Positions 1-64,000 of a stretch of DNA of 64,000 bases are shown piece by piece. Source of the stretch: Escherichia phage AV108; sequence record OR352938.1. The stretch is one strand, 5' to 3'. Within the stretch, counting starts at the first letter, position 1; the number at the start of each line of letters is the position of its first letter. The position numbers and the translations under genes were made by a program. The notes beneath the pieces were generated by a model. The model was given only the letters and a program-made list of their open reading frames with translations, searched no databases and had not been told where the DNA came from.

Positions 1-19
1 AGCCCCCTATGGGGTTATT

Positions 20-1159
20 ATGACACAAGATATAGAATTACGCAATACTGGAATTAGGTTTGCGCATTTCGACGAAGACTCTGCGACATTTACCAGCATT
101 TCAGAAAATAACTCTGTGATGTATAAGCTGGAAGTGCGCGGATCTAATGCGGATTCTACCAAACCAGCAAGGATTAGATTTAATGGAGTGGAGATCGTTG
201 GCACTGGCTATGAAAATGGCCTAAATTTTAAAGTTCTTACTCCAACTGGACAACTACACGAAGAAAAGGTATTCTATGGTCGCGGTGCTGTTTTGGCAAT
301 GCGTGATTATCTTTCTTTGCTGAAAGGTGACTATATCATTGCGATGGCAACGCATGGAGAATTGTTTGCAGATCCGATCAGTGATGGTGTATTCTCTAAG
401 CTGGGATCTGTATCATTCCCGAATCACATTTTGCTACAGCAAATGCCTCGTGTATCATATGCAGCAATTTATTCTACTAAAATGGGTAAAATTGTGTGCG
501 AAGGGATGCAAGCAACTCACGGGGAAGGACAAGATTCATCTATACAAATTGAGAAAGTCTATGATACTATAGATGATCTTGCTATAACAGGAACACCACA
601 ACGATTTTTAGATTATCCGGTTGAGTATGTTAGCGAAGATGCCGAACATTTCGAGCTAATACAATGGCCTCATGATGAGACCAGCGCCCCACTTGAGGAT
701 TTTAACATAAAGGCAGGTGACAAACTATCAATATCCTTTGAATTGTTCCGTGATAGTGCCGCAGCCGCAGCCAACGTAACAGCGCGTTTCTATCACAACT
801 ACTTCACCGATGGACAATATCAAACTGGTGTTCGATACAATGCCAGCAAAAAAGACCAATGGGAAAAGTTTGAAGCCGTCTATACCGTACCGGAAGGAGT
901 TGATAGTGTAGTAACTGGTTGTATCAGATATCCAACCAACTCCAATGAAGGTATTGTTAAAATTAGAAACATACTAATAACGCCGATCAGTGGAGTCGTC
1001 AAAACTACTGGTCCTACTTCATTTGGTGTTAATGGTGTTAGAACAACTCATATTCAGGATAACGGTGATTTTACTAACCCTGTAATGAGTCTTCTTAAAC
1101 TACCCAGAGATAATAAACACATCACATCCAACAACTTTAAAGAGTTCGATGTTGATTAA
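20..1159 (+). CDS. long tail fiber hinge protein (gp35-like)
   Basis: 379-aa ORF directly upstream of gp36/gp37 homologues; size and position match T4 gene 35; no sequence-level confirmation. Confidence 0.5.
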   Translation: MTQDIELRNTGIRFAHFDEDSATFTSISENNSVMYKLEVRGSNADSTKPARIRFNGVEIVGTGYENGLNFKVLTPTGQLHEEKVFYGRGAVLAMRDYLSLLKGDYIIAMATHGELFADPISDGVFSKLGSVSFPNHILLQQMPRVSYAAIYSTKMGKIVCEGMQATHGEGQDSSIQIEKVYDTIDDLAITGTPQRFLDYPVEYVSEDAEHFELIQWPHDETSAPLEDFNIKAGDKLSISFELFRDSAAAAANVTARFYHNYFTDGQYQTGVRYNASKKDQWEKFEAVYTVPEGVDSVVTGCIRYPTNSNEGIVKIRNILITPISGVVKTTGPTSFGVNGVRTTHIQDNGDFTNPVMSLLKLPRDNKHITSNNFKEFDVD

Positions 1160-1170
1160 CATTTTTAACA

Positions 1171-1199
1171 AGCCGATCCATGTGGTCGGCTTTATTTTT
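1171..1199 (+). terminator. intrinsic terminator after gene 35
   Basis: GC hairpin agccgatcc...ggtcggct followed by T-run tttatttttat. Confidence 0.6.
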
Positions 1200-1320
1200 A
1201 TACAGTTGGTTAAATTGTAACCAAAACGAAGAAAGATCTTTAGAATAATAGAAAATTTGTTTCGGTTAAAAAGTAGTCAGTGCCTACGGCACGTCGCGAA
1301 GCGATATTTTGTTAACATTC

Positions 1321-1328
1321 TATAAATA
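1321..1328 (+). promoter_or_regulatory. T4-type late promoter (TATAAATA)
   Basis: Exact TATAAATA about 35 nt upstream of the gene 36 start. Confidence 0.6.
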
Positions 1329-1361
1329 CTCGGAACTATAACTAATTTTTGAGGTTACTTT

Positions 1362-2852
1362 ATGGCAGATTTGAAATATGGATCTACTGTAGGTGGATCT
1401 CCCATTTGGACGCAAGGAAACTTGACGATCCAGCCAGCGGGGGATCAGCTTTTCTACAAAGGTCATAAAATCTATACCGCTTTTGATAGACCTTCGGCTA
1501 CCGATTTTGATGCTGTTAGTGCATCCGAAGGTGGCACATTTCAAAAGCAAGTTCATTTCGAGGAAGGTTTAAGCGTAGGTAGCGCATCGGCTGGAGAAAC
1601 CAAAAAGAATGGTATCTTTAAAGGTCAGAGCGACGCTGCTAATTTTGACGGCGTAAGCTGGGGTTTGCATTCATGGAAGTCAATCGGCTTTGTTAATGCC
1701 CGTGATGGCGTTATTATGGCGTATATTGACACCACAACGGGCGAATTTAAGTCTAAAGGGACTATCGAAGGGACAACCATTAAAGACACAGGTCAACGTG
1801 TCTATAGCCCTGTTAATAAACCAACGAATAATGATTTGGATTTAGTTTCCCGTCGCGGTGATACTCTCTCAGGAACGTATAATTTAAACACTGTCACTGT
1901 TAAACTATCGGTTGATTCGAAATTAATTGCAAGGGAACGTGATTTAATTAATTTTGATGCGACTAAGATCTATTATGGTAACGTTCTTGATACGTTGGTC
2001 TTCCGAAGTAAAGATGAGCCTACCATTTTTGTTAATGGCAGAGAAGGTCGTTTTTATCACACCAACAATAAACCAACTAAAGACGATGTTGGACTAGGCA
2101 ATGTCACCAATGATGCACAGGTTAAACGTGCTGGTGATATTATGGAAGGTAACTTGCAAGCGCCTAGAATGTTGGCGACAAACGATCCCGCTGGTCCTAA
2201 TGAATTGGTTCGTTTGAGCTACTTTGAGAAAAAATCAATGGTGGCAAATCCAACCATCATTGGAAATGTTGATTGGAACACTCTTATTAATCGCGGTATC
2301 TATCGTGTGGAAAATGCTGGGTCTGGTACTAATAAACCGTCTGATAGCTATTATAACGGCGTTTTGATGGTATATCGCCCAGAAGATGCGGTCGGTACTC
2401 GTCGAATTGTTCAGGTGTATTATCCTGAATCTATTGACCATCCTATGTGCTGGCGTTCGTGTTCTAATGAATCCTGGACTGCATGGAACTATGTAGATCA
2501 CCGTAAATTAGCCGATATTCGCTATGTTAACGTAACTGGCGATACCATGACAGGACCGTTAACTGTTCCGGCTGCAAATGGCGTTAGAACAGCTAAAACT
2601 AACTATAACGGGGATAACTGTTATGCGGCGTTAAGCGGTGCTGATGGTACTGCTATGATTCACCGCATTAGTGATATTAAAGGGACCGAAAAGCTGGGGA
2701 TCACCCACGACTCAAAGGTCGTGTTTTTCCGTTCTAGAAACAATACTCAAACCGTGGACCGCTATCAGCTTTATCATGAAGGTAATAAACCTACTCCGGC
2801 TGATGTTGGAGCGGTTCCACTTAATGCGGTGATTGATTTTGGTACTTTCTAA
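1362..2852 (+). CDS. 36: long tail fiber distal subunit gp36 (enlarged, 496 aa)
   Basis: N-terminus MADLKYGSTVGGSPIWTQGN resembles T4 gp36 start; position between gene 35 and gene 37. Confidence 0.75.
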   Translation: MADLKYGSTVGGSPIWTQGNLTIQPAGDQLFYKGHKIYTAFDRPSATDFDAVSASEGGTFQKQVHFEEGLSVGSASAGETKKNGIFKGQSDAANFDGVSWGLHSWKSIGFVNARDGVIMAYIDTTTGEFKSKGTIEGTTIKDTGQRVYSPVNKPTNNDLDLVSRRGDTLSGTYNLNTVTVKLSVDSKLIARERDLINFDATKIYYGNVLDTLVFRSKDEPTIFVNGREGRFYHTNNKPTKDDVGLGNVTNDAQVKRAGDIMEGNLQAPRMLATNDPAGPNELVRLSYFEKKSMVANPTIIGNVDWNTLINRGIYRVENAGSGTNKPSDSYYNGVLMVYRPEDAVGTRRIVQVYYPESIDHPMCWRSCSNESWTAWNYVDHRKLADIRYVNVTGDTMTGPLTVPAANGVRTAKTNYNGDNCYAALSGADGTAMIHRISDIKGTEKLGITHDSKVVFFRSRNNTQTVDRYQLYHEGNKPTPADVGAVPLNAVIDFGTF

Positions 2853-2857
2853 TTTTA

Positions 2858-2882
2858 GCGGGGATTATCTCCCCGCTTTTCT
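2858..2882 (+). terminator. intrinsic terminator or attenuator between genes 36 and 37
   Basis: Hairpin gcggggattatctccccgc followed by ttttct. Confidence 0.55.
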
Positions 2883-2922
2883 AAATAATATTATTCTAAT
2901 AACCGTTTAAGGATTTTATAAA

Positions 2923-5844
2923 ATGGCAGATTTAAGCAGAATCCAATTTAAACGCACTAGCACTAAAGGTCGTAAACCGGATGCTAGTACGATGAATCCG
3001 GGGGAATTGGCAATCAACCTTGCGGATCAATATCTTCTTACTAAAAATGATTCCGGTGATATTATCAATTTAAGTTGTCCTCCGGTGTATGACCGCGATG
3101 TTACAATGGCGGGTAAGGTTAAAGGTAATAATTATATCTTAAGTAAAACCGCTAACTATCTGGAAGATCAGACAGCGAGAGATCTTAACTACTTTGGCGC
3201 TTTCCGTACCAATGGTCTTGATGGTCTTCTCGAACTCACGCTAAACGTTCCTCACTCTTACGGCGTCCAACATGGTCGAGGATTTACTTTCCAATATGGG
3301 CACACTGGATCGCGTGTAGAAACTTATGGATACAATAAAGAAGGTCAAAAAGCATTTAGCTATAAAATGTATCACGAAGGTGATAAACCTACTCCCTCAG
3401 AATTGAACGTTTATAGCAAACAAGAAATTGACAGAATGTTTATTAAAAACGTTAAAATGTCTGTTCCTTCCGGTGACGCAACTCGTGGTTACTTTAAGAT
3501 CGCGACCGCAATGATTCCTCAGAATAATGGTCGAATGGCATTTTTACGGATTTACGGCGGAAACGGATATAATGTTAACTCCTACGATCAGGTGGAGTTC
3601 CTTGAAATTGTGATTCGTGGTGGTAATAATAACCCTAAAGGTGTTAGTATTGCTGCATATCGTCGTAATTCTTTGAACGTCCATGAAGTATTTGCAATTA
3701 ATACTTCCGGTGATAACTATGACATTTATGTTAACTATGGTCGTTACACCGATAACGTTATTGTAGAGTTTGGAAAAACTGTTGATGTTGCATTGACTGT
3801 TCACGATGTTCCTGAATTTTCGGCGACTAAACCCGCAACCGGAACTAAATTTGATGCTCGTGTTATTACGATGTTCAACACCGAAAACAAAGCCGGAACG
3901 TTGATGTTTGATAATAACGGTCAAGGAACATATGATATTATCAGCTTGAATAACTCGACTGATATCAATAAAAAATATCTTCGTAAGTTTCGTAGCAAAT
4001 CCACAGAAACAATATGGCATGAGGTTGTCGAGGGTAGCGTATATCGTTTAGCTACTGGCGTTACTGATCAGTCAGACCAACTAAAAATTGATTTTAATGG
4101 GGTTACTGTAAATCGTCTTTTCGTTAAGGGAAATAATGCTATCAGAATGGAGCGTAGAGACGGACAAAGTAATTACCTAGAATTTTATGATTATCGTTCC
4201 GGTGCTAACCGCCGTCAAGGTTATCTAGGGTATGGTGACGGTACTACTAACACCGTACAGTTAGTAAATGAATTAACGGAAGGTAATAACTCATTAAGAC
4301 TGGATGATACTGGTCAGGTTACGTTGTCTGTAGGCAAAACAAAAATTGTATATACCAACGGACAATATTATTCCGCTAACTCTGATGCATATCGTATGAT
4401 CTATGGCAATTACGGTGCATTCTGGCGCAATGACGGGACTAAAGTTTATCTTCTTTCCACCGAAGAAAATGACCATTTTGGTGGATGGAACGGCAACCGA
4501 CCATTCATTTACGATTTGACGACTGGTAAAGTTACTTTAGGTGGTGACGGTAACGAAGGTGCATTAGTTCTTGAAAGAGATAGCCGTGCTGCTAGATTTG
4601 CTGGCGACATTTACGTTGGCAAAGGGATGTTAACATTTGATGCCGGACGATTAAATTCTCGTGATTACTTCCGGTTTAACCATTGGGGCGATAGCAATAA
4701 CGCTCGTGATAACATCTTACAGCTTGACGATAGCAAAGGCGCACACTTCACCACTGAACGTACTTTAGCAACTGGTGCAATTAAAACTAAATTCTTCGGT
4801 GATTTGGAATCTGCTGGTCAAATTAAATGGGGTAAAGGGACCGCCACATCTACGTTTACTCTACGTGTATGGGGTAACGATAGTCGTAAACAAATATTTG
4901 AATGCGGCGATGAAAGCGGGTGGCATTGGTATACCCAACGAGCGGGGGGTCCTGGTACAAATGATATTATATTCAATGTTAACGGGAAATTTCAATCTCA
5001 GGGTTTTGAGACTTCCGGTAATATTAAGATAACTGGTCCAGACCTTGAGTTTCGTCGCACTGGTAATAAGCATATCTGGTTTAGAGATCCAAACGGCTTA
5101 GAGTTAGGCGTGATGTACTGCGATGATGCTGGTGCTATTCGCTTCCGTGGTCAGAAACAAGCCCAGTCGTGGAAATTTGCAGATAAAATGATCCAGTTGG
5201 AATCTGGTACTGTATCCGGTGGCGGTAATGGCCTGATTCGTGGTGAAGTTGCTGGCGGTAGTTGGGCTAGCTGGCGTGACCGTGCTGCTGGCCTTATGGT
5301 TGGGTGTCCTCAATCAACCAATTCCGCTCATAACATCTGGAAAGCTACTCATTGGGGTAAATATCACATCGCAGCAATGGGTGTACACGTTCCTAGCGGT
5401 ACTATCGGTAATGCTATAGCTCGCCTAAACGTTCATGACGCCAACTTTGACTTTAGCGCCTCCGGTGACATGTCGGCAGGGCGTAACGGTTCGTTTAACG
5501 ATGTGTACATTCGTTCTGATGCTCGCCTGAAAATCAATAAGGAAGAGTATAAAGAGAATGCCACCGATAAAGTTAATCGCTTGACGGTATACACCTATGA
5601 CAAGGTTAAATCTTTAACCGACCGTACTGTCATTGCTCATGAAGTTGGTATTATTGCTCAGGATCTTGAAAAAGAATTGCCGGAAGCCGTAACAACTTCT
5701 AAGATCGGAGATCCAGATAATCCAGAAGAGATCTTAACAATTTCTAACTCTGCTGTCAACGCTCTTTTAATTAAGGCGTTTCAGGAAATGAGCGAAGAAT
5801 TGAAAGCCGTTAAAGCTGAACTAGCGGAACTTAAAAAGAATTAA
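2923..5844 (+). CDS. 37: long tail fiber large distal subunit gp37 with C-terminal intramolecular chaperone domain
   Basis: 973 aa; N-terminus IQFKRTSTKGRKPDAS...GELAINL resembles T4 gp37; C-terminus SDARLKINKEE...GIIAQDLEKEL...coiled coil resembles S74-type self-cleaving chaperone. Confidence 0.85.
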   Translation: MADLSRIQFKRTSTKGRKPDASTMNPGELAINLADQYLLTKNDSGDIINLSCPPVYDRDVTMAGKVKGNNYILSKTANYLEDQTARDLNYFGAFRTNGLDGLLELTLNVPHSYGVQHGRGFTFQYGHTGSRVETYGYNKEGQKAFSYKMYHEGDKPTPSELNVYSKQEIDRMFIKNVKMSVPSGDATRGYFKIATAMIPQNNGRMAFLRIYGGNGYNVNSYDQVEFLEIVIRGGNNNPKGVSIAAYRRNSLNVHEVFAINTSGDNYDIYVNYGRYTDNVIVEFGKTVDVALTVHDVPEFSATKPATGTKFDARVITMFNTENKAGTLMFDNNGQGTYDIISLNNSTDINKKYLRKFRSKSTETIWHEVVEGSVYRLATGVTDQSDQLKIDFNGVTVNRLFVKGNNAIRMERRDGQSNYLEFYDYRSGANRRQGYLGYGDGTTNTVQLVNELTEGNNSLRLDDTGQVTLSVGKTKIVYTNGQYYSANSDAYRMIYGNYGAFWRNDGTKVYLLSTEENDHFGGWNGNRPFIYDLTTGKVTLGGDGNEGALVLERDSRAARFAGDIYVGKGMLTFDAGRLNSRDYFRFNHWGDSNNARDNILQLDDSKGAHFTTERTLATGAIKTKFFGDLESAGQIKWGKGTATSTFTLRVWGNDSRKQIFECGDESGWHWYTQRAGGPGTNDIIFNVNGKFQSQGFETSGNIKITGPDLEFRRTGNKHIWFRDPNGLELGVMYCDDAGAIRFRGQKQAQSWKFADKMIQLESGTVSGGGNGLIRGEVAGGSWASWRDRAAGLMVGCPQSTNSAHNIWKATHWGKYHIAAMGVHVPSGTIGNAIARLNVHDANFDFSASGDMSAGRNGSFNDVYIRSDARLKINKEEYKENATDKVNRLTVYTYDKVKSLTDRTVIAHEVGIIAQDLEKELPEAVTTSKIGDPDNPEEILTISNSAVNALLIKAFQEMSEELKAVKAELAELKKN

Positions 5845-5885
5845 GGAAAATCCCAGGGAAGGGAAACTACTAAGGAGAAACGGCT

Positions 5886-6125
5886 ATGGTCTATAATATC
5901 GTCATTGGTGCTTTGTCTAGTTTCGGAATGAAACTATTATCAAAGTTAATTAGTGAAAAGATGCTCACTAAAATTTTCTTCTATTGCGCTCGTCGTCTTG
6001 CGGCCTATACCAATACGCCAATTGATGATCGTTTCGTGGAAGAACTTTATAAGGAGTTTAATAAAGATCAGTCAGAAGATAGTAACGAGCAAGATAAACC
6101 TAGTGATAGTCAAGTACCTAAATAA
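5886..6125 (+). CDS. hypothetical small protein in the position normally held by gp38
   Basis: 79-aa ORF with hydrophobic N-terminus and acidic C-terminus; no similarity to gp38 seen. Confidence 0.3.
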   Translation: MVYNIVIGALSSFGMKLLSKLISEKMLTKIFFYCARRLAAYTNTPIDDRFVEELYKEFNKDQSEDSNEQDKPSDSQVPK

Positions 6126-6158
6126 GAGTACACTGTCATAGTTATCTTAGGGCATTAT

Positions 6159-6815
6159 ATGCAAGTTTCTGAAAAAGGGAAAGACTTTGCTATCTCAAAT
6201 GTCCTGCGCGCTATTTTCACAACTAAAAGCACGGAGTTGCTCGTACTTCGTGTTTTTGCTGCCGTCGTGTTGTCCATATTGGCATTTGTCGTTTATAGTA
6301 AAAACGAGTTATTTGCGCTTTATAAAGAGACTCGTTATGAGACTTATGCTCACATTCTCCAGGTAGAGAAAGACCGCAATTTTGATAATGCAGCACAGGA
6401 GCAGTTACAGATAGTTCATGTGTCGGCTGATGCCGATTTTTCTGCTGTTTTTAGTTTTCGTCCGAAAAACCTAAACTATTTTGTTGATTTGGTGGCATAT
6501 GAAGGAAAGCTACCGCATACAATCGATGAAAAAAATTTAGGCGGATTCCCTATCAATAAAACGAGTGAAGAATATCGTAGGCATCTTTTAGGTAAATCAT
6601 ATTTTACCGATAAAGATTTCCAGTATATTCCATCAAGAGAAAAGAAATTAGAGAATATCGATATAGGTTTCATGTATTCTTGTCCTATATTCAATCTCGA
6701 TAATGTCTATTCTGGTAGTATCGCCATTTCATGGAAGAATAAACCGGATATTGACATTGAGAATTTAGATACTCTTTGCAATCAATCTGCCAGAATCCTC
6801 GGAAGGATTAGATAA
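6159..6815 (+). CDS. t: holin T
   Basis: 218 aa, single N-terminal TM; strong match to T4 holin (LEQLQIVHVSADADFSAVFSFRPKNLNYFVDLVAYEGKLP). Confidence 0.9.
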   Translation: MQVSEKGKDFAISNVLRAIFTTKSTELLVLRVFAAVVLSILAFVVYSKNELFALYKETRYETYAHILQVEKDRNFDNAAQEQLQIVHVSADADFSAVFSFRPKNLNYFVDLVAYEGKLPHTIDEKNLGGFPINKTSEEYRRHLLGKSYFTDKDFQYIPSREKKLENIDIGFMYSCPIFNLDNVYSGSIAISWKNKPDIDIENLDTLCNQSARILGRIR

Positions 6816-6820
6816 CTTAA

Positions 6821-6850
6821 AGGGGAAGCCTTTCGGCCTCCCCTTCTTTT
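6821..6850. terminator. hairpin terminator between convergent t and leftward genes
   Basis: Inverted repeat aggggaagcc-tttc-ggcctcccct followed by T-run. Confidence 0.55.
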
Positions 6851-7098
6851 TATTGGCGCATAGACGCGCCTGAATCGCATTTTGACGCTGTATGATGAAA
6901 ACAGGTAGCGTACCAGTCATCGGCTTGTTTGTCTTCGTCAGAAAACGCGTAATTGCGTTGTATGCCGTTTTCTACTTTGACCAGTGCAATAGCTGTTTCT
7001 GGAAGATCAATCAATCGGACAAAATCGCCATCTTCCCATTCTACACGAGCAATATCATAACCCATCTCAAAATAAACAATCGCTTGCTCTAATCTCAT
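6850..7098 (-). CDS. hypothetical protein (DUF2829-like small phage protein)
   Basis: 82-aa ORF; GYDIARVEWEDGDF...ADDWY pattern resembles a small conserved phage domain; weak. Confidence 0.35.
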   Translation of the reverse strand: MRLEQAIVYFEMGYDIARVEWEDGDFVRLIDLPETAIALVKVENGIQRNYAFSDEDKQADDWYATCFHHTASKCDSGASMRQ

Positions 7099-7445
7099 TC
7101 TGGAAACTTCCCGTAAACATTCTCTGCCAACTTACGTGCATCGCTAATAATATCTTTCATGTGATGGTCGTATTGCTTTGCCATAATAAGAATACAATCA
7201 ATGAAGAATGAATAACGTCTAGAATTTACTAAAAAGTTTTTACCTAGTGAATCAAACGGATCTGGATCATCAAGTTCGATAGATTCTCTAACTTTAGACA
7301 ATTCTTTCATTACAAGGTTTACATCGTTTATAATATCTTTTGATTTATATGCGCCTTTCTTTAACAATATGGCGGTCAATTCTGACGCAGTTTCTTGAAA
7401 TTCTTTCTGATAAGCTGAGTTTACATCATCATCGATATTAAACAT
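7095..7445 (-). CDS. hypothetical protein, paralogue of 7455-7787
   Basis: 116 aa; shares MFNxD start and ENVYGKF/ENIYGNI C-terminus with the neighbouring ORF. Confidence 0.45.
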   Translation of the reverse strand: MFNIDDDVNSAYQKEFQETASELTAILLKKGAYKSKDIINDVNLVMKELSKVRESIELDDPDPFDSLGKNFLVNSRRYSFFIDCILIMAKQYDHHMKDIISDARKLAENVYGKFPE

Positions 7446-7454
7446 AATCGCCTC

Positions 7455-7787
7455 TCAAATATTGCCGTAAATGTTTTCAGTCATGGTTCTTGCTTCTTCC
7501 AGCATTTTGGTCATGCTCATGGTGTAGTTGTTATCTCGTACAGACTTAATAACGACAAGCAAGGAATCTAGGAAAACTTTATATACTCTCCATTTTACGC
7601 TATTGTTGAATAGTTTTATATCTTCTACTTTATCGATCAGATAACCTAAAACAGATAGCGCCTCGTTCACTTCTTCCGTTACTTTACTGCCACTAAACCA
7701 GATGGGGTAAAGCTGGATTGACAGCGACCGTGCTGCCTCTTTCAGTTCGGTCGCCTTCCATGATTCATATTGATCAAAGTTAAACAT
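7455..7787 (-). CDS. hypothetical protein, paralogue of 7095-7445
   Basis: 110 aa; tandem with a similar neighbour. Confidence 0.45.
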   Translation of the reverse strand: MFNFDQYESWKATELKEAARSLSIQLYPIWFSGSKVTEEVNEALSVLGYLIDKVEDIKLFNNSVKWRVYKVFLDSLLVVIKSVRDNNYTMSMTKMLEEARTMTENIYGNI

Positions 7788-7799
7788 TATAGAATACCA

Positions 7800-8132
7800 T
7801 TACAGATGAAAACCTGTTACGATCACCGCATCGATCATACCGCTAGGAATAAACGGTTCGCCCTCTTTTATTTCAACTTTGAATTGATGCCATTTCGCTA
7901 ATACTTCTTCCGGTACACCCAGCGATTTGGCGTCTGCTTTAGTTTCATCCATAATCCAACTAGGCTGCATGAGAGCATAGTTTACATAGTCCATTTCTGG
8001 GGTCATGTCATCAATGTTAATATATTTGCAGTTGACGCGTTTCAGAATTTCAAATTCTTTATTGTCAACCTGTACCATGTATAATTCAGTAGTTTCTGGA
8101 ATCAGTTCCCACACAATCAGTACATTTTTCAT
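7800..8132 (-). CDS. hypothetical protein
   Basis: 110-aa ORF in compact leftward early array; no motif recognised. Confidence 0.4.
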   Translation of the reverse strand: MKNVLIVWELIPETTELYMVQVDNKEFEILKRVNCKYINIDDMTPEMDYVNYALMQPSWIMDETKADAKSLGVPEEVLAKWHQFKVEIKEGEPFIPSGMIDAVIVTGFHL

Positions 8133-8140
8133 AGTTCACC

Positions 8141-8509
8141 TCACTTAACAAAGATTTTCTTTAATGCTTTCAGGATCGTTGCTTCCGGCGCTTCTTCCGG
8201 TGGAGGAAGCAATTCTACCACTTCCTCTTCCAACTCGATATAGTCTACCAGATATTCTACATAGAATGCAAGTGCTTCCATGAAATTAGATGCTACATCC
8301 GATTCACCACAAGCGCCTACATGCATTGTATAAACATCACTGCGATCAAGTTTGTGGATGCTTCCCAGATAGTTTCGGTTATACCAAACTTCCCACACTT
8401 TCAGCTTTCCGGTTTTAGTCGCTGTTTTATAATCGGTTTCGTAATGATGCAATTGACGTTGCAGATCATTGATAATAACACATTTTTCGTAATTGTTTTG
8501 AATTTCCAT
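8141..8509 (-). CDS. hypothetical protein
   Basis: 122-aa ORF in compact leftward array; acidic C-terminus. Confidence 0.4.
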   Translation of the reverse strand: MEIQNNYEKCVIINDLQRQLHHYETDYKTATKTGKLKVWEVWYNRNYLGSIHKLDRSDVYTMHVGACGESDVASNFMEALAFYVEYLVDYIELEEEVVELLPPPEEAPEATILKALKKIFVK

Positions 8510-8519
8510 GATGTAATCC

Positions 8520-8711
8520 TCACTTATCGTTAAGAAGTTCTAAAACCTTCTGTCGTACTTTATCAATATTAGTTGATTCAAAAACTGTACGGTATCCCCA
8601 GCTTTGACCGTATGAGCGCGAGCAATCCCCATATCCCCATTGTTCAACCTGATAATATTCAAGGAATGGATGTTGTCGAACTATGATACCATCGCGATTA
8701 AAAATTACCAT
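8520..8711 (-). CDS. hypothetical protein
   Basis: 63-aa ORF with GAGG-type RBS upstream. Confidence 0.35.
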   Translation of the reverse strand: MVIFNRDGIIVRQHPFLEYYQVEQWGYGDCSRSYGQSWGYRTVFESTNIDKVRQKVLELLNDK

Positions 8712-8734
8712 GATATAATCCTCACGTCAACAAC

Positions 8735-9016
8735 TTATTTTCTGTTGTACTTCTGCCACTTTCTGTAATACTGCTTGTAAAATTGTTTAATGTTTGGTGG
8801 TTCGTCACTATACATGTTATCAACCATCATGTCAATAAGACCTTCCGGTGTTTGATAGTTACCCGCTCGAATGAGTTCCTTAATCAAAAGATCTTGTGCC
8901 GCTTTATACTTGACAATAACAACTGTCTTTTCTGCCTTTCCAATTCCGATCCGGTCGTTAGCTCTCATAGCATCCCACCAATCTTTTTTAAACTTCATGT
9001 TGTTAAATTTCATCAT
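8735..9016 (-). CDS. hypothetical protein
   Basis: 93-aa ORF in compact leftward array. Confidence 0.4.
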   Translation of the reverse strand: MMKFNNMKFKKDWWDAMRANDRIGIGKAEKTVVIVKYKAAQDLLIKELIRAGNYQTPEGLIDMMVDNMYSDEPPNIKQFYKQYYRKWQKYNRK

Positions 9017-9816
9017 TAACCCTTCTTATATTCGCAAACATATTGAGTACCATAATCATAGCTAATGCGACCTTTCTCGATGACTTCAAAGCGGATTTCA
9101 TCGTTTTCCCCTACCCACATTTTGTACTCGTTGAAGTATCCTGCTACATCCGGTTTGCTCATACCAACAACCATATTTTTATATTGTTTGCTGCGTGTCA
9201 GATTTGATTTAAACACTTCGCGCTCATCAACATATACGAAAGAAGACAATTCACCTTCGGTCATGGTCATTTTCAGCTTGCCGCCCTTATTGCCATAAGT
9301 AGAGTTGCCATACAATGGATCTTTGCGGCTGTCTGTTTCAATACCATCAATGATTTTCCATGTAAATTTTGCAATGCACTGATAAGTGATAGATCCAGAG
9401 ATTTTCTCTTCTTTCTTCTGTTCTTCCACCACTTTTTCTTCCTGTTTCGGTTGTTCTTCTTCAACCTTCGCAGAAGTCTCTGAATCGCTTTCTGACGCGG
9501 TTTCTTCTTTAGGTAATACATTCATCAAGTTTTGGATTTGAGCGTTGTATACAGCCTCCAGTGGCTGAATCTGCCCGATATTGATCATTGTGTCACGAAC
9601 AGTTTTATTCCAGTTTCGTTGCTCTTGTTTCAGAGACGGATCAATCTTAACAGCCTTAACATACACCTCATGAAGTTTAGAGTCCAGTGCGGAGATAGAC
9701 TCATTAGCACAAATAAACTTCTCTGATTTGGTAGTAGCTTTAGCGCAATCAAAGGACGCAGCGTTAGCACCGAAAGCAGTAGCAGAAAGAACGATAGCAG
9801 CGATAATGTTTTTCAT
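9016..9816 (-). CDS. secreted protein with LprI/DUF1311-like N-terminal domain
   Basis: Signal peptide MKNIIAAIVLSATAFGANA; mature N-terminus FDCAKATTKSEKFICANESISALDSKLHEVY fits the lysozyme-inhibitor LprI-type motif. Confidence 0.55.
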   Translation of the reverse strand: MKNIIAAIVLSATAFGANAASFDCAKATTKSEKFICANESISALDSKLHEVYVKAVKIDPSLKQEQRNWNKTVRDTMINIGQIQPLEAVYNAQIQNLMNVLPKEETASESDSETSAKVEEEQPKQEEKVVEEQKKEEKISGSITYQCIAKFTWKIIDGIETDSRKDPLYGNSTYGNKGGKLKMTMTEGELSSFVYVDEREVFKSNLTRSKQYKNMVVGMSKPDVAGYFNEYKMWVGENDEIRFEVIEKGRISYDYGTQYVCEYKKG

Positions 9817-9843
9817 AATATATTCCTCAATGTTTTTCTTGAT

Positions 9844-9878
9844 GGGAGTATCTTACTACTCCCTTAATCCGGTGTCAA
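9844..9878 (-). promoter_or_regulatory. sigma70-type early promoter with stem-loop over the -10 (PeSL-like)
   Basis: Leftward TTGACA-N17-TAAGAT; inverted repeat gggagta/tactccc flanks the -10. Confidence 0.6.
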
Positions 9879-9885
9879 CTACTTT

Positions 9886-10098
9886 TTAATTTTTACCCGC
9901 TCGTGCATTAATACGCATTTTCTGCATAGCCATGATCTGGTTTACTGCTTCTTCTTTACGTTCTTGCGTGATAACGTGACCAGATTCAGCAAACTCTCCC
10001 GCAACTTCTTCTACGATCTCGCGAACTTGAGAACGTCCAAAGATGCGGTTTCCTTCGTAGCTCATAAATTCAGTCACTACTTGCTCAATAGATTTCAT
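9886..10098 (-). CDS. hypothetical protein
   Basis: About 70 aa from MKSIEQ with AAGGAG RBS; the track ORF begins inside the promoter. Confidence 0.4.
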   Translation of the reverse strand: MKSIEQVVTEFMSYEGNRIFGRSQVREIVEEVAGEFAESGHVITQERKEEAVNQIMAMQKMRINARAGKN

Positions 10099-10121
10099 GT
10101 GATTCTCCTTTAGTTTGGTAT

Positions 10122-10156
10122 GGGAGTATAATACTACTCCCATTTCTTTACGTCAA
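10122..10156 (-). promoter_or_regulatory. sigma70-type early promoter with stem-loop (PeSL-like)
   Basis: TTGACG-N17-TATTAT leftward; hairpin gggagta-taatac-tactccc. Confidence 0.6.
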
Positions 10157-10159
10157 CAA

Positions 10160-10321
10160 CTATTTTAAATTATTTTCGACCTTCATCCATTCCGCGTATT
10201 CTTGCGCGGCTACTTTCGGATTTAGTCCGTCTTCGTACATTGCTTCAAGTAATTCTTCGTCGGTGGGCTTATATCCTAGATAAGCCTCCACCTGATTTTT
10301 CCAAATTTTATACCAGTTCAT
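10160..10321 (-). CDS. hypothetical protein
   Basis: About 53 aa from MNWYKIW; the track ORF overlaps the upstream gene. Confidence 0.3.
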   Translation of the reverse strand: MNWYKIWKNQVEAYLGYKPTDEELLEAMYEDGLNPKVAAQEYAEWMKVENNLK

Positions 10322-10325
10322 ATTA

Positions 10326-10598
10326 TCACCAATCAAGAGCGCGTGTCTCTGCGTCTTCCCATGCTTGATCCATAACAGCCTTGAAAACATATTCTAGAGT
10401 ATCATCTTTAGAGAATCCGAAGACCTTAGACGGGATATCTTCAATTGCTACTCCCGCAACTTCTGCATTACGCGCTTGGCAATAATGCAACTCTAAGTTA
10501 TCGAGATAGCGACCGCCTAATTTATCCATATCATCCCAGCATTTCCAGTAACCTACTTGATCTGCAATTGCTAACACTTTGCTGTTTTTGTTGCTCAT
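10326..10598 (-). CDS. hypothetical protein
   Basis: About 90 aa from MSNKNSKV; RBS upstream. Confidence 0.4.
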   Translation of the reverse strand: MSNKNSKVLAIADQVGYWKCWDDMDKLGGRYLDNLELHYCQARNAEVAGVAIEDIPSKVFGFSKDDTLEYVFKAVMDQAWEDAETRALDW

Positions 10599-10629
10599 CT
10601 TTGATTCTCCTTTTGTTTGGTATGGGTGT

Positions 10630-10658
10630 ATTATGCAATGCTGGATTTGTGAAGTCAA
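10630..10658 (-). promoter_or_regulatory. sigma70-type early promoter
   Basis: TTGACT-N17-CATAAT leftward, directly downstream of a terminator. Confidence 0.55.
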
Positions 10659-10671
10659 CAACTTTTTAAAA

Positions 10672-10698
10672 TAAAAAAGCCGACCACAAGGATCGGCT
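10672..10698 (-). terminator. intrinsic terminator
   Basis: Hairpin gccgacc-acaa-ggatcggc with flanking T-run on the leftward strand. Confidence 0.6.
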
Positions 10699-10708
10699 TA
10701 ATAATCAG

Positions 10709-11101
10709 TTACTTACTAAATTTCTTTTTGGCTTCGTCTACTGCATGAGATGCCAGTACCGCAGCCGCATGTGCACTTTTATCTGTGTTACATAGAACAC
10801 CCAGATAAACATCACGCCAAAGTTTAATCATCTCGTAGATCATATCAATATCATTTTCTTGTTTGTTGGTGATGCTATTCGTCGTTATCTGGTAAGGTAA
10901 CGGCTTAATCTGTACTGGTTCCGCCATCGGGCTAAACGGTTTCTGATCAGTCATCGGATTAATTGGTGGCGATGTTTTCCATACGTCATTATTCCACGGT
11001 TTAATCGTTGTATCGTAAAGTTTATAAGGATTTTTGTCCGGGTCAACCATCCATGCATGATGAGTACCCAAACCATTTGAAGTGATGCGTCGTTCAGTCA
11101 T
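10709..11101 (-). CDS. hypothetical protein
   Basis: 130-aa ORF; proline-rich middle; no motif recognised. Confidence 0.4.
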   Translation of the reverse strand: MTERRITSNGLGTHHAWMVDPDKNPYKLYDTTIKPWNNDVWKTSPPINPMTDQKPFSPMAEPVQIKPLPYQITTNSITNKQENDIDMIYEMIKLWRDVYLGVLCNTDKSAHAAAVLASHAVDEAKKKFSK

Positions 11102-11104
11102 AAT

Positions 11105-11308
11105 TTATTTCCTCTCTGAAAATTCTTTCATCAAGCTGTCGATCTTTGCTCTGTGTTCTGGTGTGTTTGTTATCTCTGCTAACTTATTCAGAGATTCAAT
11201 AGTGATCCGGTTGGCTTCTTCCATAGTCTCAACGACCATTGGCACAATCTTTTTATTGTTGTACACAAATGCAATATAACCGCCTTCTGGATATTCTTTC
11301 ATAATCAA
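11105..11308 (-). CDS. hypothetical protein
   Basis: 67-aa ORF directly downstream of gene 52. Confidence 0.4.
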   Translation of the reverse strand: MIMKEYPEGGYIAFVYNNKKIVPMVVETMEEANRITIESLNKLAEITNTPEHRAKIDSLMKEFSERK

Positions 11309-12666
11309 CCCTTCTTAAGTTCTTTAAGATCTTTCTTATATTCCTTCATTGCTGTCGTCTTTGTCCAATACTCATATTCACTATGATGTTTATCGGCATC
11401 TTTGACCAGTCGATCATACTCTTCTTGAGTAACGCTATACAATGGCATAGAAACTAGCTTATCGGCGTATGGACGCAGTTTTTCGTGTCCATTGATGGAT
11501 TGCATTACCTCGGCCTTTTTCTTGCCCTGTAGCTCGATTTCGCCCTTAATTACGCGGTCGATAAATTCAGCTTTAGCCATTGCATAATTGTATGCTTCCA
11601 GCGTTTCCGCTTGCATCAATTCAATGCGTTTATCTACATAGCCTAATCGGATTTCGACGAATCGACGGATCAGATCGCTCGCTTTCTCGAATACTTCTAC
11701 TAAACCACGTTCGTTAACTACTACGATATTCTGGGCTACTAACTGCGTTAGTTTAAAATCCTTCATGATTTGCTCATGTCGAGCGGATTCATCTTCGCTT
11801 TTGAAATAATCGCGTTTCAGTGTTACTTCAAATCTGAATCCGTCCTTAGAGCAACGGTCATTATACGATACAATCAGATCTTTTTCTTCCAGTGCATCAA
11901 GTACCGCTACATATTCTTCACGGTCGAACTTATAAGGAACTTCTGATATTGTCAGCTTAGTCTTGCCGTTTAGTTCATATGTACCCTCAAGAATCACACC
12001 ATCGCGATCATCTCGCGGGATAACTTTACCCGTGAATTTCGGGAATTGAACACTAGGTTCTTTATCCAGTTTTCCGGCAAGTGCTAGCTCTGTGCATTCA
12101 ATGAGGCTTTCCAGTGAATGCGGTAAAATGTCAGTTTTATACCCTGTAGCAATACCACTAATACCATTAGCCAATACCATTGGCACAACTGGCAAGTAGA
12201 ACGCTGGCGGGATGTGTTCCAGATCTTCGTGCTTGGGTGCGCAATTCATATCTTTATAGATTTTAAAGAAGTTTTCATGCACGCGAGCAAAGATATAACG
12301 TGCCGCACCTGCTTTCTGGACTAAACGCGATCCGAAGTTACCTTGACCGTCAAGCAGTGGAGTATTATTGCTCCATGTATTCGCCATAAGTGATCCGGCT
12401 TCTACGGCATTAGTTTCCCCGTGGTGATACCCCAACTCAGCGACACCAGATCCAATATCTGCCATCTTACGGAATTTCTTACGGTCGCCTTTACTCTTTT
12501 GCAAAGCACATTCCATAACAAAGCGTTGCACTGGTTTAAGACCATCAACTAATTGAGGAATCCCGCGTTCCTCAGCAGAATAGATCGCATATTCCTTAGC
12601 TTCATTATGTACAATGCTTTCAAAGCTGCGGTAAGTAACTGATTTATTCATCTTCACCTCATACAC
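11305..12666 (-). CDS. 52: DNA topoisomerase II medium subunit (GyrA-like)
   Basis: GLKPVQRF, HHGE, DGQGNFGS motifs typical of the GyrA/ParC N-terminal domain; T4 gp52 size. Confidence 0.9.
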   Translation of the reverse strand: MYEVKMNKSVTYRSFESIVHNEAKEYAIYSAEERGIPQLVDGLKPVQRFVMECALQKSKGDRKKFRKMADIGSGVAELGYHHGETNAVEAGSLMANTWSNNTPLLDGQGNFGSRLVQKAGAARYIFARVHENFFKIYKDMNCAPKHEDLEHIPPAFYLPVVPMVLANGISGIATGYKTDILPHSLESLIECTELALAGKLDKEPSVQFPKFTGKVIPRDDRDGVILEGTYELNGKTKLTISEVPYKFDREEYVAVLDALEEKDLIVSYNDRCSKDGFRFEVTLKRDYFKSEDESARHEQIMKDFKLTQLVAQNIVVVNERGLVEVFEKASDLIRRFVEIRLGYVDKRIELMQAETLEAYNYAMAKAEFIDRVIKGEIELQGKKKAEVMQSINGHEKLRPYADKLVSMPLYSVTQEEYDRLVKDADKHHSEYEYWTKTTAMKEYKKDLKELKKG

Positions 12667-13021
12667 GCTTACAAATCACATTCTTTACTTTATCAGATTT
12701 ATCAGCCCAATCCAATAGCCATTTTAACGGAAGGATTGAAACAATAAACGGGGCAGCAATCAAAGCAAACATGATACACCGGATAATCAGGAAAGTGCAA
12801 GTAACAAAGCTAGCGATACTGATCCCGACAAAACAAAATACCATAGAAAACAGAGTAATGATATAGAAAGGCCAGAATACCCACTCCCGCATCTTAACGC
12901 CTTTGTATTCTCTGAATTGCTTAAAATCTACAAACAACTCTCGGATAGACGCGTACAGGACCGAAAAATCATCTTTCATTGCTCTGAATGAGCAATCTTC
13001 TATTTTAGAATGACCTAGCAT
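12659..13021 (-). CDS. hypothetical membrane protein
   Basis: 120 aa with two to three hydrophobic segments. Confidence 0.4.
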   Translation of the reverse strand: MLGHSKIEDCSFRAMKDDFSVLYASIRELFVDFKQFREYKGVKMREWVFWPFYIITLFSMVFCFVGISIASFVTCTFLIIRCIMFALIAAPFIVSILPLKWLLDWADKSDKVKNVICKRV

Positions 13022-13023
13022 TA

Positions 13024-13317
13024 TTAACCGCCTTTCATCATTGATACTGGAATTGTTTTCTGATTTGTGTATAATTGGCCTACTTCAATTTTTTCTTGAA
13101 TCACCACGACGTTACAATATCCACTATCTTTAAGTTTTCTGATAATGACTCGCTTTTGTTCGTCGGTGATAGGATTGACTGTTCTCACCAATTCACCGCA
13201 AATAATAGCACCATCTTTACAATTACCAGTAACTTTCATGCTACGACCGTGAACAACAACCACATCACCGTAAATCACATTTTCGTCGTCGTATTTGGTA
13301 ATAACCGTGACCGTCAT
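13024..13317 (-). CDS. hypothetical protein
   Basis: 97-aa ORF with GAGGG RBS. Confidence 0.4.
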   Translation of the reverse strand: MTVTVITKYDDENVIYGDVVVVHGRSMKVTGNCKDGAIICGELVRTVNPITDEQKRVIIRKLKDSGYCNVVVIQEKIEVGQLYTNQKTIPVSMMKGG

Positions 13318-13336
13318 AATGTATTCCCTCTAAGAA

Positions 13337-13354
13337 AGGCCGCGCAAAGCGGCC
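13337..13354 (-). terminator. hairpin terminator or attenuator
   Basis: ggccgc-gcaaa-gcggcc hairpin between leftward genes. Confidence 0.4.
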
Positions 13355-13362
13355 TATGTTTA

Positions 13363-13695
13363 TTATTGTTCTACAGTATAACCGTTGTTTTCAAGCCATG
13401 CAATAACAATCTTTTCGCCAATTTCATCGAGCATTTCATCAGAGCCATATTCTTTGATGAAAATCGATGGATCGTTATTGCTTACTACGTGCTGGATCAC
13501 AACATGTTCAGGAATTGCGTCTAGCAGTTCGCTATGATCATACTCATTAACGATATCTTCAACACTAACATTATTAACCAAATCAACATCATCCATAGTC
13601 ACAGTAACGCGACCGGACGGACGCAATGAATATTGGCTACTTTCAACTTCAACATGTGCACTTTCGCAAGTAACTTTCATATCAACCATAATCAA
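13363..13695 (-). CDS. hypothetical acidic protein
   Basis: 110-aa ORF. Confidence 0.4.
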   Translation of the reverse strand: MIMVDMKVTCESAHVEVESSQYSLRPSGRVTVTMDDVDLVNNVSVEDIVNEYDHSELLDAIPEHVVIQHVVSNNDPSIFIKEYGSDEMLDEIGEKIVIAWLENNGYTVEQ

Positions 13696-13703
13696 TTCCT
13701 CTG

Positions 13704-14705
13704 TTAGTAATGGCTAAAACCTTCGGTCACATCTTCAACCACATAGTAACGATGACAGCGCATTTTGGCATTTGCATAATCTTTCGGGATACTTACAACG
13801 TGACGCGGATCAACTTTGCATTTAATGATTCGGCCTCGTCCACCGCCATAGTGAGGAATATAGTGTTTCGCTGCAACGTGGAGGCCATTAGAGCAAGTGC
13901 GATCATCATCTGGGTCCACGTCTTTACGCTTCATTTTAACCGTGCGCCCTGGGCTATTATCAAACGTATGCGTAAAGAAATCTTTATAATCAACATCAAC
14001 ACGTTTCCATGCATAGAAACAACCATCTTCCCCGATCTCAATGTCGTTGTGCTCTAAGAAGTCAAACAGACGATCTACGGCCTTACGGCTAGGGTTTTTC
14101 TTGCACTTCTCAAAGAAGTTCAGATAGTGCGTATATGGCTTATTCTCTTTAATCGACTCCACAACTCGACGAGTCAGATTATTATCAAGAACAATATTAT
14201 GATAATACACAATACCATTTTCGATACGGAAAGCGCCGTGATAATATACTTCAACCGCTTTCTTAATGTCAATCAGCGTAATTGCTTTAATAAAATCATT
14301 CTGCTTAACTGCTTCCAGTGCTTCATTAAAGTTAACATGCGACGGATCAGCAGTATAAACAATGTCACCACATGTAATAGTAATAAACTTAGTTGAGGCT
14401 ATTGCTACGATTTTTGAGGAAGTAGTCACGGGCTTTTTTGCGCGTTCACCGCCTTTTCCTTTACTGGTTTTACGGCGTGCTTTACGTTTTTCTAGTGCCT
14501 TGCGGCCTTCCGCTACTGCGTCTTTCTGGATCAATAATACACGGGAGGCAGTGCGACGAGATACACCAAATGCTGCCGCAAGTGCTTCGCGGGTAGTAAA
14601 CTTACCTTCGCCCCACTGTTTAGCCAGTTTGATTTGTTTCGCAGAATCCAGGCATTGAACGTTACGGTCAGAGACGGTGATTTTTGCTTTAGTCATAGTA
14701 TTCAT
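13704..14705 (-). CDS. rIIB: rIIB protein
   Basis: Strong match to T4 rIIB (SRKAVDRLFDFLEHNDIEIGEDGCFYAWK; CSNGLHVAAKHYI; VVSIPKDYANAKMR; VVEDVTE). Confidence 0.85.
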   Translation of the reverse strand: MNTMTKAKITVSDRNVQCLDSAKQIKLAKQWGEGKFTTREALAAAFGVSRRTASRVLLIQKDAVAEGRKALEKRKARRKTSKGKGGERAKKPVTTSSKIVAIASTKFITITCGDIVYTADPSHVNFNEALEAVKQNDFIKAITLIDIKKAVEVYYHGAFRIENGIVYYHNIVLDNNLTRRVVESIKENKPYTHYLNFFEKCKKNPSRKAVDRLFDFLEHNDIEIGEDGCFYAWKRVDVDYKDFFTHTFDNSPGRTVKMKRKDVDPDDDRTCSNGLHVAAKHYIPHYGGGRGRIIKCKVDPRHVVSIPKDYANAKMRCHRYYVVEDVTEGFSHY

Positions 14706-14761
14706 TCCTCTATTAGTTGGGCGACTATCGCCGCCCGATTCACATCATTATACCAGAATTA

Positions 14762-14890
14762 TTTTGCTTCGACAACCTTTCGGATTGTGCGGTCTGATAC
14801 ATTATAGATTCGTGCCAGTTCGCCTTTAGTCAAGCCGCGAGCGTATTGTTTACGGATGGTTTCTTTCTGGATAGCGGTCAGTTTAGTCAT
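14762..14890 (-). CDS. small helix-turn-helix protein (43 aa)
   Basis: MTKLTAIQKETIRKQYARGLTKGELARIYNVSDRTIRKVVEAK; below the track cutoff; sits between rIIA and rIIB. Confidence 0.35.
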
Positions 14891-14901
14891 AATATCACCT
14901 C

Positions 14902-17010
14902 TTAAAATTTAACATTCTTAACCAGTTTCATAAAGTCTTGTGCGCGTTTGTCGTTATGCAGAATACGATACCAGTTATCTACAATATCATACAGTAACGG
15001 GCTATTATCTTTAAACTTCGCACAAACTGCTTTAATTCGTTCGTTTGCTGCCGTGAATTTTTCATCACAGATCTTTTTAGTTTCTTCGTCCATAATCCAA
15101 CGAGTATGAAGGAGTAACTTGGAAACCTCTTTATTATAATGACGACCGTACAGTCTGTCAATAAATTCTGGAACACAGCGTTCTAGTTCATCGTCATGAA
15201 ACAACATAGTGATCACACCCAGATATTCGCCATACCCCAGATGATTGGTCTTAACCTTCTTAGCCAGACCAGCCAGCTTACCGCGAACAAATTCTAGCGC
15301 ACATTCCAATTGTTCGTCAACGAGATATTTTTGTGTCTCGTTACGAGTAATAATATACTTTGTTACCCCGAAGTAGTCAAGCGCCGTGTGTAATGTATTT
15401 TCACTATAGATCGATTTACGACTACGGCTTTCGAATGCATCACCTACGCGGAACATGTGCAAGCCTGATAACTCGCGAATCTCTGCCGCTTTCATGTGAT
15501 GGCTGGTTTTATGCCAACTGTCACCAATCTTTTCCATAATATACACGTTAGGCAGCTTAGGAGTCGCTTCACGTTGTGTACGCTCGGTCTTCTCCGGTTT
15601 AACTGCTTTAGCACGCAGATCATCGGCCTCTGATACTTTAATAACGGTCATTTCAGAATCATCATAATACTGTTTGATGTACTCGAAAGTCTCCATATGT
15701 TTTTCGTTGTTCTGACGGAACACCAGTACCTTTTTATTGATGCCGTATTCCTGGACCATGCCGTTAAGAGTCAGTGCACGCAGTTTCGGTTTATCGGTAT
15801 CATCAATAAGACACGTAATATCTTCTTTATGCATCCATACAAAATGCGTAATATTGTATTGACTGCTAACGAAAGCAGGTCGCAATTTGCTGATTGTGTG
15901 TCGATGATGATACAGAGTATACACCTGACCTTCTACGTCATTAGGCGAATCTTTACCCGCATTCACAAACTTATTATAGATTGCTACCGGATCATCCCAC
16001 TGTCCGATCTTACCCATCTTGCTAATAATATTGCGTTGCGTCGATGAATACTCGCTCATAAATTGCGCAAGTTTACGCTCTGTTTTAATGTTGGCGATCT
16101 TCTCTTTAACCTTTTCCAACATCATTTCATTGATTTCTGCAATGCGTTTTTCGATGTTCGCTTTAGTCTCAATTGACAAGTGAACTTCTTCACGCGATGG
16201 CATCAGGTCCAGATCACCCAACTCAAAATTAATGTAAATGGTCTGGTGCTGGCGGTTTACAGCTTCTAACCATGTTCCGCGAACATATTCATACGGGATC
16301 GGATACTGGATCTTACCCATGATTGCATATACGACATAGGAATCGTTGTCACGCCCATTACACACATAATAATTATCAAAGCTAGGGAAATAATTAATTT
16401 CGATTGCATTGATATTTGGTTTGTGTTCCCCAAAGTGACGCAGTACAAATTGCGCTTCTCTATGCCATGTCTGAATATCTTTTTCTTTCACTGGAATAGT
16501 GATTTTCAGACCATTGTCTTCATAGGTCGGTTCGTCAAAAATCTGCACCATTTTCGGCATAGAGTTTTGCACAAATGCCGTAAAGCCATAAGCGCGACCA
16601 TTGTAATAGTTTACGATTGTAAAGGTGTCGGTATAGCTATAAGCAGACTTCGCACCCAAACCAAAAGACCCGATATAGTCATTAGTCTGGTCTTTTGTTG
16701 ATTCAAAGTAAACCGTAAACAGTTGTTCTAATTCTTTCTTAGACGGAATACCAGTACCATAATCACGCACAGAAAAATACGGTTCGATTGCAGTCGGTAA
16801 ATGAATATCAAACGGACGATCTAAGGTTCCGGCTTCTTTGTGAGTGTCGGTAGCATTGCACGAATACTCACGGACGCAAGCACGTTCACAATATTGATAA
16901 GTGTTCTTAGAAAGCACCATAAAAGCCTTGCTACTTGCTTTCAGTGAAAAATCAACCGCACCGCTCAAGTCACTGCCAAATACTTCTTCATTATCAATAT
17001 GCATTTTCAT
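14902..17010 (-). CDS. rIIA: rIIA protein (GHKL ATPase-like)
   Basis: 702 aa; Bergerat-fold motifs DYGTGIP and GSFGLGAKS; immediately upstream of rIIB as in T4. Confidence 0.85.
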   Translation of the reverse strand: MKMHIDNEEVFGSDLSGAVDFSLKASSKAFMVLSKNTYQYCERACVREYSCNATDTHKEAGTLDRPFDIHLPTAIEPYFSVRDYGTGIPSKKELEQLFTVYFESTKDQTNDYIGSFGLGAKSAYSYTDTFTIVNYYNGRAYGFTAFVQNSMPKMVQIFDEPTYEDNGLKITIPVKEKDIQTWHREAQFVLRHFGEHKPNINAIEINYFPSFDNYYVCNGRDNDSYVVYAIMGKIQYPIPYEYVRGTWLEAVNRQHQTIYINFELGDLDLMPSREEVHLSIETKANIEKRIAEINEMMLEKVKEKIANIKTERKLAQFMSEYSSTQRNIISKMGKIGQWDDPVAIYNKFVNAGKDSPNDVEGQVYTLYHHRHTISKLRPAFVSSQYNITHFVWMHKEDITCLIDDTDKPKLRALTLNGMVQEYGINKKVLVFRQNNEKHMETFEYIKQYYDDSEMTVIKVSEADDLRAKAVKPEKTERTQREATPKLPNVYIMEKIGDSWHKTSHHMKAAEIRELSGLHMFRVGDAFESRSRKSIYSENTLHTALDYFGVTKYIITRNETQKYLVDEQLECALEFVRGKLAGLAKKVKTNHLGYGEYLGVITMLFHDDELERCVPEFIDRLYGRHYNKEVSKLLLHTRWIMDEETKKICDEKFTAANERIKAVCAKFKDNSPLLYDIVDNWYRILHNDKRAQDFMKLVKNVKF

Positions 17011-17024
17011 AATATAATCCTCAC

Positions 17025-17282
17025 TTAATTAAAATCTTCTTTGTCCATCTCTGCGTAGATTGCATCCCACGCCCATAAATCAATAAACGCATTATATGTC
17101 ACGGTGCAATCGTTGTCAATCACTTCTTTCGCATATTTCTTGATGTTTTCGTAGGAAACTTGCGGATCAATTTTGTGTTTACGAAGGTGTGTATATTCAT
17201 ACCTCAAACATTTCATAAACAGGTCCATCGATTTCTTTTCTCGATGAGACTTGGCGATCAGAAAATCAAAACTTCGACTCAT
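17025..17282 (-). CDS. hypothetical protein
   Basis: 85-aa ORF upstream of rIIA. Confidence 0.4.
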   Translation of the reverse strand: MSRSFDFLIAKSHREKKSMDLFMKCLRYEYTHLRKHKIDPQVSYENIKKYAKEVIDNDCTVTYNAFIDLWAWDAIYAEMDKEDFN

Positions 17283-17292
17283 TTTCTACTCC

Positions 17293-17487
17293 TTATACAT
17301 TTTCAATCACCCATTGCAGATGGGCTTCTGCGTCAACCAGTTCAGCTCGGCTTTTCTCTAAGCACTTGCTGTATTCTTTACGTTCCCAATCAGCAATTTC
17401 GTTTTTCAGGACTTCTTCATAGTAAGCAATTACGCCTTTCAGGTCTGAAACTTTACGGCTTGCCAGTTCGATGTAATGGTTACGCAT
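17293..17487 (-). CDS. hypothetical protein
   Basis: 64-aa ORF with AAGGAG RBS. Confidence 0.35.
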   Translation of the reverse strand: MRNHYIELASRKVSDLKGVIAYYEEVLKNEIADWERKEYSKCLEKSRAELVDAEAHLQWVIENV

Positions 17488-17697
17488 TTTGATTCTCCTT
17501 TGTTACTAGATAACGAATTTGGTCTTGCATTGCGATCAGTTCCCAGCGTGCTACTTTCATCATAGAAACTGACTCTTTGAACATAATATTAGCTTTTTCC
17601 TTTTCCCCTGTCAAGTAGATTTCTGCAATTTTTCACAAAATTTTTGAGTTTCTTCATTCTTAAACGGTTTCATATAAGTCAACCTTTTGTTTTCGAT

Positions 17698-17732
17698 GGG
17701 GATATTATGATATATCCCCGATCCAGTGTCAA
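17698..17732 (-). promoter_or_regulatory. sigma70-type early promoter with stem-loop (PeSL-like)
   Basis: TTGACA-N17-CATAAT; 8-bp inverted repeat ggggatat/atatcccc encloses the -10; GATC adjacent. Confidence 0.55.
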
Positions 17733-17740
17733 CGGATTTT

Positions 17741-18040
17741 TTAATCTTTTTTCAGTGCATCCATTACTCGCTCTGCGATCAGTTCTCTTAAGCACTGATA
17801 ACCATGATATTTGATGGCAATGTCACGCAGATCATTAACCAGTTCCCGTACTTCATGGTCTTTCAGATCGTCTCTGTATTTCGATTTAATCGTATCTTTA
17901 GGTGGATTGCGGATAACCTGAAAACCTTGTTCTGCAATCACTGCGGCTTCGCGCTGGCGTTCATGTTGTACTGTATTTTTGATCAGGTCTGCTTCCATGA
18001 ACTTTGTCATACTCATCATCATGTTATTCTTTTTGCTCAT
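17741..18040 (-). CDS. hypothetical protein
   Basis: About 100 aa from MSKKNNMM with GAGG RBS. Confidence 0.4.
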   Translation of the reverse strand: MSKKNNMMMSMTKFMEADLIKNTVQHERQREAAVIAEQGFQVIRNPPKDTIKSKYRDDLKDHEVRELVNDLRDIAIKYHGYQCLRELIAERVMDALKKD

Positions 18041-18063
18041 TATTAAATCCTCATAAAAGAAAA

Positions 18064-18102
18064 GGGAGACTCCCATTATAGAGAATCTCCCTTGTATGTC
18101 AA
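18064..18102 (-). promoter_or_regulatory. sigma70-type early promoter with stem-loop
   Basis: TTGACA-N16-TATAAT; gggaga/tctccc inverted repeat around the -10; overlaps the 3' end of gene 39. Confidence 0.55.
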
Positions 18103-18105
18103 GTG

Positions 18106-19929
18106 TTATGATTGCATCCAAATTTTGCGTTGATCTGCATCTTCACTATAGAGCAAATCGAATAGCTCTTTATAGTTTTCCGGTAACGTGATGATCTCCA
18201 TTACAGGATCGTTGATCACGCGATGATAATCGGATTCTGTGAGCGATGCCAACCCTTTGATATATCGAATGTTATAACCTTTGATATTATCTCGGTCGTT
18301 CTCGAAATCTTCTAGGTCATAATACCATCGAACATCATCACCTTTCTTTGGTTCCGCAATGATAATAGGTGTTTTGATAAACCTGATTCGTCCATCTTCG
18401 AACAATTCAGGCCAACGTGCAAAGAAAGAGATCAGACTAGGTTTAATAGACCCGATCCCGTCAGTATCAGCGTCTGTCATAATCGCAATATTTTTGTATT
18501 GCATAACTTCCAATGCATCAACACCAAATTGCAAGCCAGTGATCGCCATGATGTTAAAAATTTCGGCGTTCTTAACGATCTTTGCCTCCGGTTGTTCCCA
18601 CGTTGTAAGAGTTTTGCCTCGCAACGGGAAACCGCCATGTAAATCTTGATCACGTACAGAGATCAGATAGTTGATTGCGGAATCACCTTCTGTCAAAAAC
18701 AGGGTAGTTTCTGCGTCAGTTCCAATAAGGTTAGCTTTAACGTGTTTTGCTACCTTAGCCCGTTTCGCTGCCTTCGCTGCCTTAGTCGCTGCCGCTTTAT
18801 CTGCTGCCTCTTTGCGTGCCAGGACTACAGCAATAATAGGCATAATAATGTTTTCTTTCTTCGCAATGACTTTAGCCAGCTTTTTAAAATCAAGATCAAT
18901 ATGACGCTTGATATCACCAGTTGGATTAGTCAAGCGTTCTTTTGTCTGTGAATCAAAACGGAGGTTAGGCAATTCACGAACAATCAAAATACAGGTCAAT
19001 CCAGACTTAACCGCAGCTTTAGTAACATCAACCTTATATTCTTTCTTGATTCGTTTTACAATCTCTTCACAAAGATCATCTGTCACGTAGTCTACGTGTG
19101 TTCCCCCGTTTTTGGTAAACAGACCATTAGCAAAGGATACTGATTTAAAACCTTCTCCCTCGACCGCCGGAACTAGAGCAAGTGAAAAGTTTTTATCTTC
19201 AATGACAAACGGATCATCATTGTATAGTTTAGCATAATCCTTGAACTTACTAACAATACGTTTACCATTAAACTTAAACGTGATCTTAGGAAAGATTACG
19301 CTCAATGATTGCAGACGATCATGAACAATATCTAAAACAGAGTTGTCCATCATATAACCTTCGAAGTGGTCGAAGTCTGGGCAAAATGTAACCTTTGTTC
19401 CCTTCAATTTTGATGGTTTTGACGACCATGTGATATTTTCAGCGCCGTTTGTGCACTGTACGGTCATTTCTGTTTCGCCGTCACATGTTACACCAGTAAA
19501 CCAATCGCTAAAGAAATTTGACAACGACGACCCCACACCGTTCATCCCTTGCGTTAATCGATTGGTATCATCAAAGTTAGACCCTGCTTTTGTTCGTGTC
19601 CATGCGGCTACAGGTTGCGGAATCTGCGTACCCTCTGGGGTAGTAACCATATGTTGAGGAATACCGCGACCATTGTCTGTTACCGTAACAATATTGTTTT
19701 GGATATCGACGCTAATCACATTGGCAAATTCAAAGTTAGTGCGGATCGCCTCGTCTACAGAGTTGTCGATGATCTCATCAATGATTTTAACCAGTCCAGG
19801 AACATATGAAATTTTTGTCCACTTACCGAACAGGAAACGTTGATGTTCTTCGTAAGTTGTTGATCCTATGTACATTCCTGCACGCTTAAGGACATGTTCA
19901 CGATCAGATAAAATGCGAAACTCACTCAT
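18106..19929 (-). CDS. 39: DNA topoisomerase II large subunit (GyrB-like), single polypeptide
   Basis: 607 aa; ILSDREHVLKRAGMYIGS and GHKL/TOPRIM features; longer than T4 gp39, consistent with the gene 60 portion being fused. Confidence 0.9.
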   Translation of the reverse strand: MSEFRILSDREHVLKRAGMYIGSTTYEEHQRFLFGKWTKISYVPGLVKIIDEIIDNSVDEAIRTNFEFANVISVDIQNNIVTVTDNGRGIPQHMVTTPEGTQIPQPVAAWTRTKAGSNFDDTNRLTQGMNGVGSSLSNFFSDWFTGVTCDGETEMTVQCTNGAENITWSSKPSKLKGTKVTFCPDFDHFEGYMMDNSVLDIVHDRLQSLSVIFPKITFKFNGKRIVSKFKDYAKLYNDDPFVIEDKNFSLALVPAVEGEGFKSVSFANGLFTKNGGTHVDYVTDDLCEEIVKRIKKEYKVDVTKAAVKSGLTCILIVRELPNLRFDSQTKERLTNPTGDIKRHIDLDFKKLAKVIAKKENIIMPIIAVVLARKEAADKAAATKAAKAAKRAKVAKHVKANLIGTDAETTLFLTEGDSAINYLISVRDQDLHGGFPLRGKTLTTWEQPEAKIVKNAEIFNIMAITGLQFGVDALEVMQYKNIAIMTDADTDGIGSIKPSLISFFARWPELFEDGRIRFIKTPIIIAEPKKGDDVRWYYDLEDFENDRDNIKGYNIRYIKGLASLTESDYHRVINDPVMEIITLPENYKELFDLLYSEDADQRKIWMQS

Positions 19930-19991
19930 TATTAAACCTCTTCATAACATAACCATAACTTACTGCAACCGCCACAAAGACGGCTGCAACA

Positions 19992-20019
19992 ATCATATTA
20001 AAAATTGAGTGATTGTCAA
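19992..20019 (-). promoter_or_regulatory. putative early promoter of gene 39
   Basis: TTGACA-N16-TATGAT about 60 nt upstream of the gene 39 start. Confidence 0.4.
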
Positions 20020-20028
20020 GTATATGAC

Positions 20029-20202
20029 TCATGACACGCGCACATTTTTATCATAGTACCCGCCATTAATCCCGCGCGGGGCAGTTAATCCCTGTTTGCA
20101 TTCTTTACCACATTCAGGGCATTCTGCCTTTTCACGTTCGGAAATTTTGCGGATTTTCTGAAATTGACCGTGTTCTTCACAAGAATAATCATATAATGGC
20201 AT
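20029..20202 (-). CDS. small zinc-ribbon protein
   Basis: MPLYDYSCEEHGQF...CPECGK: two CxxC pairs; about 58 aa. Confidence 0.4.
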   Translation of the reverse strand: MPLYDYSCEEHGQFQKIRKISEREKAECPECGKECKQGLTAPRGINGGYYDKNVRVS

Positions 20203-20203
20203 A

Positions 20204-20872
20204 TTATCCCCTTTGTTTCTTAACTGAATTTGGATCTGGATTTTCGGGCAAGTCTTCCAGACCCATAGCATAACGTTGTGCATAGATTAGCATAAGAATA
20301 TCGCGAGCGCAATCATGAATTGCATCATGCGCGATAAACCCGTCTAGCGTACCCATTGGTAACGGGCATTCACACATACCACGATGCATCAATGTACGCT
20401 CAATGGCGGTGCGAACGTCTCGGATGTTCCAGAATCGCACAGGTTCAAGATTGAACGTCTCACGGGTATTGTGTGCACGGCGGATCATATCAACTAGTAA
20501 CGGAATATCAAACGCATTACCGCGTGACCACATTACTGATTTAACCGGATCTACCCCTACGGCTTCACAGAATGCGTTAAAACGCGCTAAACCTTCTTTA
20601 GTTGATACTTCCGTACCATTTGTGATTAATTGCTTTCTCATGCCTTCTGAGGCGGTATTCTTCCACCATTCAACCACACCATGATCAAAGATCCTTACAC
20701 CTTTCTGGGAAGGAATATCAAATTTTACCAGAAAGGAATTGTCAACCAGTTCTTTAAATGTAGGTGGATTGTGCGGATCTTCTTTAAATCCGATTGCCGC
20801 CATATTGATCACCGCCCCATCAGGCGGATAACCTAAACTTTCAAAGTCAATCATTAAATCCACTGGAAGCAT
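20204..20872 (-). CDS. dexA: exonuclease A (DnaQ-like 3'-5' exonuclease)
   Basis: Strong match to T4 DexA (IDFESLG; VEWWKN; LEPVRFWNIRDVRTAIE; CPLPMGTLDGFIAHDAIHDCARDILM). Confidence 0.85.
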   Translation of the reverse strand: MLPVDLMIDFESLGYPPDGAVINMAAIGFKEDPHNPPTFKELVDNSFLVKFDIPSQKGVRIFDHGVVEWWKNTASEGMRKQLITNGTEVSTKEGLARFNAFCEAVGVDPVKSVMWSRGNAFDIPLLVDMIRRAHNTRETFNLEPVRFWNIRDVRTAIERTLMHRGMCECPLPMGTLDGFIAHDAIHDCARDILMLIYAQRYAMGLEDLPENPDPNSVKKQRG

Positions 20873-20873
20873 T

Positions 20874-21125
20874 TTAAATATCCTCCGCGATGTGTCGGAA
20901 CAACTCCAGGTCGTTTTTATCTAACACTAGATTGCATTTGGTTGACCGATAATTGCAAACATTAATCAGTAAACTTTCCATCGCCTGTACCGACTGTACT
21001 TTATGTCGAAAAGACATTACATGTTGTGCATAATCAGCGTGAATTTTATCACGATGGAATGTTACGATGGCATCTAAACATAACAGTTTATCAAGTTCAT
21101 CAATAATCATCATATCAGGAACCAC
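20874..21125 (-). CDS. hypothetical protein
   Basis: 83-aa ORF. Confidence 0.35.
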   Translation of the reverse strand: MVPDMMIIDELDKLLCLDAIVTFHRDKIHADYAQHVMSFRHKVQSVQAMESLLINVCNYRSTKCNLVLDKNDLELFRHIAEDI

Positions 21126-21297
21126 GCTTAGTGAAGTGATCTATCATGGAATTAATACAATCGGCCTCGCTGATTCCAGATATACCCCATCCGTAGTTAC
21201 CCCACCTGAAATGCATGTATACACATTCGCCATGATACGATACTTTCACTTCGTCAAATTCTGGGATACTTCGCATAATCATAATAATATTCCTCAA
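21115..21297 (-). CDS. hypothetical protein
   Basis: 60-aa ORF; possible TTGACT promoter upstream. Confidence 0.3.
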   Translation of the reverse strand: MRNIIMIMRSIPEFDEVKVSYHGECVYMHFRWGNYGWGISGISEADCINSMIDHFTKRGS

Positions 21298-21373
21298 ATA
21301 TAGTCTACACGATACCGTGCACGGGTAACACCCACATATAATAACTGCATTGCCAATTCAAAGTCAACATTAT

Positions 21374-22675
21374 CTAAGGGGTATACAGGAACACGCGGTC
21401 TACGCTGATTCCTTGTGACTTATGAATAGTGCAAGCTGGTAATGCTTTTACATTCAAGAACATACGCTTCATCGTCCAGAAAGAATCCCAATCCGGTTTA
21501 AAATTCGGATTCTCTTTCTTCATTTCGCGATATTGTCCGGCGACCGTATTCAGATAGATAGAGAAAATGTTCTTCTGACGTTGTTCTGTCAGAATGTTGA
21601 TTTCTACTAAATCTGGTTTATCTGTAGTGATTCCGACTGCATCTAAACCGACTTTCTGATTTAGGATTTCTTTGTCTTCGTCATCATCGACGCTTTCCAC
21701 TTTCAGAGTATAGCCTAAAACTGGTTGCGGATCTACCCCCGTGCAACGTAATGTAAATTCGCGCGGTATAACCTCTTTAACTCGGATCATCTCACCATTG
21801 TTAAAAATAACATTGGGGATCTTCTTCCCGCGTTCATCTCGCAGATATTCGATCAATGGTTCCTGAGTAACCAGAATTTCATCTACAATCACTGGTTCAT
21901 CGGTGTTATAAACGCGCTTACGTACAATTTCATTGAGTTTTTCGACGCTCTTGTTAGTGTAGGCCAGAATACGGTTTTCTAGAAGGTCTTCCGGCGTTTT
22001 AACGGTTTCGAAATAATGCTTCATAAACTCCGGCAGAGTTGAGCTATGGAATACACCCTCGTTACCGCACTGCTTTTCGAATACCCATTTACCATTACGG
22101 ACAGCGGTCGCCACATCAATTATTGGCGCATTAGATCGTTTAATCTCTGTAAGTTCTACATTCTGAAACCTTTCATCGGTGAAGAAAGGAGAGATCGACG
22201 TTGCGCCGCTCGGATCAACTGGTCGTAACTGGTACAGATCACCCACGGCAATAATAACAATTCGACCGTTGATACTCTTCATGAGAATATCAAATAGTTT
22301 CTTATCGACCATACTCGCTTCATCAACAATGATGATCTGAACATCATCTAGCTTAGGAGTATCTTTTTGCTCAAATACTTGAGTATCTTCATAGTTGGTC
22401 GGGTTTAGTCGCAGTAGTGCATGTAAAGTAAATGCTTGACGACCTACCGCTTTACTCAAAACTTTTTTAGCCTGGTGGGTAGGCGTTGCCAAAACCACAC
22501 CAGTTACACCACGGCGGACCATTTCCTGAACAATGAATTTCATCATTGCGGTTTTACCAGTACCCGCCGCACCACGGACAGTTGTATGCTTCTTTTGTTC
22601 AATGCGTTTCATTAGAACATCAAAAGCATGTTTTTGCCCGTCTGTTAACATATCGAAAGTTAATACTCTGCTCAT
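21374..22675 (-). CDS. dda: Dda DNA helicase (SF1)
   Basis: 433 aa; Walker A GAAGTGKT, Walker B IIVDEASM; T4 Dda size and position. Confidence 0.85.
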   Translation of the reverse strand: MSRVLTFDMLTDGQKHAFDVLMKRIEQKKHTTVRGAAGTGKTAMMKFIVQEMVRRGVTGVVLATPTHQAKKVLSKAVGRQAFTLHALLRLNPTNYEDTQVFEQKDTPKLDDVQIIIVDEASMVDKKLFDILMKSINGRIVIIAVGDLYQLRPVDPSGATSISPFFTDERFQNVELTEIKRSNAPIIDVATAVRNGKWVFEKQCGNEGVFHSSTLPEFMKHYFETVKTPEDLLENRILAYTNKSVEKLNEIVRKRVYNTDEPVIVDEILVTQEPLIEYLRDERGKKIPNVIFNNGEMIRVKEVIPREFTLRCTGVDPQPVLGYTLKVESVDDDEDKEILNQKVGLDAVGITTDKPDLVEINILTEQRQKNIFSIYLNTVAGQYREMKKENPNFKPDWDSFWTMKRMFLNVKALPACTIHKSQGISVDRVFLYTP

Positions 22676-22989
22676 TATCCTAAAATCCTCACCTTGCGAA
22701 CACAGATAGTATTGAGTTCTCGCCGTACCCGTTCTTTTTCATATTCAGGAATTTTATATTCGATACCATCCCGAACAATTTCAGAAGACCGGATTATGCC
22801 AAATTTTCGTTTAGGTACAACCTTGTATTTCGGTTCACCCGCCAATAGACTCTCACAATAATCTATCTGATCACACATTGACGCTAACGCAGCATCATGT
22901 GTTTCGCAAGTTAGGACGCGACCTTTCGCGTCCACTGAGTATTGAAAGAATCCGTCTTTATCACGATAACATACAGCAAATACATGCAT
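22675..22989 (-). CDS. hypothetical protein (dda.1 position)
   Basis: 104-aa ORF translationally coupled to dda. Confidence 0.4.
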   Translation of the reverse strand: MHVFAVCYRDKDGFFQYSVDAKGRVLTCETHDAALASMCDQIDYCESLLAGEPKYKVVPKRKFGIIRSSEIVRDGIEYKIPEYEKERVRRELNTICVRKVRILG

Positions 22990-23744
22990 TATAAACCTAC
23001 CTTCGCTTTCATCAATTCAATCCACGACGCATCAATCGGAAGCCCGTATTTCACGCGTTCTTTTTGTGCTGGCGTTAAGTTCTCATACTTAGAAAGAGAT
23101 TCAATCAAAACGCTGGTATATTTTAGCACGATTTCGGTATTGTTTGCAATAGCCTTAAGTTTTTCTTCTTTCTTGTTGATTTCGCTAAGGGCTTGCTTGA
23201 GATCTGCAATTTTCTGATAACGTTCTTCCATACGGAAGAGAGTATTTTTAATCGCTCGCTCGGCTGCCTCTGCTTTCTCCGGTTCGTTGTGTTTTTTATG
23301 GCGCTCGATTGCTAATTTCTTTTCTTCGATTGCCATTTCCTGATTTTTGATGCGATTCTCGTTAAGTTCGATCCACTCGATGTACTTCGCACGTAGGGCA
23401 ATTTCATCATCAGAAAGTTTACCTTTAGTTCCCAGTTCCTGGATCTCTTTAAGAGATTCGATAGTGTGATTGCCACGGAAAGAATTATATTTCAGTTTAA
23501 CCGGAATTACATTGCCATCAACATATCCCAGATTGCAATCAATGCGCTCTAAGGAGAGTCCGTCATCACCTTCACCAAACGCTTCACCTGAATATGCGCA
23601 ATGAGTCTGACGGTAAATGTTACGCACAGTGACTAAGCTCATAGAGAAGTCTTTGTTGCGACGTGAAGCGCCAGCCATGATAGAGTTCAGACGGAAAACA
23701 ACCAGCGCCAATTCTTCGTTAGATTTAAAAGCAAACAGTTTCAT
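22989..23744 (-). CDS. Srd-like protein
   Basis: 251 aa, coiled-coil-rich C-terminal half; size and position match T4 srd; by synteny only. Confidence 0.45.
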   Translation of the reverse strand: MKLFAFKSNEELALVVFRLNSIMAGASRRNKDFSMSLVTVRNIYRQTHCAYSGEAFGEGDDGLSLERIDCNLGYVDGNVIPVKLKYNSFRGNHTIESLKEIQELGTKGKLSDDEIALRAKYIEWIELNENRIKNQEMAIEEKKLAIERHKKHNEPEKAEAAERAIKNTLFRMEERYQKIADLKQALSEINKKEEKLKAIANNTEIVLKYTSVLIESLSKYENLTPAQKERVKYGLPIDASWIELMKAKVGL

Positions 23745-23773
23745 AATTGATTCTCCTTAGTTGGTATGTGTGT

Positions 23774-23802
23774 ATTATTGTCTATCTGGTTTGTGCTGTC
23801 AA
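23774..23802 (-). promoter_or_regulatory. sigma70-type early promoter
   Basis: TTGACA-N17-AATAAT upstream of the srd-like gene. Confidence 0.45.
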
Positions 23803-23805
23803 CAC

Positions 23806-24309
23806 TTAAATTAAAGAAAATTTGTAAATCTCTATCAGATCGCCGTTACACGCGTAAACTTCCTCGATCTCATCAAGGATCATGGTCGTCCCTGTCTTGT
23901 ATATGCACTCGCGCTCATCTGCCAACATAGCATACAAAGACAGTCGAGTAGTCGGATTGTCATACTCTTTAGACACCACTCGGTCAATAGCATGTTCGTA
24001 ATAATTCATGCAAGGCTTGGTAGGTTTTATTGCAATAATCTTTCCTGTTGCATAAACATCGGTTGCAAAGTCCTCTGCTGTTGATTGCAGTGGCGTAAAG
24101 CTCATAGGACGCTCTACAACGAAAGAATCACCTACAATTAAGGTATCCAGCTTACGACCTTCTCTTTTGCTCACACCGCGATACAAGGCTTCATGATGCA
24201 CTAACCGTTCAGTCTTTTCGATCAATCCATTAAGGATCGACATATCGATATTTTCTTTAGAGTTCATCACTTCATCAATGATGTTAAGTTCTTCTGGTGT
24301 AAATTGCAT
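23806..24309 (-). CDS. putative ADP-ribosyltransferase (ModA/ModB-like)
   Basis: Ordered R-S-E signature: LYRG, then QSTAEDF, then DERECIY; position matches T4 mod genes. Confidence 0.45.
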   Translation of the reverse strand: MQFTPEELNIIDEVMNSKENIDMSILNGLIEKTERLVHHEALYRGVSKREGRKLDTLIVGDSFVVERPMSFTPLQSTAEDFATDVYATGKIIAIKPTKPCMNYYEHAIDRVVSKEYDNPTTRLSLYAMLADERECIYKTGTTMILDEIEEVYACNGDLIEIYKFSLI

Positions 24310-24310
24310 A

Positions 24311-24342
24311 ATAAAAAAGCCTCCAATCTTTCGACAGGAGGC
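24311..24342 (-). terminator. intrinsic terminator
   Basis: gcctcc-N12-ggaggc hairpin with T-run on the leftward strand. Confidence 0.5.
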
Positions 24343-24372
24343 ATAATAAAACCATTATAGAGTAGTGTCAAC
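24343..24372 (-). promoter_or_regulatory. sigma70-type early promoter
   Basis: TTGACA-N18-TATTAT immediately after the terminator. Confidence 0.45.
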
Positions 24373-24378
24373 TAATTT

Positions 24379-24897
24379 TTAGTAGCCGCGTTCTTGACGG
24401 GCGAAGTTTTCAGCATTTTTCAGATAGTACAGCTTGAAGATATCCTTAGCGGTTAAACCTAAGCCCAGCATTTTAATCAGCACAAAATGCCAGATATCGA
24501 TCAATTCCATCACAATTTCGGTTTTATCGTCATCTGACAGATCAGCAAATTTACGCGCTCGTGCTTCGCCGTGGTTCTTCTTCCACACTTTAGTAATTGC
24601 GCTTGCATCTTTGCCATTTGACATGCCACCCAGGGCAACATAAAGTTCTCGTGTCTCGTCGTCGATTGCGTCATCCCACAACTTCATCCAGTCAAGGATC
24701 TCCCCGCAAGTTTCCAGCTTATCAGGATGCATTACCCACTCAAATTTATCAGCTAGTGCGACCTGTAATCCTTTTTGCATATCTAACATTACTTGCAGCG
24801 GATCTTTACCGCTAGTGATTGCCTCGGAATACGCAATACCAGCTTTAGACATAGTTTCATCATTAACAAGACCAGCACAAGAATTAAATTCACTCAT
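24379..24897 (-). CDS. putative dCTPase/dUTPase-like all-alpha NTP pyrophosphatase (gp56-like)
   Basis: Start taken at MSEFNSCAGL; helix-rich, DPLQVMLDMQ, ELIDIWHFVL motifs resemble MazG/gp56-type enzymes; by eye only. Confidence 0.45.
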   Translation of the reverse strand: MSEFNSCAGLVNDETMSKAGIAYSEAITSGKDPLQVMLDMQKGLQVALADKFEWVMHPDKLETCGEILDWMKLWDDAIDDETRELYVALGGMSNGKDASAITKVWKKNHGEARARKFADLSDDDKTEIVMELIDIWHFVLIKMLGLGLTAKDIFKLYYLKNAENFARQERGY

Positions 24898-24907
24898 AAT
24901 AAACCTC

Positions 24908-25471
24908 TCAAATAACATTAAACACTGCAAATTCACCGTGATACTTATACGCATAGTCATTATATACTATTGCGGCGTCTATTTCTAGGTCAAATTGTCC
25001 TATATAGACTTTATTTCCTTCATTGTCCCTTATCTGGGCGACCCATTTACCCGAACGACTATTATAATGCACTCCTTTAAAATTGCTAGTTTTAGTTTGG
25101 TTGTTTCTTCTCATATTTTGGGTATTCTGTTTTTGTGTCGCCTCTCTTAAGTTTGGAGGATCGTTGTTCTCTGGATTCCCGTCAATATGGTCAATGACAG
25201 GTGGGCAATACCCATGCTCTAAGAAGAATACTATTCTATGCACAAGCTCAAAATATTGTTTTCCTTCAAAAGAAAATGAGACTTTTAGGTGTCCGGCTGT
25301 GACTTTAGATACCTTTACTATATCACCAACCTTATAAAACTGGCCTTCTTTCGTCGTTCGGCTTGCTTTGCTGTTTGTTTTATGAATCAATATACCCCTT
25401 TCGTGTCTATATCTTCGACGTATTTCATCCTTTAATTCATCGCTCCATTCTTTGGCTTTCCTTACCCTCAC
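24908..25471 (-). CDS. free-standing HNH homing endonuclease with AP2 DNA-binding domain
   Basis: HNH motif HRIVFFLEHGYCPPVIDHIDGNPENNDPPNLREATQKQN; AP2-like FKGVHYNSRSGKWVAQI...YIGQFD...EIDAA. Confidence 0.75.
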   Translation of the reverse strand: MRVRKAKEWSDELKDEIRRRYRHERGILIHKTNSKASRTTKEGQFYKVGDIVKVSKVTAGHLKVSFSFEGKQYFELVHRIVFFLEHGYCPPVIDHIDGNPENNDPPNLREATQKQNTQNMRRNNQTKTSNFKGVHYNSRSGKWVAQIRDNEGNKVYIGQFDLEIDAAIVYNDYAYKYHGEFAVFNVI

Positions 25472-25488
25472 AATACAACCCTCATTAA

Positions 25489-26517
25489 TTAAAATTTACA
25501 ATATTTCATAAACCGCATTTTAGCCATCAGACCTTGTACGGTGTTCTCTTTGATATATTCCATGATCTGGTCGCGTGTAGCGCCCTCGTCCTGAATCATG
25601 GCGTTAACGTCTTTAGAATGCCACGGGCAACGATCCCACAATACAATCTTTTCCCCTGCATTGATAAACTTTTCCAGTCGGTGCATTGTATCGGCAGACC
25701 GTGGTTCCGCATCAAGTACAAACACTCGCTGGTCTGGGAAAGGGATTTCATCTAATCCCAAAGTACCGCCAGTAATTGCACACCCGTTATCAATAAACAA
25801 TGAATCGATCGGACCTTCTAAGAAATACACTGGTTTACTCGGATCGGCGCGTTCAAGACCATAGACCTTACTCGCTAACTCGTGAGTTTTAATCGTCATA
25901 TATTTGGTCTTTCCGTAATCCTTTCTCAATGCTCGCCCCTGAATGGATTCTATCTTGTTCTCGCGGTTAAAGATAGGAATCACTAAACGCGGTTCAGGTT
26001 GTGGATTCTTGAAAGTATCCGCCTTAATGTGATTTGCTACCTTTTGCCATTCTCTCGTGAAATACAGAAGATCCCATTTATCGTGAGGAATACAGCGATC
26101 ACTGACATACTTTATTATAGGATGATTAGCCGGAAGAGTATCTAATCTCTCGCAGAAAGGCAATGTTTGCACTTTCTTAATCTCCGGCTTTTCTACCTTT
26201 TTCAGTGGCTTGAACGTGGTGTTCTTGTGGTCGCCTTGTTCCTTCCGTCGTTCCATAAGCCATTCCCTGAATAGGTCCGGCTTATACTGTTTGAGAAATT
26301 CACCTAACGGCTGATTGTAGTTACAGTTGAAACAGCCGCAACGCAAACTATCCTTATAGGTATAGATACGGAATCGCGCCATTGTGCTATTCTTTTTGGA
26401 ATCTCCGCAGATCGGACAACTTGCTACTAACGTAAATGAGTTAGTATGTAACCGCTTGAAATTTCGTTCGCCGTATATGGCTTTTTCCGCTATTTCATAA
26501 TCTGCGTAGTAAATCAT
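25489..26517 (-). CDS. 61: DNA primase
   Basis: 342 aa as T4 gp61; N-terminal zinc ribbon CPICGD...CGCFNC; TOPRIM-like EGPIDSLF and VLDAEP. Confidence 0.9.
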   Translation of the reverse strand: MIYYADYEIAEKAIYGERNFKRLHTNSFTLVASCPICGDSKKNSTMARFRIYTYKDSLRCGCFNCNYNQPLGEFLKQYKPDLFREWLMERRKEQGDHKNTTFKPLKKVEKPEIKKVQTLPFCERLDTLPANHPIIKYVSDRCIPHDKWDLLYFTREWQKVANHIKADTFKNPQPEPRLVIPIFNRENKIESIQGRALRKDYGKTKYMTIKTHELASKVYGLERADPSKPVYFLEGPIDSLFIDNGCAITGGTLGLDEIPFPDQRVFVLDAEPRSADTMHRLEKFINAGEKIVLWDRCPWHSKDVNAMIQDEGATRDQIMEYIKENTVQGLMAKMRFMKYCKF

Positions 26518-26526
26518 AATAACCTC

Positions 26527-26730
26527 TTATAGCTCAAATTTCATGAAAGTTCCTACACTTTCATTTTCATTCTCTCCGTTTTCATCTAAGCCAAATTTGT
26601 AGACACTACCATCTGGCGATGTGTAAGAGAATACACGAAAACGGCCTACCGGATCAAGTTCCATGAACTCATATTCTTTTCCGGCTTCAAAAAGTGCATA
26701 TGTGCTTTTAAGACATTTCATCGTAATCAT
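26527..26730 (-). CDS. hypothetical protein
   Basis: 67-aa ORF. Confidence 0.4.
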   Translation of the reverse strand: MITMKCLKSTYALFEAGKEYEFMELDPVGRFRVFSYTSPDGSVYKFGLDENGENENESVGTFMKFEL

Positions 26731-26891
26731 TTAAGTGCCACCGACAACAGAATGAGAACTACACCAACATACATTGTGATCTCGGATAACTTTTCTGTTT
26801 TTGTTTTGTGTCCAGATAATCCGAAAACAACAACACCGATAATAGCGGACAGCAAGCCAACGATAAACATGATGATACTAAGCACCGTCTT
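26727..26891 (-). CDS. possible small two-TM membrane peptide (not in ORF track)
   Basis: GTG-initiated ORF of about 52 aa (LSIIMFIVGLLSAIIGVVVFGL...) overlapping neighbours by 4 nt. Confidence 0.25.
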   Translation of the reverse strand, partial: KTVLSIIMFIVGLLSAIIGVVVFGLSGHKTKTEKLSEITMYVGVVLILLSVALK

Positions 26892-27054
26892 TCTCCTTTT
26901 TGCGTTTTTCTTTACCCGCTACACTAGGTCCACGATTGGTAATAGATCCGTTCGTTTCACCTGCTGCGATTTTCTCAGGATTGCCGCCAGCATCGCCAGC
27001 GGTCATATCTTCTTTGAGTTTATTTTCTTCAACAAACTGTTTAAATCCAATCAT
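26887..27054 (-). CDS. possible small protein (not in ORF track)
   Basis: ATG overlapping the upstream stop (ATGA); about 55 aa MIGFKQFVEENKLK... Confidence 0.25.
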
Positions 27055-27428
27055 AGAATAATCTCTTTCAGTAAGTCAACAATCTGGTCTTTCGTCAGTT
27101 TATCCTGATTCTCTACAATCTTGATAACACAAGCATTAACATCTTTTCGAGTCACGCGGGAGATCGTTTTAATACGATGAAACGGTTCGTAGAAATATAC
27201 TGCTTCATTATAGAGAGCGGATACTTTACGACGCATTTGATCTTTATCTGACAAGAAAACAAGTGCTGTTTTATGACCTTCTACACCCGCCACGTTATAT
27301 AGTTCAGCAACACCCCAGCGACCTTCCGGTTCAATCATTCCGGCGTGTTTACCGTCGATAAAAATAAGAATATCTCCGTTGAATGCGGTTTTGAATGCTA
27401 CATCTTCCGGCGTAATCATATTTTTCAT
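27051..27428 (-). CDS. hypothetical protein
   Basis: 125-aa ORF. Confidence 0.45.
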   Translation of the reverse strand: MKNMITPEDVAFKTAFNGDILIFIDGKHAGMIEPEGRWGVAELYNVAGVEGHKTALVFLSDKDQMRRKVSALYNEAVYFYEPFHRIKTISRVTRKDVNACVIKIVENQDKLTKDQIVDLLKEIIL

Positions 27429-27458
27429 AATATAGTCTCCTTAGAGTTTCATTATAGA

Positions 27459-28094
27459 TCAAGCGAATGTAGAAAGCAAATGTTTTGTTTCTTTCAGTTG
27501 TCGTTCAAGATCTTTGCGTTTCTCTTTAAGTTGCATTTTAGCATTATTTCGCTGTTTTTCAACATCTTTATCAATGCTCTTATTCCAGTTATCAATATCA
27601 GAATAAGTTGGCATACCCAATTCTAGACCTAATGCGGTTGGATACAGGGTAACAGTCCATAAACCGCTAATCTTCTTAAATAGGTCTGGGTGTAGTGTAC
27701 TATCTACATCTTCCGGTGTCAACTCTTTTTCTTCTTTCAGTGGTGGGATCTCGTCATATGGTTCCAGTGCATTTACTTTAATATCAGATACCTCATCAAA
27801 GAATCCGCGTACATCCGCAGGAAATACACAAGCAATTTCCCAACCGTGATCACGCAGAGAAGTAATATTTTTCACTCCCCCACCATGTGTGATGATTGAT
27901 GTGACATTGCCATCAAGGTCCACCGAATTTACGAGAAATGGCTTATCGTCTGTCAGATCATTATAAAACTGTGCTTCGGCTGTAGTCATCTCCAGAAACA
28001 GATCTCGGATCGGACGACCATCAGGTGCGTTACCTTCCTTGAGAGTATAAAAGCGACTTACGATCCATTTTGGCGGTAAAGCATTAGCGATCAT
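27459..28094 (-). CDS. hypothetical protein
   Basis: 211-aa ORF between genes 41 and 61; charged coiled-coil C-terminus. Confidence 0.45.
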   Translation of the reverse strand: MIANALPPKWIVSRFYTLKEGNAPDGRPIRDLFLEMTTAEAQFYNDLTDDKPFLVNSVDLDGNVTSIITHGGGVKNITSLRDHGWEIACVFPADVRGFFDEVSDIKVNALEPYDEIPPLKEEKELTPEDVDSTLHPDLFKKISGLWTVTLYPTALGLELGMPTYSDIDNWNKSIDKDVEKQRNNAKMQLKEKRKDLERQLKETKHLLSTFA

Positions 28095-28122
28095 GTTATA
28101 TCTCCTATCAAATCATTCACCA

Positions 28123-28138
28123 GCGCCCCGCAGGGCGC
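28123..28138. terminator. GC hairpin of uncertain role downstream of gene 41
   Basis: gcgccc-cgca-gggcgc; no T-run on the leftward strand, T-rich on the rightward. Confidence 0.25.
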
Positions 28139-28144
28139 ATTTTA

Positions 28145-29557
28145 TTAGAAAGTCATGTTATTTGCTAGCTCGTCGAGTTTTTCTCGTTTCTCGGCTTGCT
28201 GTGCGCTTTGTGGTTTAACTTGTGCATTCTCCTGATCTGCGATCTGGTTTGGTACTTCATACCAACGCTGATTGCCTTTCTTCACACCAACGTTAAACCG
28301 TGAATAATAGTTCTTGTCACCGTAACGAGACTTGATCTGCTTCATGAGTTGGACGCCCATTTTAGCCAGGTCTTCGGTTTCGATAACACCCAACATAAAG
28401 TCGGCAGTAGCCGGAAGACCTGCTGATTCAGCGGTATCACTCATGTTAAGGTCGGAAGCATCCCAACCCGCGCGGGTAGTCTGTGCCGCAGTCCAACCAA
28501 CAACATCCCACTTAACAAAAAATCCTCGCAGTTCTTCCGCAATCGCCTTAACTAGTGTGTAACTATTTTCAGAGTATACACGCAAGCGAGACGATGCGCA
28601 AATCCCCAGATAGTCAACAATCACAACATCAGGTTTAAACTGTTTCTTGAGTCGCAATTCATTCATTAACGCCTCAAAGTGATTGGAGTTCGCGCCACCA
28701 GTCGGATACTGCTTGATCATCAATTTTCCAACCGGACGATCTCCGATCTTCTTATTCTTAACACGCTTCATGCGTGCGGAATATTCCGCAAAAGAAACAT
28801 TACCATTATCCAATTCATCTAATGTAATGTCAAGCAAGTTTGCGTCGATACGTTTTGCTACTACATGCTCCGCCATCTCCATTGAGATATACAATACATC
28901 ATAACCACATTCCATATAATCCGCAGCAAGAGAACACAAGCCAAGCGATTTACCAACGTTTACACCAGCAAGCAACACATTTAGCGTTTTTCTTTCCGCC
29001 CCTCCTTTCGTGATTTTATTCAACATCGGCAGCTTAAACGGGATCTTATTCGCCTTAGTCTGATATAGCAAGAATCGTTTTTCAAAGTCATTAAACCAGT
29101 CATGACCTACATCAGAATCAAACGTAATGGATAGTGCTTCCTGCATGATCTCAGGAATAGCACCCTCACTCGGCAATTTCTTATTCTGTTTCTCTTTTGG
29201 TAGTTGTGCGTTCGCCTGAATCTCTAGCGCCCGTGACATTGCATTATACATAGCGCGGTCACGAATAAATTTTTCGGTTTCCTTCATTAACCAATCAAGG
29301 TCTTCCGGTGTATTCTCCAGCGAATCGAGAAGAGTTTTCGCCCCTTCATATGTTGTCTGATTTCCTCTCTCCTTGTCTAAAGCAATCTGTAATGCAGTTG
29401 GCGTAGGAATATTGGAATATTCGTCTACGTGCTTTTTAATCAGCTTATAAATCAGTTTTTCTTCGTCTTCGGTGAAGTAGTCCGCTTTAAGGTGAGGCCA
29501 TACATTCGTAAAGAATGCGCCATTGTAAATCAACTGTGAAAAGATAGTTTTAATCAT
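28145..29557 (-). CDS. 41: replicative DNA helicase (DnaB-like)
   Basis: 470 aa; Walker A GVNVGKS; RecA-like fold features; T4 gp41 size and position. Confidence 0.9.
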   Translation of the reverse strand: MIKTIFSQLIYNGAFFTNVWPHLKADYFTEDEEKLIYKLIKKHVDEYSNIPTPTALQIALDKERGNQTTYEGAKTLLDSLENTPEDLDWLMKETEKFIRDRAMYNAMSRALEIQANAQLPKEKQNKKLPSEGAIPEIMQEALSITFDSDVGHDWFNDFEKRFLLYQTKANKIPFKLPMLNKITKGGAERKTLNVLLAGVNVGKSLGLCSLAADYMECGYDVLYISMEMAEHVVAKRIDANLLDITLDELDNGNVSFAEYSARMKRVKNKKIGDRPVGKLMIKQYPTGGANSNHFEALMNELRLKKQFKPDVVIVDYLGICASSRLRVYSENSYTLVKAIAEELRGFFVKWDVVGWTAAQTTRAGWDASDLNMSDTAESAGLPATADFMLGVIETEDLAKMGVQLMKQIKSRYGDKNYYSRFNVGVKKGNQRWYEVPNQIADQENAQVKPQSAQQAEKREKLDELANNMTF

Positions 29558-29871
29558 ACATAGCCCCCAACTACACGCATAACAAAGGTCTTGAGTTTAT
29601 ACCAGAAAGTTTCTTTTTTCAACTTTTCTTCTGCTTCTTTGATCTGCGCGGTTAACGCCTTAATGACGTGTGGATATACCACATCACGATCTGACGGCGT
29701 GGAGTAGTCGACCACAATACCTTTAGTGTCTGGATCGTATTCAACATTATGAATATAGACAATATGATGCTCTCCCTCTTCATCAACAATTATCAATTCC
29801 TGAATAACTGTCTTCATTGCTTCTTGAATCAAGCTGTGTGCTTCTTCTAAACTTGTTGGTTTCTTATCCAT
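29554..29871 (-). CDS. hypothetical protein (gene 40 position)
   Basis: 105 aa between uvsX and gene 41 with hydrophobic C-terminus; positional only. Confidence 0.35.
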   Translation of the reverse strand: MDKKPTSLEEAHSLIQEAMKTVIQELIIVDEEGEHHIVYIHNVEYDPDTKGIVVDYSTPSDRDVVYPHVIKALTAQIKEAEEKLKKETFWYKLKTFVMRVVGGYV

Positions 29872-29892
29872 AATATAATCCTCTCTAGATAT

Positions 29893-29916
29893 GAAAAAGG
29901 GGCACGTAGCCCCTTT
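29893..29916 (-). terminator. intrinsic terminator after uvsX
   Basis: ggggc-acgta-gcccc hairpin followed by T-run on the leftward strand. Confidence 0.55.
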
Positions 29917-29926
29917 ACTACCATTG

Positions 29927-30997
29927 TTATGCTAACATATCTTCGATTTCTTTGTCAACTGCTTCGTCGCTGATCACTTGCCCCAGCTTATAATGATCGT
30001 TGATTGCTTCGTTAAACTTATCGTTTGTCAGAAGTGGTTTCCAGAACTCAATGCTATTGGTTTCTTTAGCACGGAACTTGCGTTCTTCGGTTTCCATCTC
30101 TCCGGTCTCGGTATTCAGGATTGAACGAGAATACCAGCCGTTTGACGGTTTCACTACCCAGCCTAACTCTACAGCCAACTCCAGCAAACCGGAATAAGGA
30201 TCGATGCCACCGCTAAATGTTACGCTAATCGGGAACTTAGATTTTTCTTTAACGGTTCGTGATTTTTCCGCATTCAGGATAAAATCATAACCAGTAATTT
30301 CGGTTCCTTCTTTCTGCTGACGACGACCAATAATGAAAACTTCATTGGCTGAATACATCGCGCCAGTACCGCCGGACATAACGGTCTTACTAAACATTTC
30401 TTGCGTTTCGTAAGTGTGGTTAATAGCGATGCACGGGATATCATTCATAGTCAGATACGGCGTAACCATACGGAACAAGCCTTTAAGTGCTTTCGCTCGC
30501 GTCATATCCTGTGCGGATTTCTCATTAATCGCGTCTTCAACTTCTTTTTTACTTGCTAAGTTACCGATTGAGTCAATAAAGATGATCACTTTATCTTCAC
30601 GGGTAATTTGCTCAAGCTGGTTCATGATTTCAAATTTAAGTTCTTCGATGTTCTTGATTGGAACATGCACCACGCGATCAGGATCTACACCCATAGATTC
30701 CAGATATGCGGAAGTAATGCCAAACTCAGAATCAAAGAACAAGCACGCCGCATCAGGATTCTGTTTCATGTATGAACTAACACAAGTTAATCCCATGTTT
30801 GATTTAAAGTGCTTAGATGGACCAGCAAAGAAAATCAGACCAGATTGAAAGCCTTTTTTAAGATCACCTGAAAACGCAATATTCAGCATCGGGATCTTAG
30901 TGCGAGTATTTGTTTTTTCGTTAAAGAAGCTGGATTTAGACAGTACCGCAGTAGTTTTCAGGGTAGAGTTCTTTTTCAGTTTTTCCAGTACAGACAT
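29927..30997 (-). CDS. uvsX: UvsX recombinase (RecA-like)
   Basis: 356 aa; Walker A FAGPSKHFKS, Walker B IIFIDSIG, RecA-core features. Confidence 0.9.
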   Translation of the reverse strand: MSVLEKLKKNSTLKTTAVLSKSSFFNEKTNTRTKIPMLNIAFSGDLKKGFQSGLIFFAGPSKHFKSNMGLTCVSSYMKQNPDAACLFFDSEFGITSAYLESMGVDPDRVVHVPIKNIEELKFEIMNQLEQITREDKVIIFIDSIGNLASKKEVEDAINEKSAQDMTRAKALKGLFRMVTPYLTMNDIPCIAINHTYETQEMFSKTVMSGGTGAMYSANEVFIIGRRQQKEGTEITGYDFILNAEKSRTVKEKSKFPISVTFSGGIDPYSGLLELAVELGWVVKPSNGWYSRSILNTETGEMETEERKFRAKETNSIEFWKPLLTNDKFNEAINDHYKLGQVISDEAVDKEIEDMLA

Positions 30998-31008
30998 TAT
31001 TAATACCT

Positions 31009-31197
31009 CTATTCAGTTAATCCGTAATACTTTAATTGCTTCATTGTTATTCGATCTTTGTAGTGCTCTTGAATTAACTTTTTCATCGCATCAACATCGA
31101 TCGTCACAAATACTTCGTTGCTGTGATTTCCGTGAACTTTCTTGAAATGCTCTATGCCTTCCTCACGTTCACGTTTAATCTTTTCAATGTCTCTCAT
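31009..31197 (-). CDS. hypothetical small protein
   Basis: About 62 aa from MRDIEKIK; the only ORF between uvsX and gene 43. Confidence 0.3.
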   Translation of the reverse strand: MRDIEKIKREREEGIEHFKKVHGNHSNEVFVTIDVDAMKKLIQEHYKDRITMKQLKYYGLTE

Positions 31198-31241
31198 AGT
31201 ATATTTCTCACGTTGGCGGGTATCGTCACCCAACACCCGCC

Positions 31242-31269
31242 ATTATACACACTTTATCTTAAATGTCAA
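31242..31269 (-). promoter_or_regulatory. sigma70-type early promoter followed by 5' hairpin
   Basis: TTGACA-N16-TATAAT, then stable hairpin ggcgggt...acccgcc at about 31215-31241. Confidence 0.45.
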
Positions 31270-33937
31270 ACAGGTCAGTCAGAGAAGCAACTTTTTCATA
31301 TTGCAGCTTTGCAGCCGTGGTAATGTTCTCCAGTGGTTTGACGAAAGTCTTATTAAACAACAAAGGCCAGTCTAACCACTTTAACACCTCTGATTCAATT
31401 TCTGGTGGAATACGAGTACCAGACAACCAACCAAAACAGATTTCTCCAAACGGATTTCGATCTTTAAGCGGTACAATCATAACCTTCTCGCCTTCACGAA
31501 TCGGATCTAGTCCGAATTTTCGAGCATTACGATTATAACACAATACACTCTTAACCGCATACGGACAACCCTTAATCGGATACCCGTTTGAATCGCTGTA
31601 TTTCTGTAGGTTGTTTGCAGATGATACCGCAGCAACCTCAAGATAGTCAAGTTTTCTAAACTCTTGCTCAAAAATACCGTAGTATTCCTGCAATGACTCT
31701 TCCCCTTCCTGCAACATACGGCGAATACATTCTTTCAGTGATTTCTGACATGCTTTAGGGGTAGAGCTACGTTGCGTTTCCAATCCCATGATTTTTAGCT
31801 TAGGTTCAGCAAAGCGCGTTCCTTCCATATCCCAAACATTAAGAGCATAGCGTTTTTTACCCGTCCAGAATCCACCGATACCCGCAGATTTCAACGGAGG
31901 ACCAGCAATTGCCTCACGGTCCATAAACATCAAGTGCTCGTAGTTGTTCATGTACTCGCATAACTCGCGATATCCCTTGTCGATAATAGGTTCCATTCGA
32001 TGTTTACCGAAATTATCAAGGAAGTCAACAAGTTTTTCGGTATCATCGAAACGGTCTTCCCCGCCAACCTTATCAACAACATTGTTAACCAGCACATAAA
32101 CGGAGTCAGTATCACAATAACGAACATATGCAAAATCAGTTGTTCCACAAAGCTCGTTTAAGTATTCGTTAATCTTACGCTCAATCCACTGAATTGCAAG
32201 CTGACCGAACAGTGTGATCGCACTAGCGTTACGGAGATCATAAAAACGGAATTTAGGATTCCCCAACGCACCATAAAGGGAGTTGATCAAAACTTTTCGA
32301 GAAAGCTGGTTTGTATTGCACAAGATCGACTCGTCTTTACATTCTTCCAGCAATTTCTCTAAGGCATCTTTACTTAATGCAGAAAGCATCGATTTAAACG
32401 CTTCATCAAAGTCGTGACGCACTTCAACGCTATAGCTAATGGTTCCCCCATAAACATGATTTTCATCGTGTAGAATCGCTTTACATAGTTCAGCATTGCG
32501 ATCACATGCCAACATCATGTTTTTGTACTGCTTGCGCTGGTCGAATACCTTTTTAATCTCAATCGGTACGATACCATGAATATCTTTTCGATACATCCAC
32601 CCGTTAGGCGAGCAAGAATACTCATCACTCGGACGTGGTGCAGTTTTATTGATATATTCGTGCATCGGTGCAGCATCAAAAGATCCAGCGATTGTTTCAG
32701 GCGAAATATTAACCTGTCGAATAATAGATGGGTACAGACTTGTTAAGTCAAAGCTCATCATCCAACGGTAAGCATTCGGCACAGGTTCTTTTACGAATGC
32801 GCCCGGATAGGTCTGCTTAGGCTGTATCTTGTTCTCTGGTACTACTTTACCCTCAGCTTTCAGAGATCCGAAGATAATAGCATCCCATACTTTCATCGGG
32901 TTATAAACATGGTTAAATTTAATCTTTGCATAGAAACATAGGCTATACACCAGATCAATAAAACCACGCTTTTTATCAATCGCCAGAACACGATCAACGT
33001 CGCCGATGTTATAATCGATGTAAAGTTGATGGTTGTCATCACGCAATTTCTTTAACGGACCATCATAATCAACCTTACCTATTCCGGTCTCATATTCAGC
33101 AACATAATCTAAGGCATATGTTGGTTGAGTCGTAAAGCTAAATTTCTTGTATAAGTCAATGTAATCAAGGCTTTCGATCCCCATGATCGTAAAGGCTTCA
33201 CGCTCGTTGCCAAAATCATCCTGTGAGATTCGGGATTTAATCTTACCGCACGGGCTTAGACGGTTGGCGGTTCTACTTCCGAACTTATTACTGATACGTT
33301 TAATGATATACGGAATATCGAATGTTTCTGTGTTCCAGCCAGTGAAACCAACGGGTCGGTTTTCCTCAAAGAATCGGATGTATTCTAACAGCAATTCATC
33401 TTCTGTGTCATAAACGTTATAAACAACGCGCTCTACAATATCAGGTCGAAGAATAGACTTGCTTGCTTCCCAGATTTCACCGTTTTTTCCTTTCAAATCA
33501 AATACAAAGAAACGATCATGTACGGAATCATAATGCGTAATTGCATCGATAGGATATTTCGCTTCTTCTGGTTTAGGAAATTCCGGTGCAGTGACCTCGA
33601 TATCAACCCATGCTACACGGATTTTATTTCGGTCATATCGAATCTCGCCTTTATATGTATCGGACAGATAGGAGATGATAAAATCATCCATCCCTAGTGC
33701 CTCCTGCCCCATTTCTCCCATCTTTTTACGCCATTTGTTGGCCTCGTTCATAGATGGGAATTTTTTAGCAATGCAAGGCTTGCCATAGATATCTTTATAA
33801 TTCGTAACCATACCAGGCGCGGCATGATGAAATAAAGTTGGCGTATATTCAACGTAACGCTCTTGTTCTTGTCCAGCATCATCAATATAACGCTCGTAGA
33901 TCTTATCACCCACTCGCTCACATGACAGAAAATACAT
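31259..33937 (-). CDS. 43: DNA polymerase (family B)
   Basis: Exo motifs, YGG region, Pol C motif CDTDS; start placed at MYFLSCERVGDKIYERYID by alignment to the T4 gp43 N-terminus; track ORF extends 10 codons into the leader. Confidence 0.95.
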   Translation of the reverse strand: MYFLSCERVGDKIYERYIDDAGQEQERYVEYTPTLFHHAAPGMVTNYKDIYGKPCIAKKFPSMNEANKWRKKMGEMGQEALGMDDFIISYLSDTYKGEIRYDRNKIRVAWVDIEVTAPEFPKPEEAKYPIDAITHYDSVHDRFFVFDLKGKNGEIWEASKSILRPDIVERVVYNVYDTEDELLLEYIRFFEENRPVGFTGWNTETFDIPYIIKRISNKFGSRTANRLSPCGKIKSRISQDDFGNEREAFTIMGIESLDYIDLYKKFSFTTQPTYALDYVAEYETGIGKVDYDGPLKKLRDDNHQLYIDYNIGDVDRVLAIDKKRGFIDLVYSLCFYAKIKFNHVYNPMKVWDAIIFGSLKAEGKVVPENKIQPKQTYPGAFVKEPVPNAYRWMMSFDLTSLYPSIIRQVNISPETIAGSFDAAPMHEYINKTAPRPSDEYSCSPNGWMYRKDIHGIVPIEIKKVFDQRKQYKNMMLACDRNAELCKAILHDENHVYGGTISYSVEVRHDFDEAFKSMLSALSKDALEKLLEECKDESILCNTNQLSRKVLINSLYGALGNPKFRFYDLRNASAITLFGQLAIQWIERKINEYLNELCGTTDFAYVRYCDTDSVYVLVNNVVDKVGGEDRFDDTEKLVDFLDNFGKHRMEPIIDKGYRELCEYMNNYEHLMFMDREAIAGPPLKSAGIGGFWTGKKRYALNVWDMEGTRFAEPKLKIMGLETQRSSTPKACQKSLKECIRRMLQEGEESLQEYYGIFEQEFRKLDYLEVAAVSSANNLQKYSDSNGYPIKGCPYAVKSVLCYNRNARKFGLDPIREGEKVMIVPLKDRNPFGEICFGWLSGTRIPPEIESEVLKWLDWPLLFNKTFVKPLENITTAAKLQYEKVASLTDLFDI

Positions 33938-33969
33938 AATATAAACTCCTTCACTTACGAAAGACACTC

Positions 33970-33998
33970 ATTATAGGGGAATCGACTTAGTTTGTCAA
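33970..33998 (-). promoter_or_regulatory. sigma70-type promoter of gene 43
   Basis: TTGACA-N17-TATAAT; AAGGAG RBS 7 nt before the proposed start. Confidence 0.55.
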
Positions 33999-34019
33999 TA
34001 CCCCTATCCCATCAGTATC

Positions 34020-34382
34020 TTAGCGTCCGATCTGATATTTCTCGATCAGCGTCCACTCTTCTTTCTGTTTGAAAGACAGTACACGGAAATTATTAACTTC
34101 GGTAGTTTCAAAATCACTATCAATCAGGGTACACAGATTCCACTGCGCAAGAAGTTTTGCAATGTTATTACGGCGCAATTCATCTTCCCACGTCATCTTA
34201 ACACTACGACCATCTAATTTCAACAACTCCTTGAAATGAACGATGTAATAGCGCCCTTTCTTCTGGAGAATATGACAAGACTGATACAGAGTCTTGTCTC
34301 GATTGTTGGCAATGCCGCAGCGGGTTAAAGTCTCCTTAATTTTAAGGAAGTTTTCAGGACTAATCAAATTAATTTCAATCAT
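34020..34382 (-). CDS. regA: translational repressor RegA
   Basis: Near-identical motifs to T4 RegA (TLTRCGIANNRDKTLYQSCHILQKKGRYYIVHFKE; NNFRVLSFKQKEEW). Confidence 0.9.
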   Translation of the reverse strand: MIEINLISPENFLKIKETLTRCGIANNRDKTLYQSCHILQKKGRYYIVHFKELLKLDGRSVKMTWEDELRRNNIAKLLAQWNLCTLIDSDFETTEVNNFRVLSFKQKEEWTLIEKYQIGR

Positions 34383-34383
34383 T

Positions 34384-34962
34384 TTACCACCTTTCTATAA
34401 TCTTTTTAAGTCGTTTCCTTTCTGTCTGATTCTTAGTAACACCCGCCAAAAGTTCATCGGTCGCATACGGTTTAATGTGCTTCAATAACTTGTCCATATA
34501 TCCCTTTTCATTAGCCAAATCGAGATAAAACCTGGCGTCATCCATATTTACACAATATGCTTTCGCCACTGCCATTAAAACCAATTTTTGGTCCAATTCT
34601 TCTGTTAGTTTAGCCCATTTACCGTATCGTTTCCCCTTAGAAATACTCTGTAAGAGATAATCAAAATGCATTTGATCTGGGAGGCCATGACCGATTAAAT
34701 TCATCACATACGAGCTATATAGGCAATCTGCGTGCTGGGAAAGAGCGGTGTTAATCCATCTCTGGTTATATGCAGAATTATTCCCAACATTAACGCGCTG
34801 TTTATCTAAGGTGATATGATCCATCAGAGCAAATAATGCATTGTCGGTTTTCTCGGTGAACGTGTCCGCTAGTTCAGACACTTTTTCCCAATCACGAGAG
34901 CGCCATGCAATTTCATGCTCGTTTAATTGTGTATCATCTTCACCGAAAAATTGACCTAACAT
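34384..34962 (-). CDS. 62: clamp loader small subunit
   Basis: 192 aa between regA and gene 44; T4 gp62 size and position. Confidence 0.7.
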   Translation of the reverse strand: MLGQFFGEDDTQLNEHEIAWRSRDWEKVSELADTFTEKTDNALFALMDHITLDKQRVNVGNNSAYNQRWINTALSQHADCLYSSYVMNLIGHGLPDQMHFDYLLQSISKGKRYGKWAKLTEELDQKLVLMAVAKAYCVNMDDARFYLDLANEKGYMDKLLKHIKPYATDELLAGVTKNQTERKRLKKIIERW

Positions 34963-35951
34963 TATACGAACTCCAATTCAACCATTAATTGCATTAACAA
35001 AAAGACAATGTGAATCTCTTTATCAGCCGCGTGCGCAAACATCTGATTATTTTCACCGATAATCTCAGTGAGACGAATAATAGAAGCTGGCTTAACTTGA
35101 GTATACAACTCATTATAAAGTTTCTTGACAAATTGAGCGTATGTATTGGTATAGCGTGGCGCGAGTTTACGCACATTAGCAAACTGTTTAGTTTTAAGTG
35201 CTTCCACCACATCGGTTACTTCGGTATTGCTACTTTCGATAACCATGCTCAATACGCCAGCATCAATTTTACCATGTTTAGCGTAGCGGTCCAAAAGTTT
35301 CATTACGCGCCGGAAGTCTGGGAAGTTCTGCTTAACCAGTTCCGCCAATACGCGCATTTCTTCTACTGGCACACCTTCTTTATCAAGAATTGCTTTACAC
35401 CGGACGATCATTTCTTTCATCATGCGAAGCTGATCATCTTTAGTCGGAGATCCAAACGTGATGGGATCAAATCGAGATCGTAACGCCGGGATAATACCTT
35501 CTAGATCGTTTGCTGTGATAATGAATGTTACATTGTTTGAGTATGCCTCAGAGAAACTACGCAAGTGTCTTTGAGCGTCAGCCAACCCCGCTCGGTCATA
35601 CTCATCGATAATAACAACTTTGCCTTTTTCTCGTTTTTCTTCATCGAGTGATACACTCTGCGCAAAGCGTGTAATCTCATCGCGGATAAAATCAATCTTA
35701 CAATCTGCGCCGTTAACAAACAGATAATCAACACCCACATCTTCGCAAAGCGCCTTAGCAACGGTTGTTTTACCAGTACCCGGCGATGGGCTATGCAGAA
35801 TCATTGAAGGGATTCGGCCTTGCTTAACAATCTGCGCGAAGATCTTTTTATCTGCTTCCGGCAGAATACATTCAGAAATTGATTTCGGACGGTATTTCTG
35901 TTCCCACTGAAACTCATTTTCATTAACACTCAGCATATAATCACCTCTCAC
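34962..35951 (-). CDS. 44: clamp loader large subunit (AAA+)
   Basis: WEQKYRP, Walker A SPSPGTGKTT, DEYD, SRF sensor motif. Confidence 0.9.
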   Translation of the reverse strand: MRGDYMLSVNENEFQWEQKYRPKSISECILPEADKKIFAQIVKQGRIPSMILHSPSPGTGKTTVAKALCEDVGVDYLFVNGADCKIDFIRDEITRFAQSVSLDEEKREKGKVVIIDEYDRAGLADAQRHLRSFSEAYSNNVTFIITANDLEGIIPALRSRFDPITFGSPTKDDQLRMMKEMIVRCKAILDKEGVPVEEMRVLAELVKQNFPDFRRVMKLLDRYAKHGKIDAGVLSMVIESSNTEVTDVVEALKTKQFANVRKLAPRYTNTYAQFVKKLYNELYTQVKPASIIRLTEIIGENNQMFAHAADKEIHIVFLLMQLMVELEFV

Positions 35952-35964
35952 AAATTACATCATT

Positions 35965-35989
35965 AAAAAGGGGAGTATTTACACTCCCC
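35965..35989 (-). terminator. intrinsic terminator between genes 45 and 44
   Basis: ggggagt-atttac-actcccc hairpin followed by TTTTT on the leftward strand. Confidence 0.5.
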
Positions 35990-36001
35990 ACAAACATTAT
36001 A

Positions 36002-36691
36002 TTAGTCGGTGTAGCTGGAGTCAAGGTCACACGCGATCATATAAGATACGGTTTCACTTGCCAGCCATACAGCCTTACGGCGAGTGAAGCTCAGTTTGTA
36101 ATCGCCGAAGTCAGTAGCAACCAGTTTCATGTTATCTTTACGAATAAAGAAATGGAAGTCTGCGGTTCCGGTATATTCGCCCATATCAAGACAAAACATC
36201 TCATTAGGATTATTTTTGTCAATCTCTTCCCAACCTTTGATCATCAGACGACCATCAATCGGAAGAAATTCAAGGCGATCCACTTTAAGCTGATTGCTCA
36301 TTTTCATAAGCTGTTTCAGATCGTCGTTGCTCAGTTCGTAATCTACATCGCTTGCAGGTGGAGTAACTCGGCCTTTCGGTGATACGATAGCAGCAGCACT
36401 AGCACCTGGATAATTAATTTTCAGACGATCATTAGACACACGAATGTTACCAGTGCGGTCATCAACCGTAATATCTGCTTCATCGCCTACCAGATTCAGA
36501 ATACCCAAGAAAGAGTTAAGATCATAGATCCCAATTTCGTGTTCCAGTTCTTGATTCAGAGTCGCTTCACCATAGACAACGTTTGTCATGTTTTTGGTGA
36601 TCAGGACGTTTCCTTTTTTCAGGATGATACCTGGGTTAATAGCGGAAAAGTTTTTCAGGGTAGCAATGGTTTCTTTAGTCAGTTTCATCAA
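36002..36691 (-). CDS. 45: sliding clamp
   Basis: 229 aa; N-terminus MKLTKETIATLKNFSAINPGIILK matches T4 gp45. Confidence 0.9.
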   Translation of the reverse strand: MMKLTKETIATLKNFSAINPGIILKKGNVLITKNMTNVVYGEATLNQELEHEIGIYDLNSFLGILNLVGDEADITVDDRTGNIRVSNDRLKINYPGASAAAIVSPKGRVTPPASDVDYELSNDDLKQLMKMSNQLKVDRLEFLPIDGRLMIKGWEEIDKNNPNEMFCLDMGEYTGTADFHFFIRKDNMKLVATDFGDYKLSFTRRKAVWLASETVSYMIACDLDSSYTD

Positions 36692-36718
36692 ATCACCTTT
36701 ATCATGTTAATCAATTAA

Positions 36719-37117
36719 TTACGGGTTTACTTCGTGCTCATTTTGAATCTTTAGCATTCTTTCGATAAATTTTTTCTCGGCTTCCTTGTCGGATGAGTGA
36801 GTATACTTCAATCCAATGTAAGCTGTCAAGTATTGTTGCAGAGCATAGACAGTAACAGGATTCTTTGCGGTCTTTTTGCCGTCGAGATATACCAGATCAC
36901 CACGAACATCAAACGCAAGTTTACGACGAATCACATCATCAACAAATTTATCTAGAACAAAATACCACTCAATACACTCTATCCCGTGACGGTAGTTCAT
37001 TACATCATTATCTTTGATATAGTCAAACGGAATATGACATAATTTACTATTTTGTAGGATGAATAGCATTTGTTCTTTTAAGCTCATACGTTTCATTCTA
37101 TCACTTCCCATCAGCAA
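36719..37117 (-). CDS. RNA polymerase-binding protein RpbA-like (positional)
   Basis: 132 aa immediately upstream of gene 45 as T4 rpbA; no sequence confirmation. Confidence 0.4.
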   Translation of the reverse strand: MLMGSDRMKRMSLKEQMLFILQNSKLCHIPFDYIKDNDVMNYRHGIECIEWYFVLDKFVDDVIRRKLAFDVRGDLVYLDGKKTAKNPVTVYALQQYLTAYIGLKYTHSSDKEAEKKFIERMLKIQNEHEVNP

Positions 37118-37493
37118 TTGCGATCAGACGAGTTACTACTACGCTAGCGGCTTCAATCAGCAGTTCATCAGTGTCAATCTGATAACCTTTTTCGAGAATA
37201 TCTTTACCTCGAACAGTTTTAGAGCCTTTAGCAATTGAATCATCGTAATACTTGCGCATTGCAGCGATCCATTCTTTTTGCACCATATCATCAATATGCG
37301 CGTACAGTTCAAAGCGTGTTTGCTGCGGGATAACCTTCATTTTAGCTTTCTCGCTTTCCGGCATTTGTAGTACCCACGCTTTACGGATCTTGTTCATTGC
37401 TCGGTCAAATTCGAGGCTGGTTTTCTTGTTCTGAATGTCTGCTACAGTAATTTTAGCCAGGTTTGCGGAAGTAGTCATAATATTAATCTCCAA
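37101..37493 (-). CDS. hypothetical protein
   Basis: 130-aa ORF between gene 46 and the rpbA position. Confidence 0.4.
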   Translation of the reverse strand: MEINIMTTSANLAKITVADIQNKKTSLEFDRAMNKIRKAWVLQMPESEKAKMKVIPQQTRFELYAHIDDMVQKEWIAAMRKYYDDSIAKGSKTVRGKDILEKGYQIDTDELLIEAASVVVTRLIAIADGK

Positions 37494-37508
37494 AATAAAA
37501 TCAGTATA

Positions 37509-37739
37509 TCACGTTCTAAAGTTTGTTGCAACCCCAGCATCAGGGTAATCAAGTTTATCAAAGTTGGGGACCAGCATAAACTCATGATGACGACAAGACA
37601 ACATTTTTGTTATGTCTTCATCGCTGTATATGCTGTTTTTCATATCCCCCATACTAACTACATATTCTTCACCGGAATATAGATTGATTAAGGTATACAA
37701 TTCTAACTCCGGCTGCGTTACTCTGTCAAATGTTAACAT
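37509..37739 (-). CDS. hypothetical protein
   Basis: 76-aa ORF. Confidence 0.35.
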   Translation of the reverse strand: MLTFDRVTQPELELYTLINLYSGEEYVVSMGDMKNSIYSDEDITKMLSCRHHEFMLVPNFDKLDYPDAGVATNFRT

Positions 37740-39423
37740 TCATTTCAGTGAATCGCCCACGTTTAACCATCTTGAGATGACGGCTAAAATCATCAGGGTT
37801 ATGGTCACGATGGCTGATAATATACACGTTATCATCTAACTTGTCAATGATGGAATCAAGTGCTTTTACGCCTTGAACGTCCGTAGCCCCATCATAAATT
37901 TCGTCGAGTACCAACAAAGAAATATTAGTACCAGATACTTTACCAGCAACATCACGCCATGTAAAGAGCATCGCAAGGTCAATACGTGCTTTTTCGCCTT
38001 GACTGAATGATGTATACGAAAACGATTCACGCCCCCGTGATTTGATTGTTTCGTTAAACTCTTCATCTAGCGTAAAGATATAATCCGCTTCCATGATATC
38101 TAGATAATACGCAATCCGATCATTGAAATATGGAATATATTTCTTGACGATAGACGCCTTAACACCGGAATCCTTCAACATTTCTGTTACAAATCCACGA
38201 TGATATTTTTCAAGAACTAGCTTTGATTTTTCATTAGTAATCTCTACCAGTTCGTGTTCCAGTTTAGCAAGTTCTTCGGAATTGTCAACCCTTTCTTTTT
38301 GTAATTCCTGAATTGCTTTCTGGATCTGTTTAGCCCGACCTACAGATGCCGTTAAATTCGCTCTCAGTGACTCTATAGCGCGTTTAATTTCCAAGACCTT
38401 AGTTTGTGCTGTCTGGAAAGAATTGGCTTTCTCTGCGTATTCTACGCGTTTCTCGTCAATCAGAGACAGTTTATGTTCTGCTTGTGCTTTTTGTTCGCGT
38501 ACAGCTTGATCATTACCCTGAATGATCGGTTGTGTGCACGTAGGACAGATCCCGCCTTTCTCGTGCATATGGATAACACGATCAAAGTTCTGGATCTGTG
38601 CACCAATCTGTGCGATAGCCGTATTAATTTTAGCCAATGTCGCGCTAGGATCTTCCGGCATAACAGCAGCCAATAGCTCATCGGTCAAGCGCGTTTCTTC
38701 GGCTTTAAACGCTTTAGCTGATTCTACTTCTTTCTCGTACATATTCTGCAAACGCTGTAGATTCTCGGCACTCGCCTTGCTAGCGTCTTCTATGTACTTT
38801 TTATGAGTGTTGATTTGTTGCTGAACGTGATTAGCTTTCATTTCCTGCATTTGGATATTCTGGGTAATCTCGCGCACATACGCTTTATTCAGTTTATCCA
38901 TTTCGCCTAGCGTAGCAATATCAAGCAAATCCTCGACCAGTTTACGGCGACCCGCTGCCGGAAGACTCATAAACGGAACATAACCAGCAGTGCCTAAAAC
39001 AACGATCTGTTTAAAGCTGGCTAGGTTCATGCCTATGATACCTTCAAAATATTCCTGAAAGTCTTTGGTGCTTGCGCTCTCGTCGATCTTTTGACCGTCG
39101 CGATGCACTTCGAATACTTCCGGTTTTTGACCACGTTTGATATAAAACTCTTTCCCGTCCAGTTCAAACCAGACTTCGACTAACAGTTTCTTTTTGTTGA
39201 CGCTGTTAATCAATTGGCCTTTCTTGATACTACGAAACGGTTTACCGAACAACACAAAGCAAAGCGCCTCAATCATGGTCGATTTACCAGCACCGTTAAC
39301 ACCAGTGATTAGTGTCTTTTTGAATCCGTCTAGCTGAATCTCTACAGGTTCAGCACCCACGCTCATTATATTTTGATAGCGCAAGGTTTTAAAATTTAAC
39401 TTTGCCATTAATCCACTCCGCAA
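37726..39423 (-). CDS. 46: recombination endonuclease subunit (SbcC/Rad50-like)
   Basis: 565 aa; Walker A GVNGAGKST; central coiled coil with CPTC zinc hook; ABC signature region. Confidence 0.9.
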   Translation of the reverse strand: MRSGLMAKLNFKTLRYQNIMSVGAEPVEIQLDGFKKTLITGVNGAGKSTMIEALCFVLFGKPFRSIKKGQLINSVNKKKLLVEVWFELDGKEFYIKRGQKPEVFEVHRDGQKIDESASTKDFQEYFEGIIGMNLASFKQIVVLGTAGYVPFMSLPAAGRRKLVEDLLDIATLGEMDKLNKAYVREITQNIQMQEMKANHVQQQINTHKKYIEDASKASAENLQRLQNMYEKEVESAKAFKAEETRLTDELLAAVMPEDPSATLAKINTAIAQIGAQIQNFDRVIHMHEKGGICPTCTQPIIQGNDQAVREQKAQAEHKLSLIDEKRVEYAEKANSFQTAQTKVLEIKRAIESLRANLTASVGRAKQIQKAIQELQKERVDNSEELAKLEHELVEITNEKSKLVLEKYHRGFVTEMLKDSGVKASIVKKYIPYFNDRIAYYLDIMEADYIFTLDEEFNETIKSRGRESFSYTSFSQGEKARIDLAMLFTWRDVAGKVSGTNISLLVLDEIYDGATDVQGVKALDSIIDKLDDNVYIISHRDHNPDDFSRHLKMVKRGRFTEMNVNI

Positions 39424-39652
39424 TCACACATTCCATAATATTAAATGCTAACACATCTTCATCAATGTTGTAAACACTTGCCGCCTTCACTTTAACTAAT
39501 GTGTCTCTGCGATCTGGCAGCATGATCACATAATCCAGTGTCGCCGGATCATATGTCATAAAGGGATCAATGTAAATCCCTTTATTCAATGCCAGATATT
39601 CGCGAAGACCTTCTATAACCCTGTGTCTAAGGTAGGTCATCGATAGAATCAT
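39389..39652 (-). CDS. hypothetical protein
   Basis: 87-aa ORF. Confidence 0.35.
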   Translation of the reverse strand: MILSMTYLRHRVIEGLREYLALNKGIYIDPFMTYDPATLDYVIMLPDRRDTLVKVKAASVYNIDEDVLAFNIMECVIAEWINGKVKF

Positions 39653-40239
39653 TTTAGTTTATGTTCCTCTAAAAATTCTTCAATTTCACCTTGCAGGTCT
39701 TCCGCTTGTTGTTCCAGAATATCGCGAAATTCACCTACAGTCAAGCGGTAATCACACTTCACCAGTCGATGCGGGAGAATATACCCTTTATACATTGTCT
39801 CTGACGCTTCCAGGAATACCCCACTATGCATGACAGAGATCCAACCTGTTAACGTCAATGGAGTATTCGGAAAATAATACTTGCTGGATTGTTTCCACTG
39901 GACGAAAGCACCATATACAATAGGATTATATTCACCAACCACACTCTTAATAATGGATTCTACTTTGTCTTTTACAAAGTCGCCAATGTCCATAGTTATC
40001 ATCAACTCTTTTGGATTAATGATTTTAAGGTAACGACGATAGTCATCATCATAATACAGCTTAACTACTGGTTCACCCCACATAGACGAAATATTCGCTT
40101 TCAGATATCCATAAATCGGATTCTTATCATAGGATTGTTTTAGCGTGTAGTTATGCAACAGCGTAATAAAATGTCGCATTACCAGTTTATCTGGATCAAC
40201 CGCGCCCATAGTCGTATTCATAATATGTTCCTTTCTCAA
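39649..40239 (-). CDS. hypothetical protein
   Basis: 196-aa ORF between genes 47 and 46. Confidence 0.45.
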   Translation of the reverse strand: MRKEHIMNTTMGAVDPDKLVMRHFITLLHNYTLKQSYDKNPIYGYLKANISSMWGEPVVKLYYDDDYRRYLKIINPKELMITMDIGDFVKDKVESIIKSVVGEYNPIVYGAFVQWKQSSKYYFPNTPLTLTGWISVMHSGVFLEASETMYKGYILPHRLVKCDYRLTVGEFRDILEQQAEDLQGEIEEFLEEHKLK

Positions 40240-40513
40240 TGGCTTCTTGTTTCAGGTCTTCTAACATTTCATCAATAGCTTGTTTCAGCATATGACGCAG
40301 AGTAAAGTAGTAGTGTTCATCAAATTCTATTTCCGCGCGAGGAATAGAGCGAAACTTACACTTAACGGTAGTATCAGTGAGTCGCTTTTCGACCATCATC
40401 CGAACTTCTTCATGCTCTTTGGAATACCATACATCAACGGTGATCCCCTTACGTCGAGCAAACATAGGCAATGCCGCATTAAATTCCATTACCTTTTGTG
40501 CAAGTGTTTTCAT
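40196..40513 (-). CDS. hypothetical protein
   Basis: 105-aa ORF. Confidence 0.4.
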   Translation of the reverse strand: MKTLAQKVMEFNAALPMFARRKGITVDVWYSKEHEEVRMMVEKRLTDTTVKCKFRSIPRAEIEFDEHYYFTLRHMLKQAIDEMLEDLKQEAIEKGTYYEYDYGRG

Positions 40514-40773
40514 CGTACAGACTCCGTAGATCCACGCGCAATAACATTCTGGGTAATATCAGCAACCTTACGGGATACGATGTTTGTAAGCCCCTCTTTG
40601 GTGATATTTTCACGATCAAATGGGATTTCGTCATGAGTCCACAAACCATAGTTAGATCGAAATGATAGCATATACTGACCATCTCGCACAACCTCAAATA
40701 CATGGATCTTAGTGAATTTCGATAAACCTTCGTTGATTTCTTTCAGTGCATTAGTAATCATAACAACCTCCAA
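40510..40773 (-). CDS. hypothetical protein
   Basis: 87-aa ORF. Confidence 0.4.
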   Translation of the reverse strand: MEVVMITNALKEINEGLSKFTKIHVFEVVRDGQYMLSFRSNYGLWTHDEIPFDRENITKEGLTNIVSRKVADITQNVIARGSTESVR

Positions 40774-40785
40774 TCAATTTTAGAT

Positions 40786-40814
40786 AGTATAACGGGGATT
40801 TCTCCCCGCGTCAA
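40786..40814 (-). promoter_or_regulatory. sigma70-type promoter with hairpin filling the spacer
   Basis: TTGACG-(cggggagaaatccccgt, 17 nt)-TATACT; overlaps the 3' end of gene 47. Confidence 0.5.
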
Positions 40815-41840
40815 CTAACTTTTTGCGCTATTTACTTCGGCTAAAAGTTCATCAGAAATACGCTTGACCGCCGCAAGTTCTTCCGGTTCTAGGTTTTGTT
40901 CTTCCAGATATTCATAGACCATCTGAATAGTGCTTTTAACTTCAATAACACCTGTTTCCTGTGATGCGCTACTCTCCAGCTTATGGACCACTTTTAGCTT
41001 GTGCACAACGGCCTCTAACGCGCTTTCTAACTTAGTTAACCCATTATCAGCAACCGTTGCGATAAGACGCACACTAAGCCCCTTAAAGCGTTCTACATCG
41101 ATCTTATCATCTGACGGGTAAGTGATACGCACATGATAAGTTTTGTCATTCTGGATAAACTCTTTTTTGTGTGTATCGGTATCGAATACCCAAAACCCAC
41201 GCGGATCGTTTTCGTCACCCGCCGTTAGTGTGTATGGTGTACCAATATACGTTACGTTACCGCCATCGCTGATAGTATGAAAATGACCAGAAAACACTTC
41301 ACGGTATTTCTTGAGAAAGTCCGCGCTATAACCTTCGGATTTTAGCCCTTTATAGAAATAGTAACCGGACAATTCCCAATGGCCTACACAATATTCGCTG
41401 AATGAGTTTTGAATAAACTCTAAAATCTCTGATTTATTGTCATCGCAAAACCACGGAAACAGATCAAATGATACACCATCAAAGGTAACTGTTTCCGGCT
41501 TATCAATAACTTTAATACAATCATATTGGCTTAACACTTCACGCGGTGCGTTAGGCTGGATCTTGTTTCGTTTAAACATATCATGGTTCCCGACCGTGAT
41601 ATAACAAGTAATACCAGCCTCTTCCAGTAGCGGGATGACCTTAGTACGGTTAAATTTCATGGTTTCATGGGTAATTGCTTTTCGGCAATCAAACCAATCC
41701 CCTGTTTGAATCCATGTCTTAATATTATGCTCTTTGGAGTATTCAACCGCCTTCTTGATGGTATCAAGAATATACTCATGCACCCACGGATCATCGCCAC
41801 CGATACCAGTATGCAGATCACCTAAAAGCAAAATTTTCAT
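40815..41840 (-). CDS. 47: recombination endonuclease subunit (SbcD/Mre11-like)
   Basis: Phosphoesterase motifs GDLH, GDWFD, GNHD, GHFH. Confidence 0.9.
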   Translation of the reverse strand: MKILLLGDLHTGIGGDDPWVHEYILDTIKKAVEYSKEHNIKTWIQTGDWFDCRKAITHETMKFNRTKVIPLLEEAGITCYITVGNHDMFKRNKIQPNAPREVLSQYDCIKVIDKPETVTFDGVSFDLFPWFCDDNKSEILEFIQNSFSEYCVGHWELSGYYFYKGLKSEGYSADFLKKYREVFSGHFHTISDGGNVTYIGTPYTLTAGDENDPRGFWVFDTDTHKKEFIQNDKTYHVRITYPSDDKIDVERFKGLSVRLIATVADNGLTKLESALEAVVHKLKVVHKLESSASQETGVIEVKSTIQMVYEYLEEQNLEPEELAAVKRISDELLAEVNSAKS

Positions 41841-41892
41841 AGTCTCTTCCTCTCTTCGTTTTCGATGCTCTCACTATATCACAGAAAAATAA

Positions 41893-41908
41893 AAAGGGAA
41901 ACCCCTTT
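41893..41908 (-). terminator. weak hairpin with T-run
   Basis: aaaggg-aaac-cccttt followed by T-run on the leftward strand. Confidence 0.25.
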
Positions 41909-41930
41909 CAGAGTCTCCCTTATAAAGCCA

Positions 41931-42218
41931 TTACAGCATACTTAATACCGTTTGCCGTGTACTAATCCACATAGCAGAAAGCAGTTCTGGCGTGTGTGGC
42001 TGTTTGTAGATATCACGTAATTTTCCGATAGCGTAGATATACGCATCACGATTATCATCGATGATAGCTTGTTCAGCCCACCGCTTAAGTCGTGCAATCT
42101 CTCGCGAGTTCTTACGCAAGATCTTTTCCGCTTTCTTAGCGGCTTTAGCCTCTAGTTCTGCTTGTACTTTGTCTACTTCATTCACTGCAATCTTGTCATG
42201 CTGTTCATCGTAAGTCAT
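41931..42218 (-). CDS. hypothetical protein
   Basis: 95-aa ORF, basic helical. Confidence 0.4.
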   Translation of the reverse strand: MTYDEQHDKIAVNEVDKVQAELEAKAAKKAEKILRKNSREIARLKRWAEQAIIDDNRDAYIYAIGKLRDIYKQPHTPELLSAMWISTRQTVLSML

Positions 42219-42219
42219 G

Positions 42220-42453
42220 TTATTTTACCTCTGGGATATAATCAATTATTAAAGAAAATTCATCTTCTGATACATTATAGCTATGTGAGATTGTACCCGT
42301 CAAGACCTCAAGATCCGGTGATTTGATATTGCACGGATCGATAATCACCGGAACGCCGCAATCTCTCAAAAATAATTTGGCGAAATACGGCACGAGGTCA
42401 GTTTCAAACTCTGCTTCTTCCAGCAAACGGGAAATGTTAATTTTCAATCTCAT
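42220..42453 (-). CDS. hypothetical protein
   Basis: 77-aa ORF. Confidence 0.4.
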
Positions 42454-42970
42454 AAAATTGGTCCAGGCTAGGCAATTCCTCGGTCAATACATCTTCAACC
42501 TTTGGCGCTTTCGGTTTATTGACCGATTCCTCGTAGTTGTTGATTTTATCGTAAATGTCCTGTATGAATGCCTCATCAGCAATCTGGCACATATCAGCGT
42601 CGCGTTCGTCATATACATGATGCACAAAATATTTGTATTTTGCGGCTGTCGCTGTTCTCTCTTTTTTAATGCGCTGTACAAAAGCATTAAAGCACGCTTG
42701 CGTGATGTAAGCATGAGGATTTTTATACTTTGTCTCGTCAAAATTAATCAAACCCTTGACCGCCGCTTCGATTCCGTCGTCGATCATTTCTTCGCGCCAT
42801 GTTTGACTATAACCAGAAAAGTTAAAACGACGTGATAGATTTTTAGAGATTTGCATAATTGCTAGGCCGATTTGATCGCTCATTGGAACTTGCCGACCTT
42901 CTGCTGCAATTTGTTGTTTCCAACGGCAAATTTCTTCGTAAAGCTCTTTATTGTTTACATAATCAGACAC
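42437..42970 (-). CDS. 55: late sigma factor
   Basis: Strong match to T4 gp55 ([56 protein letters not shown]). Confidence 0.9.
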
Positions 42971-43010
42971 TTCGCACCCTCGCTATTATTTAGGAAATAA
43001 CCCGTTCGGG

Positions 43011-44480
43011 CTATTCCCCATTACCATTATACTTTCTTTGCTTAGTTATCCACACTCTAACCATCTCTACAGATTCGCCGTCAGACGGATCAAGAGTTTT
43101 TCCTTTTTTCTTCATGCGGTACTTAAATCCGTTAAATCTTGCATTCTCTTGCTCGTTAAAGTCGAACATCTTTTTAAATGATTTTCGCCCTTTACGCTCA
43201 CCGCATTCTAGCGGAATCATTCGGTCTGTTATTACATTGGCATTAGGCAGAAACGTTTTTAGATAATCAACCAACGCCCAATCAGGAACATATAGATTAA
43301 CATTCTCCTTGCTCTCGTTGTCTCTCAGGTTACAACGCAAACATAATTGAAATGCTGGTTCCAGATAATCAGACACATGACGCGCTTTCAAAAACTCGTT
43401 TGTCGGGAGATCGCAACTATTAGCAAGACCTTTTAAAATATCAATCTCCCATCGTTGAGGGTTAAAGCTGAACATCACAGCAACATTTTTATGATGAATG
43501 TAAGAGTTAAGACCATAAGATCCGTAAGGTATCCGCTCACCAATACCATTTGTGCACGCTTCACGGTCCCGATTCACGGTATAAATGAAGTCATCACCAC
43601 ATTCATTTTTAACCATATCAACAAGACGTTCAAAGGTATTGTTTGTTTCTGACTGGTGACGCGACCATCGTTCGGAGTCCGTCATAAGGATGATATTAAC
43701 TCTATCTGTATTTTTATACTCTTTGAAATATAGTCTGGATTCTAGCGCACTAGGAACAAAATCGCAATTTGCATAGTATCGTAGATACTTCCCACTATAT
43801 GTATCAAAGAGATTTGCACATGCTATCGTAACCTTTTTAAAGTCTCCCCACGTACCGTGTTTGTTATCGTTCAAGAAAACAATTTTCGACCCATTCTTCC
43901 GGTGTCCTTCGTTATGTTTTACCATAACGTTGATTTTCTTCTCTAATAACGCCTCATAAAGCCCTCTAAGAGAAGAATCGATCATATCAGTACCATCCTT
44001 TGCACTTTCTATCTTTTCTTTGATAGCGGCCTTCTCAGAGTCTTTTAGAACTAAGTTCTGTAGGCATTCCGATTCGTCGGCGATTGGTTCGCAATGCTTC
44101 GTGATAAGTTCAAGATTAGACTTAAACGGATACTCATTAAATTCAACCAGTTGAGGAACTTCATCAATGTAAAGAGCATATTCACCAAACATTTTTGAAC
44201 GTTCCATATTAGATAACGCTGTATGTGTAATGAATATCACATCAGCACCATCTTTAACTGATTGCATTATAGACGCTTGCACTGTCTTAAGGCTTCTTAG
44301 TCTTGTGCTATCAATCAAGACAGCACGACCGCCCATTCTTTTAAACTTATTGTAAGATTGTTCACTTAAAACACGAGATGGCGAAGCAATAACCGCTTTT
44401 TCTTTTGTCTCTAGGACGTGGGAAAGTATAGCATCAGTTTTCCCCGCCGCTGGCAATGCGATTAATGTTTCAATCTTCAT
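43011..44480 (-). CDS. P-loop NTPase of unknown function
   Basis: 489 aa; Walker A ALPAAGKT at residues 8-15, Walker B-like ALYIDEV near residue 105; no further assignment possible by eye. Confidence 0.55.
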   Translation of the reverse strand: MKIETLIALPAAGKTDAILSHVLETKEKAVIASPSRVLSEQSYNKFKRMGGRAVLIDSTRLRSLKTVQASIMQSVKDGADVIFITHTALSNMERSKMFGEYALYIDEVPQLVEFNEYPFKSNLELITKHCEPIADESECLQNLVLKDSEKAAIKEKIESAKDGTDMIDSSLRGLYEALLEKKINVMVKHNEGHRKNGSKIVFLNDNKHGTWGDFKKVTIACANLFDTYSGKYLRYYANCDFVPSALESRLYFKEYKNTDRVNIILMTDSERWSRHQSETNNTFERLVDMVKNECGDDFIYTVNRDREACTNGIGERIPYGSYGLNSYIHHKNVAVMFSFNPQRWEIDILKGLANSCDLPTNEFLKARHVSDYLEPAFQLCLRCNLRDNESKENVNLYVPDWALVDYLKTFLPNANVITDRMIPLECGERKGRKSFKKMFDFNEQENARFNGFKYRMKKKGKTLDPSDGESVEMVRVWITKQRKYNGNGE

Positions 44481-44785
44481 TAGAAACCCTTACGTCGTGC
44501 TTTCTGGCATTTCTTGATCATTTTATCAGAAATTTCGCGCTTAGGTGCAATCTCTTTCACACCGAAAGCACTAATGCCAAATTCAGAGAGAATATATTCA
44601 ACCAACAATTCACGCACACGCGCTTTACCGATATTCACGCCGTTATTTTTCAGATATGTCTGACCTTCGACTTGCATCAGATCTAAGTCTGCGTCGGTAA
44701 TATTGATTTCTTCCATGCGCCCAAATCGAGAATAAACCATGTGTGCGATTGCATTGTGTACTAACATAATATATTCCTCACTCAA
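44480..44785 (-). CDS. hypothetical protein, translationally coupled to the NTPase
   Basis: 101-aa ORF whose stop overlaps the NTPase ATG (ATGA). Confidence 0.45.
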   Translation of the reverse strand: MSEEYIMLVHNAIAHMVYSRFGRMEEINITDADLDLMQVEGQTYLKNNGVNIGKARVRELLVEYILSEFGISAFGVKEIAPKREISDKMIKKCQKARRKGF

Positions 44786-44788
44786 GAA

Positions 44789-44947
44789 TTACTTAATGAT
44801 ACTTACTTTACCAGATCCGTGACAATGAGCGCAACACCCATCACCACGCAATCCTGTTCCGTTACAGTGTTTACACTTCTTCAAAGGTAAAGCCATTATA
44901 GCAAATAAAGCAATAATGAATACCGAAACTAAATTCTCAATAATCAT
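44789..44947 (-). CDS. small membrane-anchored protein with DnaJ-type zinc finger (not in ORF track)
   Basis: 52 aa: N-terminal TM helix then CKHCNGTG...CAHCHGSG (two CxxCxGxG repeats). Confidence 0.35.
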   Translation of the reverse strand: MIIENLVSVFIIALFAIMALPLKKCKHCNGTGLRGDGCCAHCHGSGKVSIIK

Positions 44948-45206
44948 AAATCGCCCTCAGTTCTTTATAGCCTCCAATGTGCTCGTTGTCAATGAATATC
45001 TGGGGGTATACAAACCGGAGGCTCTTTGAGTTCAGCCTCCCCGCCAGTTCTTCAATCATATCACGGTCGGGAATAATGTCAACCCCGACCTGCTTGAATA
45101 CTGGTTTAAGTGTATACGGAATACCCAGATCATCCAGTAGCTTCATTGCACTAATACAACCATAACAATGATAAGCCTCTTTCGGTATGCCGTATATCTC
45201 GATCAT
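44937..45206 (-). CDS. glutaredoxin-like protein (NrdH/NrdC family)
   Basis: CYGC active site; YPQIFIDNEHIGGY glutaredoxin signature. Confidence 0.7.
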   Translation of the reverse strand: MIEIYGIPKEAYHCYGCISAMKLLDDLGIPYTLKPVFKQVGVDIIPDRDMIEELAGRLNSKSLRFVYPQIFIDNEHIGGYKELRAIYDY

Positions 45207-45703
45207 TTCTCAGCCTTTAATCTTTCTAGTTCTTCTTCCAGTTCCTTGATCCGTTGGTCACGTTCAAAGTCACGCTGCAACTTAGTGGCAAATACTCGTT
45301 TAAACTGTTTGTAATCATCGATTTTAAACACTTCTTCTTCGCCATAGCGACGCACAGAAACTTCGTAGTTATTGAAGAATTGTTGCATCATTGCTTCGGA
45401 TGATAGTTCTGCTGATACCACTTTAAAATATTGATCTTCGGTCGGTGAAAACCAATTACAAGCATAAAGATAAACCTTTTCATTGTCTGGACACTGGTAA
45501 GCCTTACCATCGATTTCAATCACAGAAACATATTCAGGTATAGTCGATGAATCAATAGCTAAGACTTTAAACTGACGGTCCCCGATAAACTCGGAGATCA
45601 CACGATTCGCATCACTGGTTGCAAAGGCTTTACGCGCTTGTTCGCTTTTCCACTGATAGGTCATACCAACAACAAACATATTACCAACCTCGCTCTTTAC
45701 CAA
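45203..45703 (-). CDS. paralogous-family protein A
   Basis: Shares TYxWK...PFxV...IEIDG...WF...FFxEV core and charged C-terminal helix with family members. Confidence 0.5.
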   Translation of the reverse strand: MVKSEVGNMFVVGMTYQWKSEQARKAFATSDANRVISEFIGDRQFKVLAIDSSTIPEYVSVIEIDGKAYQCPDNEKVYLYACNWFSPTEDQYFKVVSAELSSEAMMQQFFNNYEVSVRRYGEEEVFKIDDYKQFKRVFATKLQRDFERDQRIKELEEELERLKAEK

Positions 45704-46214
45704 TCAAAAATTCAACTTCACGACGTTTAATATCTTCTTGAAGGTCTTTAATCTTCTGTCGATCTTGCATGATTTCATCCATCTTGTCAAGTGCTGCAAT
45801 GAAATCATCGAAACGTTCAAAGGTTTTACCTTCATTTGCTTCGCTAAATTTAACCATAGTCAGACCGTAACGACTACTAAACAGACGTTTCAACTGTCCA
45901 ACGATCTTAGAATCAGTGGTTATAACTTCCAATTCTTCTACTTCTTGAAAGAATTTTCTATCAGAATCAATAAACCAGCTAGTTCCTTTATGGTTGCTAT
46001 CTTCGGTTGCACTCATTAGAGTATGGTCTTTACCATCAATTTCAATTACATCAATTTGCCCACATGGACTAACCTTTTTAACAGTAAAAGGTCTATAATT
46101 TATTGCTCGTGCAATAACATAATTAAGGTTAGATACGTTTTCAGCATAATGGCAGAAGTCGGTCATAGCATTCGCATCTTTCCAGGTGTAAGTTTTACCA
46201 ATTTCCCATTTCAT
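45681..46214 (-). CDS. paralogous-family protein B
   Basis: MKWEIGKTYTWK...PFTVKKVSPCGQIDVIEIDGKDH; tandem family member. Confidence 0.5.
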   Translation of the reverse strand: MKWEIGKTYTWKDANAMTDFCHYAENVSNLNYVIARAINYRPFTVKKVSPCGQIDVIEIDGKDHTLMSATEDSNHKGTSWFIDSDRKFFQEVEELEVITTDSKIVGQLKRLFSSRYGLTMVKFSEANEGKTFERFDDFIAALDKMDEIMQDRQKIKDLQEDIKRREVEFLIGKERGW

Positions 46215-46226
46215 AATATATTCCCC

Positions 46227-46706
46227 TTAACCGATTTTATCAAGTTCGTTTAATGCTTTCTCTGCTTCCTGTATAGCTTGCACCCTTTCCGGCATTTTGT
46301 CAAGAAAATCTTTCAACTCTTCAAAACTGGAGATATGACGCAAGGCGTTAGCACCGATAGCCGCATGTGATTTGCATTCAAAGCGGATTTTATAATTATC
46401 CATCGCCAACTTGAGAAGATCAATTAATTTAGATTCTTCTGGAATAATAATTTCTTCAAATCTGCTACGGTCATGATCCAGAAACCAACAAGATAGACCT
46501 ACATCGGTTGAACTCATATAAGTTCCATCATGAAGATAAACAGACCGCACGTATCCTTTTTTCGCATCAACCGACGCAACTTTAAACGGTAATCGCAGAT
46601 ATTTCAAATAATCAACATCATACCATTTAAAAAATTGGTTTGCATCTTTTACATCTTTCCACGCATAGGTCTTACCAGCTTCCCATTTCATAATATCATC
46701 TCTCAT
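46227..46706 (-). CDS. paralogous-family protein C
   Basis: MKWEAGKTYAWK...PFKVASVD; tandem family member. Confidence 0.5.
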   Translation of the reverse strand: MRDDIMKWEAGKTYAWKDVKDANQFFKWYDVDYLKYLRLPFKVASVDAKKGYVRSVYLHDGTYMSSTDVGLSCWFLDHDRSRFEEIIIPEESKLIDLLKLAMDNYKIRFECKSHAAIGANALRHISSFEELKDFLDKMPERVQAIQEAEKALNELDKIG

Positions 46707-47232
46707 TTTTGATACGTGATTCTAATTGGATCATACGGTCGCGCGTTTGTTTGTATTCTCGGATAGCACCGATCCGGCTAGGCATACCATCCAGTACGCT
46801 CTTAATACCTTCTAGGGTAGTAATTTTGGCAATGCTATTATGTAACCCCATCTTATCGATCAACTGAATGTCGTAGGCTTCCATAAGCAGACCCAAGCGT
46901 TCTAAAGTTAGGTCTTCTTCTTTTTCTTCCGAATCTGGAATCTTAGGTTCAATAGTAACTTCGGTAAAGAAACGACGCTCACCCGACCAAAACCACACGC
47001 CGGAACAACCAATAGGGGATTCTTTTAACGTCATAGAGTCGAAATTACTACCAATAATAGTAATTTCTCTAACATCACCATCATCGTCAAGGTCTTCTAC
47101 CCTAAACGGGCGACCAGCCAACAGGTCAACAATACATCTGTTAATAGACGACGAAAATTTAGTCAGTTCGGCTTTCGACGCTTCACATTCAATCTTGTAA
47201 GTTTTACCAACTTCCCATTCCATAATAATCAC
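46696..47232 (-). CDS. paralogous-family protein D
   Basis: MEWEVGKTYKIE...PFRVEDLDDDGDVREITIIG; tandem family member. Confidence 0.5.
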   Translation of the reverse strand: MIIMEWEVGKTYKIECEASKAELTKFSSSINRCIVDLLAGRPFRVEDLDDDGDVREITIIGSNFDSMTLKESPIGCSGVWFWSGERRFFTEVTIEPKIPDSEEKEEDLTLERLGLLMEAYDIQLIDKMGLHNSIAKITTLEGIKSVLDGMPSRIGAIREYKQTRDRMIQLESRIKNER

Positions 47233-47233
47233 C

Positions 47234-47743
47234 TCAAATAATTTTCACTGGAATACTATTAACAATCTTGTATTGTACTTGATTGTCAGACCCCCGCCAC
47301 GGCTTCTTCGTTGGCATATCTTTAATATAACGCCCATCGATGAACATGTCAACTGATTCTACAATTTTTCTTTGCTCATCATTCAATTGGTCAAGGGTAT
47401 AACCAGACCATAGCCAAATATCTTTATTTGGCATCCATGATTTTACTTCATCGATGATCCGCTGTACACCCTTTAAATTGCGTTTATACAGTGGATCACC
47501 ACCTAAGAATGTTAGCCCCTGAATAAAATCAGGTCTAAGCAGATCCAGAATCAATCCCATTGTATCATCGGTGAATGGTTCCCCGTTCTTAGGATTGAGT
47601 ATACTGGAATTAAAGCAACCATCACATGCGTGTGAACATCCGGTAACGTAAAGGGAGACTCTCACTCCCTCACCGTTAACCATATCACAATCTTTAATAT
47701 CGGCATAGCGTAGTTTGCCGTATGTATCAGAACTCATATTCAA
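47234..47743 (-). CDS. nrdG: anaerobic ribonucleotide reductase activating protein (radical SAM)
   Basis: CxxxCxxC-type cluster GCSHACDGC near the N-terminus; size and position as T4 NrdG. Confidence 0.9.
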   Translation of the reverse strand: MNMSSDTYGKLRYADIKDCDMVNGEGVRVSLYVTGCSHACDGCFNSSILNPKNGEPFTDDTMGLILDLLRPDFIQGLTFLGGDPLYKRNLKGVQRIIDEVKSWMPNKDIWLWSGYTLDQLNDEQRKIVESVDMFIDGRYIKDMPTKKPWRGSDNQVQYKIVNSIPVKII

Positions 47744-47879
47744 TTACCCCGAACTCGTTTACAATCTGCGCTTTATAGTAACCACCGCGAGATGCTAATA
47801 GATAAGCTGGGCTTAGGTATTCGTATTCACGGATTTCTACTTGTGCGTTTTCAGTTTCCCAAATCAGTAAAGTCCACAT
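47727..47879 (-). CDS. hypothetical small protein
   Basis: About 50 aa from MWTLLIWETENAQ with AGGAG RBS; track ORF starts inside the promoter. Confidence 0.3.
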   Translation of the reverse strand: MWTLLIWETENAQVEIREYEYLSPAYLLASRGGYYKAQIVNEFGVIEYEF

Positions 47880-47921
47880 ATTTGATTCTCCTGTAAAGTT
47901 GTATCTCGTCTTGATGAATAT

Positions 47922-47950
47922 AGTATAGGGGATCTCGCGATCCCCGTCAA
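47922..47950 (-). promoter_or_regulatory. sigma70-type promoter with hairpin filling the spacer, two GATC sites
   Basis: TTGACG-(gggatcgcgagatcccc)-TATACT. Confidence 0.5.
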
Positions 47951-47954
47951 GCAT

Positions 47955-48503
47955 TTATTTTAAATTTTTTCGAATGTAGTCAGACCATTCCTTCCCTGTC
48001 AGTTCGGTCCCATTCTGGAAACTGAAATATTCATACGGCATCGAGTCAAGATAAAACAGGATCATACATCGCGCCATATAATACCAATCACGATTAAAGT
48101 AAACTACGTTATCACCAGTACCATCAACCCCTTTATCATAACCATCGCGGGTACGGGCAACCCATTGAATAGTATCATTTTTCTCACGGATAGTAACAGG
48201 TTCCCAATATCCAGCACATCCAGCATGACCACACGAACAAGTAAGGAAATATTGTCCTTTTGCTTTGTTGTCATCCCATTCACGATGGATCGGTTTGATT
48301 TCGTGAAACATTGCCAAACAATCATGATTATGCAACACCGGCTTACCATCAATCAATGCATGGAATGTATACAAACGACCCGTAGACAAATAGCTATCCT
48401 CACGCTCAACCAGTTCAATAGCAATCTTTTTAGCTCGTTCTTTGTGTCGTTGTGCTTTACGCTTACGGTTTAATGATTTCATATTCACCTCACACATTAT
48501 CAA
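47955..48503 (-). CDS. hypothetical protein (cysteine cluster)
   Basis: 182-aa ORF; CSCGHAGCAGYW cluster. Confidence 0.45.
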   Translation of the reverse strand: MIMCEVNMKSLNRKRKAQRHKERAKKIAIELVEREDSYLSTGRLYTFHALIDGKPVLHNHDCLAMFHEIKPIHREWDDNKAKGQYFLTCSCGHAGCAGYWEPVTIREKNDTIQWVARTRDGYDKGVDGTGDNVVYFNRDWYYMARCMILFYLDSMPYEYFSFQNGTELTGKEWSDYIRKNLK

Positions 48504-49039
48504 AGGTCGCGATATAGTACATTATGAAAATGAGAACTTGCATTACCAATATTGTAGATAATAAATTCTTCATCCGGCGCTTGCGCTACAAATTGAGTAT
48601 GAGCAACCGCCACAACCTTAAAAATACGATCCGTGATCTTGTGTTTAATTTCTGCCCCTACTTCCATAGGAACATATTCATTTGTTTCTGTTTCAGTCGC
48701 AAAACAGCCATCTTCTTCATAAGCACGAACAAATCTGTCGCAATCAGTACGCTTAACAAATTCAAGAGTATATAATTCTCGTGAATTGTCGGTATAGACC
48801 AATACAGAATTATTATGATAGCGAATCACATACAGGTTATTATCATCGTCAATTACGCAAAAGCTACGGATTCCTTCGCCTTGACTCCAGCAGATATTAA
48901 CCACCGTTCCTCTAATAAAAAAACTTTCCTTTAAATTAAAACTAGTCAATGTGCTAGCGTGCATTTTAACAACAACACCATCGCCAATTTCCAGTTTACG
49001 AATTTTAACTTCTTTGCTCAGTACACAAAACATCATCAT
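48500..49039 (-). CDS. hypothetical protein
   Basis: 179-aa ORF. Confidence 0.45.
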   Translation of the reverse strand: MMMFCVLSKEVKIRKLEIGDGVVVKMHASTLTSFNLKESFFIRGTVVNICWSQGEGIRSFCVIDDDNNLYVIRYHNNSVLVYTDNSRELYTLEFVKRTDCDRFVRAYEEDGCFATETETNEYVPMEVGAEIKHKITDRIFKVVAVAHTQFVAQAPDEEFIIYNIGNASSHFHNVLYRDL

Positions 49040-49068
49040 GTTGTCCTCTCGTTGTTTTCGATGTGAGC

Positions 49069-49096
49069 ATTATACATTAGCTAATCATGTTGTCAA
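49069..49096 (-). promoter_or_regulatory. sigma70-type early promoter
   Basis: TTGACA-N16-TATAAT immediately downstream of the nrdD terminator. Confidence 0.55.
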
Positions 49097-49102
49097 CACC
49101 CC

Positions 49103-49139
49103 AAAACGAAAAAGCCGACCCTTTCGGATCGGCTAAAAA
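49103..49139 (-). terminator. intrinsic terminator after nrdD
   Basis: agccgacc-cttt-cggatcggct hairpin flanked by A/T runs. Confidence 0.6.
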
Positions 49140-51002
49140 TTACATGTGCTTAACGCGGTTTACCATCTCGGAGTGTTTCCCGTGGTTAAATGGACGCAGA
49201 TCAACAGATCCAAGATATCCACTAACGCGACGGATAACATTCATCTTTTCCAGATTGTCGTTGCCGCAATCAGGACAAACAAAACCAGACTCGGTCGCTC
49301 TCATTTCCTTATTAGACCCGCATACATGACATACATCAGAAGGAGTATTAACACCGAAGTAGTGCAATTTATCCATTGCATAGTCTACTACAGTTTCAAG
49401 ACCTTTCAGGTTGTTTTTCATGTCTGGGAACTCAACATAAGAGATCATGCCACCGGACGCCAGCCAGTGATAATCTTTCTCAAAGTCAATTTTCTCAAAC
49501 GGTGTAACCTTCCGGTCTACGTCAAGGTGGAATGAGTTGGTGTACCAGTCTTTATCGGTAGCACCCTTAACAATACCAAATTGCTCTCTGTCCAGTCGAT
49601 TAAATCGATAGCAAAGGCTCTCGGCTGGCGTACCGTAAAGACTAAACCCAAGTCCGGTTTCGTCCTTCCATTTTTCAGTATAATGACGCAAGATCTTAAG
49701 AATATGTTTACCGTATCGCTGCGCATCTTCCGAATCAAACGGATGAACATCAAACAGGACGCTCAATACCTCATGTAAACCAATATATCCAAGAGAGATA
49801 CTAGCGCGACCATCTTTCAACACTTCCAAAATTTCATCGTTTTGATGAATACGGAAAAATGCACCTTCGGTATATAGTACAGGAGCAACATTGGCTTTAG
49901 CGCCTTTTAAAGCGTCTACGCGACTCATGAGCGCATCAAAACAAATAGGCATACGATTAGCTAGCTCTTGTTCGAATAGCTCAATTCTGCGCATTACAGA
50001 CGCTTTACCAGCACGACGCGCGGCAATAAGAGCAATACGCGGAAGATTCAGAGTCACAACACCCAAGTTATTACGTCCGTCTAATACTTCTTCGCCTTTC
50101 TCATTATGCCATACACCCAGGAAGCTACGACAACCCATCGGGCTAACCGGAACACTAGATCCAGTGATGCTACGGTTATTCTTCGCAGAGATATAATCAG
50201 GGTAAAGACGCTTACTAGAACATTCCAATGCAAGTTGCTTAATGTCGTAGTTCGGATCTTCCGGTTTAAGGTTTAATCCTTCTTCTAAGAACATCACCAG
50301 CTTAGGAAACACCGGAGTTATACCGTCTTTACCTAAACCTTTAGTTCGAACTTTCAGGATCGCTTTCTGAATCAGTTTTTCTTCCCAGCTAGTACCCATA
50401 CCAAAGGTTAAAGTCACAAAAGGCGTTTGACCGTTGGTGGAGAACAAAGTGTTGATTTCATATTCCAACGCTTGATACCCGTCTAGCGTTTCTTTTTCTG
50501 TCTTCTCTTGTGCATAGAGAGTATCAGCTTTGATTCCGTAGGTTTCGGCATCAGCAAGGTGTTTATGATATGTTTTCTCAACGTATGGCGCTAAAACCTG
50601 ATCGATGTTTGCAATTGTGGTCCCGCCATATTGATGACTTGCCACCTGTGCGATAATTTGAGCGGTTACAGCACAAGCAACGCCGATCGATTTCGGACTT
50701 TCGATTTGTGCGCTACCCAATTTAAAACCATTCTCTAACATGTCTTTGAGATTAACAAGACAGCAGTTAGTAAACGGCATAGCGGGTGCATAATCCATAT
50801 CATGATAATGAATATCACCGTCTACATGCGCTTTATAGATGTGCTCAGGTAACACGGTTTTAGCAATCTGTTTAGACACAGCGCCAGCAATCAGATCTCG
50901 ACGTGTCGGGAATGTTCGCGCGTCTTTGTTCGCGTTCTCTTTACTTACTTCGTTTTCTTTACCCGTTGCGATCTCTGTAATGTCTTTGATTAGTTTTTCC
51001 AT
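49140..51002 (-). CDS. nrdD: anaerobic ribonucleoside-triphosphate reductase
   Basis: 620 aa; C-terminal glycyl-radical motif RVSGYLG; zinc-ribbon cysteines CHVCG...CPDCG. Confidence 0.95.
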   Translation of the reverse strand: MEKLIKDITEIATGKENEVSKENANKDARTFPTRRDLIAGAVSKQIAKTVLPEHIYKAHVDGDIHYHDMDYAPAMPFTNCCLVNLKDMLENGFKLGSAQIESPKSIGVACAVTAQIIAQVASHQYGGTTIANIDQVLAPYVEKTYHKHLADAETYGIKADTLYAQEKTEKETLDGYQALEYEINTLFSTNGQTPFVTLTFGMGTSWEEKLIQKAILKVRTKGLGKDGITPVFPKLVMFLEEGLNLKPEDPNYDIKQLALECSSKRLYPDYISAKNNRSITGSSVPVSPMGCRSFLGVWHNEKGEEVLDGRNNLGVVTLNLPRIALIAARRAGKASVMRRIELFEQELANRMPICFDALMSRVDALKGAKANVAPVLYTEGAFFRIHQNDEILEVLKDGRASISLGYIGLHEVLSVLFDVHPFDSEDAQRYGKHILKILRHYTEKWKDETGLGFSLYGTPAESLCYRFNRLDREQFGIVKGATDKDWYTNSFHLDVDRKVTPFEKIDFEKDYHWLASGGMISYVEFPDMKNNLKGLETVVDYAMDKLHYFGVNTPSDVCHVCGSNKEMRATESGFVCPDCGNDNLEKMNVIRRVSGYLGSVDLRPFNHGKHSEMVNRVKHM

Positions 51003-51015
51003 TGTATCACCTATG

Positions 51016-51037
51016 AAAAAGCGGGATTTTCTCCCGC
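51016..51037 (-). terminator. intrinsic terminator
   Basis: gcggga-tttc-tcccgc hairpin followed by TTTTT on the leftward strand. Confidence 0.5.
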
Positions 51038-51048
51038 TCGTTGATAGT

Positions 51049-51543
51049 TTATTTTACCAGTTCTGCTAATTCTTTTTCTTTAGCTTCTAGTTCAGCTTTA
51101 AGCTGTTTAATCTCTTGTCGCTTCTTATTAGCGGCTTCTTGCTTACTATTTCGGATAACCTGATCTAGATACAACTCCCAATCCTGAATATTTTTGATAA
51201 TGTATCCGTCAACATTAATTGGTCGGAGATTCAGTACAGCTTCCAGTTTAGTCGCAAAAACTTTAATTGCTGGTGTGAAGTATTCATATTCGTTATCTTC
51301 AAACCAATAACCTAGACTTGCATTATCAATACGAAGACGAAGTTCAAGATCAAGGTCTTTATCTTCGGTGTAAAGATCTTTCACCTGACCCAGCGAACTA
51401 ACAACAACTTTAAAACGAATTTTATCTACACCACCAAACACATCAGTAAGTATATCAGCAATTGAGCTATTAGCGCAAGATTGGTCGCTGAATGCGTCAA
51501 GGTTTTCTTTAGTTACAGTATACCAAACATCTTGTACCCACAT
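51049..51543 (-). CDS. paralogous-family protein H
   Basis: WYTVTKENLDAF...IRFKVVVSS...WFEDNEYEYF with coiled-coil C-terminus; family member. Confidence 0.45.
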   Translation of the reverse strand: MWVQDVWYTVTKENLDAFSDQSCANSSIADILTDVFGGVDKIRFKVVVSSLGQVKDLYTEDKDLDLELRLRIDNASLGYWFEDNEYEYFTPAIKVFATKLEAVLNLRPINVDGYIIKNIQDWELYLDQVIRNSKQEAANKKRQEIKQLKAELEAKEKELAELVK

Positions 51544-51573
51544 AATATAATCCTCTCGTTGTTAAGTGGGAGT

Positions 51574-51601
51574 ATTATAGCATACTCCCTTCGCATGTCA
51601 A
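51574..51601 (-). promoter_or_regulatory. sigma70-type early promoter with stem-loop (PeSL-like)
   Basis: TTGACA-N16-TATAAT; hairpin gggagta...tactccc over the -10. Confidence 0.55.
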
Positions 51602-52776
51602 GCACTAACTTTTTTCTTTACTGCTTTCACCTTCTGGCGAATTGCTCGAATCTCTTCGATCTCTTTTTCAGTATCTTTAACAATTTCTTTGCGATTCTGA
51701 ATATCTTTATCGAGATTATCATCAAGTTTAGGCAGCATGTCAATCAAGAACTTTTTAAGGTCTTTCAGGTTGCGAATAACAGTACCTTCACCCATTACCG
51801 CCACGCCTACACCATCCGGCAGATCACCAAACAGTTTAACCAGTTCAGACAGATGATCATGATCTTCTAGTGCTTCTTCCGGTTCAGATGGCAGTTCAAC
51901 AAAGTAATAACGTTCATCATTGCTGATCAGGTGATACCAGCAAAGCCCAAAAGATTTAGGAGTATATTCTACACCACCAACTTCAACTGCGTCAACACTT
52001 CCGAAAGAATCTACTTTAGTTACCTTAAATCCATGTTCCAGCGTTTTAATAATTTCAATAACATGACTGGATACGGTTTCAGTATTAAACCAATGAGGCA
52101 AATTATGTGGATTTGGCTTGTATCGTTCGCCTACTTTAAATCTCTGACCACGCTCTTGCATACGGACATATTCAACTCGCGTGATTTCCGCGAAGTATTC
52201 AAATTCGCTACCGTCAAACAAGCAATTCCATTGATCACAAAAACGATCCGCCTTGACGGTTTCACCTTTCGCGGTGATCATGGTAGCTGATCCGTGCAAT
52301 TCTTCTTCAACTAAAAAGCCATATTCGACAAAATCAACAAGTTTCATGGCTTCTTTGTGCTCTGGGTCATGCTCTCCCCAGAATCGCTTAAATTCTTGCA
52401 AACCTTCTGGGGTAAACGAATAACATTTACCTTTTTCAAAGTAAGTCGGCATTGCATCCTCTTTCTTGTTCATCGCTTCGTATGCCTCTTTTGAGATACG
52501 TTTAAAGTATTTGCGCTCATTGTGCATAATCATAGTAGACCAATAATAAACGATATCCTCAGCGGAATAAACTACATCTCCAGCTTCAATAGTAATAACA
52601 TGACCGTGGTCATCTTTTTCTAATACTTTAAAGCCCTTTTCTACGATTTCAGCAACCCGAATATGACCACGGCGCGAAGCATCGGTCAGAATAATTGAAT
52701 AGCGAGAAAAGTCTAGAAACTCATCTTTACCGCCTTCACGGAATGCATAGTAATGACCTTCAAAGAATTTAGCCAT
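51598..52776 (-). CDS. paralogous-family protein E (three tandem domain copies)
   Basis: 392 aa; repeated GFKVLEK..., GFLVEEE..., GFKVTKVDSFGSVDAVEVGG modules; ERKYFKRIS shared with F. Confidence 0.5.
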   Translation of the reverse strand: MAKFFEGHYYAFREGGKDEFLDFSRYSIILTDASRRGHIRVAEIVEKGFKVLEKDDHGHVITIEAGDVVYSAEDIVYYWSTMIMHNERKYFKRISKEAYEAMNKKEDAMPTYFEKGKCYSFTPEGLQEFKRFWGEHDPEHKEAMKLVDFVEYGFLVEEELHGSATMITAKGETVKADRFCDQWNCLFDGSEFEYFAEITRVEYVRMQERGQRFKVGERYKPNPHNLPHWFNTETVSSHVIEIIKTLEHGFKVTKVDSFGSVDAVEVGGVEYTPKSFGLCWYHLISNDERYYFVELPSEPEEALEDHDHLSELVKLFGDLPDGVGVAVMGEGTVIRNLKDLKKFLIDMLPKLDDNLDKDIQNRKEIVKDTEKEIEEIRAIRQKVKAVKKKVSA

Positions 52777-52808
52777 AATATAATCCTCTCGTTGTTTAGA
52801 TGGGAGTA

Positions 52809-52837
52809 TCTTACTACTCCCGTTTCATCATGTCAAG
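52809..52837 (-). promoter_or_regulatory. sigma70-type early promoter with stem-loop (PeSL-like)
   Basis: TTGACA-N17-TAAGAT; hairpin gggagta-tcttac-tactccc identical in type to 9844-9863. Confidence 0.55.
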
Positions 52838-53417
52838 CGTTAAATGACTTTTGGATCTCTTTCAGTTCAGCTACTTTATCGGCGCTGAATTTAGCGTAGG
52901 TATCATGTCGAATAATTTCACTTTCAAGAAAGGTTTCCAGCCGAGATCTATTTTCAATAAGGAACTCTTTCAGGTCTTCCGCGTTCTTGATAAAGATTTT
53001 ATTGTCAGTAATGTCATCTTCAATCGCAAAGGAGATAGAGCGAACTTTACCAAACAAGTTAATCAGATCTTCCAGAGATTCTTCTTTCTTAACTGGTTTC
53101 ATTTCTTCAAACTGCTTTTTAGTGATGCGTTTAAAGTATTTGCGCTCGCTTGCATCAATCATGATTGATGCACCCTCATAATCATGAGTTTCTACCAAAT
53201 ACACTTTACCCATAACATTAACCGTAAGAACTTTAAAGCCCCTGTGAAGCACACCATACAGGAACTTGTTATGTTGTGGGTAGCGTTTAACAAATTCCTC
53301 TGCGGACTTAGCATTACGGAAAGTGTAATAACGACCTCGTTCAAAAACAGCATCATTTGAAGACTTAGCCGGATACAATTTATACGTTTTCTGTACCATA
53401 ATATAATCCTCTATCAT
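52833..53417 (-). CDS. paralogous-family protein F
   Basis: RYYTFRNAKSAEEF...GFKVLTVNVMGKVYLVE...ERKYFKRITK. Confidence 0.5.
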   Translation of the reverse strand: MIEDYIMVQKTYKLYPAKSSNDAVFERGRYYTFRNAKSAEEFVKRYPQHNKFLYGVLHRGFKVLTVNVMGKVYLVETHDYEGASIMIDASERKYFKRITKKQFEEMKPVKKEESLEDLINLFGKVRSISFAIEDDITDNKIFIKNAEDLKEFLIENRSRLETFLESEIIRHDTYAKFSADKVAELKEIQKSFNA

Positions 53418-53425
53418 TTCACTAA

Positions 53426-53686
53426 TTAAACAGCACGGAACAGAATGCGCTCACACGGAAGCAGCATAAATTCCCAACGCGGGTCAAAGTCTTTAGCGGT
53501 GTATGTTTTCCCATCAACCGCTATTTCACTTACATAACCAACAGGTGACACTTTAAGAACAGTAAACCCGTTCTTGATGACTTCGTAGGTATCTTTCACC
53601 CCTTCGTATTCATCATCTAAGAAGTCTTTATGTGCTTGCTCAGATTTAAAAACATAGGCCACACCGGATTTAAACATCTTACGCAT
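53426..53686 (-). CDS. paralogous-family protein G (single short domain)
   Basis: VAYVFKSEQAHKDF...GFTVLKVSPVGYVSEIAVDGKTY closely parallels member A. Confidence 0.45.
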   Translation of the reverse strand: MRKMFKSGVAYVFKSEQAHKDFLDDEYEGVKDTYEVIKNGFTVLKVSPVGYVSEIAVDGKTYTAKDFDPRWEFMLLPCERILFRAV

Positions 53687-53717
53687 TGTTGATTCTCCTT
53701 CTTGATTAGATGGGAAT

Positions 53718-53748
53718 ATTTTACTACTCCCATTTCATGTTTGTCAAC
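53718..53748 (-). promoter_or_regulatory. sigma70-type early promoter with stem-loop
   Basis: TTGACA-N18-TAAAAT; hairpin gggaata...tactccc. Confidence 0.45.
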
Positions 53749-53750
53749 TA

Positions 53751-54239
53751 CTATCTTAATCTTTGTATGAATTGTTTCTTATACTTCTTCGTGATTTCTT
53801 CTCGTGTATCAGCGTCGCAGTAATCGAAACCTTCTGCGTCCATAATATCAACCATCTCCGCGCGTGTCAAGCGTGAAAATCGTTTTACTTTATCAACAGC
53901 ATATTGAGGATGTAAATGATTGTTGGTGTAGTCTCCTTTGATGTAATTAACATAGTTTGTAGCCCAAACAACGAAATCAGCACCTAAAGCACCAACACCA
54001 AACCGTTTAAAGTCTCCGGTCAACGATCCTTCTAGGCGGTTGCAACACGAATGAAGCAATCCCCTTACGCGGCCTTGCCCTTTCCCATCTAGATCATGAT
54101 CATGGTCAAGATGGTTTTTGCTCATATCCTCAAAAAGTGGCAATTGACAAAGGGGGCAAATGCCCCCCTGTTTTTCGAATAGTTCTTGTTTGTACTCTTT
54201 AGCACTCTTAGCAGTCAGTAACATAAATTCACCCTCCAA
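53751..54239 (-). CDS. 49: endonuclease VII (Holliday junction resolvase)
   Basis: Match to T4 gp49 (CPLCQ...NHLDHDHDLDGKGQGRVRGLL..CN..EG). Confidence 0.85.
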   Translation of the reverse strand: MEGEFMLLTAKSAKEYKQELFEKQGGICPLCQLPLFEDMSKNHLDHDHDLDGKGQGRVRGLLHSCCNRLEGSLTGDFKRFGVGALGADFVVWATNYVNYIKGDYTNNHLHPQYAVDKVKRFSRLTRAEMVDIMDAEGFDYCDADTREEITKKYKKQFIQRLR

Positions 54240-54248
54240 AGAAGGTAT

Positions 54249-54542
54249 TTAACCATTAATCTTGTTTTTGACTACAAAGGATCTGAACTCATCAAAACCA
54301 CCTATATAATCACCATTATAGAAAATCTGCGGCATGGTGGCAATAACTTCTACCCCTGCGCGATCCTGAATGTCGGCAATGATAGAATCAATCTTTACCG
54401 GACGACCGTTTTCGTCTACACCATCATTAACCGGAATGTAGATGTAAGGGATCTTACGCGATTCACAAAGGCGCTTTGCATTCTGGCAATACTTACAGTT
54501 GTAACCTTCAAAACCAAAAATTTCTACCATATTATACCTCAA
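54249..54542 (-). CDS. nrdC: thioredoxin/glutaredoxin NrdC
   Basis: CKYCQNAKRL active site and MPQIFYNGDYIGGFDEFR match T4 NrdC. Confidence 0.8.
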   Translation of the reverse strand: MRYNMVEIFGFEGYNCKYCQNAKRLCESRKIPYIYIPVNDGVDENGRPVKIDSIIADIQDRAGVEVIATMPQIFYNGDYIGGFDEFRSFVVKNKING

Positions 54543-55351
54543 TCTACGTTAGTTACATAAACTTCTTGCGTATCAGAAGACTTGCCACCTGAACGATCTA
54601 GGCAATAGGTCTTATTCAACAGGACGCAGTTTAGATCATTCCGCTTGATAAAGTCAAGAAGATGATCATTTACCTTTCCCTTATGATGCGTGACATTACT
54701 GATACCAAACTGAAAACCACGCGCCATAATAGATTCTACCCACTGATAGAATTTAATCTCTTCCTCGTCACTCCAGAACTTATTATATTCCGCAGAAGTG
54801 ATAAGATACGGCGGGTCCAAATAAACGAAATCACCTGGCAAGATCTCGATCTCGTCATATCGTCCAGAAGTAAAAATGATTCGACCGTCTTTGTTTTCTT
54901 CCTTAAAATTCAGGACACGCTCTACCGCGTTTTCGTTAAAAGTCCGGCGACCAAAATTAGCATTAAATTCTCCCTTTCGGTTATGGCGGTTAATGTTGCT
55001 AAAACTGTGCTGAATCAACACAAACAGCGATAGCGGATCTGGATTCTCGTTATACTTCTTACGAAATGTCATGTAAGCGTCTTTATCTTCGCGAGACAAA
55101 TCATTTTCGGCAATAATCCGCTTGATCGTAGAAACCGGATCAGGACACTCGTCAATCGCTTTGTACGCGTCAATTAAGCGGTGATCATAGTCATTAGCCA
55201 GCACATCCCCTTCGACGTACAGAGACACGCTCAAGCCTCCACAAAAGGCATCAACAAAGCGGTTATAGTGCTTAGGGAAATACTTACTAACACCTGGCAA
55301 TAGCTTTTCCTTATTGCCAGTATAGGGAATTAAACCTAATGCTTTCTTCAT
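54539..55351 (-). CDS. dam: DNA adenine methyltransferase (GATC)
   Basis: Match to T4 Dam: NRFVDAFCGGLSVSL (SAM binding), DFVYLDPPYLITSAEYNKFWS (DPPY motif). Confidence 0.9.
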   Translation of the reverse strand: MKKALGLIPYTGNKEKLLPGVSKYFPKHYNRFVDAFCGGLSVSLYVEGDVLANDYDHRLIDAYKAIDECPDPVSTIKRIIAENDLSREDKDAYMTFRKKYNENPDPLSLFVLIQHSFSNINRHNRKGEFNANFGRRTFNENAVERVLNFKEENKDGRIIFTSGRYDEIEILPGDFVYLDPPYLITSAEYNKFWSDEEEIKFYQWVESIMARGFQFGISNVTHHKGKVNDHLLDFIKRNDLNCVLLNKTYCLDRSGGKSSDTQEVYVTNVD

Positions 55352-55782
55352 TATCCCTTCCTCAAATAAGTTCGCTCAATCTCTACCAGTTCGAAAAATT
55401 CCTGCCAATCACACGGAAAATTGCAGTTTCCGAAATGATCCTCTTTGTAAAGTTCTTTACCGGATGGCAGCTTAATATCTGTTACGCTGTAGTATCCGCA
55501 ACAATCGCAATCACCCTCTGTATATTCTGTTTTAGTCGGAATATCCAACATTGCCAGATACAAAGGTACATCGTCTTGCTCAAAGTTCATGTAACCTTCA
55601 TGGTCAAACGAGACAAAGTTATCATCGCCACCGAAAGGGATATAATGGTCATAATCTGTTACAGGTTGACCGTGTAATTCCCATTCTACAATTTTAACAT
55701 TACCGCTAAACTTGATACCCATAATTTCAACAAGAAAATGAGTATCGTCAATGTAAATCTTACTAGGGGTTGGATAAACCAT
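55351..55782 (-). CDS. hypothetical protein
   Basis: 143-aa ORF; cysteine pair DCDCCG. Confidence 0.4.
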   Translation of the reverse strand: MVYPTPSKIYIDDTHFLVEIMGIKFSGNVKIVEWELHGQPVTDYDHYIPFGGDDNFVSFDHEGYMNFEQDDVPLYLAMLDIPTKTEYTEGDCDCCGYYSVTDIKLPSGKELYKEDHFGNCNFPCDWQEFFELVEIERTYLRKG

Positions 55783-55792
55783 TATATAATCC

Positions 55793-56089
55793 TCATATCT
55801 CAGAGAATAGAATCTCTGTTAGCTTAACTGACTGCTCTCTGAATGTTAGCGTATACTCGAAAGGAAAGTCAACACCCAACTTCAAAAGAGAATAGCCTAC
55901 AGCCTCTTTATGCTTATCGGTTAGAGCAATCCTAACCAATTCCCGTTGAATCTCTTTAGGCGGTGAATGGATAGTAACACGGGTATCATGCAATGTCCAG
56001 TCACCATTTCGAATTAAGATTAACGGTTTATCATCATTGAAGATCACCGACCCCTTTCCGGTAGGTGAGTGTTTTAGACTAATCATCAA
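55793..56089 (-). CDS. hypothetical protein
   Basis: 98-aa ORF. Confidence 0.4.
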   Translation of the reverse strand: MMISLKHSPTGKGSVIFNDDKPLILIRNGDWTLHDTRVTIHSPPKEIQRELVRIALTDKHKEAVGYSLLKLGVDFPFEYTLTFREQSVKLTEILFSEI

Positions 56090-56321
56090 ATTCTAAGAAA
56101 TATTCTGGAACGATATACCCGTTAAAGTCATTACACTTATAAAAATGTGGTGCATTCAATGCTGGATGAGCATTAGTAAAGAGTTTACCCTCTAGAAACA
56201 GAATGTAATTAATAGGTCTAATACCGACAGAATCAGGGTCTAAACCTTTTTCTTTCAGTTCAGCCAGCGTTAAAACTCGTCCAGATCGTAACTTAGCCAT
56301 GATTTGCCCCCAATTCATCAA
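56079..56321 (-). CDS. hypothetical protein
   Basis: 80-aa ORF. Confidence 0.35.
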   Translation of the reverse strand: MMNWGQIMAKLRSGRVLTLAELKEKGLDPDSVGIRPINYILFLEGKLFTNAHPALNAPHFYKCNDFNGYIVPEYFLEFDD

Positions 56322-56586
56322 GATTGTGTCGCAGCATTTCAGAGTATTTTTCTACTTCCTTAATCTTAGTGTGGATATCCACGATCTCATCCACACTATC
56401 AGAAATTTTAATGGCATTCGCGAGCGTGCTTTTACCCGCTTTCACAGTCTCTTTCATTTCAACCAACATGTCCGCGTGTTTCAATAGTAATTCTTCACGT
56501 CGAACATAAGCGGCGGTCAAAGCCTCATCAGCGATTTCTAAAGCATTTTCAGCGACACCAACAACCATTTTACGAGTAGACAGCAT
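56293..56586 (-). CDS. hypothetical protein
   Basis: 97-aa helical ORF. Confidence 0.4.
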   Translation of the reverse strand: MLSTRKMVVGVAENALEIADEALTAAYVRREELLLKHADMLVEMKETVKAGKSTLANAIKISDSVDEIVDIHTKIKEVEKYSEMLRHNLDELGANHG

Positions 56587-56600
56587 AAATTCACCTCACA

Positions 56601-56909
56601 TTATTTCACGTTAACGCCGTCATCAATCCAGCCGACGCTATTGGGTTTAACAGTTTTACCATAGGATGCATACTTAATCAAGCATGGTTTAACATCATTA
56701 TCAAATCTTCCTAAACGTACTCCCAAATCAGGAATATCCATGTATGCGGCTTTATATCCCCATGTACCGTATTCAGAATCAATCTCAACCGGACGGCCTT
56801 TAAAAGCATACACTACACCGTGACGGTCAACGATAACATAGCAATAACCAGCCGGAAGATACACAGTTTCGCCGTAAACTTTAACTGGAGTAGCAGAAGA
56901 GATAAACAT
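56601..56909 (-). CDS. hypothetical protein
   Basis: About 102 aa from MFISSATPVKVYG with GAGGAT RBS; track ORF begins inside the promoter. Confidence 0.4.
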   Translation of the reverse strand: MFISSATPVKVYGETVYLPAGYCYVIVDRHGVVYAFKGRPVEIDSEYGTWGYKAAYMDIPDLGVRLGRFDNDVKPCLIKYASYGKTVKPNSVGWIDDGVNVK

Positions 56910-56935
56910 AATATAATCCTCACATCGTTCATTTG

Positions 56936-56972
56936 ATGCGGTCATTATATGATAACCGCATTTTCATGTCAA
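56936..56972 (-). promoter_or_regulatory. sigma70-type early promoter with stem-loop
   Basis: TTGACA-N17-TATAAT; inverted repeat tgcggt...accgca around the -10. Confidence 0.5.
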
Positions 56973-56979
56973 CAGTTTT

Positions 56980-57336
56980 TTAAAAATCTTCTTCCGGTTT
57001 ATATCGACCGTCATCGACTGGTTTTGGACTGAATCCTTTATGCGTGCGCGGCTTCGCTTCCGGTTTACCAGCAATCATCAAACCAAAACATTTCAGCCCC
57101 TTATAACACATAACAATATCAACCACGGTCCACGTTATAGGCCATACGATTGCAGCAATACAAAATGCTCCTGTATCGACCTCTTTGGTGTCCTTGTCGA
57201 ATCTGGCGTACAAGCAGAATACTAGATACGAGATCATTGCACCAGTAGTCCAGATATAAAGCACATTAACAATATCTTGTGTTGTCACATTATCCTCCTT
57301 ACATGTCTTGCAGTGCATAAAAGCATTTTTCTTCAT
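56980..57336 (-). CDS. hypothetical membrane protein
   Basis: About 118 aa with two hydrophobic helices. Confidence 0.4.
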   Translation of the reverse strand: MKKNAFMHCKTCKEDNVTTQDIVNVLYIWTTGAMISYLVFCLYARFDKDTKEVDTGAFCIAAIVWPITWTVVDIVMCYKGLKCFGLMIAGKPEAKPRTHKGFSPKPVDDGRYKPEEDF

Positions 57337-57577
57337 AGTCATAGAAAATGTCAAAGTATGCCTTTTCCACATACTCGCCATTAATCCAAGCGGCAGTAAC
57401 AATCAGAGTGGTCCAGTTAGATCCGCTCTCAACGGTAAAGGTTTTAATACCCAGCTTCGCTGCCAAGTCGAACGCAAACCGGACGCAACCACGACAGGAA
57501 GTGATATTGGAAGTTTTGATTTTAAAGCCACCGCGAGTTTTAGAAATTTCTACTTTAGCGAAAGACAGGTTGCTCAT
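57299..57577 (-). CDS. hypothetical protein
   Basis: About 92 aa from MSNLSFAKVE with AAGGAG RBS. Confidence 0.4.
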   Translation of the reverse strand: MSNLSFAKVEISKTRGGFKIKTSNITSCRGCVRFAFDLAAKLGIKTFTVESGSNWTTLIVTAAWINGEYVEKAYFDIFYDYEEKCFYALQDM

Positions 57578-57619
57578 TTTGATTCTCCTTAAAAAAGTGT
57601 GTTTCGTTTTGATGTGTGT

Positions 57620-57648
57620 AGTATAGGGGATCACCGATCCCCTGTCAA
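57620..57648 (-). promoter_or_regulatory. sigma70-type promoter with hairpin filling the spacer, two GATC sites
   Basis: TTGACA-(ggggatcggtgatcccc, 17 nt)-TATACT. Confidence 0.55.
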
Positions 57649-57656
57649 CAACTTTT

Positions 57657-57920
57657 TTATGATTTTAGTGAATTAACCACTACATCAAAATGATGTACAG
57701 AGCACACCTTACGAAACACATACTCATCATGTTTAGGGGTCGCCCCCAACCTCTCTATTTCGCTCGCCATAACGACAAACTGTTTATCTGGTGCATATGC
57801 CTTGTGTGCTTCAACAACGCACGGAAAACGCGTTTTAGAGAGTTCTGGATAGTTTTCTGAATCCAGAAGGACGATGAATACCCTATTACATTGATTGTAG
57901 AATCCGGTTTTTGATTTCAT
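57657..57920 (-). CDS. hypothetical protein
   Basis: About 87 aa; start uncertain, overlaps the upstream ORF. Confidence 0.3.
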   Translation of the reverse strand: MKSKTGFYNQCNRVFIVLLDSENYPELSKTRFPCVVEAHKAYAPDKQFVVMASEIERLGATPKHDEYVFRKVCSVHHFDVVVNSLKS

Positions 57921-58227
57921 CAAGTTTTCTTCTCTGTGCAATTCGTGCAATCTTCCTTTCATGATTTCGTTGGTTCCTGTCTTCATAGTCTACCCACTCA
58001 ACAAGATCTTTACCTAACTCGAAAGCCCATTCTCGATCCTGCTTTACGTTTTGTAGGTATGAGCTTTCCGACACTCGACGAAGTGATGTTGTCGTAACAA
58101 GAATGATCTCAGGAATGGTCGGATGTTCTTTTCCATATACAATAGGACGCGAGTCACTATCAATACCTTGTAAGAAGGTGTATCCTGAATCACTTAGAAT
58201 CATATACTTTTTCATTTCACACATCAC
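57886..58227 (-). CDS. hypothetical protein
   Basis: 113-aa ORF, basic C-terminus. Confidence 0.4.
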   Translation of the reverse strand: MMCEMKKYMILSDSGYTFLQGIDSDSRPIVYGKEHPTIPEIILVTTTSLRRVSESSYLQNVKQDREWAFELGKDLVEWVDYEDRNQRNHERKIARIAQRRKLDEIKNRILQSM

Positions 58228-58481
58228 AGTTTCCTCAACCAGTTATTCAAGCGAGTAAACCATGATGCTTTTCGTGCTTCTTTTACTTTATGTGCACGTA
58301 AACCACTGAAACACCATTCATAATCATCACTGAAACATGATTCAACAGGAACACCCGCATTTCGTAGTTCTCTGGTCTTTATCATGAATCCTTGACATAA
58401 GGGGCGACCTTCAACAATGATAGGAAGTTTAACTTTTTCCATGAAAGTATACCCAGCACGGTCAATAATTTCAATTTTCAT
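58224..58481 (-). CDS. hypothetical protein
   Basis: 85-aa ORF. Confidence 0.4.
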   Translation of the reverse strand: MKIEIIDRAGYTFMEKVKLPIIVEGRPLCQGFMIKTRELRNAGVPVESCFSDDYEWCFSGLRAHKVKEARKASWFTRLNNWLRKL

Positions 58482-58725
58482 TTACATTATCTCCATAGAT
58501 CTTTCCAGCAATATCAATTTCACCAGCGCGAACATCTAGGATAAGATGCGGTAGGTGTATGCAGTTTTCCCACCCTACGCGCTTCATTTCTTCTACGGTA
58601 ACGTAAGCCCACCCGTTCGCTGTAATAAAGTCTACTTCAACCTTGAGAGGAAAGCAAGACTTTTCTATGTCTTCGAATCCGACAATATGTTTTGTTGTTG
58701 AATATGGAATATATCCGGTGATCAT
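58471..58725 (-). CDS. hypothetical protein
   Basis: 84-aa ORF. Confidence 0.4.
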   Translation of the reverse strand: MITGYIPYSTTKHIVGFEDIEKSCFPLKVEVDFITANGWAYVTVEEMKRVGWENCIHLPHLILDVRAGEIDIAGKIYGDNVNEN

Positions 58726-59156
58726 TTTGTGATCTCCTTATACTCAACACACCATAAGCGGGTAGCCCATGATAAACGCTCATAACGCTGGCAGAAATCG
58801 GACCATAGATATTGTGCACCGTTCGGCATAGTTGAAATATGCGTTTTCTCTCCAACTTTCACGAAAGAAGTATTCGATTTTGTGATCTCGACCGGAGTAT
58901 ATCCGAAAGCGGGTTCCAAGCCAACATCTGAACTAAATGCCAATTTAACAGAATTTGTTTTTCTGACCGCTGTCCGGTTTCCTTCTGGGTATAGCACAGC
59001 AGGTTTAGCGCCTAAGCGGATAAACTCAGTATTTTTAATGAACAGAATATCATGATAACCGTCATATTCTGACACTTCCATAGTAACAGGAAAATCGACA
59101 TGTGCTAAACCTGGTAGATCTCGCATATCATGAAAGGTCGCCATCAACTTTTTCAT
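58722..59156 (-). CDS. hypothetical protein
   Basis: About 144 aa from MKKLMATF. Confidence 0.4.
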   Translation of the reverse strand: MKKLMATFHDMRDLPGLAHVDFPVTMEVSEYDGYHDILFIKNTEFIRLGAKPAVLYPEGNRTAVRKTNSVKLAFSSDVGLEPAFGYTPVEITKSNTSFVKVGEKTHISTMPNGAQYLWSDFCQRYERLSWATRLWCVEYKEITK

Positions 59157-59166
59157 TCTATATTCC

Positions 59167-59364
59167 TCACTCTTCTGTTTCATTTCTTTTATATGGTACG
59201 ATAACAGGATTAATACAGCAAGCACCAATTACGTTATGAGCACCACAATTTAAACATTTATAGTCATGGAACTTATTAAGGAATCGACCAAACTCATAAC
59301 CGACTAGCGCCGCATGTACTTGAGTCTCGATCTCATCCATATCAGCCAATGTTTTAACCTTCAT
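59167..59364 (-). CDS. small cysteine-rich protein
   Basis: About 65 aa; CLNCGAHNVIGACC cluster. Confidence 0.35.
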   Translation of the reverse strand: MKVKTLADMDEIETQVHAALVGYEFGRFLNKFHDYKCLNCGAHNVIGACCINPVIVPYKRNETEE

Positions 59365-59374
59365 AGTATAATCC

Positions 59375-59665
59375 TCAAATGGTAGTTTTGCGAAGATGGT
59401 CATTACATGCTTTTAATGCATCAGTCGCGGTGTCATAGCGAGTATTATCATAGCACCAATAACCATCTGTCAACTGATAAATTAATCCATCCTTTTTAGC
59501 TTCGATGAAAGATAACTCTTTGAAAGTTTCTACTTTCTTTGCTGATACTCCACGGTCACGGCGTTTATAGAGTTTAGCTAAAATGCGTTCAGCTTGTTCC
59601 TCTTTATCACCTGACAGATCCCAGATGATGTTTCGGATATGCTTGATTAATTGTTCAGTGGTCAT
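59375..59665 (-). CDS. hypothetical protein
   Basis: 96-aa ORF with AAGGAG RBS. Confidence 0.4.
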   Translation of the reverse strand: MTTEQLIKHIRNIIWDLSGDKEEQAERILAKLYKRRDRGVSAKKVETFKELSFIEAKKDGLIYQLTDGYWCYDNTRYDTATDALKACNDHLRKTTI

Positions 59666-59694
59666 CTTTGATTCTCCTTAGTTGGTATGCGTGC

Positions 59695-59722
59695 ATTATA
59701 GCATTGTGATTATCTTTGTCAA
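59695..59722 (-). promoter_or_regulatory. sigma70-type early promoter
   Basis: TTGACA-N16-TATAAT directly downstream of a terminator. Confidence 0.55.
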
Positions 59723-59726
59723 CACC

Positions 59727-59760
59727 CAAAAACAAAAAAAGGCTACCCCGAAGGATAGCC
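59727..59760 (-). terminator. intrinsic terminator after the gp38-like gene
   Basis: ggctatcc-ttcg-gggtagcc hairpin followed by a long T-run on the leftward strand. Confidence 0.55.
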
Positions 59761-59768
59761 CATAAAAA

Positions 59769-60545
59769 TTACACGCGAGCACCGTAGATCGTGCCTACTT
59801 TATCCCAGCGAGGGGCATTGCCAGTAACAGCCTTACCAGCCGCTCCGCCATTATACTCTGTACCGTTCCCCTGAGTATTACATCTTCCTCCAGCAGCACC
59901 AACGTTACCGCCCGCACCGCCTGTATATGCACTAAGAGACCCCGAACCAACAGATCCTTTACCCGGAGCGGAAATGGAGCCAGCGGTTGCACCAGAACCC
60001 ATATTAGAGGAAGACCCGGCAGCACCGAATGGGCGACCACCGCCACCACCAAATACTAGTCGACCCCTGTTACCTCCACCGCCGCCACCGCCGCCACCAG
60101 CGATAGCACCGTTATTTGTAATTCGTAGACGTGTACCGATAGCGTTATTGATTGCGTTTCCACCAGCAGCGCCAGCAGCGTTACTACCACCATTACCCCC
60201 ACGTCCGTAGACAGTCACACCGGAGTTAATGATCAATGTTACATATTCGTTTGTTAACGAGCTAGGGAAGTCAAGACAAGGAACGCCAGTAGATTGGGAA
60301 ACAATATCACCCGTGATAGTAATTACTACAGGAGTAGATCCTTGTGCTTTCATCCAGTTAATAAGAGTGTCTTTATTGTAAGAGTTACTAGCACCAATGC
60401 TATAATGAATCTCTTTAGAGCGTCCGACCATTGCCGACATATACGCCGGACGACCTAAGCGTACAGCTTGCATTGCGGCGCTCATCCACCGTTGACCAGT
60501 CTCGGACACAGCAGATGATCCTACCCATCCAGAAGATATTGCCAT
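59769..60545 (-). CDS. glycine-rich protein resembling gp38-type tail fiber adhesin
   Basis: 258 aa; N-terminal GWVGSSAVSETGQRWMS-type segment then several glycine-rich motifs (GRGGNGGSN, GGGGGGGGGNRG, GGGGGRPFGAAG, GGAGGNVGAAGG) separated by short variable stretches; GAGGAA RBS. Confidence 0.5.
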   Translation of the reverse strand: MAISSGWVGSSAVSETGQRWMSAAMQAVRLGRPAYMSAMVGRSKEIHYSIGASNSYNKDTLINWMKAQGSTPVVITITGDIVSQSTGVPCLDFPSSLTNEYVTLIINSGVTVYGRGGNGGSNAAGAAGGNAINNAIGTRLRITNNGAIAGGGGGGGGGNRGRLVFGGGGGRPFGAAGSSSNMGSGATAGSISAPGKGSVGSGSLSAYTGGAGGNVGAAGGRCNTQGNGTEYNGGAAGKAVTGNAPRWDKVGTIYGARV

Positions 60546-60599
60546 AAAATTTCCTCACAAGAAAAGCCCCATTTAAGGTGCATTGATTGATAATATTAC

Positions 60600-60821
60600 T
60601 TAGATGATCTCTGCTTCACCATTCAGGAAGAAAGACCATGTTTTGTTAGGATAGCGAAGCGCCCATGATTCAGCAGTTTTAACACCCGCTTCGAACAATT
60701 GACGGCTGGTTACTTTAGCCATACCATCGAAGATGGCAACGTTTTCAATAATCATCGGGTACTTAGCGCCACGCATGAAACCGAAACCAGCGGAAGATTT
60801 GATAATTTTAACAGTTGCCAT
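60600..60821 (-). CDS. hypothetical protein
   Basis: About 73 aa from MATVKIIKSS with AGGAGA RBS; immediately upstream of the gp38-like gene. Confidence 0.4.
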   Translation of the reverse strand: MATVKIIKSSAGFGFMRGAKYPMIIENVAIFDGMAKVTSRQLFEAGVKTAESWALRYPNKTWSFFLNGEAEII

Positions 60822-60862
60822 TTTGATTCTCCTAGAAAGTGTATCTCGTTTCGATGGGTGTA

Positions 60863-60890
60863 TTATGCAATAACACCGGATCGCTGTCAA
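60863..60890 (-). promoter_or_regulatory. sigma70-type early promoter
   Basis: TTGACA-N16-CATAAT; ggtgt/acacc inverted repeat around the -10; GATC in spacer. Confidence 0.5.
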
Positions 60891-60907
60891 CACTTTCTAA
60901 GAAATTT

Positions 60908-61192
60908 TTAAACTAATCGAATATAACCCAGAATTTCAGCACTTTTAGCCAGATCTAAAACTTCCCATTCAAGGTCTCCATAGTCATAATTTGCAACCAT
61001 CAACTGACCATTTTTCATGCAGCAATCATGAGAGAAAATTTGCCCCGCATAAACTACGATAGTGATAAACTTTCCTGATTCTGGCGGTGTGGAAGACAAA
61101 GCGGCCATATGACCATTCAGCTTAGTCACCAGTGATGGAACAATAAAATTCGGGCTTACCTTAATACCGTTAAATTCGTTTGTGTCTTTCAT
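60908..61192 (-). CDS. hypothetical protein
   Basis: 94-aa ORF. Confidence 0.4.
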   Translation of the reverse strand: MKDTNEFNGIKVSPNFIVPSLVTKLNGHMAALSSTPPESGKFITIVVYAGQIFSHDCCMKNGQLMVANYDYGDLEWEVLDLAKSAEILGYIRLV

Positions 61193-61539
61193 GCCAGACC
61201 TCGCAAAACACTAATAGCATAATCATGCTGGTTATTCATAATATCAATTGCATTGTGATAACGAGCTAAACCATCAAGGATAAATTCTTGTTTATCTTGT
61301 TTCAGTTTGGTATCACGCGCAGCCATAAGAGCATCAAGAACAGGTCCAAAGTGATTATCTAATTCATCTTCGGTTGCAATGTTTCCTATTGCCTCGTCGA
61401 TCCGTGATTCTAATGCTTGCTTTTCGTTGATCACTTGCTGGGTATATTCCAACACATCAAGAATATCGCGGGTAACATCGCCATGATAAGGTATTCCCGC
61501 ATGAAGATGATCAATTAGTCGTTGAATGTCAATGTTCAT
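61189..61539 (-). CDS. hypothetical protein
   Basis: 116-aa ORF. Confidence 0.4.
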   Translation of the reverse strand: MNIDIQRLIDHLHAGIPYHGDVTRDILDVLEYTQQVINEKQALESRIDEAIGNIATEDELDNHFGPVLDALMAARDTKLKQDKQEFILDGLARYHNAIDIMNNQHDYAISVLRGLA

Positions 61540-61874
61540 TTGTAACCCTCCTCTGAAAGCACATCCCAGATCGTTGAGTCAAGGTGCATTAAATTCCACA
61601 TAATAGAGTCATAACTACCGAAGCCAGAAGTAAAAATTACATCACACTGGCGATAGGTCTTATGAAAATCGGTGGCTGTCTCTGCATCAATAGGCATATC
61701 GTCACCGGAAAGCACCAGACATTTAAGAATCATAACTCTGTTAGCCGTTGGCGCTTGCTTAGTCTTTTCAGCATATTTTTCGATGATCCGTTTTGCCTTT
61801 TCTTCTTTGATACGTCCAGACCAAATCCGGTTTCGGTATTGATTCATAATAATTTCAATCACATCATTTTGCAT
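61536..61874 (-). CDS. hypothetical protein
   Basis: 112-aa ORF. Confidence 0.4.
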   Translation of the reverse strand: MQNDVIEIIMNQYRNRIWSGRIKEEKAKRIIEKYAEKTKQAPTANRVMILKCLVLSGDDMPIDAETATDFHKTYRQCDVIFTSGFGSYDSIMWNLMHLDSTIWDVLSEEGYK

Positions 61875-62073
61875 TCTTCACGGTCTCCATAATTGTTTTG
61901 TAAGCCAGTTTAAGATGATCACCGAAAAACTTTGCGGTGTTACCCTTCGGATCGCGGAGCATGGTTTCTACGATCTCATCGGCAGTAACAATTTCTCCTT
62001 TCTTTGCTGCATGTTCTACCATATACTTCAAAGTTTCTTCGGAAGCAAGTGCTGCCGCTACTGGATTAATCAT
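61864..62073 (-). CDS. hypothetical protein
   Basis: 69-aa ORF with AAGGAG RBS. Confidence 0.4.
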   Translation of the reverse strand: MINPVAAALASEETLKYMVEHAAKKGEIVTADEIVETMLRDPKGNTAKFFGDHLKLAYKTIMETVKNAK

Positions 62074-62096
62074 TTTTGATTCTCCTTTGTTGTCGA

Positions 62097-62125
62097 TATG
62101 TGCATTATGCTATACCCTATTCCGG
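62097..62125 (-). promoter_or_regulatory. sigma70-type early promoter
   Basis: TTGACA-N17-CATAAT immediately downstream of a terminator. Confidence 0.55.
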
Positions 62126-62130
62126 TTGTC

Positions 62131-62166
62131 AACACCTAAAAACGAAAAAGCCACCCTTTCGGATGG
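62131..62166. terminator. hairpin terminator
   Basis: agccaccc-tttc-ggatggct hairpin flanked by A-run and T-run; same sequence family as 49103-49139. Confidence 0.5.
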
Positions 62167-62402
62167 CTTTTTGATTATATTTTATTCACGTCCATTTGTA
62201 TAGTAGTGTTTGAATCGACCTTTGCTAAACTAGTTAAACATAGTAACCAATTCACCATCCCTTTCCAATGATAACCCTTCCTCATCTTAGACGGGTCTTC
62301 CGATTCGGTAGTAATTGAACACGCGAAAGTATGAGGAAGCCAAATAGTTGTGTTAATGCTAGTATTCTTTTACTTCTGGTATGCATCCCACAGTGACTAA
62401 CA

Positions 62403-62801
62403 TTAATCCAGTCGAGTGAGTTTATAAATTGTTTTAAAGCATAGAGCTTTGATATCGTCTAAAACGCTCTGTAACGAGCTATCAACATCATTATAAATCT
62501 CACTAGCCATTTGCGTTAACTCTTGCAAATAGGCAATTTCGCTAATCTCCTTGCGGACGACCAACTTTGGCTGATAACGACCAGTGATCCCAATATTGGT
62601 TTCAGTGAAATTATCAACCAATTCTTGCATTTCAAGATAGAACTCTTCTAGAGCCTTATGTTTTGCATAAGATCCAGGACCAGTTACCCCAAAATGCGCA
62701 GAATGCATATAAGTAACACTCATCAGACATTCACCGATAAAGCGGTCAACTTTATTAGCCTTTCCCTCTTCGGACGTCTTTAGAAAATCACTGAATTTCA
62801 T
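62403..62801 (-). CDS. hypothetical protein (rI.-1 position)
   Basis: About 132 aa from MKFSDFLK; directly downstream of rI as in T4. Confidence 0.4.
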   Translation of the reverse strand: MKFSDFLKTSEEGKANKVDRFIGECLMSVTYMHSAHFGVTGPGSYAKHKALEEFYLEMQELVDNFTETNIGITGRYQPKLVVRKEISEIAYLQELTQMASEIYNDVDSSLQSVLDDIKALCFKTIYKLTRLD

Positions 62802-63090
62802 GTTCTCGATTCTCCATATTATGCAACAGAACAAATTGTTGTGCGGCATATCCCCCCATAATAAAACACTGCCTAGAATCCATACATTTACTACGAGCAT
62901 ACATCTTCATAATATGGGCATGAAATTTCTGGCTGGTTTCAATGGAAGGAGATATTTTGTTTACATATACTATCATTGCGCCGTCGAAATAATCAGTAAA
63001 GTCACCAGTTGGATCATATTGATCAGCACTGACACTTCCGACCGCAGTCAAGCATATTGCCGCTGTTAGAGTTTTACGAATAAATGACAT
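62788..63090 (-). CDS. rI: lysis inhibition regulator rI
   Basis: 100 aa; N-terminal signal-anchor; QKFHAHIMKMY...C...C...GGYAAQQ pattern matches T4 RI; adjacent to tk. Confidence 0.7.
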   Translation of the reverse strand: MSFIRKTLTAAICLTAVGSVSADQYDPTGDFTDYFDGAMIVYVNKISPSIETSQKFHAHIMKMYARSKCMDSRQCFIMGGYAAQQFVLLHNMENREHEIQ

Positions 63091-63123
63091 AAGTCATTCC
63101 CCCAGATTGAAAATATTCAGTTA

Positions 63124-63131
63124 TATTTATA
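63124..63131 (-). promoter_or_regulatory. T4-type late promoter (TATAAATA) upstream of rI
   Basis: Exact TATAAATA on the leftward strand about 35 nt before the rI start. Confidence 0.5.
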
Positions 63132-63158
63132 ATCCGGGGCTTTATTTATGATTAACTC

Positions 63159-63755
63159 TTATTTGGTAGTACCATCAATAAAATGTTTACGACACACAGA
63201 AACATATTTATCCTCTGCACCAACTTCTATTTGAGCACCATCGCGAATAACATTACCATCTTTATCTACGCGAAGGACCATAGTCGCTTTCTTGCCACAA
63301 TGACAAATACCCTTCATTTCGACCAGTTTATCAGCAAATGCCATTAATGCCGCAGATCCTTCAAATAGATTGCCCTGAAAGTCAGTGCGAAGGCCATAGC
63401 ACAGTACAGGGATATTAGCATCATCAACAAGCGCACACAAGCCTAAAACATGCTCTTTAGTCATAAATTGGGCTTCATCTACAAATACAGCATCAGGACG
63501 CCAGCGATCCGTTCTACGCTTACCTAGTGATTCACGATAAACCAAGTCGAAAAGATCATCCGATTTAGTGAAGGTGATCGCTGGAGCACTTAGACCAATT
63601 CGGGAAACGACTTCACTTTCTGAATCTCGATTATCAATCGCTGGTTTAAGAATTAATACTCGCATATCACGTTCGGTATAGTTATAAGCACTTTGTAACA
63701 GAGAAGTTGATTTGCCAGCGTTCATAGATGCATAGTAGAAATATAATTGCGCCAT
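63159..63755 (-). CDS. tk: thymidine kinase
   Basis: Walker A MNAGKST; LILKPAIDNRDS; VFVDEAQF; YGLRTDF; CHCGKKA zinc motif; matches T4 and E. coli Tdk. Confidence 0.9.
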   Translation of the reverse strand: MAQLYFYYASMNAGKSTSLLQSAYNYTERDMRVLILKPAIDNRDSESEVVSRIGLSAPAITFTKSDDLFDLVYRESLGKRRTDRWRPDAVFVDEAQFMTKEHVLGLCALVDDANIPVLCYGLRTDFQGNLFEGSAALMAFADKLVEMKGICHCGKKATMVLRVDKDGNVIRDGAQIEVGAEDKYVSVCRKHFIDGTTK

Positions 63756-63991
63756 TAATTAATCTCCAAAAATCCAACAAGACCTAAACCGATATAAGTC
63801 CAGATACAAAGGAAAAAGAAGCAAACACCCATAGCAAAGATAAATCCGCGTAGTGTCTTTGGATAACCTACCCAATATTCCCGACCATCTTCTAACCGGA
63901 TCAACTTATTGCCTTGCGAGTCCATATCAACTACAACATGTTTATTTCGAGATTGCAATAGATATTGTTTTACAATCTCTACACCCGCCAT
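63755..63991 (-). CDS. hypothetical membrane protein
   Basis: 78-aa ORF with C-terminal hydrophobic stretch; coupled to tk. Confidence 0.4.
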   Translation of the reverse strand: MAGVEIVKQYLLQSRNKHVVVDMDSQGNKLIRLEDGREYWVGYPKTLRGFIFAMGVCFFFLCIWTYIGLGLVGFLEIN

Positions 63992-64000
63992 AATAACAAT

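What the first reader, a model, noticed from the sequence alone, without database searches (positions are those of the whole stretch)
24908..25471. Free-standing HNH-AP2 homing endonuclease gene between the gp56-like gene and gene 61
Clear HNH catalytic motif (DHIDGNPENNDPPNLR...N) followed by an AP2-type DNA-binding domain, the architecture of T4 mob-type endonucleases. Such genes are mobile and mark potential sites of intron-less homing and local gene conversion.
Basis: partly seen in the sequence, partly recalled or inferred. Interest (0 to 1): 0.4.

Follow-up and report, generated by a model that had tools for sequence, protein, structure and literature searches.

The report
Free-standing HNH-AP2 homing endonuclease gene
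A small selfish nuclease gene of a well-known phage type sits between the primase gene and the dCTPase gene of an RB49-like coliphage; most relatives lack it and comparisons suggest it spread recently, which makes it a tidy but ordinary example.

Summary
Window 24908-25471 (minus strand) is an intact 187-aa ORF with a GTG start.

It has an I-HmuI-type HNH motif with all four key residues (D94, H95, N103, N116). It also has a C-terminal AP2/ERF domain. That domain scores below Pfam's cutoff but is confirmed by PDB sequence hits and a confident model (TM 0.81 to AtERF1).

The window is a Krischvirus (RB49-like). The gene is a precise +577-bp insertion in the 14-nt spacer between gene 61 and gene 56. 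It takes over gene 56's ribosome binding site and supplies a new one.

Only 7 of 55 GenBank Krischvirus records carry it. All 7, and none of the 48 others, also carry four linked synonymous changes in gene 56 codons 2-13. KFS-EC shows a recombination breakpoint 39-90 nt into gene 56. Carriers are not a clade in the neighbouring 24 kb, and the gene is about 6-fold less diverged than the adjacent gene 61.

One claim fails: this is not the T4 Mob architecture. MobA-E have an N-terminal PF01844 HNH (MobB also NUMOD modules) and no AP2.

Verdict: an uncharacterised member of the known HNH-AP2 class. Cleavage activity and target site are inferred, not shown. Interest is low to moderate.

The parts
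24908..25471 (-). HNH-AP2 endonuclease ORF, 187 aa, GTG start, TGA stop
   Evidence: (PHROG_99, E 4e-44). The same CDS is annotated in G2494, TB34, ELT3 and phiS.
25124..25192 (-). HNH catalytic core, residues D94-N116 (DHIDGNPENNDPPNLREATQKQN)
   Evidence: Ungapped phmmer alignment to I-HmuI 1u3e puts D94/H95/N103/N116 on I-HmuI D74/H75/N83/N96 (numbering). These residues are invariant or at least 90% conserved in 12 homologues.
24917..25084 (-). AP2/ERF-type DNA-binding domain, residues 130-185
   Evidence: Pfam AP2 E 6.8e-7 but below the gathering score. PDB sequence hits to WRI1, ERF096 and AtERF1. Model strands 134-137, 142-148, 154-160 and helix 163-181. Foldseek 1gcc TM 0.81, rmsd 1.6 A.
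25472..25488 (-). 17-nt leader TTAATGAGGGTTGTATT; its GAGG (25480-25483) is the ribosome binding site that serves gene 56 in empty-site genomes, now used by the endonuclease gene
   Evidence: Junction comparison of 12 genomes.
24892..25479 (-). Block that differs between occupied and empty alleles: 588 nt here against 11 nt (TGAAT ATG TCA) in empty sites, a net gain of 577 bp
   Evidence: The 577-bp size difference is also seen.
24898..24910 (-). TGA stop of the endonuclease gene overlapping a new Shine-Dalgarno (TGAGAGG) plus spacer TTTATT for gene 56
24859..24894 (-). Gene 56 codons 2-13 with carrier-linked synonymous changes: Ser2 TCA>AGT, Leu10 CTG>CTT, Asn12 AAC>AAT, Asp13 GAC>GAT. Candidate co-conversion tract or immunity signature.
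   Evidence: Perfect association: 7 of 7 carrier records and 0 of 48 others. Clustering P = 3e-5 to 8e-4.
24379..24897 (-). Gene 56 (dCTPase/dUTPase), downstream neighbour; the true ATG is at 24897
25489..26517 (-). Gene 61 (DNA primase), upstream neighbour; no carrier-specific changes in 1,040 nt

Best explanation
This is a free-standing homing endonuclease gene of the HNH-AP2 class in a Krischvirus (RB49-like T4 relative). The protein combines an I-HmuI-like N-terminal beta region and HNH (beta-beta-alpha-metal) nuclease with a C-terminal AP2 DNA-binding domain. Shown: it is a precise 577-bp insertion into the 14-nt spacer between gene 61 and gene 56. It is translated from gene 56's former ribosome binding site and carries a replacement site for gene 56, so the operon stays intact. 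It is present in a minority of otherwise near-identical genomes and always comes with a short block of synonymous changes at the start of gene 56. Inferred: during mixed infection the enzyme nicks or cuts the conserved empty-site sequence around the gene 61 stop / gene 56 start of a phage that lacks it. Recombinational repair from the carrier genome then copies in the gene plus a short flank of about 40 to 500 nt of gene 56. The insertion, together with the flank changes, makes carriers resistant to their own enzyme. This is intronless homing or local marker exclusion, as shown for T4 SegF at gene 56.
For: Domains and catalytic residues. Free-standing: no Rfam hit, and both neighbouring genes are intact. 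Exact empty and occupied junctions in 12 genomes. The identical 14-nt empty spacer is found with all three divergent gene 56 allele classes, so the empty state is ancestral. Presence/absence: 7 carrier records and 48 without among 55. Carrier-specific fixed differences: 7 columns, all within 130 nt of the junction out of 2,920 nt compared, all on the gene 56 side; all synonymous, including a three-base Ser codon switch; clustering P = 3e-5 to 8e-4. KFS-EC carries the gene but switches to the empty-site haplotype between nt 39 and 90 of gene 56. Among carriers, divergence is 0.47% in the endonuclease gene, 0.89% in gene 56 and 2.97% in gene 61. In the next 24 kb, carriers and non-carriers interleave by identity. 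All copies are intact, with 3 non-synonymous of 9 variable sites. Relatives at 48-49% identity occupy other replication-gene junctions: rpbA|45 and downstream of gene 39. Precedent: SegF excludes T2L gene 56 (PMC2330249).
Against: No cleavage activity, target site or expression has been shown for this or any close relative. The literature searches found no biochemical characterisation of a phage HNH-AP2 enzyme. The carrier block (endonuclease gene plus gene 56) could have spread by ordinary homologous recombination without nuclease drive. There are only six distinct carrier genomes plus the window, and the occupied junction was not found in IMG/VR. No donor lineage was found. The flank changes could be hitch-hiking donor polymorphisms rather than an immunity signature. 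GC is only slightly lower than the flanks (37.6% against 43%).
Confidence: 0.7

Rival explanations
1. Passive insertion: an HNH-AP2 gene inserted once in a Krischvirus lineage. It now persists and moves between backgrounds only by general homologous recombination. The enzyme is inactive at this site or has no remaining susceptible targets.
For: All carriers share the same gene 56 allele class and nearly the same ~1.1-kb block. T4-like phages recombine heavily, as the mosaic patterns show. No cleavage data exist.
Against: The catalytic residues are intact and the ORF is open in all 7 records, with mostly synonymous variation. The gene is about 6-fold less diverged than the adjacent gene 61 although it sits on different backbones. 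The conserved empty site is abundant in the population, with 48 records.
Confidence: 0.2
2. Domesticated function: the protein mainly benefits the phage. It could be a nuclease against competing phages or host DNA, or an AP2-type DNA-binding regulator of the 61/56 region. Its own propagation would be secondary.
For: The insertion preserves operon translation signals. A sigma-70-like match (TAGAAA-N17-TATAAT, 24987-24959) lies in its 3' end upstream of gene 56. From general knowledge, exclusion of competitor markers is a known by-product of homing endonuclease genes.
Against: Most Krischvirus genomes do without it. The promoter count is not above shuffled expectation (14 against 9.0 +/- 2.7). 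A pure regulator would have no need for an intact HNH motif.
Confidence: 0.09
3. Chance ORF or annotation artefact.
For: KFS-EC's depositors left the ORF unannotated.
Against: Pfam HNH_3 51 bits, PHROG_99 E 4e-44, PDB hits, a confident fold, and conservation in 7 records.
Confidence: 0.01

Closest known systems
HNH-AP2 free-standing homing endonuclease genes of T4-related phages (e.g. RB49ORF040c, RB43, RB16, JSE; Nolan 2006 PMC1524935; Petrov 2010 PMC2993671; Magnani 2004 cited therein)
   Same: Same two-domain architecture, similar size, free-standing position among DNA-metabolism genes, and the same phage genus.
   Different: At most 49% identical to any other member. It occupies its own site (61|56), whereas relatives sit at other junctions. 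The searches found no published description of this site.
I-HmuI (Bacillus phage SPO1 intron-encoded HNH endonuclease, PDB 1U3E)
   Same: Direct sequence and fold match across the N-terminal beta region and HNH motif. D/H/N/N residues align without gaps.
   Different: I-HmuI is intron-encoded and uses a C-terminal helical/NUMOD-type DNA-binding module, not AP2. From general knowledge, I-HmuI nicks one strand. Whether this enzyme nicks or cuts both strands is unknown.
T4 SegF (GIY-YIG, next to gene 56)
   Same: A free-standing endonuclease gene adjacent to gene 56. SegF drives exclusion of T2L gene 56 by gene conversion (PMC2330249; T4 map). It is the best functional analogue.
   Different: Unrelated nuclease family with no sequence similarity. 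SegF lies downstream of gene 56, while this gene lies upstream.
T4 MobA-E (mob-like HNH)
   Same: Free-standing HNH genes between conserved T4 genes.
   Different: N-terminal PF01844 HNH, with NUMOD modules in MobB. No HNH_3, no AP2, no BLAST similarity.
Plant AP2/ERF DNA-binding domains (AtERF1 1GCC, ERF096, WRI1, TEM1)
   Same: The C-terminal 60 residues share about 33% identity and the same fold.
   Different: Here the domain is fused to a nuclease in a phage. The DNA specificity is unknown.

Membership tests
HNH_3 / I-HmuI-like HNH nucleases (PF13392) | Profile match above the curated cutoff | tested here: met
   51.2 bits against a cutoff of 24.8.
HNH_3 / I-HmuI-like HNH nucleases (PF13392) | Catalytic and metal-binding residues D-H...N...N of the beta-beta-alpha-metal motif | tested here: met
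   D94, H95, N103 and N116 align with I-HmuI D74, H75, N83 and N96. The residue roles come from general knowledge of I-HmuI.
AP2/ERF DNA-binding domain (PF00847) | Pfam gathering score | tested here: not met
   29.9 bits against a cutoff of 33.3, although E = 6.8e-7.
AP2/ERF DNA-binding domain (PF00847) | Three-stranded antiparallel sheet packed on a C-terminal helix, with sequence similarity to solved AP2 domains | tested here: met
   phmmer hits at 5e-8 to 4e-4 to four AP2 structures. Model topology. 1gcc TM 0.81, rmsd 1.6 A, 33% identity.
Free-standing homing endonuclease gene | Not inside an intron or intein; lies between intact genes | tested here: met
   No Rfam hit. It lies in a 14-nt intergenic spacer with both neighbours intact.
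Free-standing homing endonuclease gene | Presence/absence polymorphism at a fixed site among close relatives, with linked flank conversion | tested here: met
   7 carriers and 48 without. The flank haplotype is perfectly linked, and KFS-EC shows a breakpoint.
Free-standing homing endonuclease gene | Site-specific cleavage of the allele lacking the gene, and nuclease-dependent preferential inheritance | not testable with these tools
   Needs an in vitro cleavage assay and phage crosses.
T4 Mob family (mob-like HNH) | N-terminal PF01844-type HNH (MobB with C-terminal NUMOD modules); sequence similarity to MobA-E | tested here: not met
   MobA-E match PF01844, and MobB also matches NUMOD1/NUMOD-like; none matches HNH_3 or AP2. 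There is no BLAST hit between this protein and MobB-E.

The most novel reading that the evidence does not exclude
The enzyme is active and currently spreading, and its recognition site spans the conserved gene 61 stop / gene 56 start junction. The four synonymous changes, including the three-base Ser codon switch, would then be an immunity signature rather than hitch-hikers. A second, unrelated HNH gene occupies the other end of gene 61 in some relatives and is linked to a 22-nt variant patch in the primase zinc-ribbon coding region. This window carries that patch without the second gene. Together these would make the Krischvirus primase gene a site where two selfish nucleases drive local diversification of essential replication genes, and natural variation would already point to both target sites.
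Probability: 0.35. Interest if true: 0.4.

Novelty: new member of a known kind. Interest (0 to 1): 0.25.

Why it matters
It adds little in principle, because HNH-AP2 genes in RB49-type phages have been known since 2004-2006. Its practical value is as a clean natural test case. The empty and occupied alleles are defined to the base, carriers and non-carriers are cultured coliphages about 98% identical elsewhere, and the flank signature suggests where the target lies. That would make this an easy system for the first biochemical and genetic characterisation of a phage HNH-AP2 homing enzyme, including its specificity, whether it nicks or cuts, and its co-conversion tract length. It also flags the 56-61 region as a recombination hotspot to keep in mind when comparing or engineering therapeutic Krischvirus phages.

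Tried and rejected
- **T4 Mob membership.** Rejected from Pfam architectures and BLAST.
- **Intron context.** Rfam with permissive E-values over 23500-27500 found nothing.
- **RNA hairpin hiding the start or RBS, as in T4 mobE.** Folds around both start sites are no better than shuffles (z = -0.7, -1.3, 0.06).
- **T4-type late promoter TATAAATA.** None within 23500-27500. Sigma-70-like matches are not enriched.
- **Paralogues within the 64-kb window.** None.
- **Same gene as the 187-aa HNH at the other end of gene 61 in ECD7/TB34.** No. Only the HNH motif is similar, and that protein is NUMOD4 + HNH_3 + HTH.
- **Donor or remnants elsewhere.** No DNA match in 5,426 E. coli genomes. No partial copies in other phages beyond a 74-nt HNH-motif stretch in paralogues. 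Only 12 relatives turned up in the indexed protein search, the nearest at 49% identity.
- **More carriers in IMG/VR.** The occupied junction had 0 hits and the empty junction had 2.
- **Primary papers.** Belle 2002 and Magnani 2004 are not in the held library. Their content is cited only through papers that were read.

Full report
**Observation.** The stated coordinates match an open reading frame exactly: window 24908-25471, stop codon included, 187 aa, on the minus strand. It starts with GTG, with GAGG 8 nt upstream. There is no in-frame ATG before residue 120. The N-terminus aligns with homologues, and G2494, TB34, ELT3 and phiS annotate the same CDS.

**Domains.**
- Pfam HNH_3 scores 51.2 bits against a cutoff of 24.8, and PHROG_99 ('HNH endonuclease') gives E 4e-44.
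- phmmer against PDB sequences hits I-HmuI (1u3e, E 1.2e-5). The ungapped alignment through the motif puts D94, H95, N103 and N116 on I-HmuI D74, H75, N83 and N96. From my knowledge of the I-HmuI structure paper, those are the metal ligands, the general base and the structural Asn.
- These positions are invariant or at least 90% conserved in an alignment of 12 homologues.
- The AP2 call needed more care, because Pfam AP2 gives E 6.8e-7 but 29.9 bits against a 33.3 cutoff. The same C-terminal 60 residues hit four solved plant AP2/ERF domains by sequence (5e-8 to 4e-4).
- An AlphaFold model (mean pLDDT 88.4) shows three strands and a long helix at 134-181. Foldseek aligns this part to AtERF1 1gcc with TM 0.81, rmsd 1.6 A and 33% identity, and I-HmuI is the top overall hit.

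Both domains are real.

**Context.** The window is a Krischvirus, an RB49-like member of the Straboviridae. The local gene order on the minus strand is: 41 ... ORF017, 61 (primase, 25489-26517), the HNH-AP2 gene, 56 (dCTPase, 24379-24897), modB-like, srd, dda.1, dda. The longer ORF 24379-24960 in the mechanical list is an artefact. Homologues show that gene 56 starts at the ATG at 24897. Rfam finds nothing in 23500-27500, so there is no intron.

**Anatomy of the insertion.** I compared twelve genomes at the junction.
- Empty sites read, on the coding strand, ...TTTTAA TTAATGAGG TGAAT ATG TCA GAA...
- That 14-nt spacer is identical in genomes whose gene 56 alleles are otherwise only 74% identical or too diverged for megablast. 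The empty state is therefore ancestral.
- Occupied sites read ...TTTTAA TTAATGAGG GTTGTATT GTG...(ORF)...TGA GAGGTTTATT ATG AGT GAA..., a net gain of 577 bp.
- The incoming gene uses the Shine-Dalgarno that formerly served gene 56, and it brings a new one (TGAGAGG, overlapping its own stop codon) for gene 56.
- The unrelated HNH gene at the other end of gene 61 in ECD7 and TB34 uses the same layout.

**Distribution and signs of mobility.**
- In GenBank phages, 7 records carry the gene: TB34, SAP, G2494, KFS-EC (two records), ELT3 and phiS. The other 48 Krischvirus records that match the junction lack it.
- Over 2,920 nt of aligned flanks, only 7 columns have a base shared by all carriers and absent from close non-carriers. 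All 7 lie within 130 nt of the junction, inside gene 56. None lies in 1,040 nt of gene 61.
- Four of the changed codons fall in codons 2-13, and all are synonymous: Ser TCA>AGT, Leu CTG>CTT, Asn AAC>AAT and Asp GAC>GAT. The Ser change is a three-base switch between codon families.
- This clustering is unlikely by chance (P = 3e-5 to 8e-4 by nucleotide, 0.005-0.04 by codon).
- An 80-nt probe of this haplotype matches at 100% in exactly the 7 carrier records. In every other record the alignment stops just before codon 2.
- KFS-EC carries the gene and the first 39 nt of the haplotype, but from nt 90 of gene 56 it has the empty-site haplotype. That is a recombination breakpoint.
- Among carriers, mean pairwise divergence is 0.47% in the endonuclease gene, 0.89% in gene 56 and 2.97% in gene 61. 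All copies are intact, with 3 non-synonymous of 9 variable sites.
- In the next 24 kb of replication genes, carriers are not a group. Non-carriers kaaroe, Delraymugoa and OZ035808 are as close to the window (98.0%) as SAP and TB34. G2494 is at 97.5% and ELT3 at 96.5%.

Together these results describe a young block of about 0.6-1.1 kb sitting on several backbones.

**Mechanism.** Shown: the architecture, the intact active site, the precise insertion that preserves the operon, the polymorphism, the linked flank tract and the incongruence with the backbone. Inferred: the enzyme recognises the conserved empty sequence around the gene 61 stop and gene 56 start, then nicks or cuts it in a co-infecting phage. 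Repair from the carrier genome copies the gene and a short stretch of gene 56. The insertion and possibly the synonymous changes protect carriers from their own enzyme. The closest experimentally supported analogue is T4 SegF, which lies next to gene 56 and causes exclusion of T2L gene 56 (PMC2330249). By homology to I-HmuI, the enzyme may nick one strand rather than make a double-strand break; this rests on my own knowledge and was not tested. The main rival is passive spread of an inactive or target-less gene by ordinary recombination. It cannot be excluded without cleavage assays and crosses.

**Comparison with known families.** HNH-AP2 genes were recognised in RB49 and RB43 by Nolan et al. 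2006 (PMC1524935). Petrov et al. 2010 count them as a class separate from 'mob-like HNH' (PMC2993671, Table 5): T4 has five mob-like genes and no HNH-AP2, and RB49 has one HNH-AP2. MobA-E match PF01844 near the N-terminus. MobB adds NUMOD1 and I-HmuI NUMOD-like modules (NUMOD3 weak), and MobC has only a faint NUMOD-like hit. None matches HNH_3 or AP2, and none shows BLAST similarity to this protein. So it works like a T4 mob or seg gene but is not a Mob family member. Its nearest relatives are 41-49% identical HNH-AP2 genes at other junctions: downstream of gene 39, between rpbA and 45, and next to gene 46 in RB16-like Klebsiella phages. No donor was found in E. coli genomes or in other phages.

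**Negative results.** No RNA structure hides the start site. There is no late-promoter motif and no enrichment of sigma-70-like sites. There is no paralogue in the window. IMG/VR contains no occupied junction. The held literature has no description of this site or of any characterised phage HNH-AP2 enzyme.

**Verdict.** The finding is real and its core interpretation is right. One comparison, to T4 Mob, is wrong. It is an uncharacterised, site-specific member of a known class and is already labelled 'HNH/homing endonuclease' in several GenBank records. The comparative evidence for recent mobility is good, but activity is unproven. Interest is low to moderate at 0.25.

Noticed in passing
window 26380-26458 (gene 61 nt 60-138, zinc-ribbon CPICGDSKKN region): A patch of 22 nucleotide differences (4 amino-acid changes) is shared at 99% or more only with ECD7, TB34, SAP, KMB43 and Cognac, which all carry a second, unrelated HNH gene upstream of gene 61, plus JK32. 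The window and JK32 have the patch without that gene. It may be a cleavage-resistant target variant, or a conversion tract left without the endonuclease gene.
   Followed up: partly
window 26518-26526 (spacer between ORF017 and gene 61): This is an empty site for the ECD7-type 187-aa HNH gene (NUMOD4 + HNH_3 + HTH), which is also a 577-bp insertion and uses the same ribosome-binding-site capture layout. In TB34 and SAP the primase gene is flanked by endonuclease genes on both sides.
   Followed up: partly
window about 24418-24860 (body of gene 56): Gene 56 exists in at least three strongly divergent allele classes in Krischvirus: the window/MIZ6 type, the RB49/ECD7 type at 74% identity, and the JSE type with no megablast hit. 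The boundaries are sharp, while the first ~36 nt, the spacer and gene 61 stay conserved, so it behaves as a cassette-like mosaic.
   Followed up: partly
L004 (JSE) 1929-2849, equivalent to the window's modB-56 spacer at 24310-24378: JSE and G37-3 carry a third endonuclease gene (306 aa, weak PF01844 HNH plus NUMOD3, mob-like) on the opposite strand between modB and gene 56. It overlaps the 3' end of their divergent gene 56. The window lacks it.
   Followed up: partly
window 22989-23744 (srd-like, minus strand): The Srd anti-sigma-factor homologue (PHROG_1400, E 7e-74) also matches PHROG families labelled HNH endonuclease and endonuclease VII, at 2e-12 to 6e-5, over its N-terminal 100-170 residues.
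   Followed up: no
window 24959-24987 (minus strand, inside the 3' end of the endonuclease gene): A sigma-70-like match TAGAAA-N17-TATAAT lies about 60 nt upstream of the gene 56 ATG. The overall count of such matches is not above shuffled expectation.
   Followed up: no
L008 (KFS-EC MH560358 / NC_055757) 3909-4472: The intact endonuclease ORF is left unannotated in both KFS-EC records.
   Followed up: yes

Follow-up and report, generated by a model that had tools for sequence, protein, structure and literature searches.

Cytosine DNA among the relatives of T4

It is already known from published work that phages of the genus Krischvirus lack gene 42 and the glucosyltransferase genes and have cytosine DNA. 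RB49 contains neither hydroxymethylcytosine (hmC) nor glucosyl-hmC and its DNA is cut by HpaII and NheI (PMC4041780), and gene 42, alc and denB have been listed for phage groups that exclude the RB49 type (PMC2993671, Table 4). Canonical nucleosides were found by HPLC/MS in Krischvirus TB34 (PMC13390438), cytosine DNA in the genus is also supported by PMC6563267, and RB43 and RB49 are both capable of generalised transduction of cytosine DNA (PMC12115623, PMC8056088). Members of the genus have a GC content of about 40.5%, are tRNA-less and carry near-perfect sigma-70 early promoters with stem-loops, termed PeSLs (PMC6563267, PMC4122927). The Pseudotevenvirus phages RB43 and RB16, Aeh1, KVP40 and the cyanophages are also without the modification/exclusion network and probably have unmodified DNA (PMC2993671); these phages, likened to the DNA studied here by literature description, are placed in other genera and differ in their accessory genes.

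The window analysed here, a 64-kb stretch of the genome of Escherichia phage AV108 (OR352938.1), belongs to Krischvirus and is thus part of an RB49-like, 'pseudo-T-even' relative of T4. It is 95-98.5% identical in nucleotide sequence to genus members (58 database records, all Krischvirus-type), and is colinear in gene order with RB49, Phi1, JSE and GEC-3S, to which it is 95-98% identical. Across positions 29000-35000 the identity to both GEC-3S and Phi1 is 98.5%, which is also that of the best database match. The complete genome of Phi1 (164 kb) is colinear with the whole window, through positions 148720-164270 and then 1-49300, at 92-97% identity. The GC content of the window is about 40% (range 0.38-0.43), no tRNA genes were found within its 64 kb, and it holds nine perfect sigma-70 promoters, all on the minus strand, against 0.13 expected. 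A GC content of about 40%, the lack of tRNA genes and perfect sigma-70 promoters with stem-loops are thus common to the window and these four relatives, stem-loop folding in the window having been done for one promoter of the nine (31242-31269). Genes 56 and dam are likewise kept in all of them, and gene 42, the glucosyltransferases, alc and denB are missing. The differences amount to strain-level mosaicism only: gene 37 has a divergent segment, an HNH-AP2 homing endonuclease lies between genes 56 and 61 in seven of the 58 relatives, and RB49 itself has an extra HNH gene inside the 47-55 interval.

Two compact junctions

In T4 and in the window, genes 41, uvsX, 43, regA, 62, 44, 45, 46, 47 and 55 follow one another in the same order and orientation, with 33-65% amino-acid identity, and genes 56, dam, a-gt.4 and a-gt.5 are also common to both. 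The two differ in what lies between uvsX and 43 and between 47 and 55, intervals that in T4 are variable regions packed with modification genes and homing endonucleases. The original prediction held that beta-glucosyltransferase (b-gt), gene 42 and imm are missing from the first interval, where a single 62-aa open reading frame (ORF) parts the flanking genes, and that alpha-glucosyltransferase (a-gt) is missing from the second, which holds two small ORFs. Both observations stand. The layout of the ORFs and the annotation transferred from Phi1 agree that the 62-aa ORF is the sole gene between uvsX and 43, in a gap of 261 bp, compared with 3635 bp in T4, and tblastn with the T4 proteins finds nothing in the window that corresponds to segA, b-gt, 42, imm and imm.1, the genes of the T4 interval. 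The features of both junctions are collected in Table 1.

Table 1. Features of the two junctions and retained genes of nucleotide metabolism and methylation (positions in the window)
Feature	Position	Strand	Evidence
Gene 56 homologue, dCTPase/dUTPase family	24379..24897	-	51% identity to T4 gp56 full length, E 5e-53; Pfam dUTPase_2
uvsX, RecA-like recombinase, 356 aa	29927..30997	-	Pfam T4_UVSX_C E 4.7e-35 + RecA; 64% identity to T4 UvsX; Phi1 annotation
62-aa early ORF, Phi1 ORF025 homologue, phrog_12120	31009..31197	-	PHROG match E 7e-42
PeSL-type cassette (early promoter + stem-loop)	31214..31269	-	Sequence scan + folding
Gene 43, family B DNA polymerase, 892 aa	31259..33937	-	Pfam DNA_pol_B + exonuclease domain; 55% identity to T4 gp43 over 903 aa
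Perfect sigma-70 promoter upstream of gene 43	33970..33998	-	TTGACA-N17-TATAAT, 12/12
Gene 47, Mre11/SbcD-like recombination nuclease subunit	40815..41840	-	Pfam Metallophos; 56% identity to T4 gp47
Intrinsic-terminator-like hairpin, between a-gt.4 homologue and gene 47	41894..41921	-	12-bp stem then T run
T4 a-gt.4 homologue (DUF2654), 95 aa	41931..42218	-	Pfam E 1.3e-22; 44% identity to T4 a-gt.4
T4 a-gt.5 homologue (DUF5491), 77 aa	42220..42453	-	tblastn T4 a-gt.5 E 2e-7; Pfam E 3.7e-4, below gathering score
Gene 55, late sigma factor	42437..42970	-	61% identity to T4 gp55; Phi1 annotation
dam, D12-class N6-adenine DNA methyltransferase	54539..55351	-	Pfam MethyltransfD12 E 1.6e-30; 46% identity to T4 Dam

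The 62-aa ORF, to which the Pfam scan assigned no family, is 95-100% identical across the Krischvirus records and lies in the uvsX-43 interval wherever checked. It is preceded by a promoter that matches the consensus at 12/12 positions (TTGACA-N16-TATAAT, 31269-31242) and overlaps the end of gene 43; a 12-bp stem-loop comes next, at about 31242-31214 (-22.2 kcal/mol, z = -5.2). The same promoter/stem-loop architecture has been described for the PeSLs of RB49 and Phi1 (PMC4122927). Gene 43 itself likely starts at the ATG at 33937, which has a GAAGGAG ribosome-binding site in front of it and a perfect promoter farther upstream; position 33967, where the original prediction had ended the interval, is the upstream GTG of the maximal gene 43 ORF.

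The two small ORFs of the second interval proved to be homologues of T4 a-gt.4 and a-gt.5, which adjoin gene 55 in T4 too. Between gene 47 and a-gt.4, T4 has 47.1, a-gt, mobB, a-gt.2 and a-gt.3, all of which are missing from the window; the terminator-like hairpin sits in their place, and the gap from 47 to 55 is 596 bp rather than 3152 bp. Compact junctions of this kind might in principle arise through assembly collapse, or if a T4-like phage had suffered deletions in the laboratory. The orders uvsX - ORF025 - 43 and 47 - a-gt.4 - a-gt.5 - 55 are, however, common to the window, RB49, Phi1, JSE and GEC-3S, both junctions are kept at 95-99% identity in 58/58 independently sequenced Krischvirus records, and they hold organised signals in the form of a perfect promoter with its stem-loop, a conserved small ORF and a terminator. 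An artefact is thus effectively refuted and can be put aside as vanishingly improbable.

The search for hydroxymethylation and glucosylation genes

T4 gp42, b-gt, a-gt, imm, imm.1, alc, denB and arn were used as tblastn queries against the 64-kb window and the complete Phi1 genome. No match to gp42, b-gt, a-gt or imm was found in the window (best E 0.78 to above 10; 4.4 for gp42), and the only match to gp42 in the whole of Phi1 is td (E 0.01). For a-gt and b-gt the best E values in the window and Phi1 were 0.8-3.7, or 0.43-3.0 with more permissive settings, and all fell on unrelated genes. Neither the window nor Phi1 has a homologue of imm, imm.1, alc, denB or arn, and in Phi1 rnlA directly follows pseT.3 with no alc between them. 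Searches of the same kind show that ndd, asiA and motA are also absent here, so that the window is without all six of alc, denB, arn, ndd, asiA and motA, unlike T4. The flanking core genes were recovered in these searches at 33-65% identity to T4.

The T4 gp42 hydroxymethylase has a thymidylate-synthase fold in which an Asp replaces the thymidylate-synthase Asn at the position that governs base specificity. The Td of Phi1 is oversized (406 aa) and was considered as a disguised hydroxymethylase; this was rejected, since its motif (LGLPFNVASY) has the Asn and not the Asp of dCMP hydroxymethylases. It is the only protein of the thymidylate-synthase family in Phi1, a canonical Td with the dUMP-type motif, and no second Thymidylat_synt domain was found by Pfam among 74 unassigned Phi1 ORFs. 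Pfam and PHROG scans covered these 74 hypothetical ORFs, the window-specific ORFs and large ORFs without known function; in the ORF sets scanned, Pfam identified no glycosyltransferase, cytosine-C5 methyltransferase, TET/JBP protein or second thymidylate-synthase-like protein. Judging from these scans of the window and Phi1, neither appears to encode a recognisable enzyme for a different cytosine modification.

Other domains were seen in the same scans. They comprise a DEAD-box-like helicase ORF, an HNH-AP2 endonuclease, Dam, ADP-ribosyltransferase, Macro, CYTH and RlaP domains and a protein with GmrSD_N only.

The original prediction had left two alternatives, namely that the hydroxymethylation and glucosylation genes lie elsewhere in the genome, or that the cytosine is unmodified or differently modified. 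As T4-like genomes shuffle accessory genes between variable regions (PMC4122927), such genes could conceivably be found in the remaining 100 kb or so of the genome. The whole-genome search that had been proposed was run on Phi1, the complete and colinear relative, and gave no homologue of gene 42, a-gt or b-gt, nor of alc, denB or arn, either by tblastn or in the Pfam scan of unassigned ORFs; published surveys likewise report none in RB49-type genomes (PMC2993671, PMC13390438). Furthermore, DNA carrying glucosyl-hmC would not keep the signature of site avoidance described below, which T4 is without. It is therefore extremely unlikely that these genes are present outside the window. Of the second alternative, unmodified cytosine is favoured by the genus literature and by site avoidance, whereas a different modification finds no recognisable enzyme, Dam, which methylates adenine, being the one enzyme in the window recognised as modifying DNA.

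Retention of gene 56

Gene 56 is the sole member of the T4 hmC precursor pathway to have been kept. In T4, gp56 removes dCTP from the precursor pool. The gene is nearly universal, including among T4 relatives that have no gene 42 (PMC2993671). Most likely, the homologue is a dUTPase that feeds dTMP synthesis for a 60% A+T genome, together with Cd, Td and Frd, which relatives encode elsewhere in their genomes; it is unlikely that it excludes dCTP as the T4 enzyme does. A homologue as active on dCTP as T4 gp56 would fit poorly with cytosine DNA.

Avoidance of restriction sites

Palindromic sites in the window and in 74 kb of T4 were compared with third-order Markov simulations. Twenty-five of the 64 six-base palindromes are missing from the window, against a simulated mean of 1.0 (maximum 3), among them the sites of EcoRI, HindIII, ScaI, PstI and BamHI, and the total palindrome count is 710 where 1006 +/- 29 is expected. 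There are no EcoRI, HindIII or ScaI sites in the window, against about 20 expected for each, and none in the whole of Phi1 against 52 expected. In T4, by contrast, almost no avoidance is seen: 6/64 palindromes are missing, the total is 1192 against 1265 +/- 36, and the 74 kb contain 40 EcoRI and 43 HindIII sites. In eight large genes, Glu-Phe is never encoded as GAATTC (0/13) and Lys-Leu never as AAGCTT (0/40).

Such extreme avoidance of type II sites suggests a long exposure of the DNA to restriction enzymes with its cytosine unprotected. It provides independent evidence, from the window itself, for unmodified cytosine. T7 is a classic example of restriction-site avoidance. The phenomenon is general in phages with unmodified DNA (PMC6286503), and here, as in those phages, type II palindromes are strongly depleted relative to composition-based and Markov expectations. 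What differs is that the avoidance occurs here in a genome of the T4 type, and the best-known of its relatives rely on hypermodified bases instead. No published account of site avoidance in Krischvirus or RB49-like phages was found in the openly readable literature, subscription papers on RB49 and JSE lying outside that search.

A report of modified cytosine in the genus

Cytosine might instead be modified by a pathway that is not homologous to that of T4. In 2026, Krischvirus SAP was reported to carry 5-hmdC and alpha-gentiobiosyl/glucosyl-methyl-dC and to be sensitive to the type IV enzyme BrxU, although no responsible genes or mechanism were found (PMC13390438), and dozens of ORFs in the window are without known function, while many small ones across the genus fall into no recognisable family. 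Against this, seven Tequatrovirus phages that come from one collection with SAP share its modification profile, and TB34, a sibling 99.96% identical to SAP, is unmodified (PMC13390438); a mixed or swapped DNA preparation would be a simpler explanation. Moreover, RB49 DNA is cut by enzymes sensitive to cytosine modification (PMC4041780), the ORF scans revealed no thymidylate-synthase-like domain besides that of the canonical Td and no TET/JBP, C5-methyltransferase or glycosyltransferase domain, and the extreme avoidance of type II sites points to cytosine DNA that has gone unprotected for a long time. A non-homologous pathway in this phage is accordingly judged very unlikely. Slimmer still is the chance of a cryptic route to hydroxymethyl- or glycosyl-cytosine in Krischviruses, non-homologous and varying between strains; were this so, a genome without gp42 and the glucosyltransferases could still have modified DNA.

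A T4-type phage without hypermodified bases

Very probably, then, this is a Krischvirus phage that lacks the T-even hmC network, replicates with ordinary dCTP and has canonical cytosine in its virion DNA. Gene absences, synteny, genus and site avoidance come from the comparisons made here; for virion cytosine the basis is the literature on genus members, and relatives suggest that the absences would extend across the rest of the isolate's roughly 164-kb genome. The missing network comprises gp42 and the alpha- and beta-glucosyltransferases, Alc and DenB, which silence or attack cytosine DNA, and Arn, which protects hmC DNA. The regions that hold modification genes in T4 contain here no more than a small early gene flanked by a promoter and stem-loop in one case and the conserved a-gt.4/a-gt.5 pair in the other. 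Against type II enzymes, the phage would instead be protected by the near-complete loss of many six-base palindromic sites, probably achieved through synonymous codon choice, together with the phage Dam methylase. Thus, site avoidance appears to be a functional substitute for base modification.

It is already recognised that RB49-type phages with cytosine DNA can be attacked by type II restriction enzymes and targeted by CRISPR. They offer no targets to modification-dependent type IV enzymes and are capable of generalised transduction, which is relevant to phage therapy. The modest addition made here is the size of the restriction-site avoidance, which indicates how a phage of the T4 type manages without hypermodified bases, and which provides an argument, drawn from sequence only, relevant to the contested claim that one Krischvirus is modified.

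Compact junctions in the window

The hydroxymethylcytosine (hmC) network of T4, which comprises the dCMP hydroxymethylase gp42, the glucosyltransferases a-gt and b-gt, Alc, DenB and Arn, is missing here, and the junctions at which T4 carries part of it are compact, conserved and furnished with transcription signals. Genes were placed by Phi1 annotation, Pfam and tblastn with T4 proteins. The original prediction, that b-gt, 42 and imm are missing between uvsX and gene 43, and a-gt between genes 47 and 55, is confirmed at both junctions, and its account of the T4 intervals agrees with the T4 annotation. The uvsX-43 gap is 261 bp, against 3635 bp in T4 (segA, b-gt, 42, imm, imm.1), and holds a single 62-aa ORF. 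The 47-55 gap is 596 bp, against 3152 bp in T4 (47.1, a-gt, mobB, a-gt.2 to a-gt.5); its two small ORFs are homologues of a-gt.4 and a-gt.5, a conserved pair that adjoins gene 55 in T4 also. The proposed gene 43 boundary at 33967 is a real ORF boundary, being the GTG of the maximal ORF, but the likely start is the ATG at 33937, which is preceded by a GAAGGAG ribosome-binding site with a perfect promoter upstream.

Features of the window
Feature	Position	Strand
Gene 37	2923-5844	+
Topoisomerase large subunit (60+39)	18106-19929	-
Gene 56 homologue	24379-24897	
HNH_3 + AP2 ORF	24908-25471	-
uvsX	29927-30997	-
62-aa ORF	31009-31197	-
Promoter at gene 43 end	31269-31242	-
Gene 43	31259-33937	-
Gene 47	40815-41840	-
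Terminator-like hairpin	41921-41894	
T4 a-gt.4 homologue	41931-42218	-
T4 a-gt.5 homologue	42220-42453	-
Gene 55	42437-42970	-
489-aa ORF	43011-44480	-
phrog_5347 paralogues	45203-47232	-
frd.2-like protein, 392 aa	51598-52776	-
dam	54539-55351	
gp38-type adhesin	59769-60545	-
Nine perfect promoters	15133, 17091, 18075, 31242, 33970, 49069, 51574, 56944, 59695	-

A perfect promoter (TTGACA-N16-TATAAT) overlaps the end of gene 43 and is followed directly by a 12-bp stem-loop (-22.2 kcal/mol, z = -5.2) and then by the 62-aa ORF. The order matches the promoter-early/stem-loop (PeSL) units of RB49 and Phi1, which have been described as a means of shuffling small genes (PMC4122927). Perfect TTGACA-N16-18-TATAAT promoters number nine in the window, where 0.13 would be expected by chance, and match the early promoters (PeSLs) of near-consensus sequence reported from those two phages. 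The ORF itself belongs to phrog_12120, of no assigned function; it is at least 95% identical in 58 Krischvirus records and, wherever it was placed (the window, Phi1 and, by match coordinates, others), falls between uvsX and gene 43. A strong terminator-like hairpin separates the a-gt.4 homologue from gene 47.

Identity of the phage and conservation of the junctions

By megablast, 58 phage records match positions 29000-35000 at 95-99% identity, each covering at least 80% of the query; they are RB49, Phi1, JSE, GEC-3S and further Krischvirus coliphages. The first 25 kb give a similar result with greater mosaic variation. In local blastn the window aligns colinearly over its full length with Phi1 148720-164270 and then 1-49300 (92-97% identity), with only four short window-specific segments. 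A GC content of about 40% and the absence of tRNA genes, none being found in the 64-kb window, are Krischvirus traits (PMC6563267). Both compact junctions occur in 58/58 Krischvirus records, and are therefore neither an artefact nor a recent deletion. Two HNH endonuclease elements of relatives are missing from the window: an insertion of about 1.1 kb that interrupts gene 43 in Cognac, MIZ4 and MIZ5, and an additional gene that RB49 has between genes 47 and 55.

Other features of the layout were also observed. The gp38-type adhesin is encoded in the early region, far from gene 37, and the topoisomerase large subunit is encoded by a single fused 60+39 gene (607 aa), the Phi1 annotation being alike in both respects. 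Between genes 55 and 55.2, where T4 has no gene as large, the 489-aa ORF corresponds to hypothetical Phi1 ORF044 and has a weak N-terminal DEAD/DEAH-box helicase domain (E 3e-6). Four tandem paralogues of the uncharacterised family phrog_5347, each of about 160-180 aa, are encoded between nrdH and nrdG, and the frd.2-like protein contains repeats of a related domain (PHROG label ‘goF mRNA metabolism modulator’); no Pfam family was found for either the paralogues or this protein.

Search for the hmC network

It had been proposed that the hmC genes might lie elsewhere in the genome. T4 protein queries found no homologue of gp42, b-gt, a-gt, imm, imm.1, alc, denB or arn in the window or the complete Phi1 genome, nor of ndd, asiA, motA, 47.1, a-gt.2 or a-gt.3, while T4 flanking core genes scored E 1e-40 to 0 in the same search. 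As asiA, motA and ndd homologues are among those not found, the middle-transcription switch and nucleoid-disruption function of T4 appear to be missing together with the hmC network.

The sole gp42 match was Phi1 td, a weak and expected family similarity (E 0.01). In this family thymidylate synthases have Asn at the position where dCMP hydroxymethylases have Asp, and the Phi1 Td motif, LGLPFNVASY, has Asn. In the 406-aa product of Phi1 td (L004, a Phi1 segment, 47166-48386, outside the window) about 120 aa inserted in frame divide the thymidylate-synthase fold into two Pfam stretches; its catalytic Cys and its Asn specificity motif are both canonical. Pfam scans of 74 unassigned Phi1 ORFs, large unknown ORFs and window-specific ORFs revealed no glycosyltransferase, cytosine-C5 methyltransferase, TET/JBP protein or second thymidylate-synthase-like protein. 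Phi1 ORF187, also outside the window (L004:26736-27287; record 116448-116999), could be either a decoy or part of a weapon against hmC phages.

Some T4 genes are retained: the window has dam and a gene 56 homologue (51% identity to T4), and Phi1 has cd, td, frd, denA and gene 1. An ORF with HNH_3 and AP2 homing-endonuclease domains stands between genes 56 and 61; Phi1 and RB49 lack it, and only 7/58 Krischvirus records, TB34 and SAP among them, carry it. As a mobile insertion adjoining gene 56 it is comparable to segF in T4.

The absence of hmC genes is already documented for the genus. Gene 42, alc and denB have been tabulated in phage groups that exclude the RB49 type, with gene 56 nearly universal (Table 4 of PMC2993671). 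RB49 has neither the hydroxymethylase nor the beta-glucosyltransferase, and HpaII and NheI cut its DNA (PMC4041780). Krischvirus DNA has been described as containing cytosine and no hmC (PMC6563267), and generalised transduction by RB49 has been tied to cytosine DNA and absent hmC genes (PMC12115623, PMC8056088).

Restriction-site avoidance

Palindrome avoidance is extreme in the window and almost lacking in T4. Third-order Markov simulations were run for the window and T4.

Six-base palindromes and restriction sites
Measure	Window (64 kb)	Phi1 (164 kb)	T4 (74 kb)
Palindromes absent, of 64	25	20	6
Absent in simulations, mean (maximum)	1.0 (3)		1.7 (5)
Total palindromes, observed vs simulated	710 vs 1006 +/- 29		1192 vs 1265 +/- 36
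EcoRI sites, observed vs composition expectation	0 vs 20	0 vs 52	40 vs 25
HindIII sites, observed vs composition expectation	0 vs 20	0 vs 52	43 vs 25

The window lacks sites for EcoRI, HindIII, ScaI, PstI, BamHI, XhoI, NcoI, SacI, KpnI, SphI and PvuII, among others, with GAATTC, AAGCTT and AGTACT each occurring 0 times across 64 kb. In eight large genes GAATTC is used for 0/13 Glu-Phe pairs and AAGCTT for 0/40 Lys-Leu pairs; the sites have therefore been removed through synonymous codon choice. CCWGG is depleted to about 0.44, and GATC is over-represented 1.6-fold, an excess consistent with protection by Dam methylation. Because selection against type II sites works only on DNA that can be cut, this avoidance can be read, at the sequence level, as a sign that the cytosine DNA of the lineage has long gone unprotected. 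Restriction-site avoidance in general is well known (e.g. PMC6286503); no published account of it for Krischvirus was found in the literature searched.

One report is discordant. TB34 (OX001802.1), a Krischvirus, has canonical nucleosides, yet SAP (OZ034687.1), 99.96% identical to it, was reported to carry hmC and glucosyl- and gentiobiosyl-methyl-dC and to be sensitive to BrxU, without a genetic explanation (PMC13390438, 2026). Seven Tequatrovirus phages in the collection to which SAP belongs have a profile identical to its own (PMC13390438). Given this identity of profiles, the extreme site avoidance of the genus and the lack of candidate enzymes, a mixed or swapped DNA preparation seems likelier than a hidden pathway.

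Implications for Krischvirus replication

The original prediction had left a choice between hmC genes elsewhere in the genome and cytosine that is unmodified or differently modified. The Phi1 searches, the literature and the site avoidance stand against the former, and unmodified cytosine is strongly favoured. With virion DNA of Krischvirus members described in the literature as canonical cytosine, the phage would replicate with dCTP. The gp56 homologue would probably serve chiefly as a dUTPase, or feed dCMP/dUMP into Cd-Td-Frd for an A+T-rich genome, rather than exclude dCTP. Restriction would be evaded through site avoidance and Dam. The missing network is typical of the genus and was already known, and site avoidance would be the lineage's substitute for hypermodification.

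Follow-up and report, generated by a model that had tools for sequence, protein, structure and literature searches.

In bacteriophage T4, the interval from gene 55 to nrdH is occupied by nothing but the small genes 55.1-55.6, in agreement with an initial annotation of the present locus, according to which T4 has only small genes there. In Escherichia phage AV108 (OR352938.1), of which a stretch of 64,000 nucleotides, here called the window, was analyzed, the same interval contains three minus-strand open reading frames (ORFs) at 43011-44480 (489 aa), 44480-44785 (101 aa), and 44789-44947 (52 aa), exactly where that annotation had placed them. They had been read as a three-gene system built around an odd NTPase. 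What do these genes encode, and do they work together? The results showed that the genes are real and conserved but that they do not make up such a system.

Gene layout and transcription of the locus

The window is a segment of a Krischvirus genome and is about 99% identical to phage RB49; in the interval 42400-45800, the identity is 99.0% to phages kaaroe and Whisky and 98.9% to RB49. In the annotation of RB49, the three genes correspond to RB49p044 (hypothetical), RB49p045 (gp55.2, 95 aa), and RB49p046 (hypothetical), with nrdH and gene 55 as flanks, and the record of phage W115 labels the related genes "putative helicase" and "putative membrane protein". The features of the locus are collected in Table 1. 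The middle ORF had been given a length of 101 aa, which corresponds to a TTG start; the RB49 annotation and the divergent relatives, all of which begin with MLVxN, place the start at ATG 44767, which yields a protein of 95 aa, and a GAGGA Shine-Dalgarno sequence lies 8 nt upstream of this ATG. The junction between the middle gene and the 489-aa gene, described as an ATGA overlap, is actually TAATG, in which stop and start overlap by 1 nt, not 4 nt. Overlapping genes are ordinary here (6 of the 17 same-strand junctions in the RB49 locus), and since nrdH overlaps the 52-aa ORF by 11 nt, the tight packing extends beyond the three genes.

Table 1. Features of the locus between nrdH and gene 55 and of its surroundings (positions in the window)
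Feature	Position	Strand	Remark
Strong intrinsic terminator, 12-bp stem and T run	41894..41921	-	First one downstream, after a-gt.4
Gene 55, late sigma factor	42437..42970	-	40 nt downstream of the helicase gene
Predicted divergent SF2 helicase, 489 aa	43011..44480	-	RB49p044 homologue; phrog_2467; YonV/pVOG1685-type
Basic two-helix C-terminal tail, residues 432-489	43014..43187	-	
Motif VI, FQLCLRCNLR	43323..43352	-	Q378, R382, R386 invariant; presumed arginine fingers
Motif V-like, YGSYGLNSY	43500..43526	-	G323, N325 invariant
Motif III-like, KVTIACAN, residues 216-223	43812..43835	-	
RecA1 insertion of ~100 residues, 112-215, variable sequence	43836..44147	-	From secondary structure of the model and alignment
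Motif II / Walker B, LYIDEVP, residues 103-109	44154..44174	-	D106, E107 invariant
Motif Ia-like, ASPSRVLSEQS, residues 32-42	44355..44387	-	In the PDB profile alignment, opposite PTRxLxxQ of DEAD-box Mss116
Motif I / Walker A, ALPAAGKT, residues 8-15	44436..44459	-	K14 invariant in 77 distant relatives
gp55.2 homologue, 95 aa, DUF7570	44480..44767	-	
52-aa peptide, TM helix and two CxxCxGxG repeats	44789..44947	-	phrog_3931
nrdH, glutaredoxin	44937..45206	-	Its stop overlaps the 52-aa ORF by 11 nt
Sigma-70-like promoter, 11/12 matches, extended -10 TG	45055..45082	-	Inside nrdH
Sigma-70-like promoter, 11/12 matches	47324..47352	-	
Sigma-70-like promoter, 12/12 matches	49069..49096	-	Directly after a strong terminator
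Strong intrinsic terminator	49113..49134	-	

The three genes had been described as a leftward operon of their own, but no pair of promoter and terminator isolates them, and they are not co-inherited. The nearest candidate promoter upstream lies inside nrdH (45055..45082). Strong intrinsic terminators on the leftward strand were found only at 49134-49113 and 41921-41894, none was found between the 489-aa gene and gene 55, and no late-promoter box was found near the three genes. The promoter at 49069..49096 is probably the start of a leftward early unit. By these positions, the three genes belong to a long early unit, transcribed leftward, that runs on through gene 55, a-gt.5, and a-gt.4. The locus is part of the accessory region that extends from the nrd genes to gene 55, and not a dedicated three-gene system.

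Each of the three ORFs is a genuine, conserved gene on which purifying selection acts. Three contigs whose helicase homologues share 69%, 63%, and 49% identity with the window protein (L041, L039, and L038, respectively) carry all three genes in the same order, and dN/dS values against L041 (Nei-Gojobori) were 0.30 for the peptide, 0.07 for 55.2, and 0.11 for the 489-aa gene. The view that the two small ORFs are genuine genes is borne out by their conservation in divergent relatives, by the low dN/dS, and by a Shine-Dalgarno sequence of their own, which the 489-aa gene also has. No Rfam match, compositional anomaly, or flanking repeat was found in the region, across which the GC content is flat (0.37-0.41); together with the synteny across genera, this led us to reject a recent insertion or mobile cassette.

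The middle gene is a homologue of T4 55.2

The Pfam model DUF7570 matched the 95-aa protein with 99.2 bits (cut-off 27), and blastp aligned it with T4 gp55.2 at 41.7% identity over 96 aa (E 1.6e-18). Both genes occupy the same syntenic slot between gene 55 and nrdH. Judged by its sequence, the middle gene is the orthologue of T4 55.2, and its product is a predicted DNA-binding inhibitor of host topoisomerase I. T4 gp55.2 is a DNA-binding protein that prevents E. coli topoisomerase I from relaxing DNA (Mattenberger, Silva and Belin 2015, PMC4396842); its transcript is early, and the gene is non-essential and raises phage fitness (PMC4396842). The inhibition of topoisomerase I was shown for the T4 protein, whereas the RB49-type protein is known here from its sequence. 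The T4 protein is also longer (108 aa, with an extended C-terminus), and in T4 the slot between 55.2 and gene 55 is taken by 55.1 (87 aa), which is unrelated to the helicase.

Sequence motifs of the 489-aa protein

The Walker A motif ALPAAGKT noted at the extreme N-terminus is present there, and the ALYIDEV noted about 95 residues after it was found at residues ~101-107, about 93 residues on. The protein had been regarded as unlike the other ATPases of the window, and it indeed has no detectable similarity to any other window ORF of at least 150 aa. It matched phrog_2467 (E 8.8e-175; function not annotated), and the Pfam model DEAD at residues 11-130 barely above the gathering score (27.4 vs 26 bits); no useful match was obtained from the PDB, by sequence or with a profile of 26 homologues, or from NCBIfam. 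The 26 T4-like homologues share the motifs PAAGKT, SxSRxLSxQS, FITHxAL, LYIDEVP, TIAxAN, FIYTxNxxR, HGLNxY, FQLCxRxxxR, and VPD, and the 489-aa protein carries motifs I, Ia, Ib, II, III, IV, V, and VI. Its last 63 residues contain 17 K/R and 9 D/E.

An exhaustive profile search (E up to 1e-3) collected 1,330 representatives of clusters at 50% identity. In 77 relatives with 17-43% identity, residues K14, D106, E107, G323, N325, Q378, R382, and R386 are invariant, and all of them except G323 and N325 are also listed as invariant in 55 long relatives. Such a set of residues is typical of functional SF2 ATPases, of which the protein is predicted to be one. The profile of the 77 sequences matched the RecA1 domains of Mss116 (7e-7) and PriA (1e-6) in the PDB and also those of reverse gyrase, Mfd, UvrB, XPB, and NS3; the RecA2 half gave no sequence match to solved structures. 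Among the 77 relatives, 52 matched Pfam DEAD and 29 matched ResIII.

Predicted fold of the 489-aa protein

A comparison of an AlphaFold model with known structures by Foldseek, the check proposed in the initial annotation, gave an SF2 helicase fold with CasDinG, XPD, and DinG as neighbors (E 2e-9 to 1e-7). The AlphaFold2 model, built from the 26-sequence alignment (mean pLDDT 87.8, pTM 0.76), contains two tandem RecA-like domains, the criterion of the SF2 superfamily. In RecA1, ~100 residues (112-215) are inserted after motif II and before motif III; RecA2 (~240-420) is followed by two C-terminal helices. The matches to XPD and DinG aligned 60-90 residues more than the other SF2 matches, and the modeled overall fold is nearest to that of the XPD/DinG (Rad3-type) helicases. 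In BFVD, the top matches were uncharacterized phage proteins of the same family, among them proteins of Atu_ph07, phiRSL1, and Fusobacterium and Pseudoalteromonas phages; the next match bears the name "DinG Rad3-related DNA helicase".

XPD/Rad3, DinG, and CRISPR type IV CasDinG, the nearest solved folds, are 5'-3' DNA helicases of SF2, but their sequence identity to the 489-aa protein is only 9-16%, and XPD and DinG proteins are larger (550-740 aa). The Pfam families DEAD_2 and Helicase_C_2 did not match the protein at E up to 1 and are absent from the 25 most frequent families in the 77 relatives. In XPD, the Arch domain is inserted at about this place in the fold, and the RecA1 insertion of the 489-aa protein, by its position in the chain, is a candidate counterpart of it. 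No cysteine was found before residue 130, and no four-cysteine set, as needed for a 4Fe-4S cluster, is conserved: only C130 and C380 are conserved in the T4-like clade, and none across the wider family. The lack of such a set indicates that the 489-aa protein does not have the Fe-S cluster of XPD; some DinG proteins (CasDinG and S. aureus DinG) are also without it.

A predicted helicase family of phages and other mobile elements

The label "unusual P-loop NTPase" was apt in that the 489-aa protein is very divergent from known proteins, but it is not a novelty, as it belongs to a helicase family predicted in 2018. Our 77-sequence profile aligned with SPβ YonV over the whole helicase core at 98.0% (hhalign; E 2.4e-13, 371 columns) with all motifs in register, and a second profile aligned with it at 92.7%. 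On these alignments, the protein is a member of the YonV / pVOG1685-pVOG9714 family of predicted helicases, which come from phages, plasmids, and integrated elements. A YonV-type helicase family of viruses and plasmids was predicted by Kazlauskas et al. 2018, J Mol Biol 430:737 (PMC5862659), who named "some T4-like phages"; neither RB49 nor NP_891615 occurs in the text of their supplements. In the literature on YonV, the Krischvirus helicase, and DinG in Straboviridae, we found no functional study.

Kazlauskas et al. described a helicase domain that is preceded by an All3500-type AEP primase at the N-terminus (PMC5862659), whereas in most of the fused relatives collected here the helicase comes first and a primase-like LDxDxG extension lies at the C-terminus. 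Among the relatives of at least 700 aa, 62 of 63 share one homologous C-terminal extension with the motifs LDxDxG, NSxS..RxR..IP, and SxFYLPC. The extension matched PHROG 9765 ("DNA primase") in 23 of the 55 aligned long relatives (best 5e-12), and further matches were to PHROGs 2135, 17236, and 3228 and to primases of N4-like phages. Many relatives of ~500 aa end in an obvious helix-turn-helix (HTH); an HTH-like tail in the window protein was considered and dropped, as the profile comparison aligned only VPDxxxAxYL (29 columns) and not the tails. Two bacterial relatives lie next to tyrosine integrases of the DUF6538 type, others are in phage contigs, and tblastn against plasmids gave five weak, unannotated matches. 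The primase-like and HTH domains and the integrase neighbors suggest that these proteins act on DNA and in the replication of mobile elements.

Kazlauskas et al. found pVOG9714, the SPbeta branch, most similar to herpesvirus UL9 (PMC5862659), of which, as UL9/OBP, a cryo-EM structure is available (PMC12543377). UL9/OBP is likewise a viral SF2 helicase with a C-terminal appendage, an origin-binding domain, comparable to the HTH ends of many bacterial relatives. As the nearest relative, however, it was recovered neither by sequence nor by fold: Herpes_ori_bp matched 1 of the 77 relatives, and OBP was not among the listed fold-search matches.

The gene order nrdG-nrdH-55.2-helicase-55-a-gt.5 recurs in 29 IMG/VR loci from several genera, with RB43, Proteus Pm5461, Aeromonas PX29, Aeromonas phage 31, and Erwinia Cronus as examples. 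In Biquartavirus, a gene labeled DprA-like is interposed between 55.2 and the helicase gene, and in Cronus and Serratia phages 55.2 is ~1 kb away from it; the DprA-like neighbor in Aeromonas phages was rejected as a clue to recombination (Pfam E 0.18 only). Homologues of 55.2 occur in 1092 phage records vs 243 for the helicase, and none of the records listed or tallied for the helicase is from a T4-type phage. In many T4-like genera the helicase gene is vertically inherited at a position directly preceding gene 55, and it appears to be missing from T-even phages. In a comparison of the window with L041, dS was 0.39 for the peptide gene, 0.41 for 55.2, and 2.18 for the helicase gene, and this jump indicates a recombination breakpoint at the junction of 55.2 and the helicase gene, so that the helicase allele moves independently of 55.2.

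The 52-aa peptide

The membrane-anchored N-terminus and the two CxxCxGxG repeats attributed to the 52-aa peptide are both present. Its 19-residue Kyte-Doolittle mean reaches 2.49 at residues 2-20, and the repeats are CKHCNGTG at residue 25 and CAHCHGSG at residue 39. Relatives with 77, 35, and 29% identity keep the TM segment and the cysteine pattern. DnaJ models gave only weak matches to the peptide; the score of Pfam DnaJ_CXXCXGXG was 14.6 bits (E 0.041), below the cut-off of 32.7. The likeness to the DnaJ zinc finger lies in the CxxCxGxG repeats, of which the peptide has two, enough for one zinc site, whereas DnaJ is a soluble chaperone with four repeats and two zinc sites, and the peptide has a TM anchor. 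The gene product is thus described as a membrane-anchored peptide with one predicted zinc site.

Among the 29 helicase-bearing loci, phmmer found the peptide in Krischvirus loci only. By tblastn, it is also encoded in Felixounaviruses (42-44% identity), in which the same method found no homologue of the helicase. The peptide is restricted to Krischvirus-like phages and, independently, Felixounaviruses, and it is most probably not a partner of the helicase.

Proposed function and alternative explanations

Our preferred reading, to which we assign a probability of about 0.65, is that the 489-aa protein is a stand-alone, intact but divergent SF2 helicase or translocase that aids early phage replication or recombination. 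A replication or recombination helicase is the function that its modeled fold and the domain fusions of its relatives best suggest, and on the same grounds its substrate would be DNA and its polarity 5'-3'. ATP would be bound between the two RecA domains at K14, D106/E107, and R382/R386, and its hydrolysis would drive translocation along single-stranded DNA. This movement could unwind or remodel branched DNA, R-loops, and D-loops early in infection and so support phage replication or recombination. A replacement of MotA-dependent R-loop origin firing by the helicase in phages without MotA was considered and rejected, because Aeromonas phage avDM1 (OP380606.1) has both MotA and the helicase.

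The company of 55.2 raises the alternative that the helicase and gp55.2 form a functional pair, analogous to reverse gyrase or the RecQ-Topo III partnerships. In 28 of the 29 loci 55.2 lies upstream of the helicase gene, abutting or overlapping it in ~20 of them from at least 4 genera, and in every Krischvirus-like relative the two are closely spaced for translation; gp55.2 is a DNA-binding modulator of Topo I (PMC4396842), and the helicase domain of reverse gyrase is among the PDB profile matches. The pairing is nevertheless opposed by the different distribution of the two genes and by the independent exchange of their alleles, and we regard it as improbable. Slightly less probable again is one specific form of it, in which gp55.2 would block Topo I, negative supercoils and R- or D-loops would persist on the phage DNA, and the helicase would load on these structures and (re)start replication. 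If this form were true, many T4-like phages outside the T-even group would have an initiation pathway of a helicase and a topoisomerase modulator that was lost or replaced in T4. A tighter association of all three genes, with the zinc-finger peptide tethering a complex of gp55.2 and helicase to the membrane, could be imagined from their close packing, each with its own Shine-Dalgarno sequence, and from Krischvirus-like relatives that retain all three even where the helicase identity falls to 49%. But the peptide is missing from every other helicase-bearing genus and occurs in Felixounaviruses without a helicase homologue detectable by tblastn, nrdH is packed just as tightly, and the trio is not set apart by a promoter and a terminator. 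The notion of one machine is largely refuted by the distribution, and we give it next to no credence.

Two further readings concern the helicase itself. Rather than a replication enzyme, it could be a factor for counter-defence or host takeover, for example one that removes host defence or repair proteins or diverts them as a decoy, but this is about as improbable as the pairing with gp55.2: PADLOC gave no significant match (the best, E 0.0088, was to an unrelated DRT model), the gene is inherited vertically at a fixed position in several genera without the turnover of a hotspot, relatives are fused to primase-like domains, and GC is flat with no repeats at the flanks. The DEAD-box-like RecA1 and the neighboring late sigma factor gene suggest instead an RNA helicase with phage mRNA or transcription as its target, and the best matches at the sequence level are indeed to DEAD-box proteins (Pfam DEAD; Mss116 and DDX52). 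Yet the protein has no Q-motif and lacks the DEAD-box consensus of motifs III and VI, its structural neighbors over the whole protein are the DNA helicases XPD and DinG, and its relatives have primase-like or HTH domains and integrase neighbors, which makes this reading very unlikely.

Implications for T4-like phages

The finding is not a new kind of system, and the locus is mostly ordinary: it combines a known accessory gene, 55.2, with a helicase of a predicted family and a small zinc peptide restricted to a lineage. The assignment corrects dozens of "hypothetical protein" labels in genomes of RB49-, RB43-, Aeromonas-, Proteus-, Serratia-, and Cronobacter-type phages. It also outlines a predicted helicase family of mobile elements with ~1,330 clusters at 50% identity, some of them with primase-like fusions. 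These phages would have a fourth, XPD/DinG-like helicase that is missing from the T4 model, which would be a concrete difference between T-even phages and their relatives in the toolkit of DNA metabolism.

Divergence step at the 55.2/helicase junction

We compared the window with the three-gene relative contig L041 and found that divergence jumps at the boundary between 55.2, the homologue of T4 gp55.2, and the helicase gene (window 44480; L041 5001). The dS values were 0.39-0.41 for the 52-aa peptide gene and 55.2, as against 2.18 for the helicase gene, and amino acid identity was 96% for 55.2 compared with 68% for the helicase. This jump indicates a recombination breakpoint at the boundary, with helicase alleles exchanged between lineages.

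In Biquartavirus phages (Aeromonas phage 31, L004 3441-4004; loci L018-L020 and L036), the slot held elsewhere by 55.2 is occupied by a gene of 187-191 aa whose sequence overlaps the helicase gene at its start. It is annotated as 'DprA-like DNA recombination-mediator protein', a label for which the Pfam match was no better than E 0.18. Homologues (H172-H189) of the 52-aa transmembrane zinc-finger peptide (44789-44947, minus strand) are present in Felixounaviruses that infect E. coli and Salmonella; they match it at 42-44% identity across 88% of the peptide and are often annotated 'membrane protein'. Its gene is a small one common to unrelated coliphage groups.

Surrounding genes and signals in the window

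A Walker A motif is also present in four ORFs of the window other than that of the 489-aa protein (see table). By position and motif we tentatively take them to be, in order, Dda, gp41, gp46 and thymidine kinase; none of the four showed similarity to the 489-aa protein.

Features located in the window
Feature	Position	Strand	Detail
Walker A ORF	21374-22675	-	GAAGTGKT at residue 35
Walker A ORF	28145-29557	-	AGVNVGKS at residue 197
Walker A ORF	37726-39423	-	GVNGAGKS at residue 41
Strong terminator	41894-41921		sole content of interval 41840-41931
Predicted near-consensus sigma-70 promoter	45055-45082	-	within nrdH coding sequence
Four tandem paralogous ORFs	45203-47232	-	159-178 aa; adjoin nrdH on upstream side
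Walker A ORF	63159-63755	-	ASMNAGKS at residue 9

The promoter predicted inside nrdH consists of TTGACA, a 16-nt spacer and TATGAT with an extended -10 TG. It could drive the 52-aa peptide gene, 55.2, the helicase gene and gene 55 without upstream promoters. Alignment of the tandem paralogues (A9) showed that all four have in common a W-E-x-G-K-T-Y-x-W-K domain at the N-terminus and a region resembling a coiled coil at the C-terminus. The ORF at 45203-45703, the one paralogue that was scanned, matched phrog_5347 and gave weak matches to PHROGs labelled 'goF mRNA metabolism modulator'. The region upstream of nrdH is arranged differently in RB49, where it includes the 274-aa RB49p049, and the paralogue array is therefore variable among close relatives. 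Between gene 47 and a-gt.4, RB49 has an HNH (AP2-domain) homing endonuclease gene (L001 1887-2441), which is absent from the corresponding interval of the window.

Helicase relatives with extra domains or integrase neighbours

In the relatives of about 800 aa (P0063-P0188, alignment A6), the helicase core is N-terminal and is followed by a conserved extension with the motifs LDxDxG, NSxS..RxR..IP and SxFYLPC. The extension resembles phage 'DNA primase' families. This domain order, helicase first, is the reverse of that in the primase-helicase fusions reported in PMC5862659. On the phage-like contigs L043-L045, the gene for such a relative is preceded by a gap of 180-360 nt, beyond which lie oppositely oriented genes. 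Family members of 500-546 aa adjoin a tyrosine recombinase with DUF6538 and Phage_integrase matches on two unrelated bacterial contigs (L042 5867-9641 and L047 6001-9200), and on L042 a resolvase is also nearby. These neighbourhoods suggest a putative small integrative element centred on a helicase of this family.
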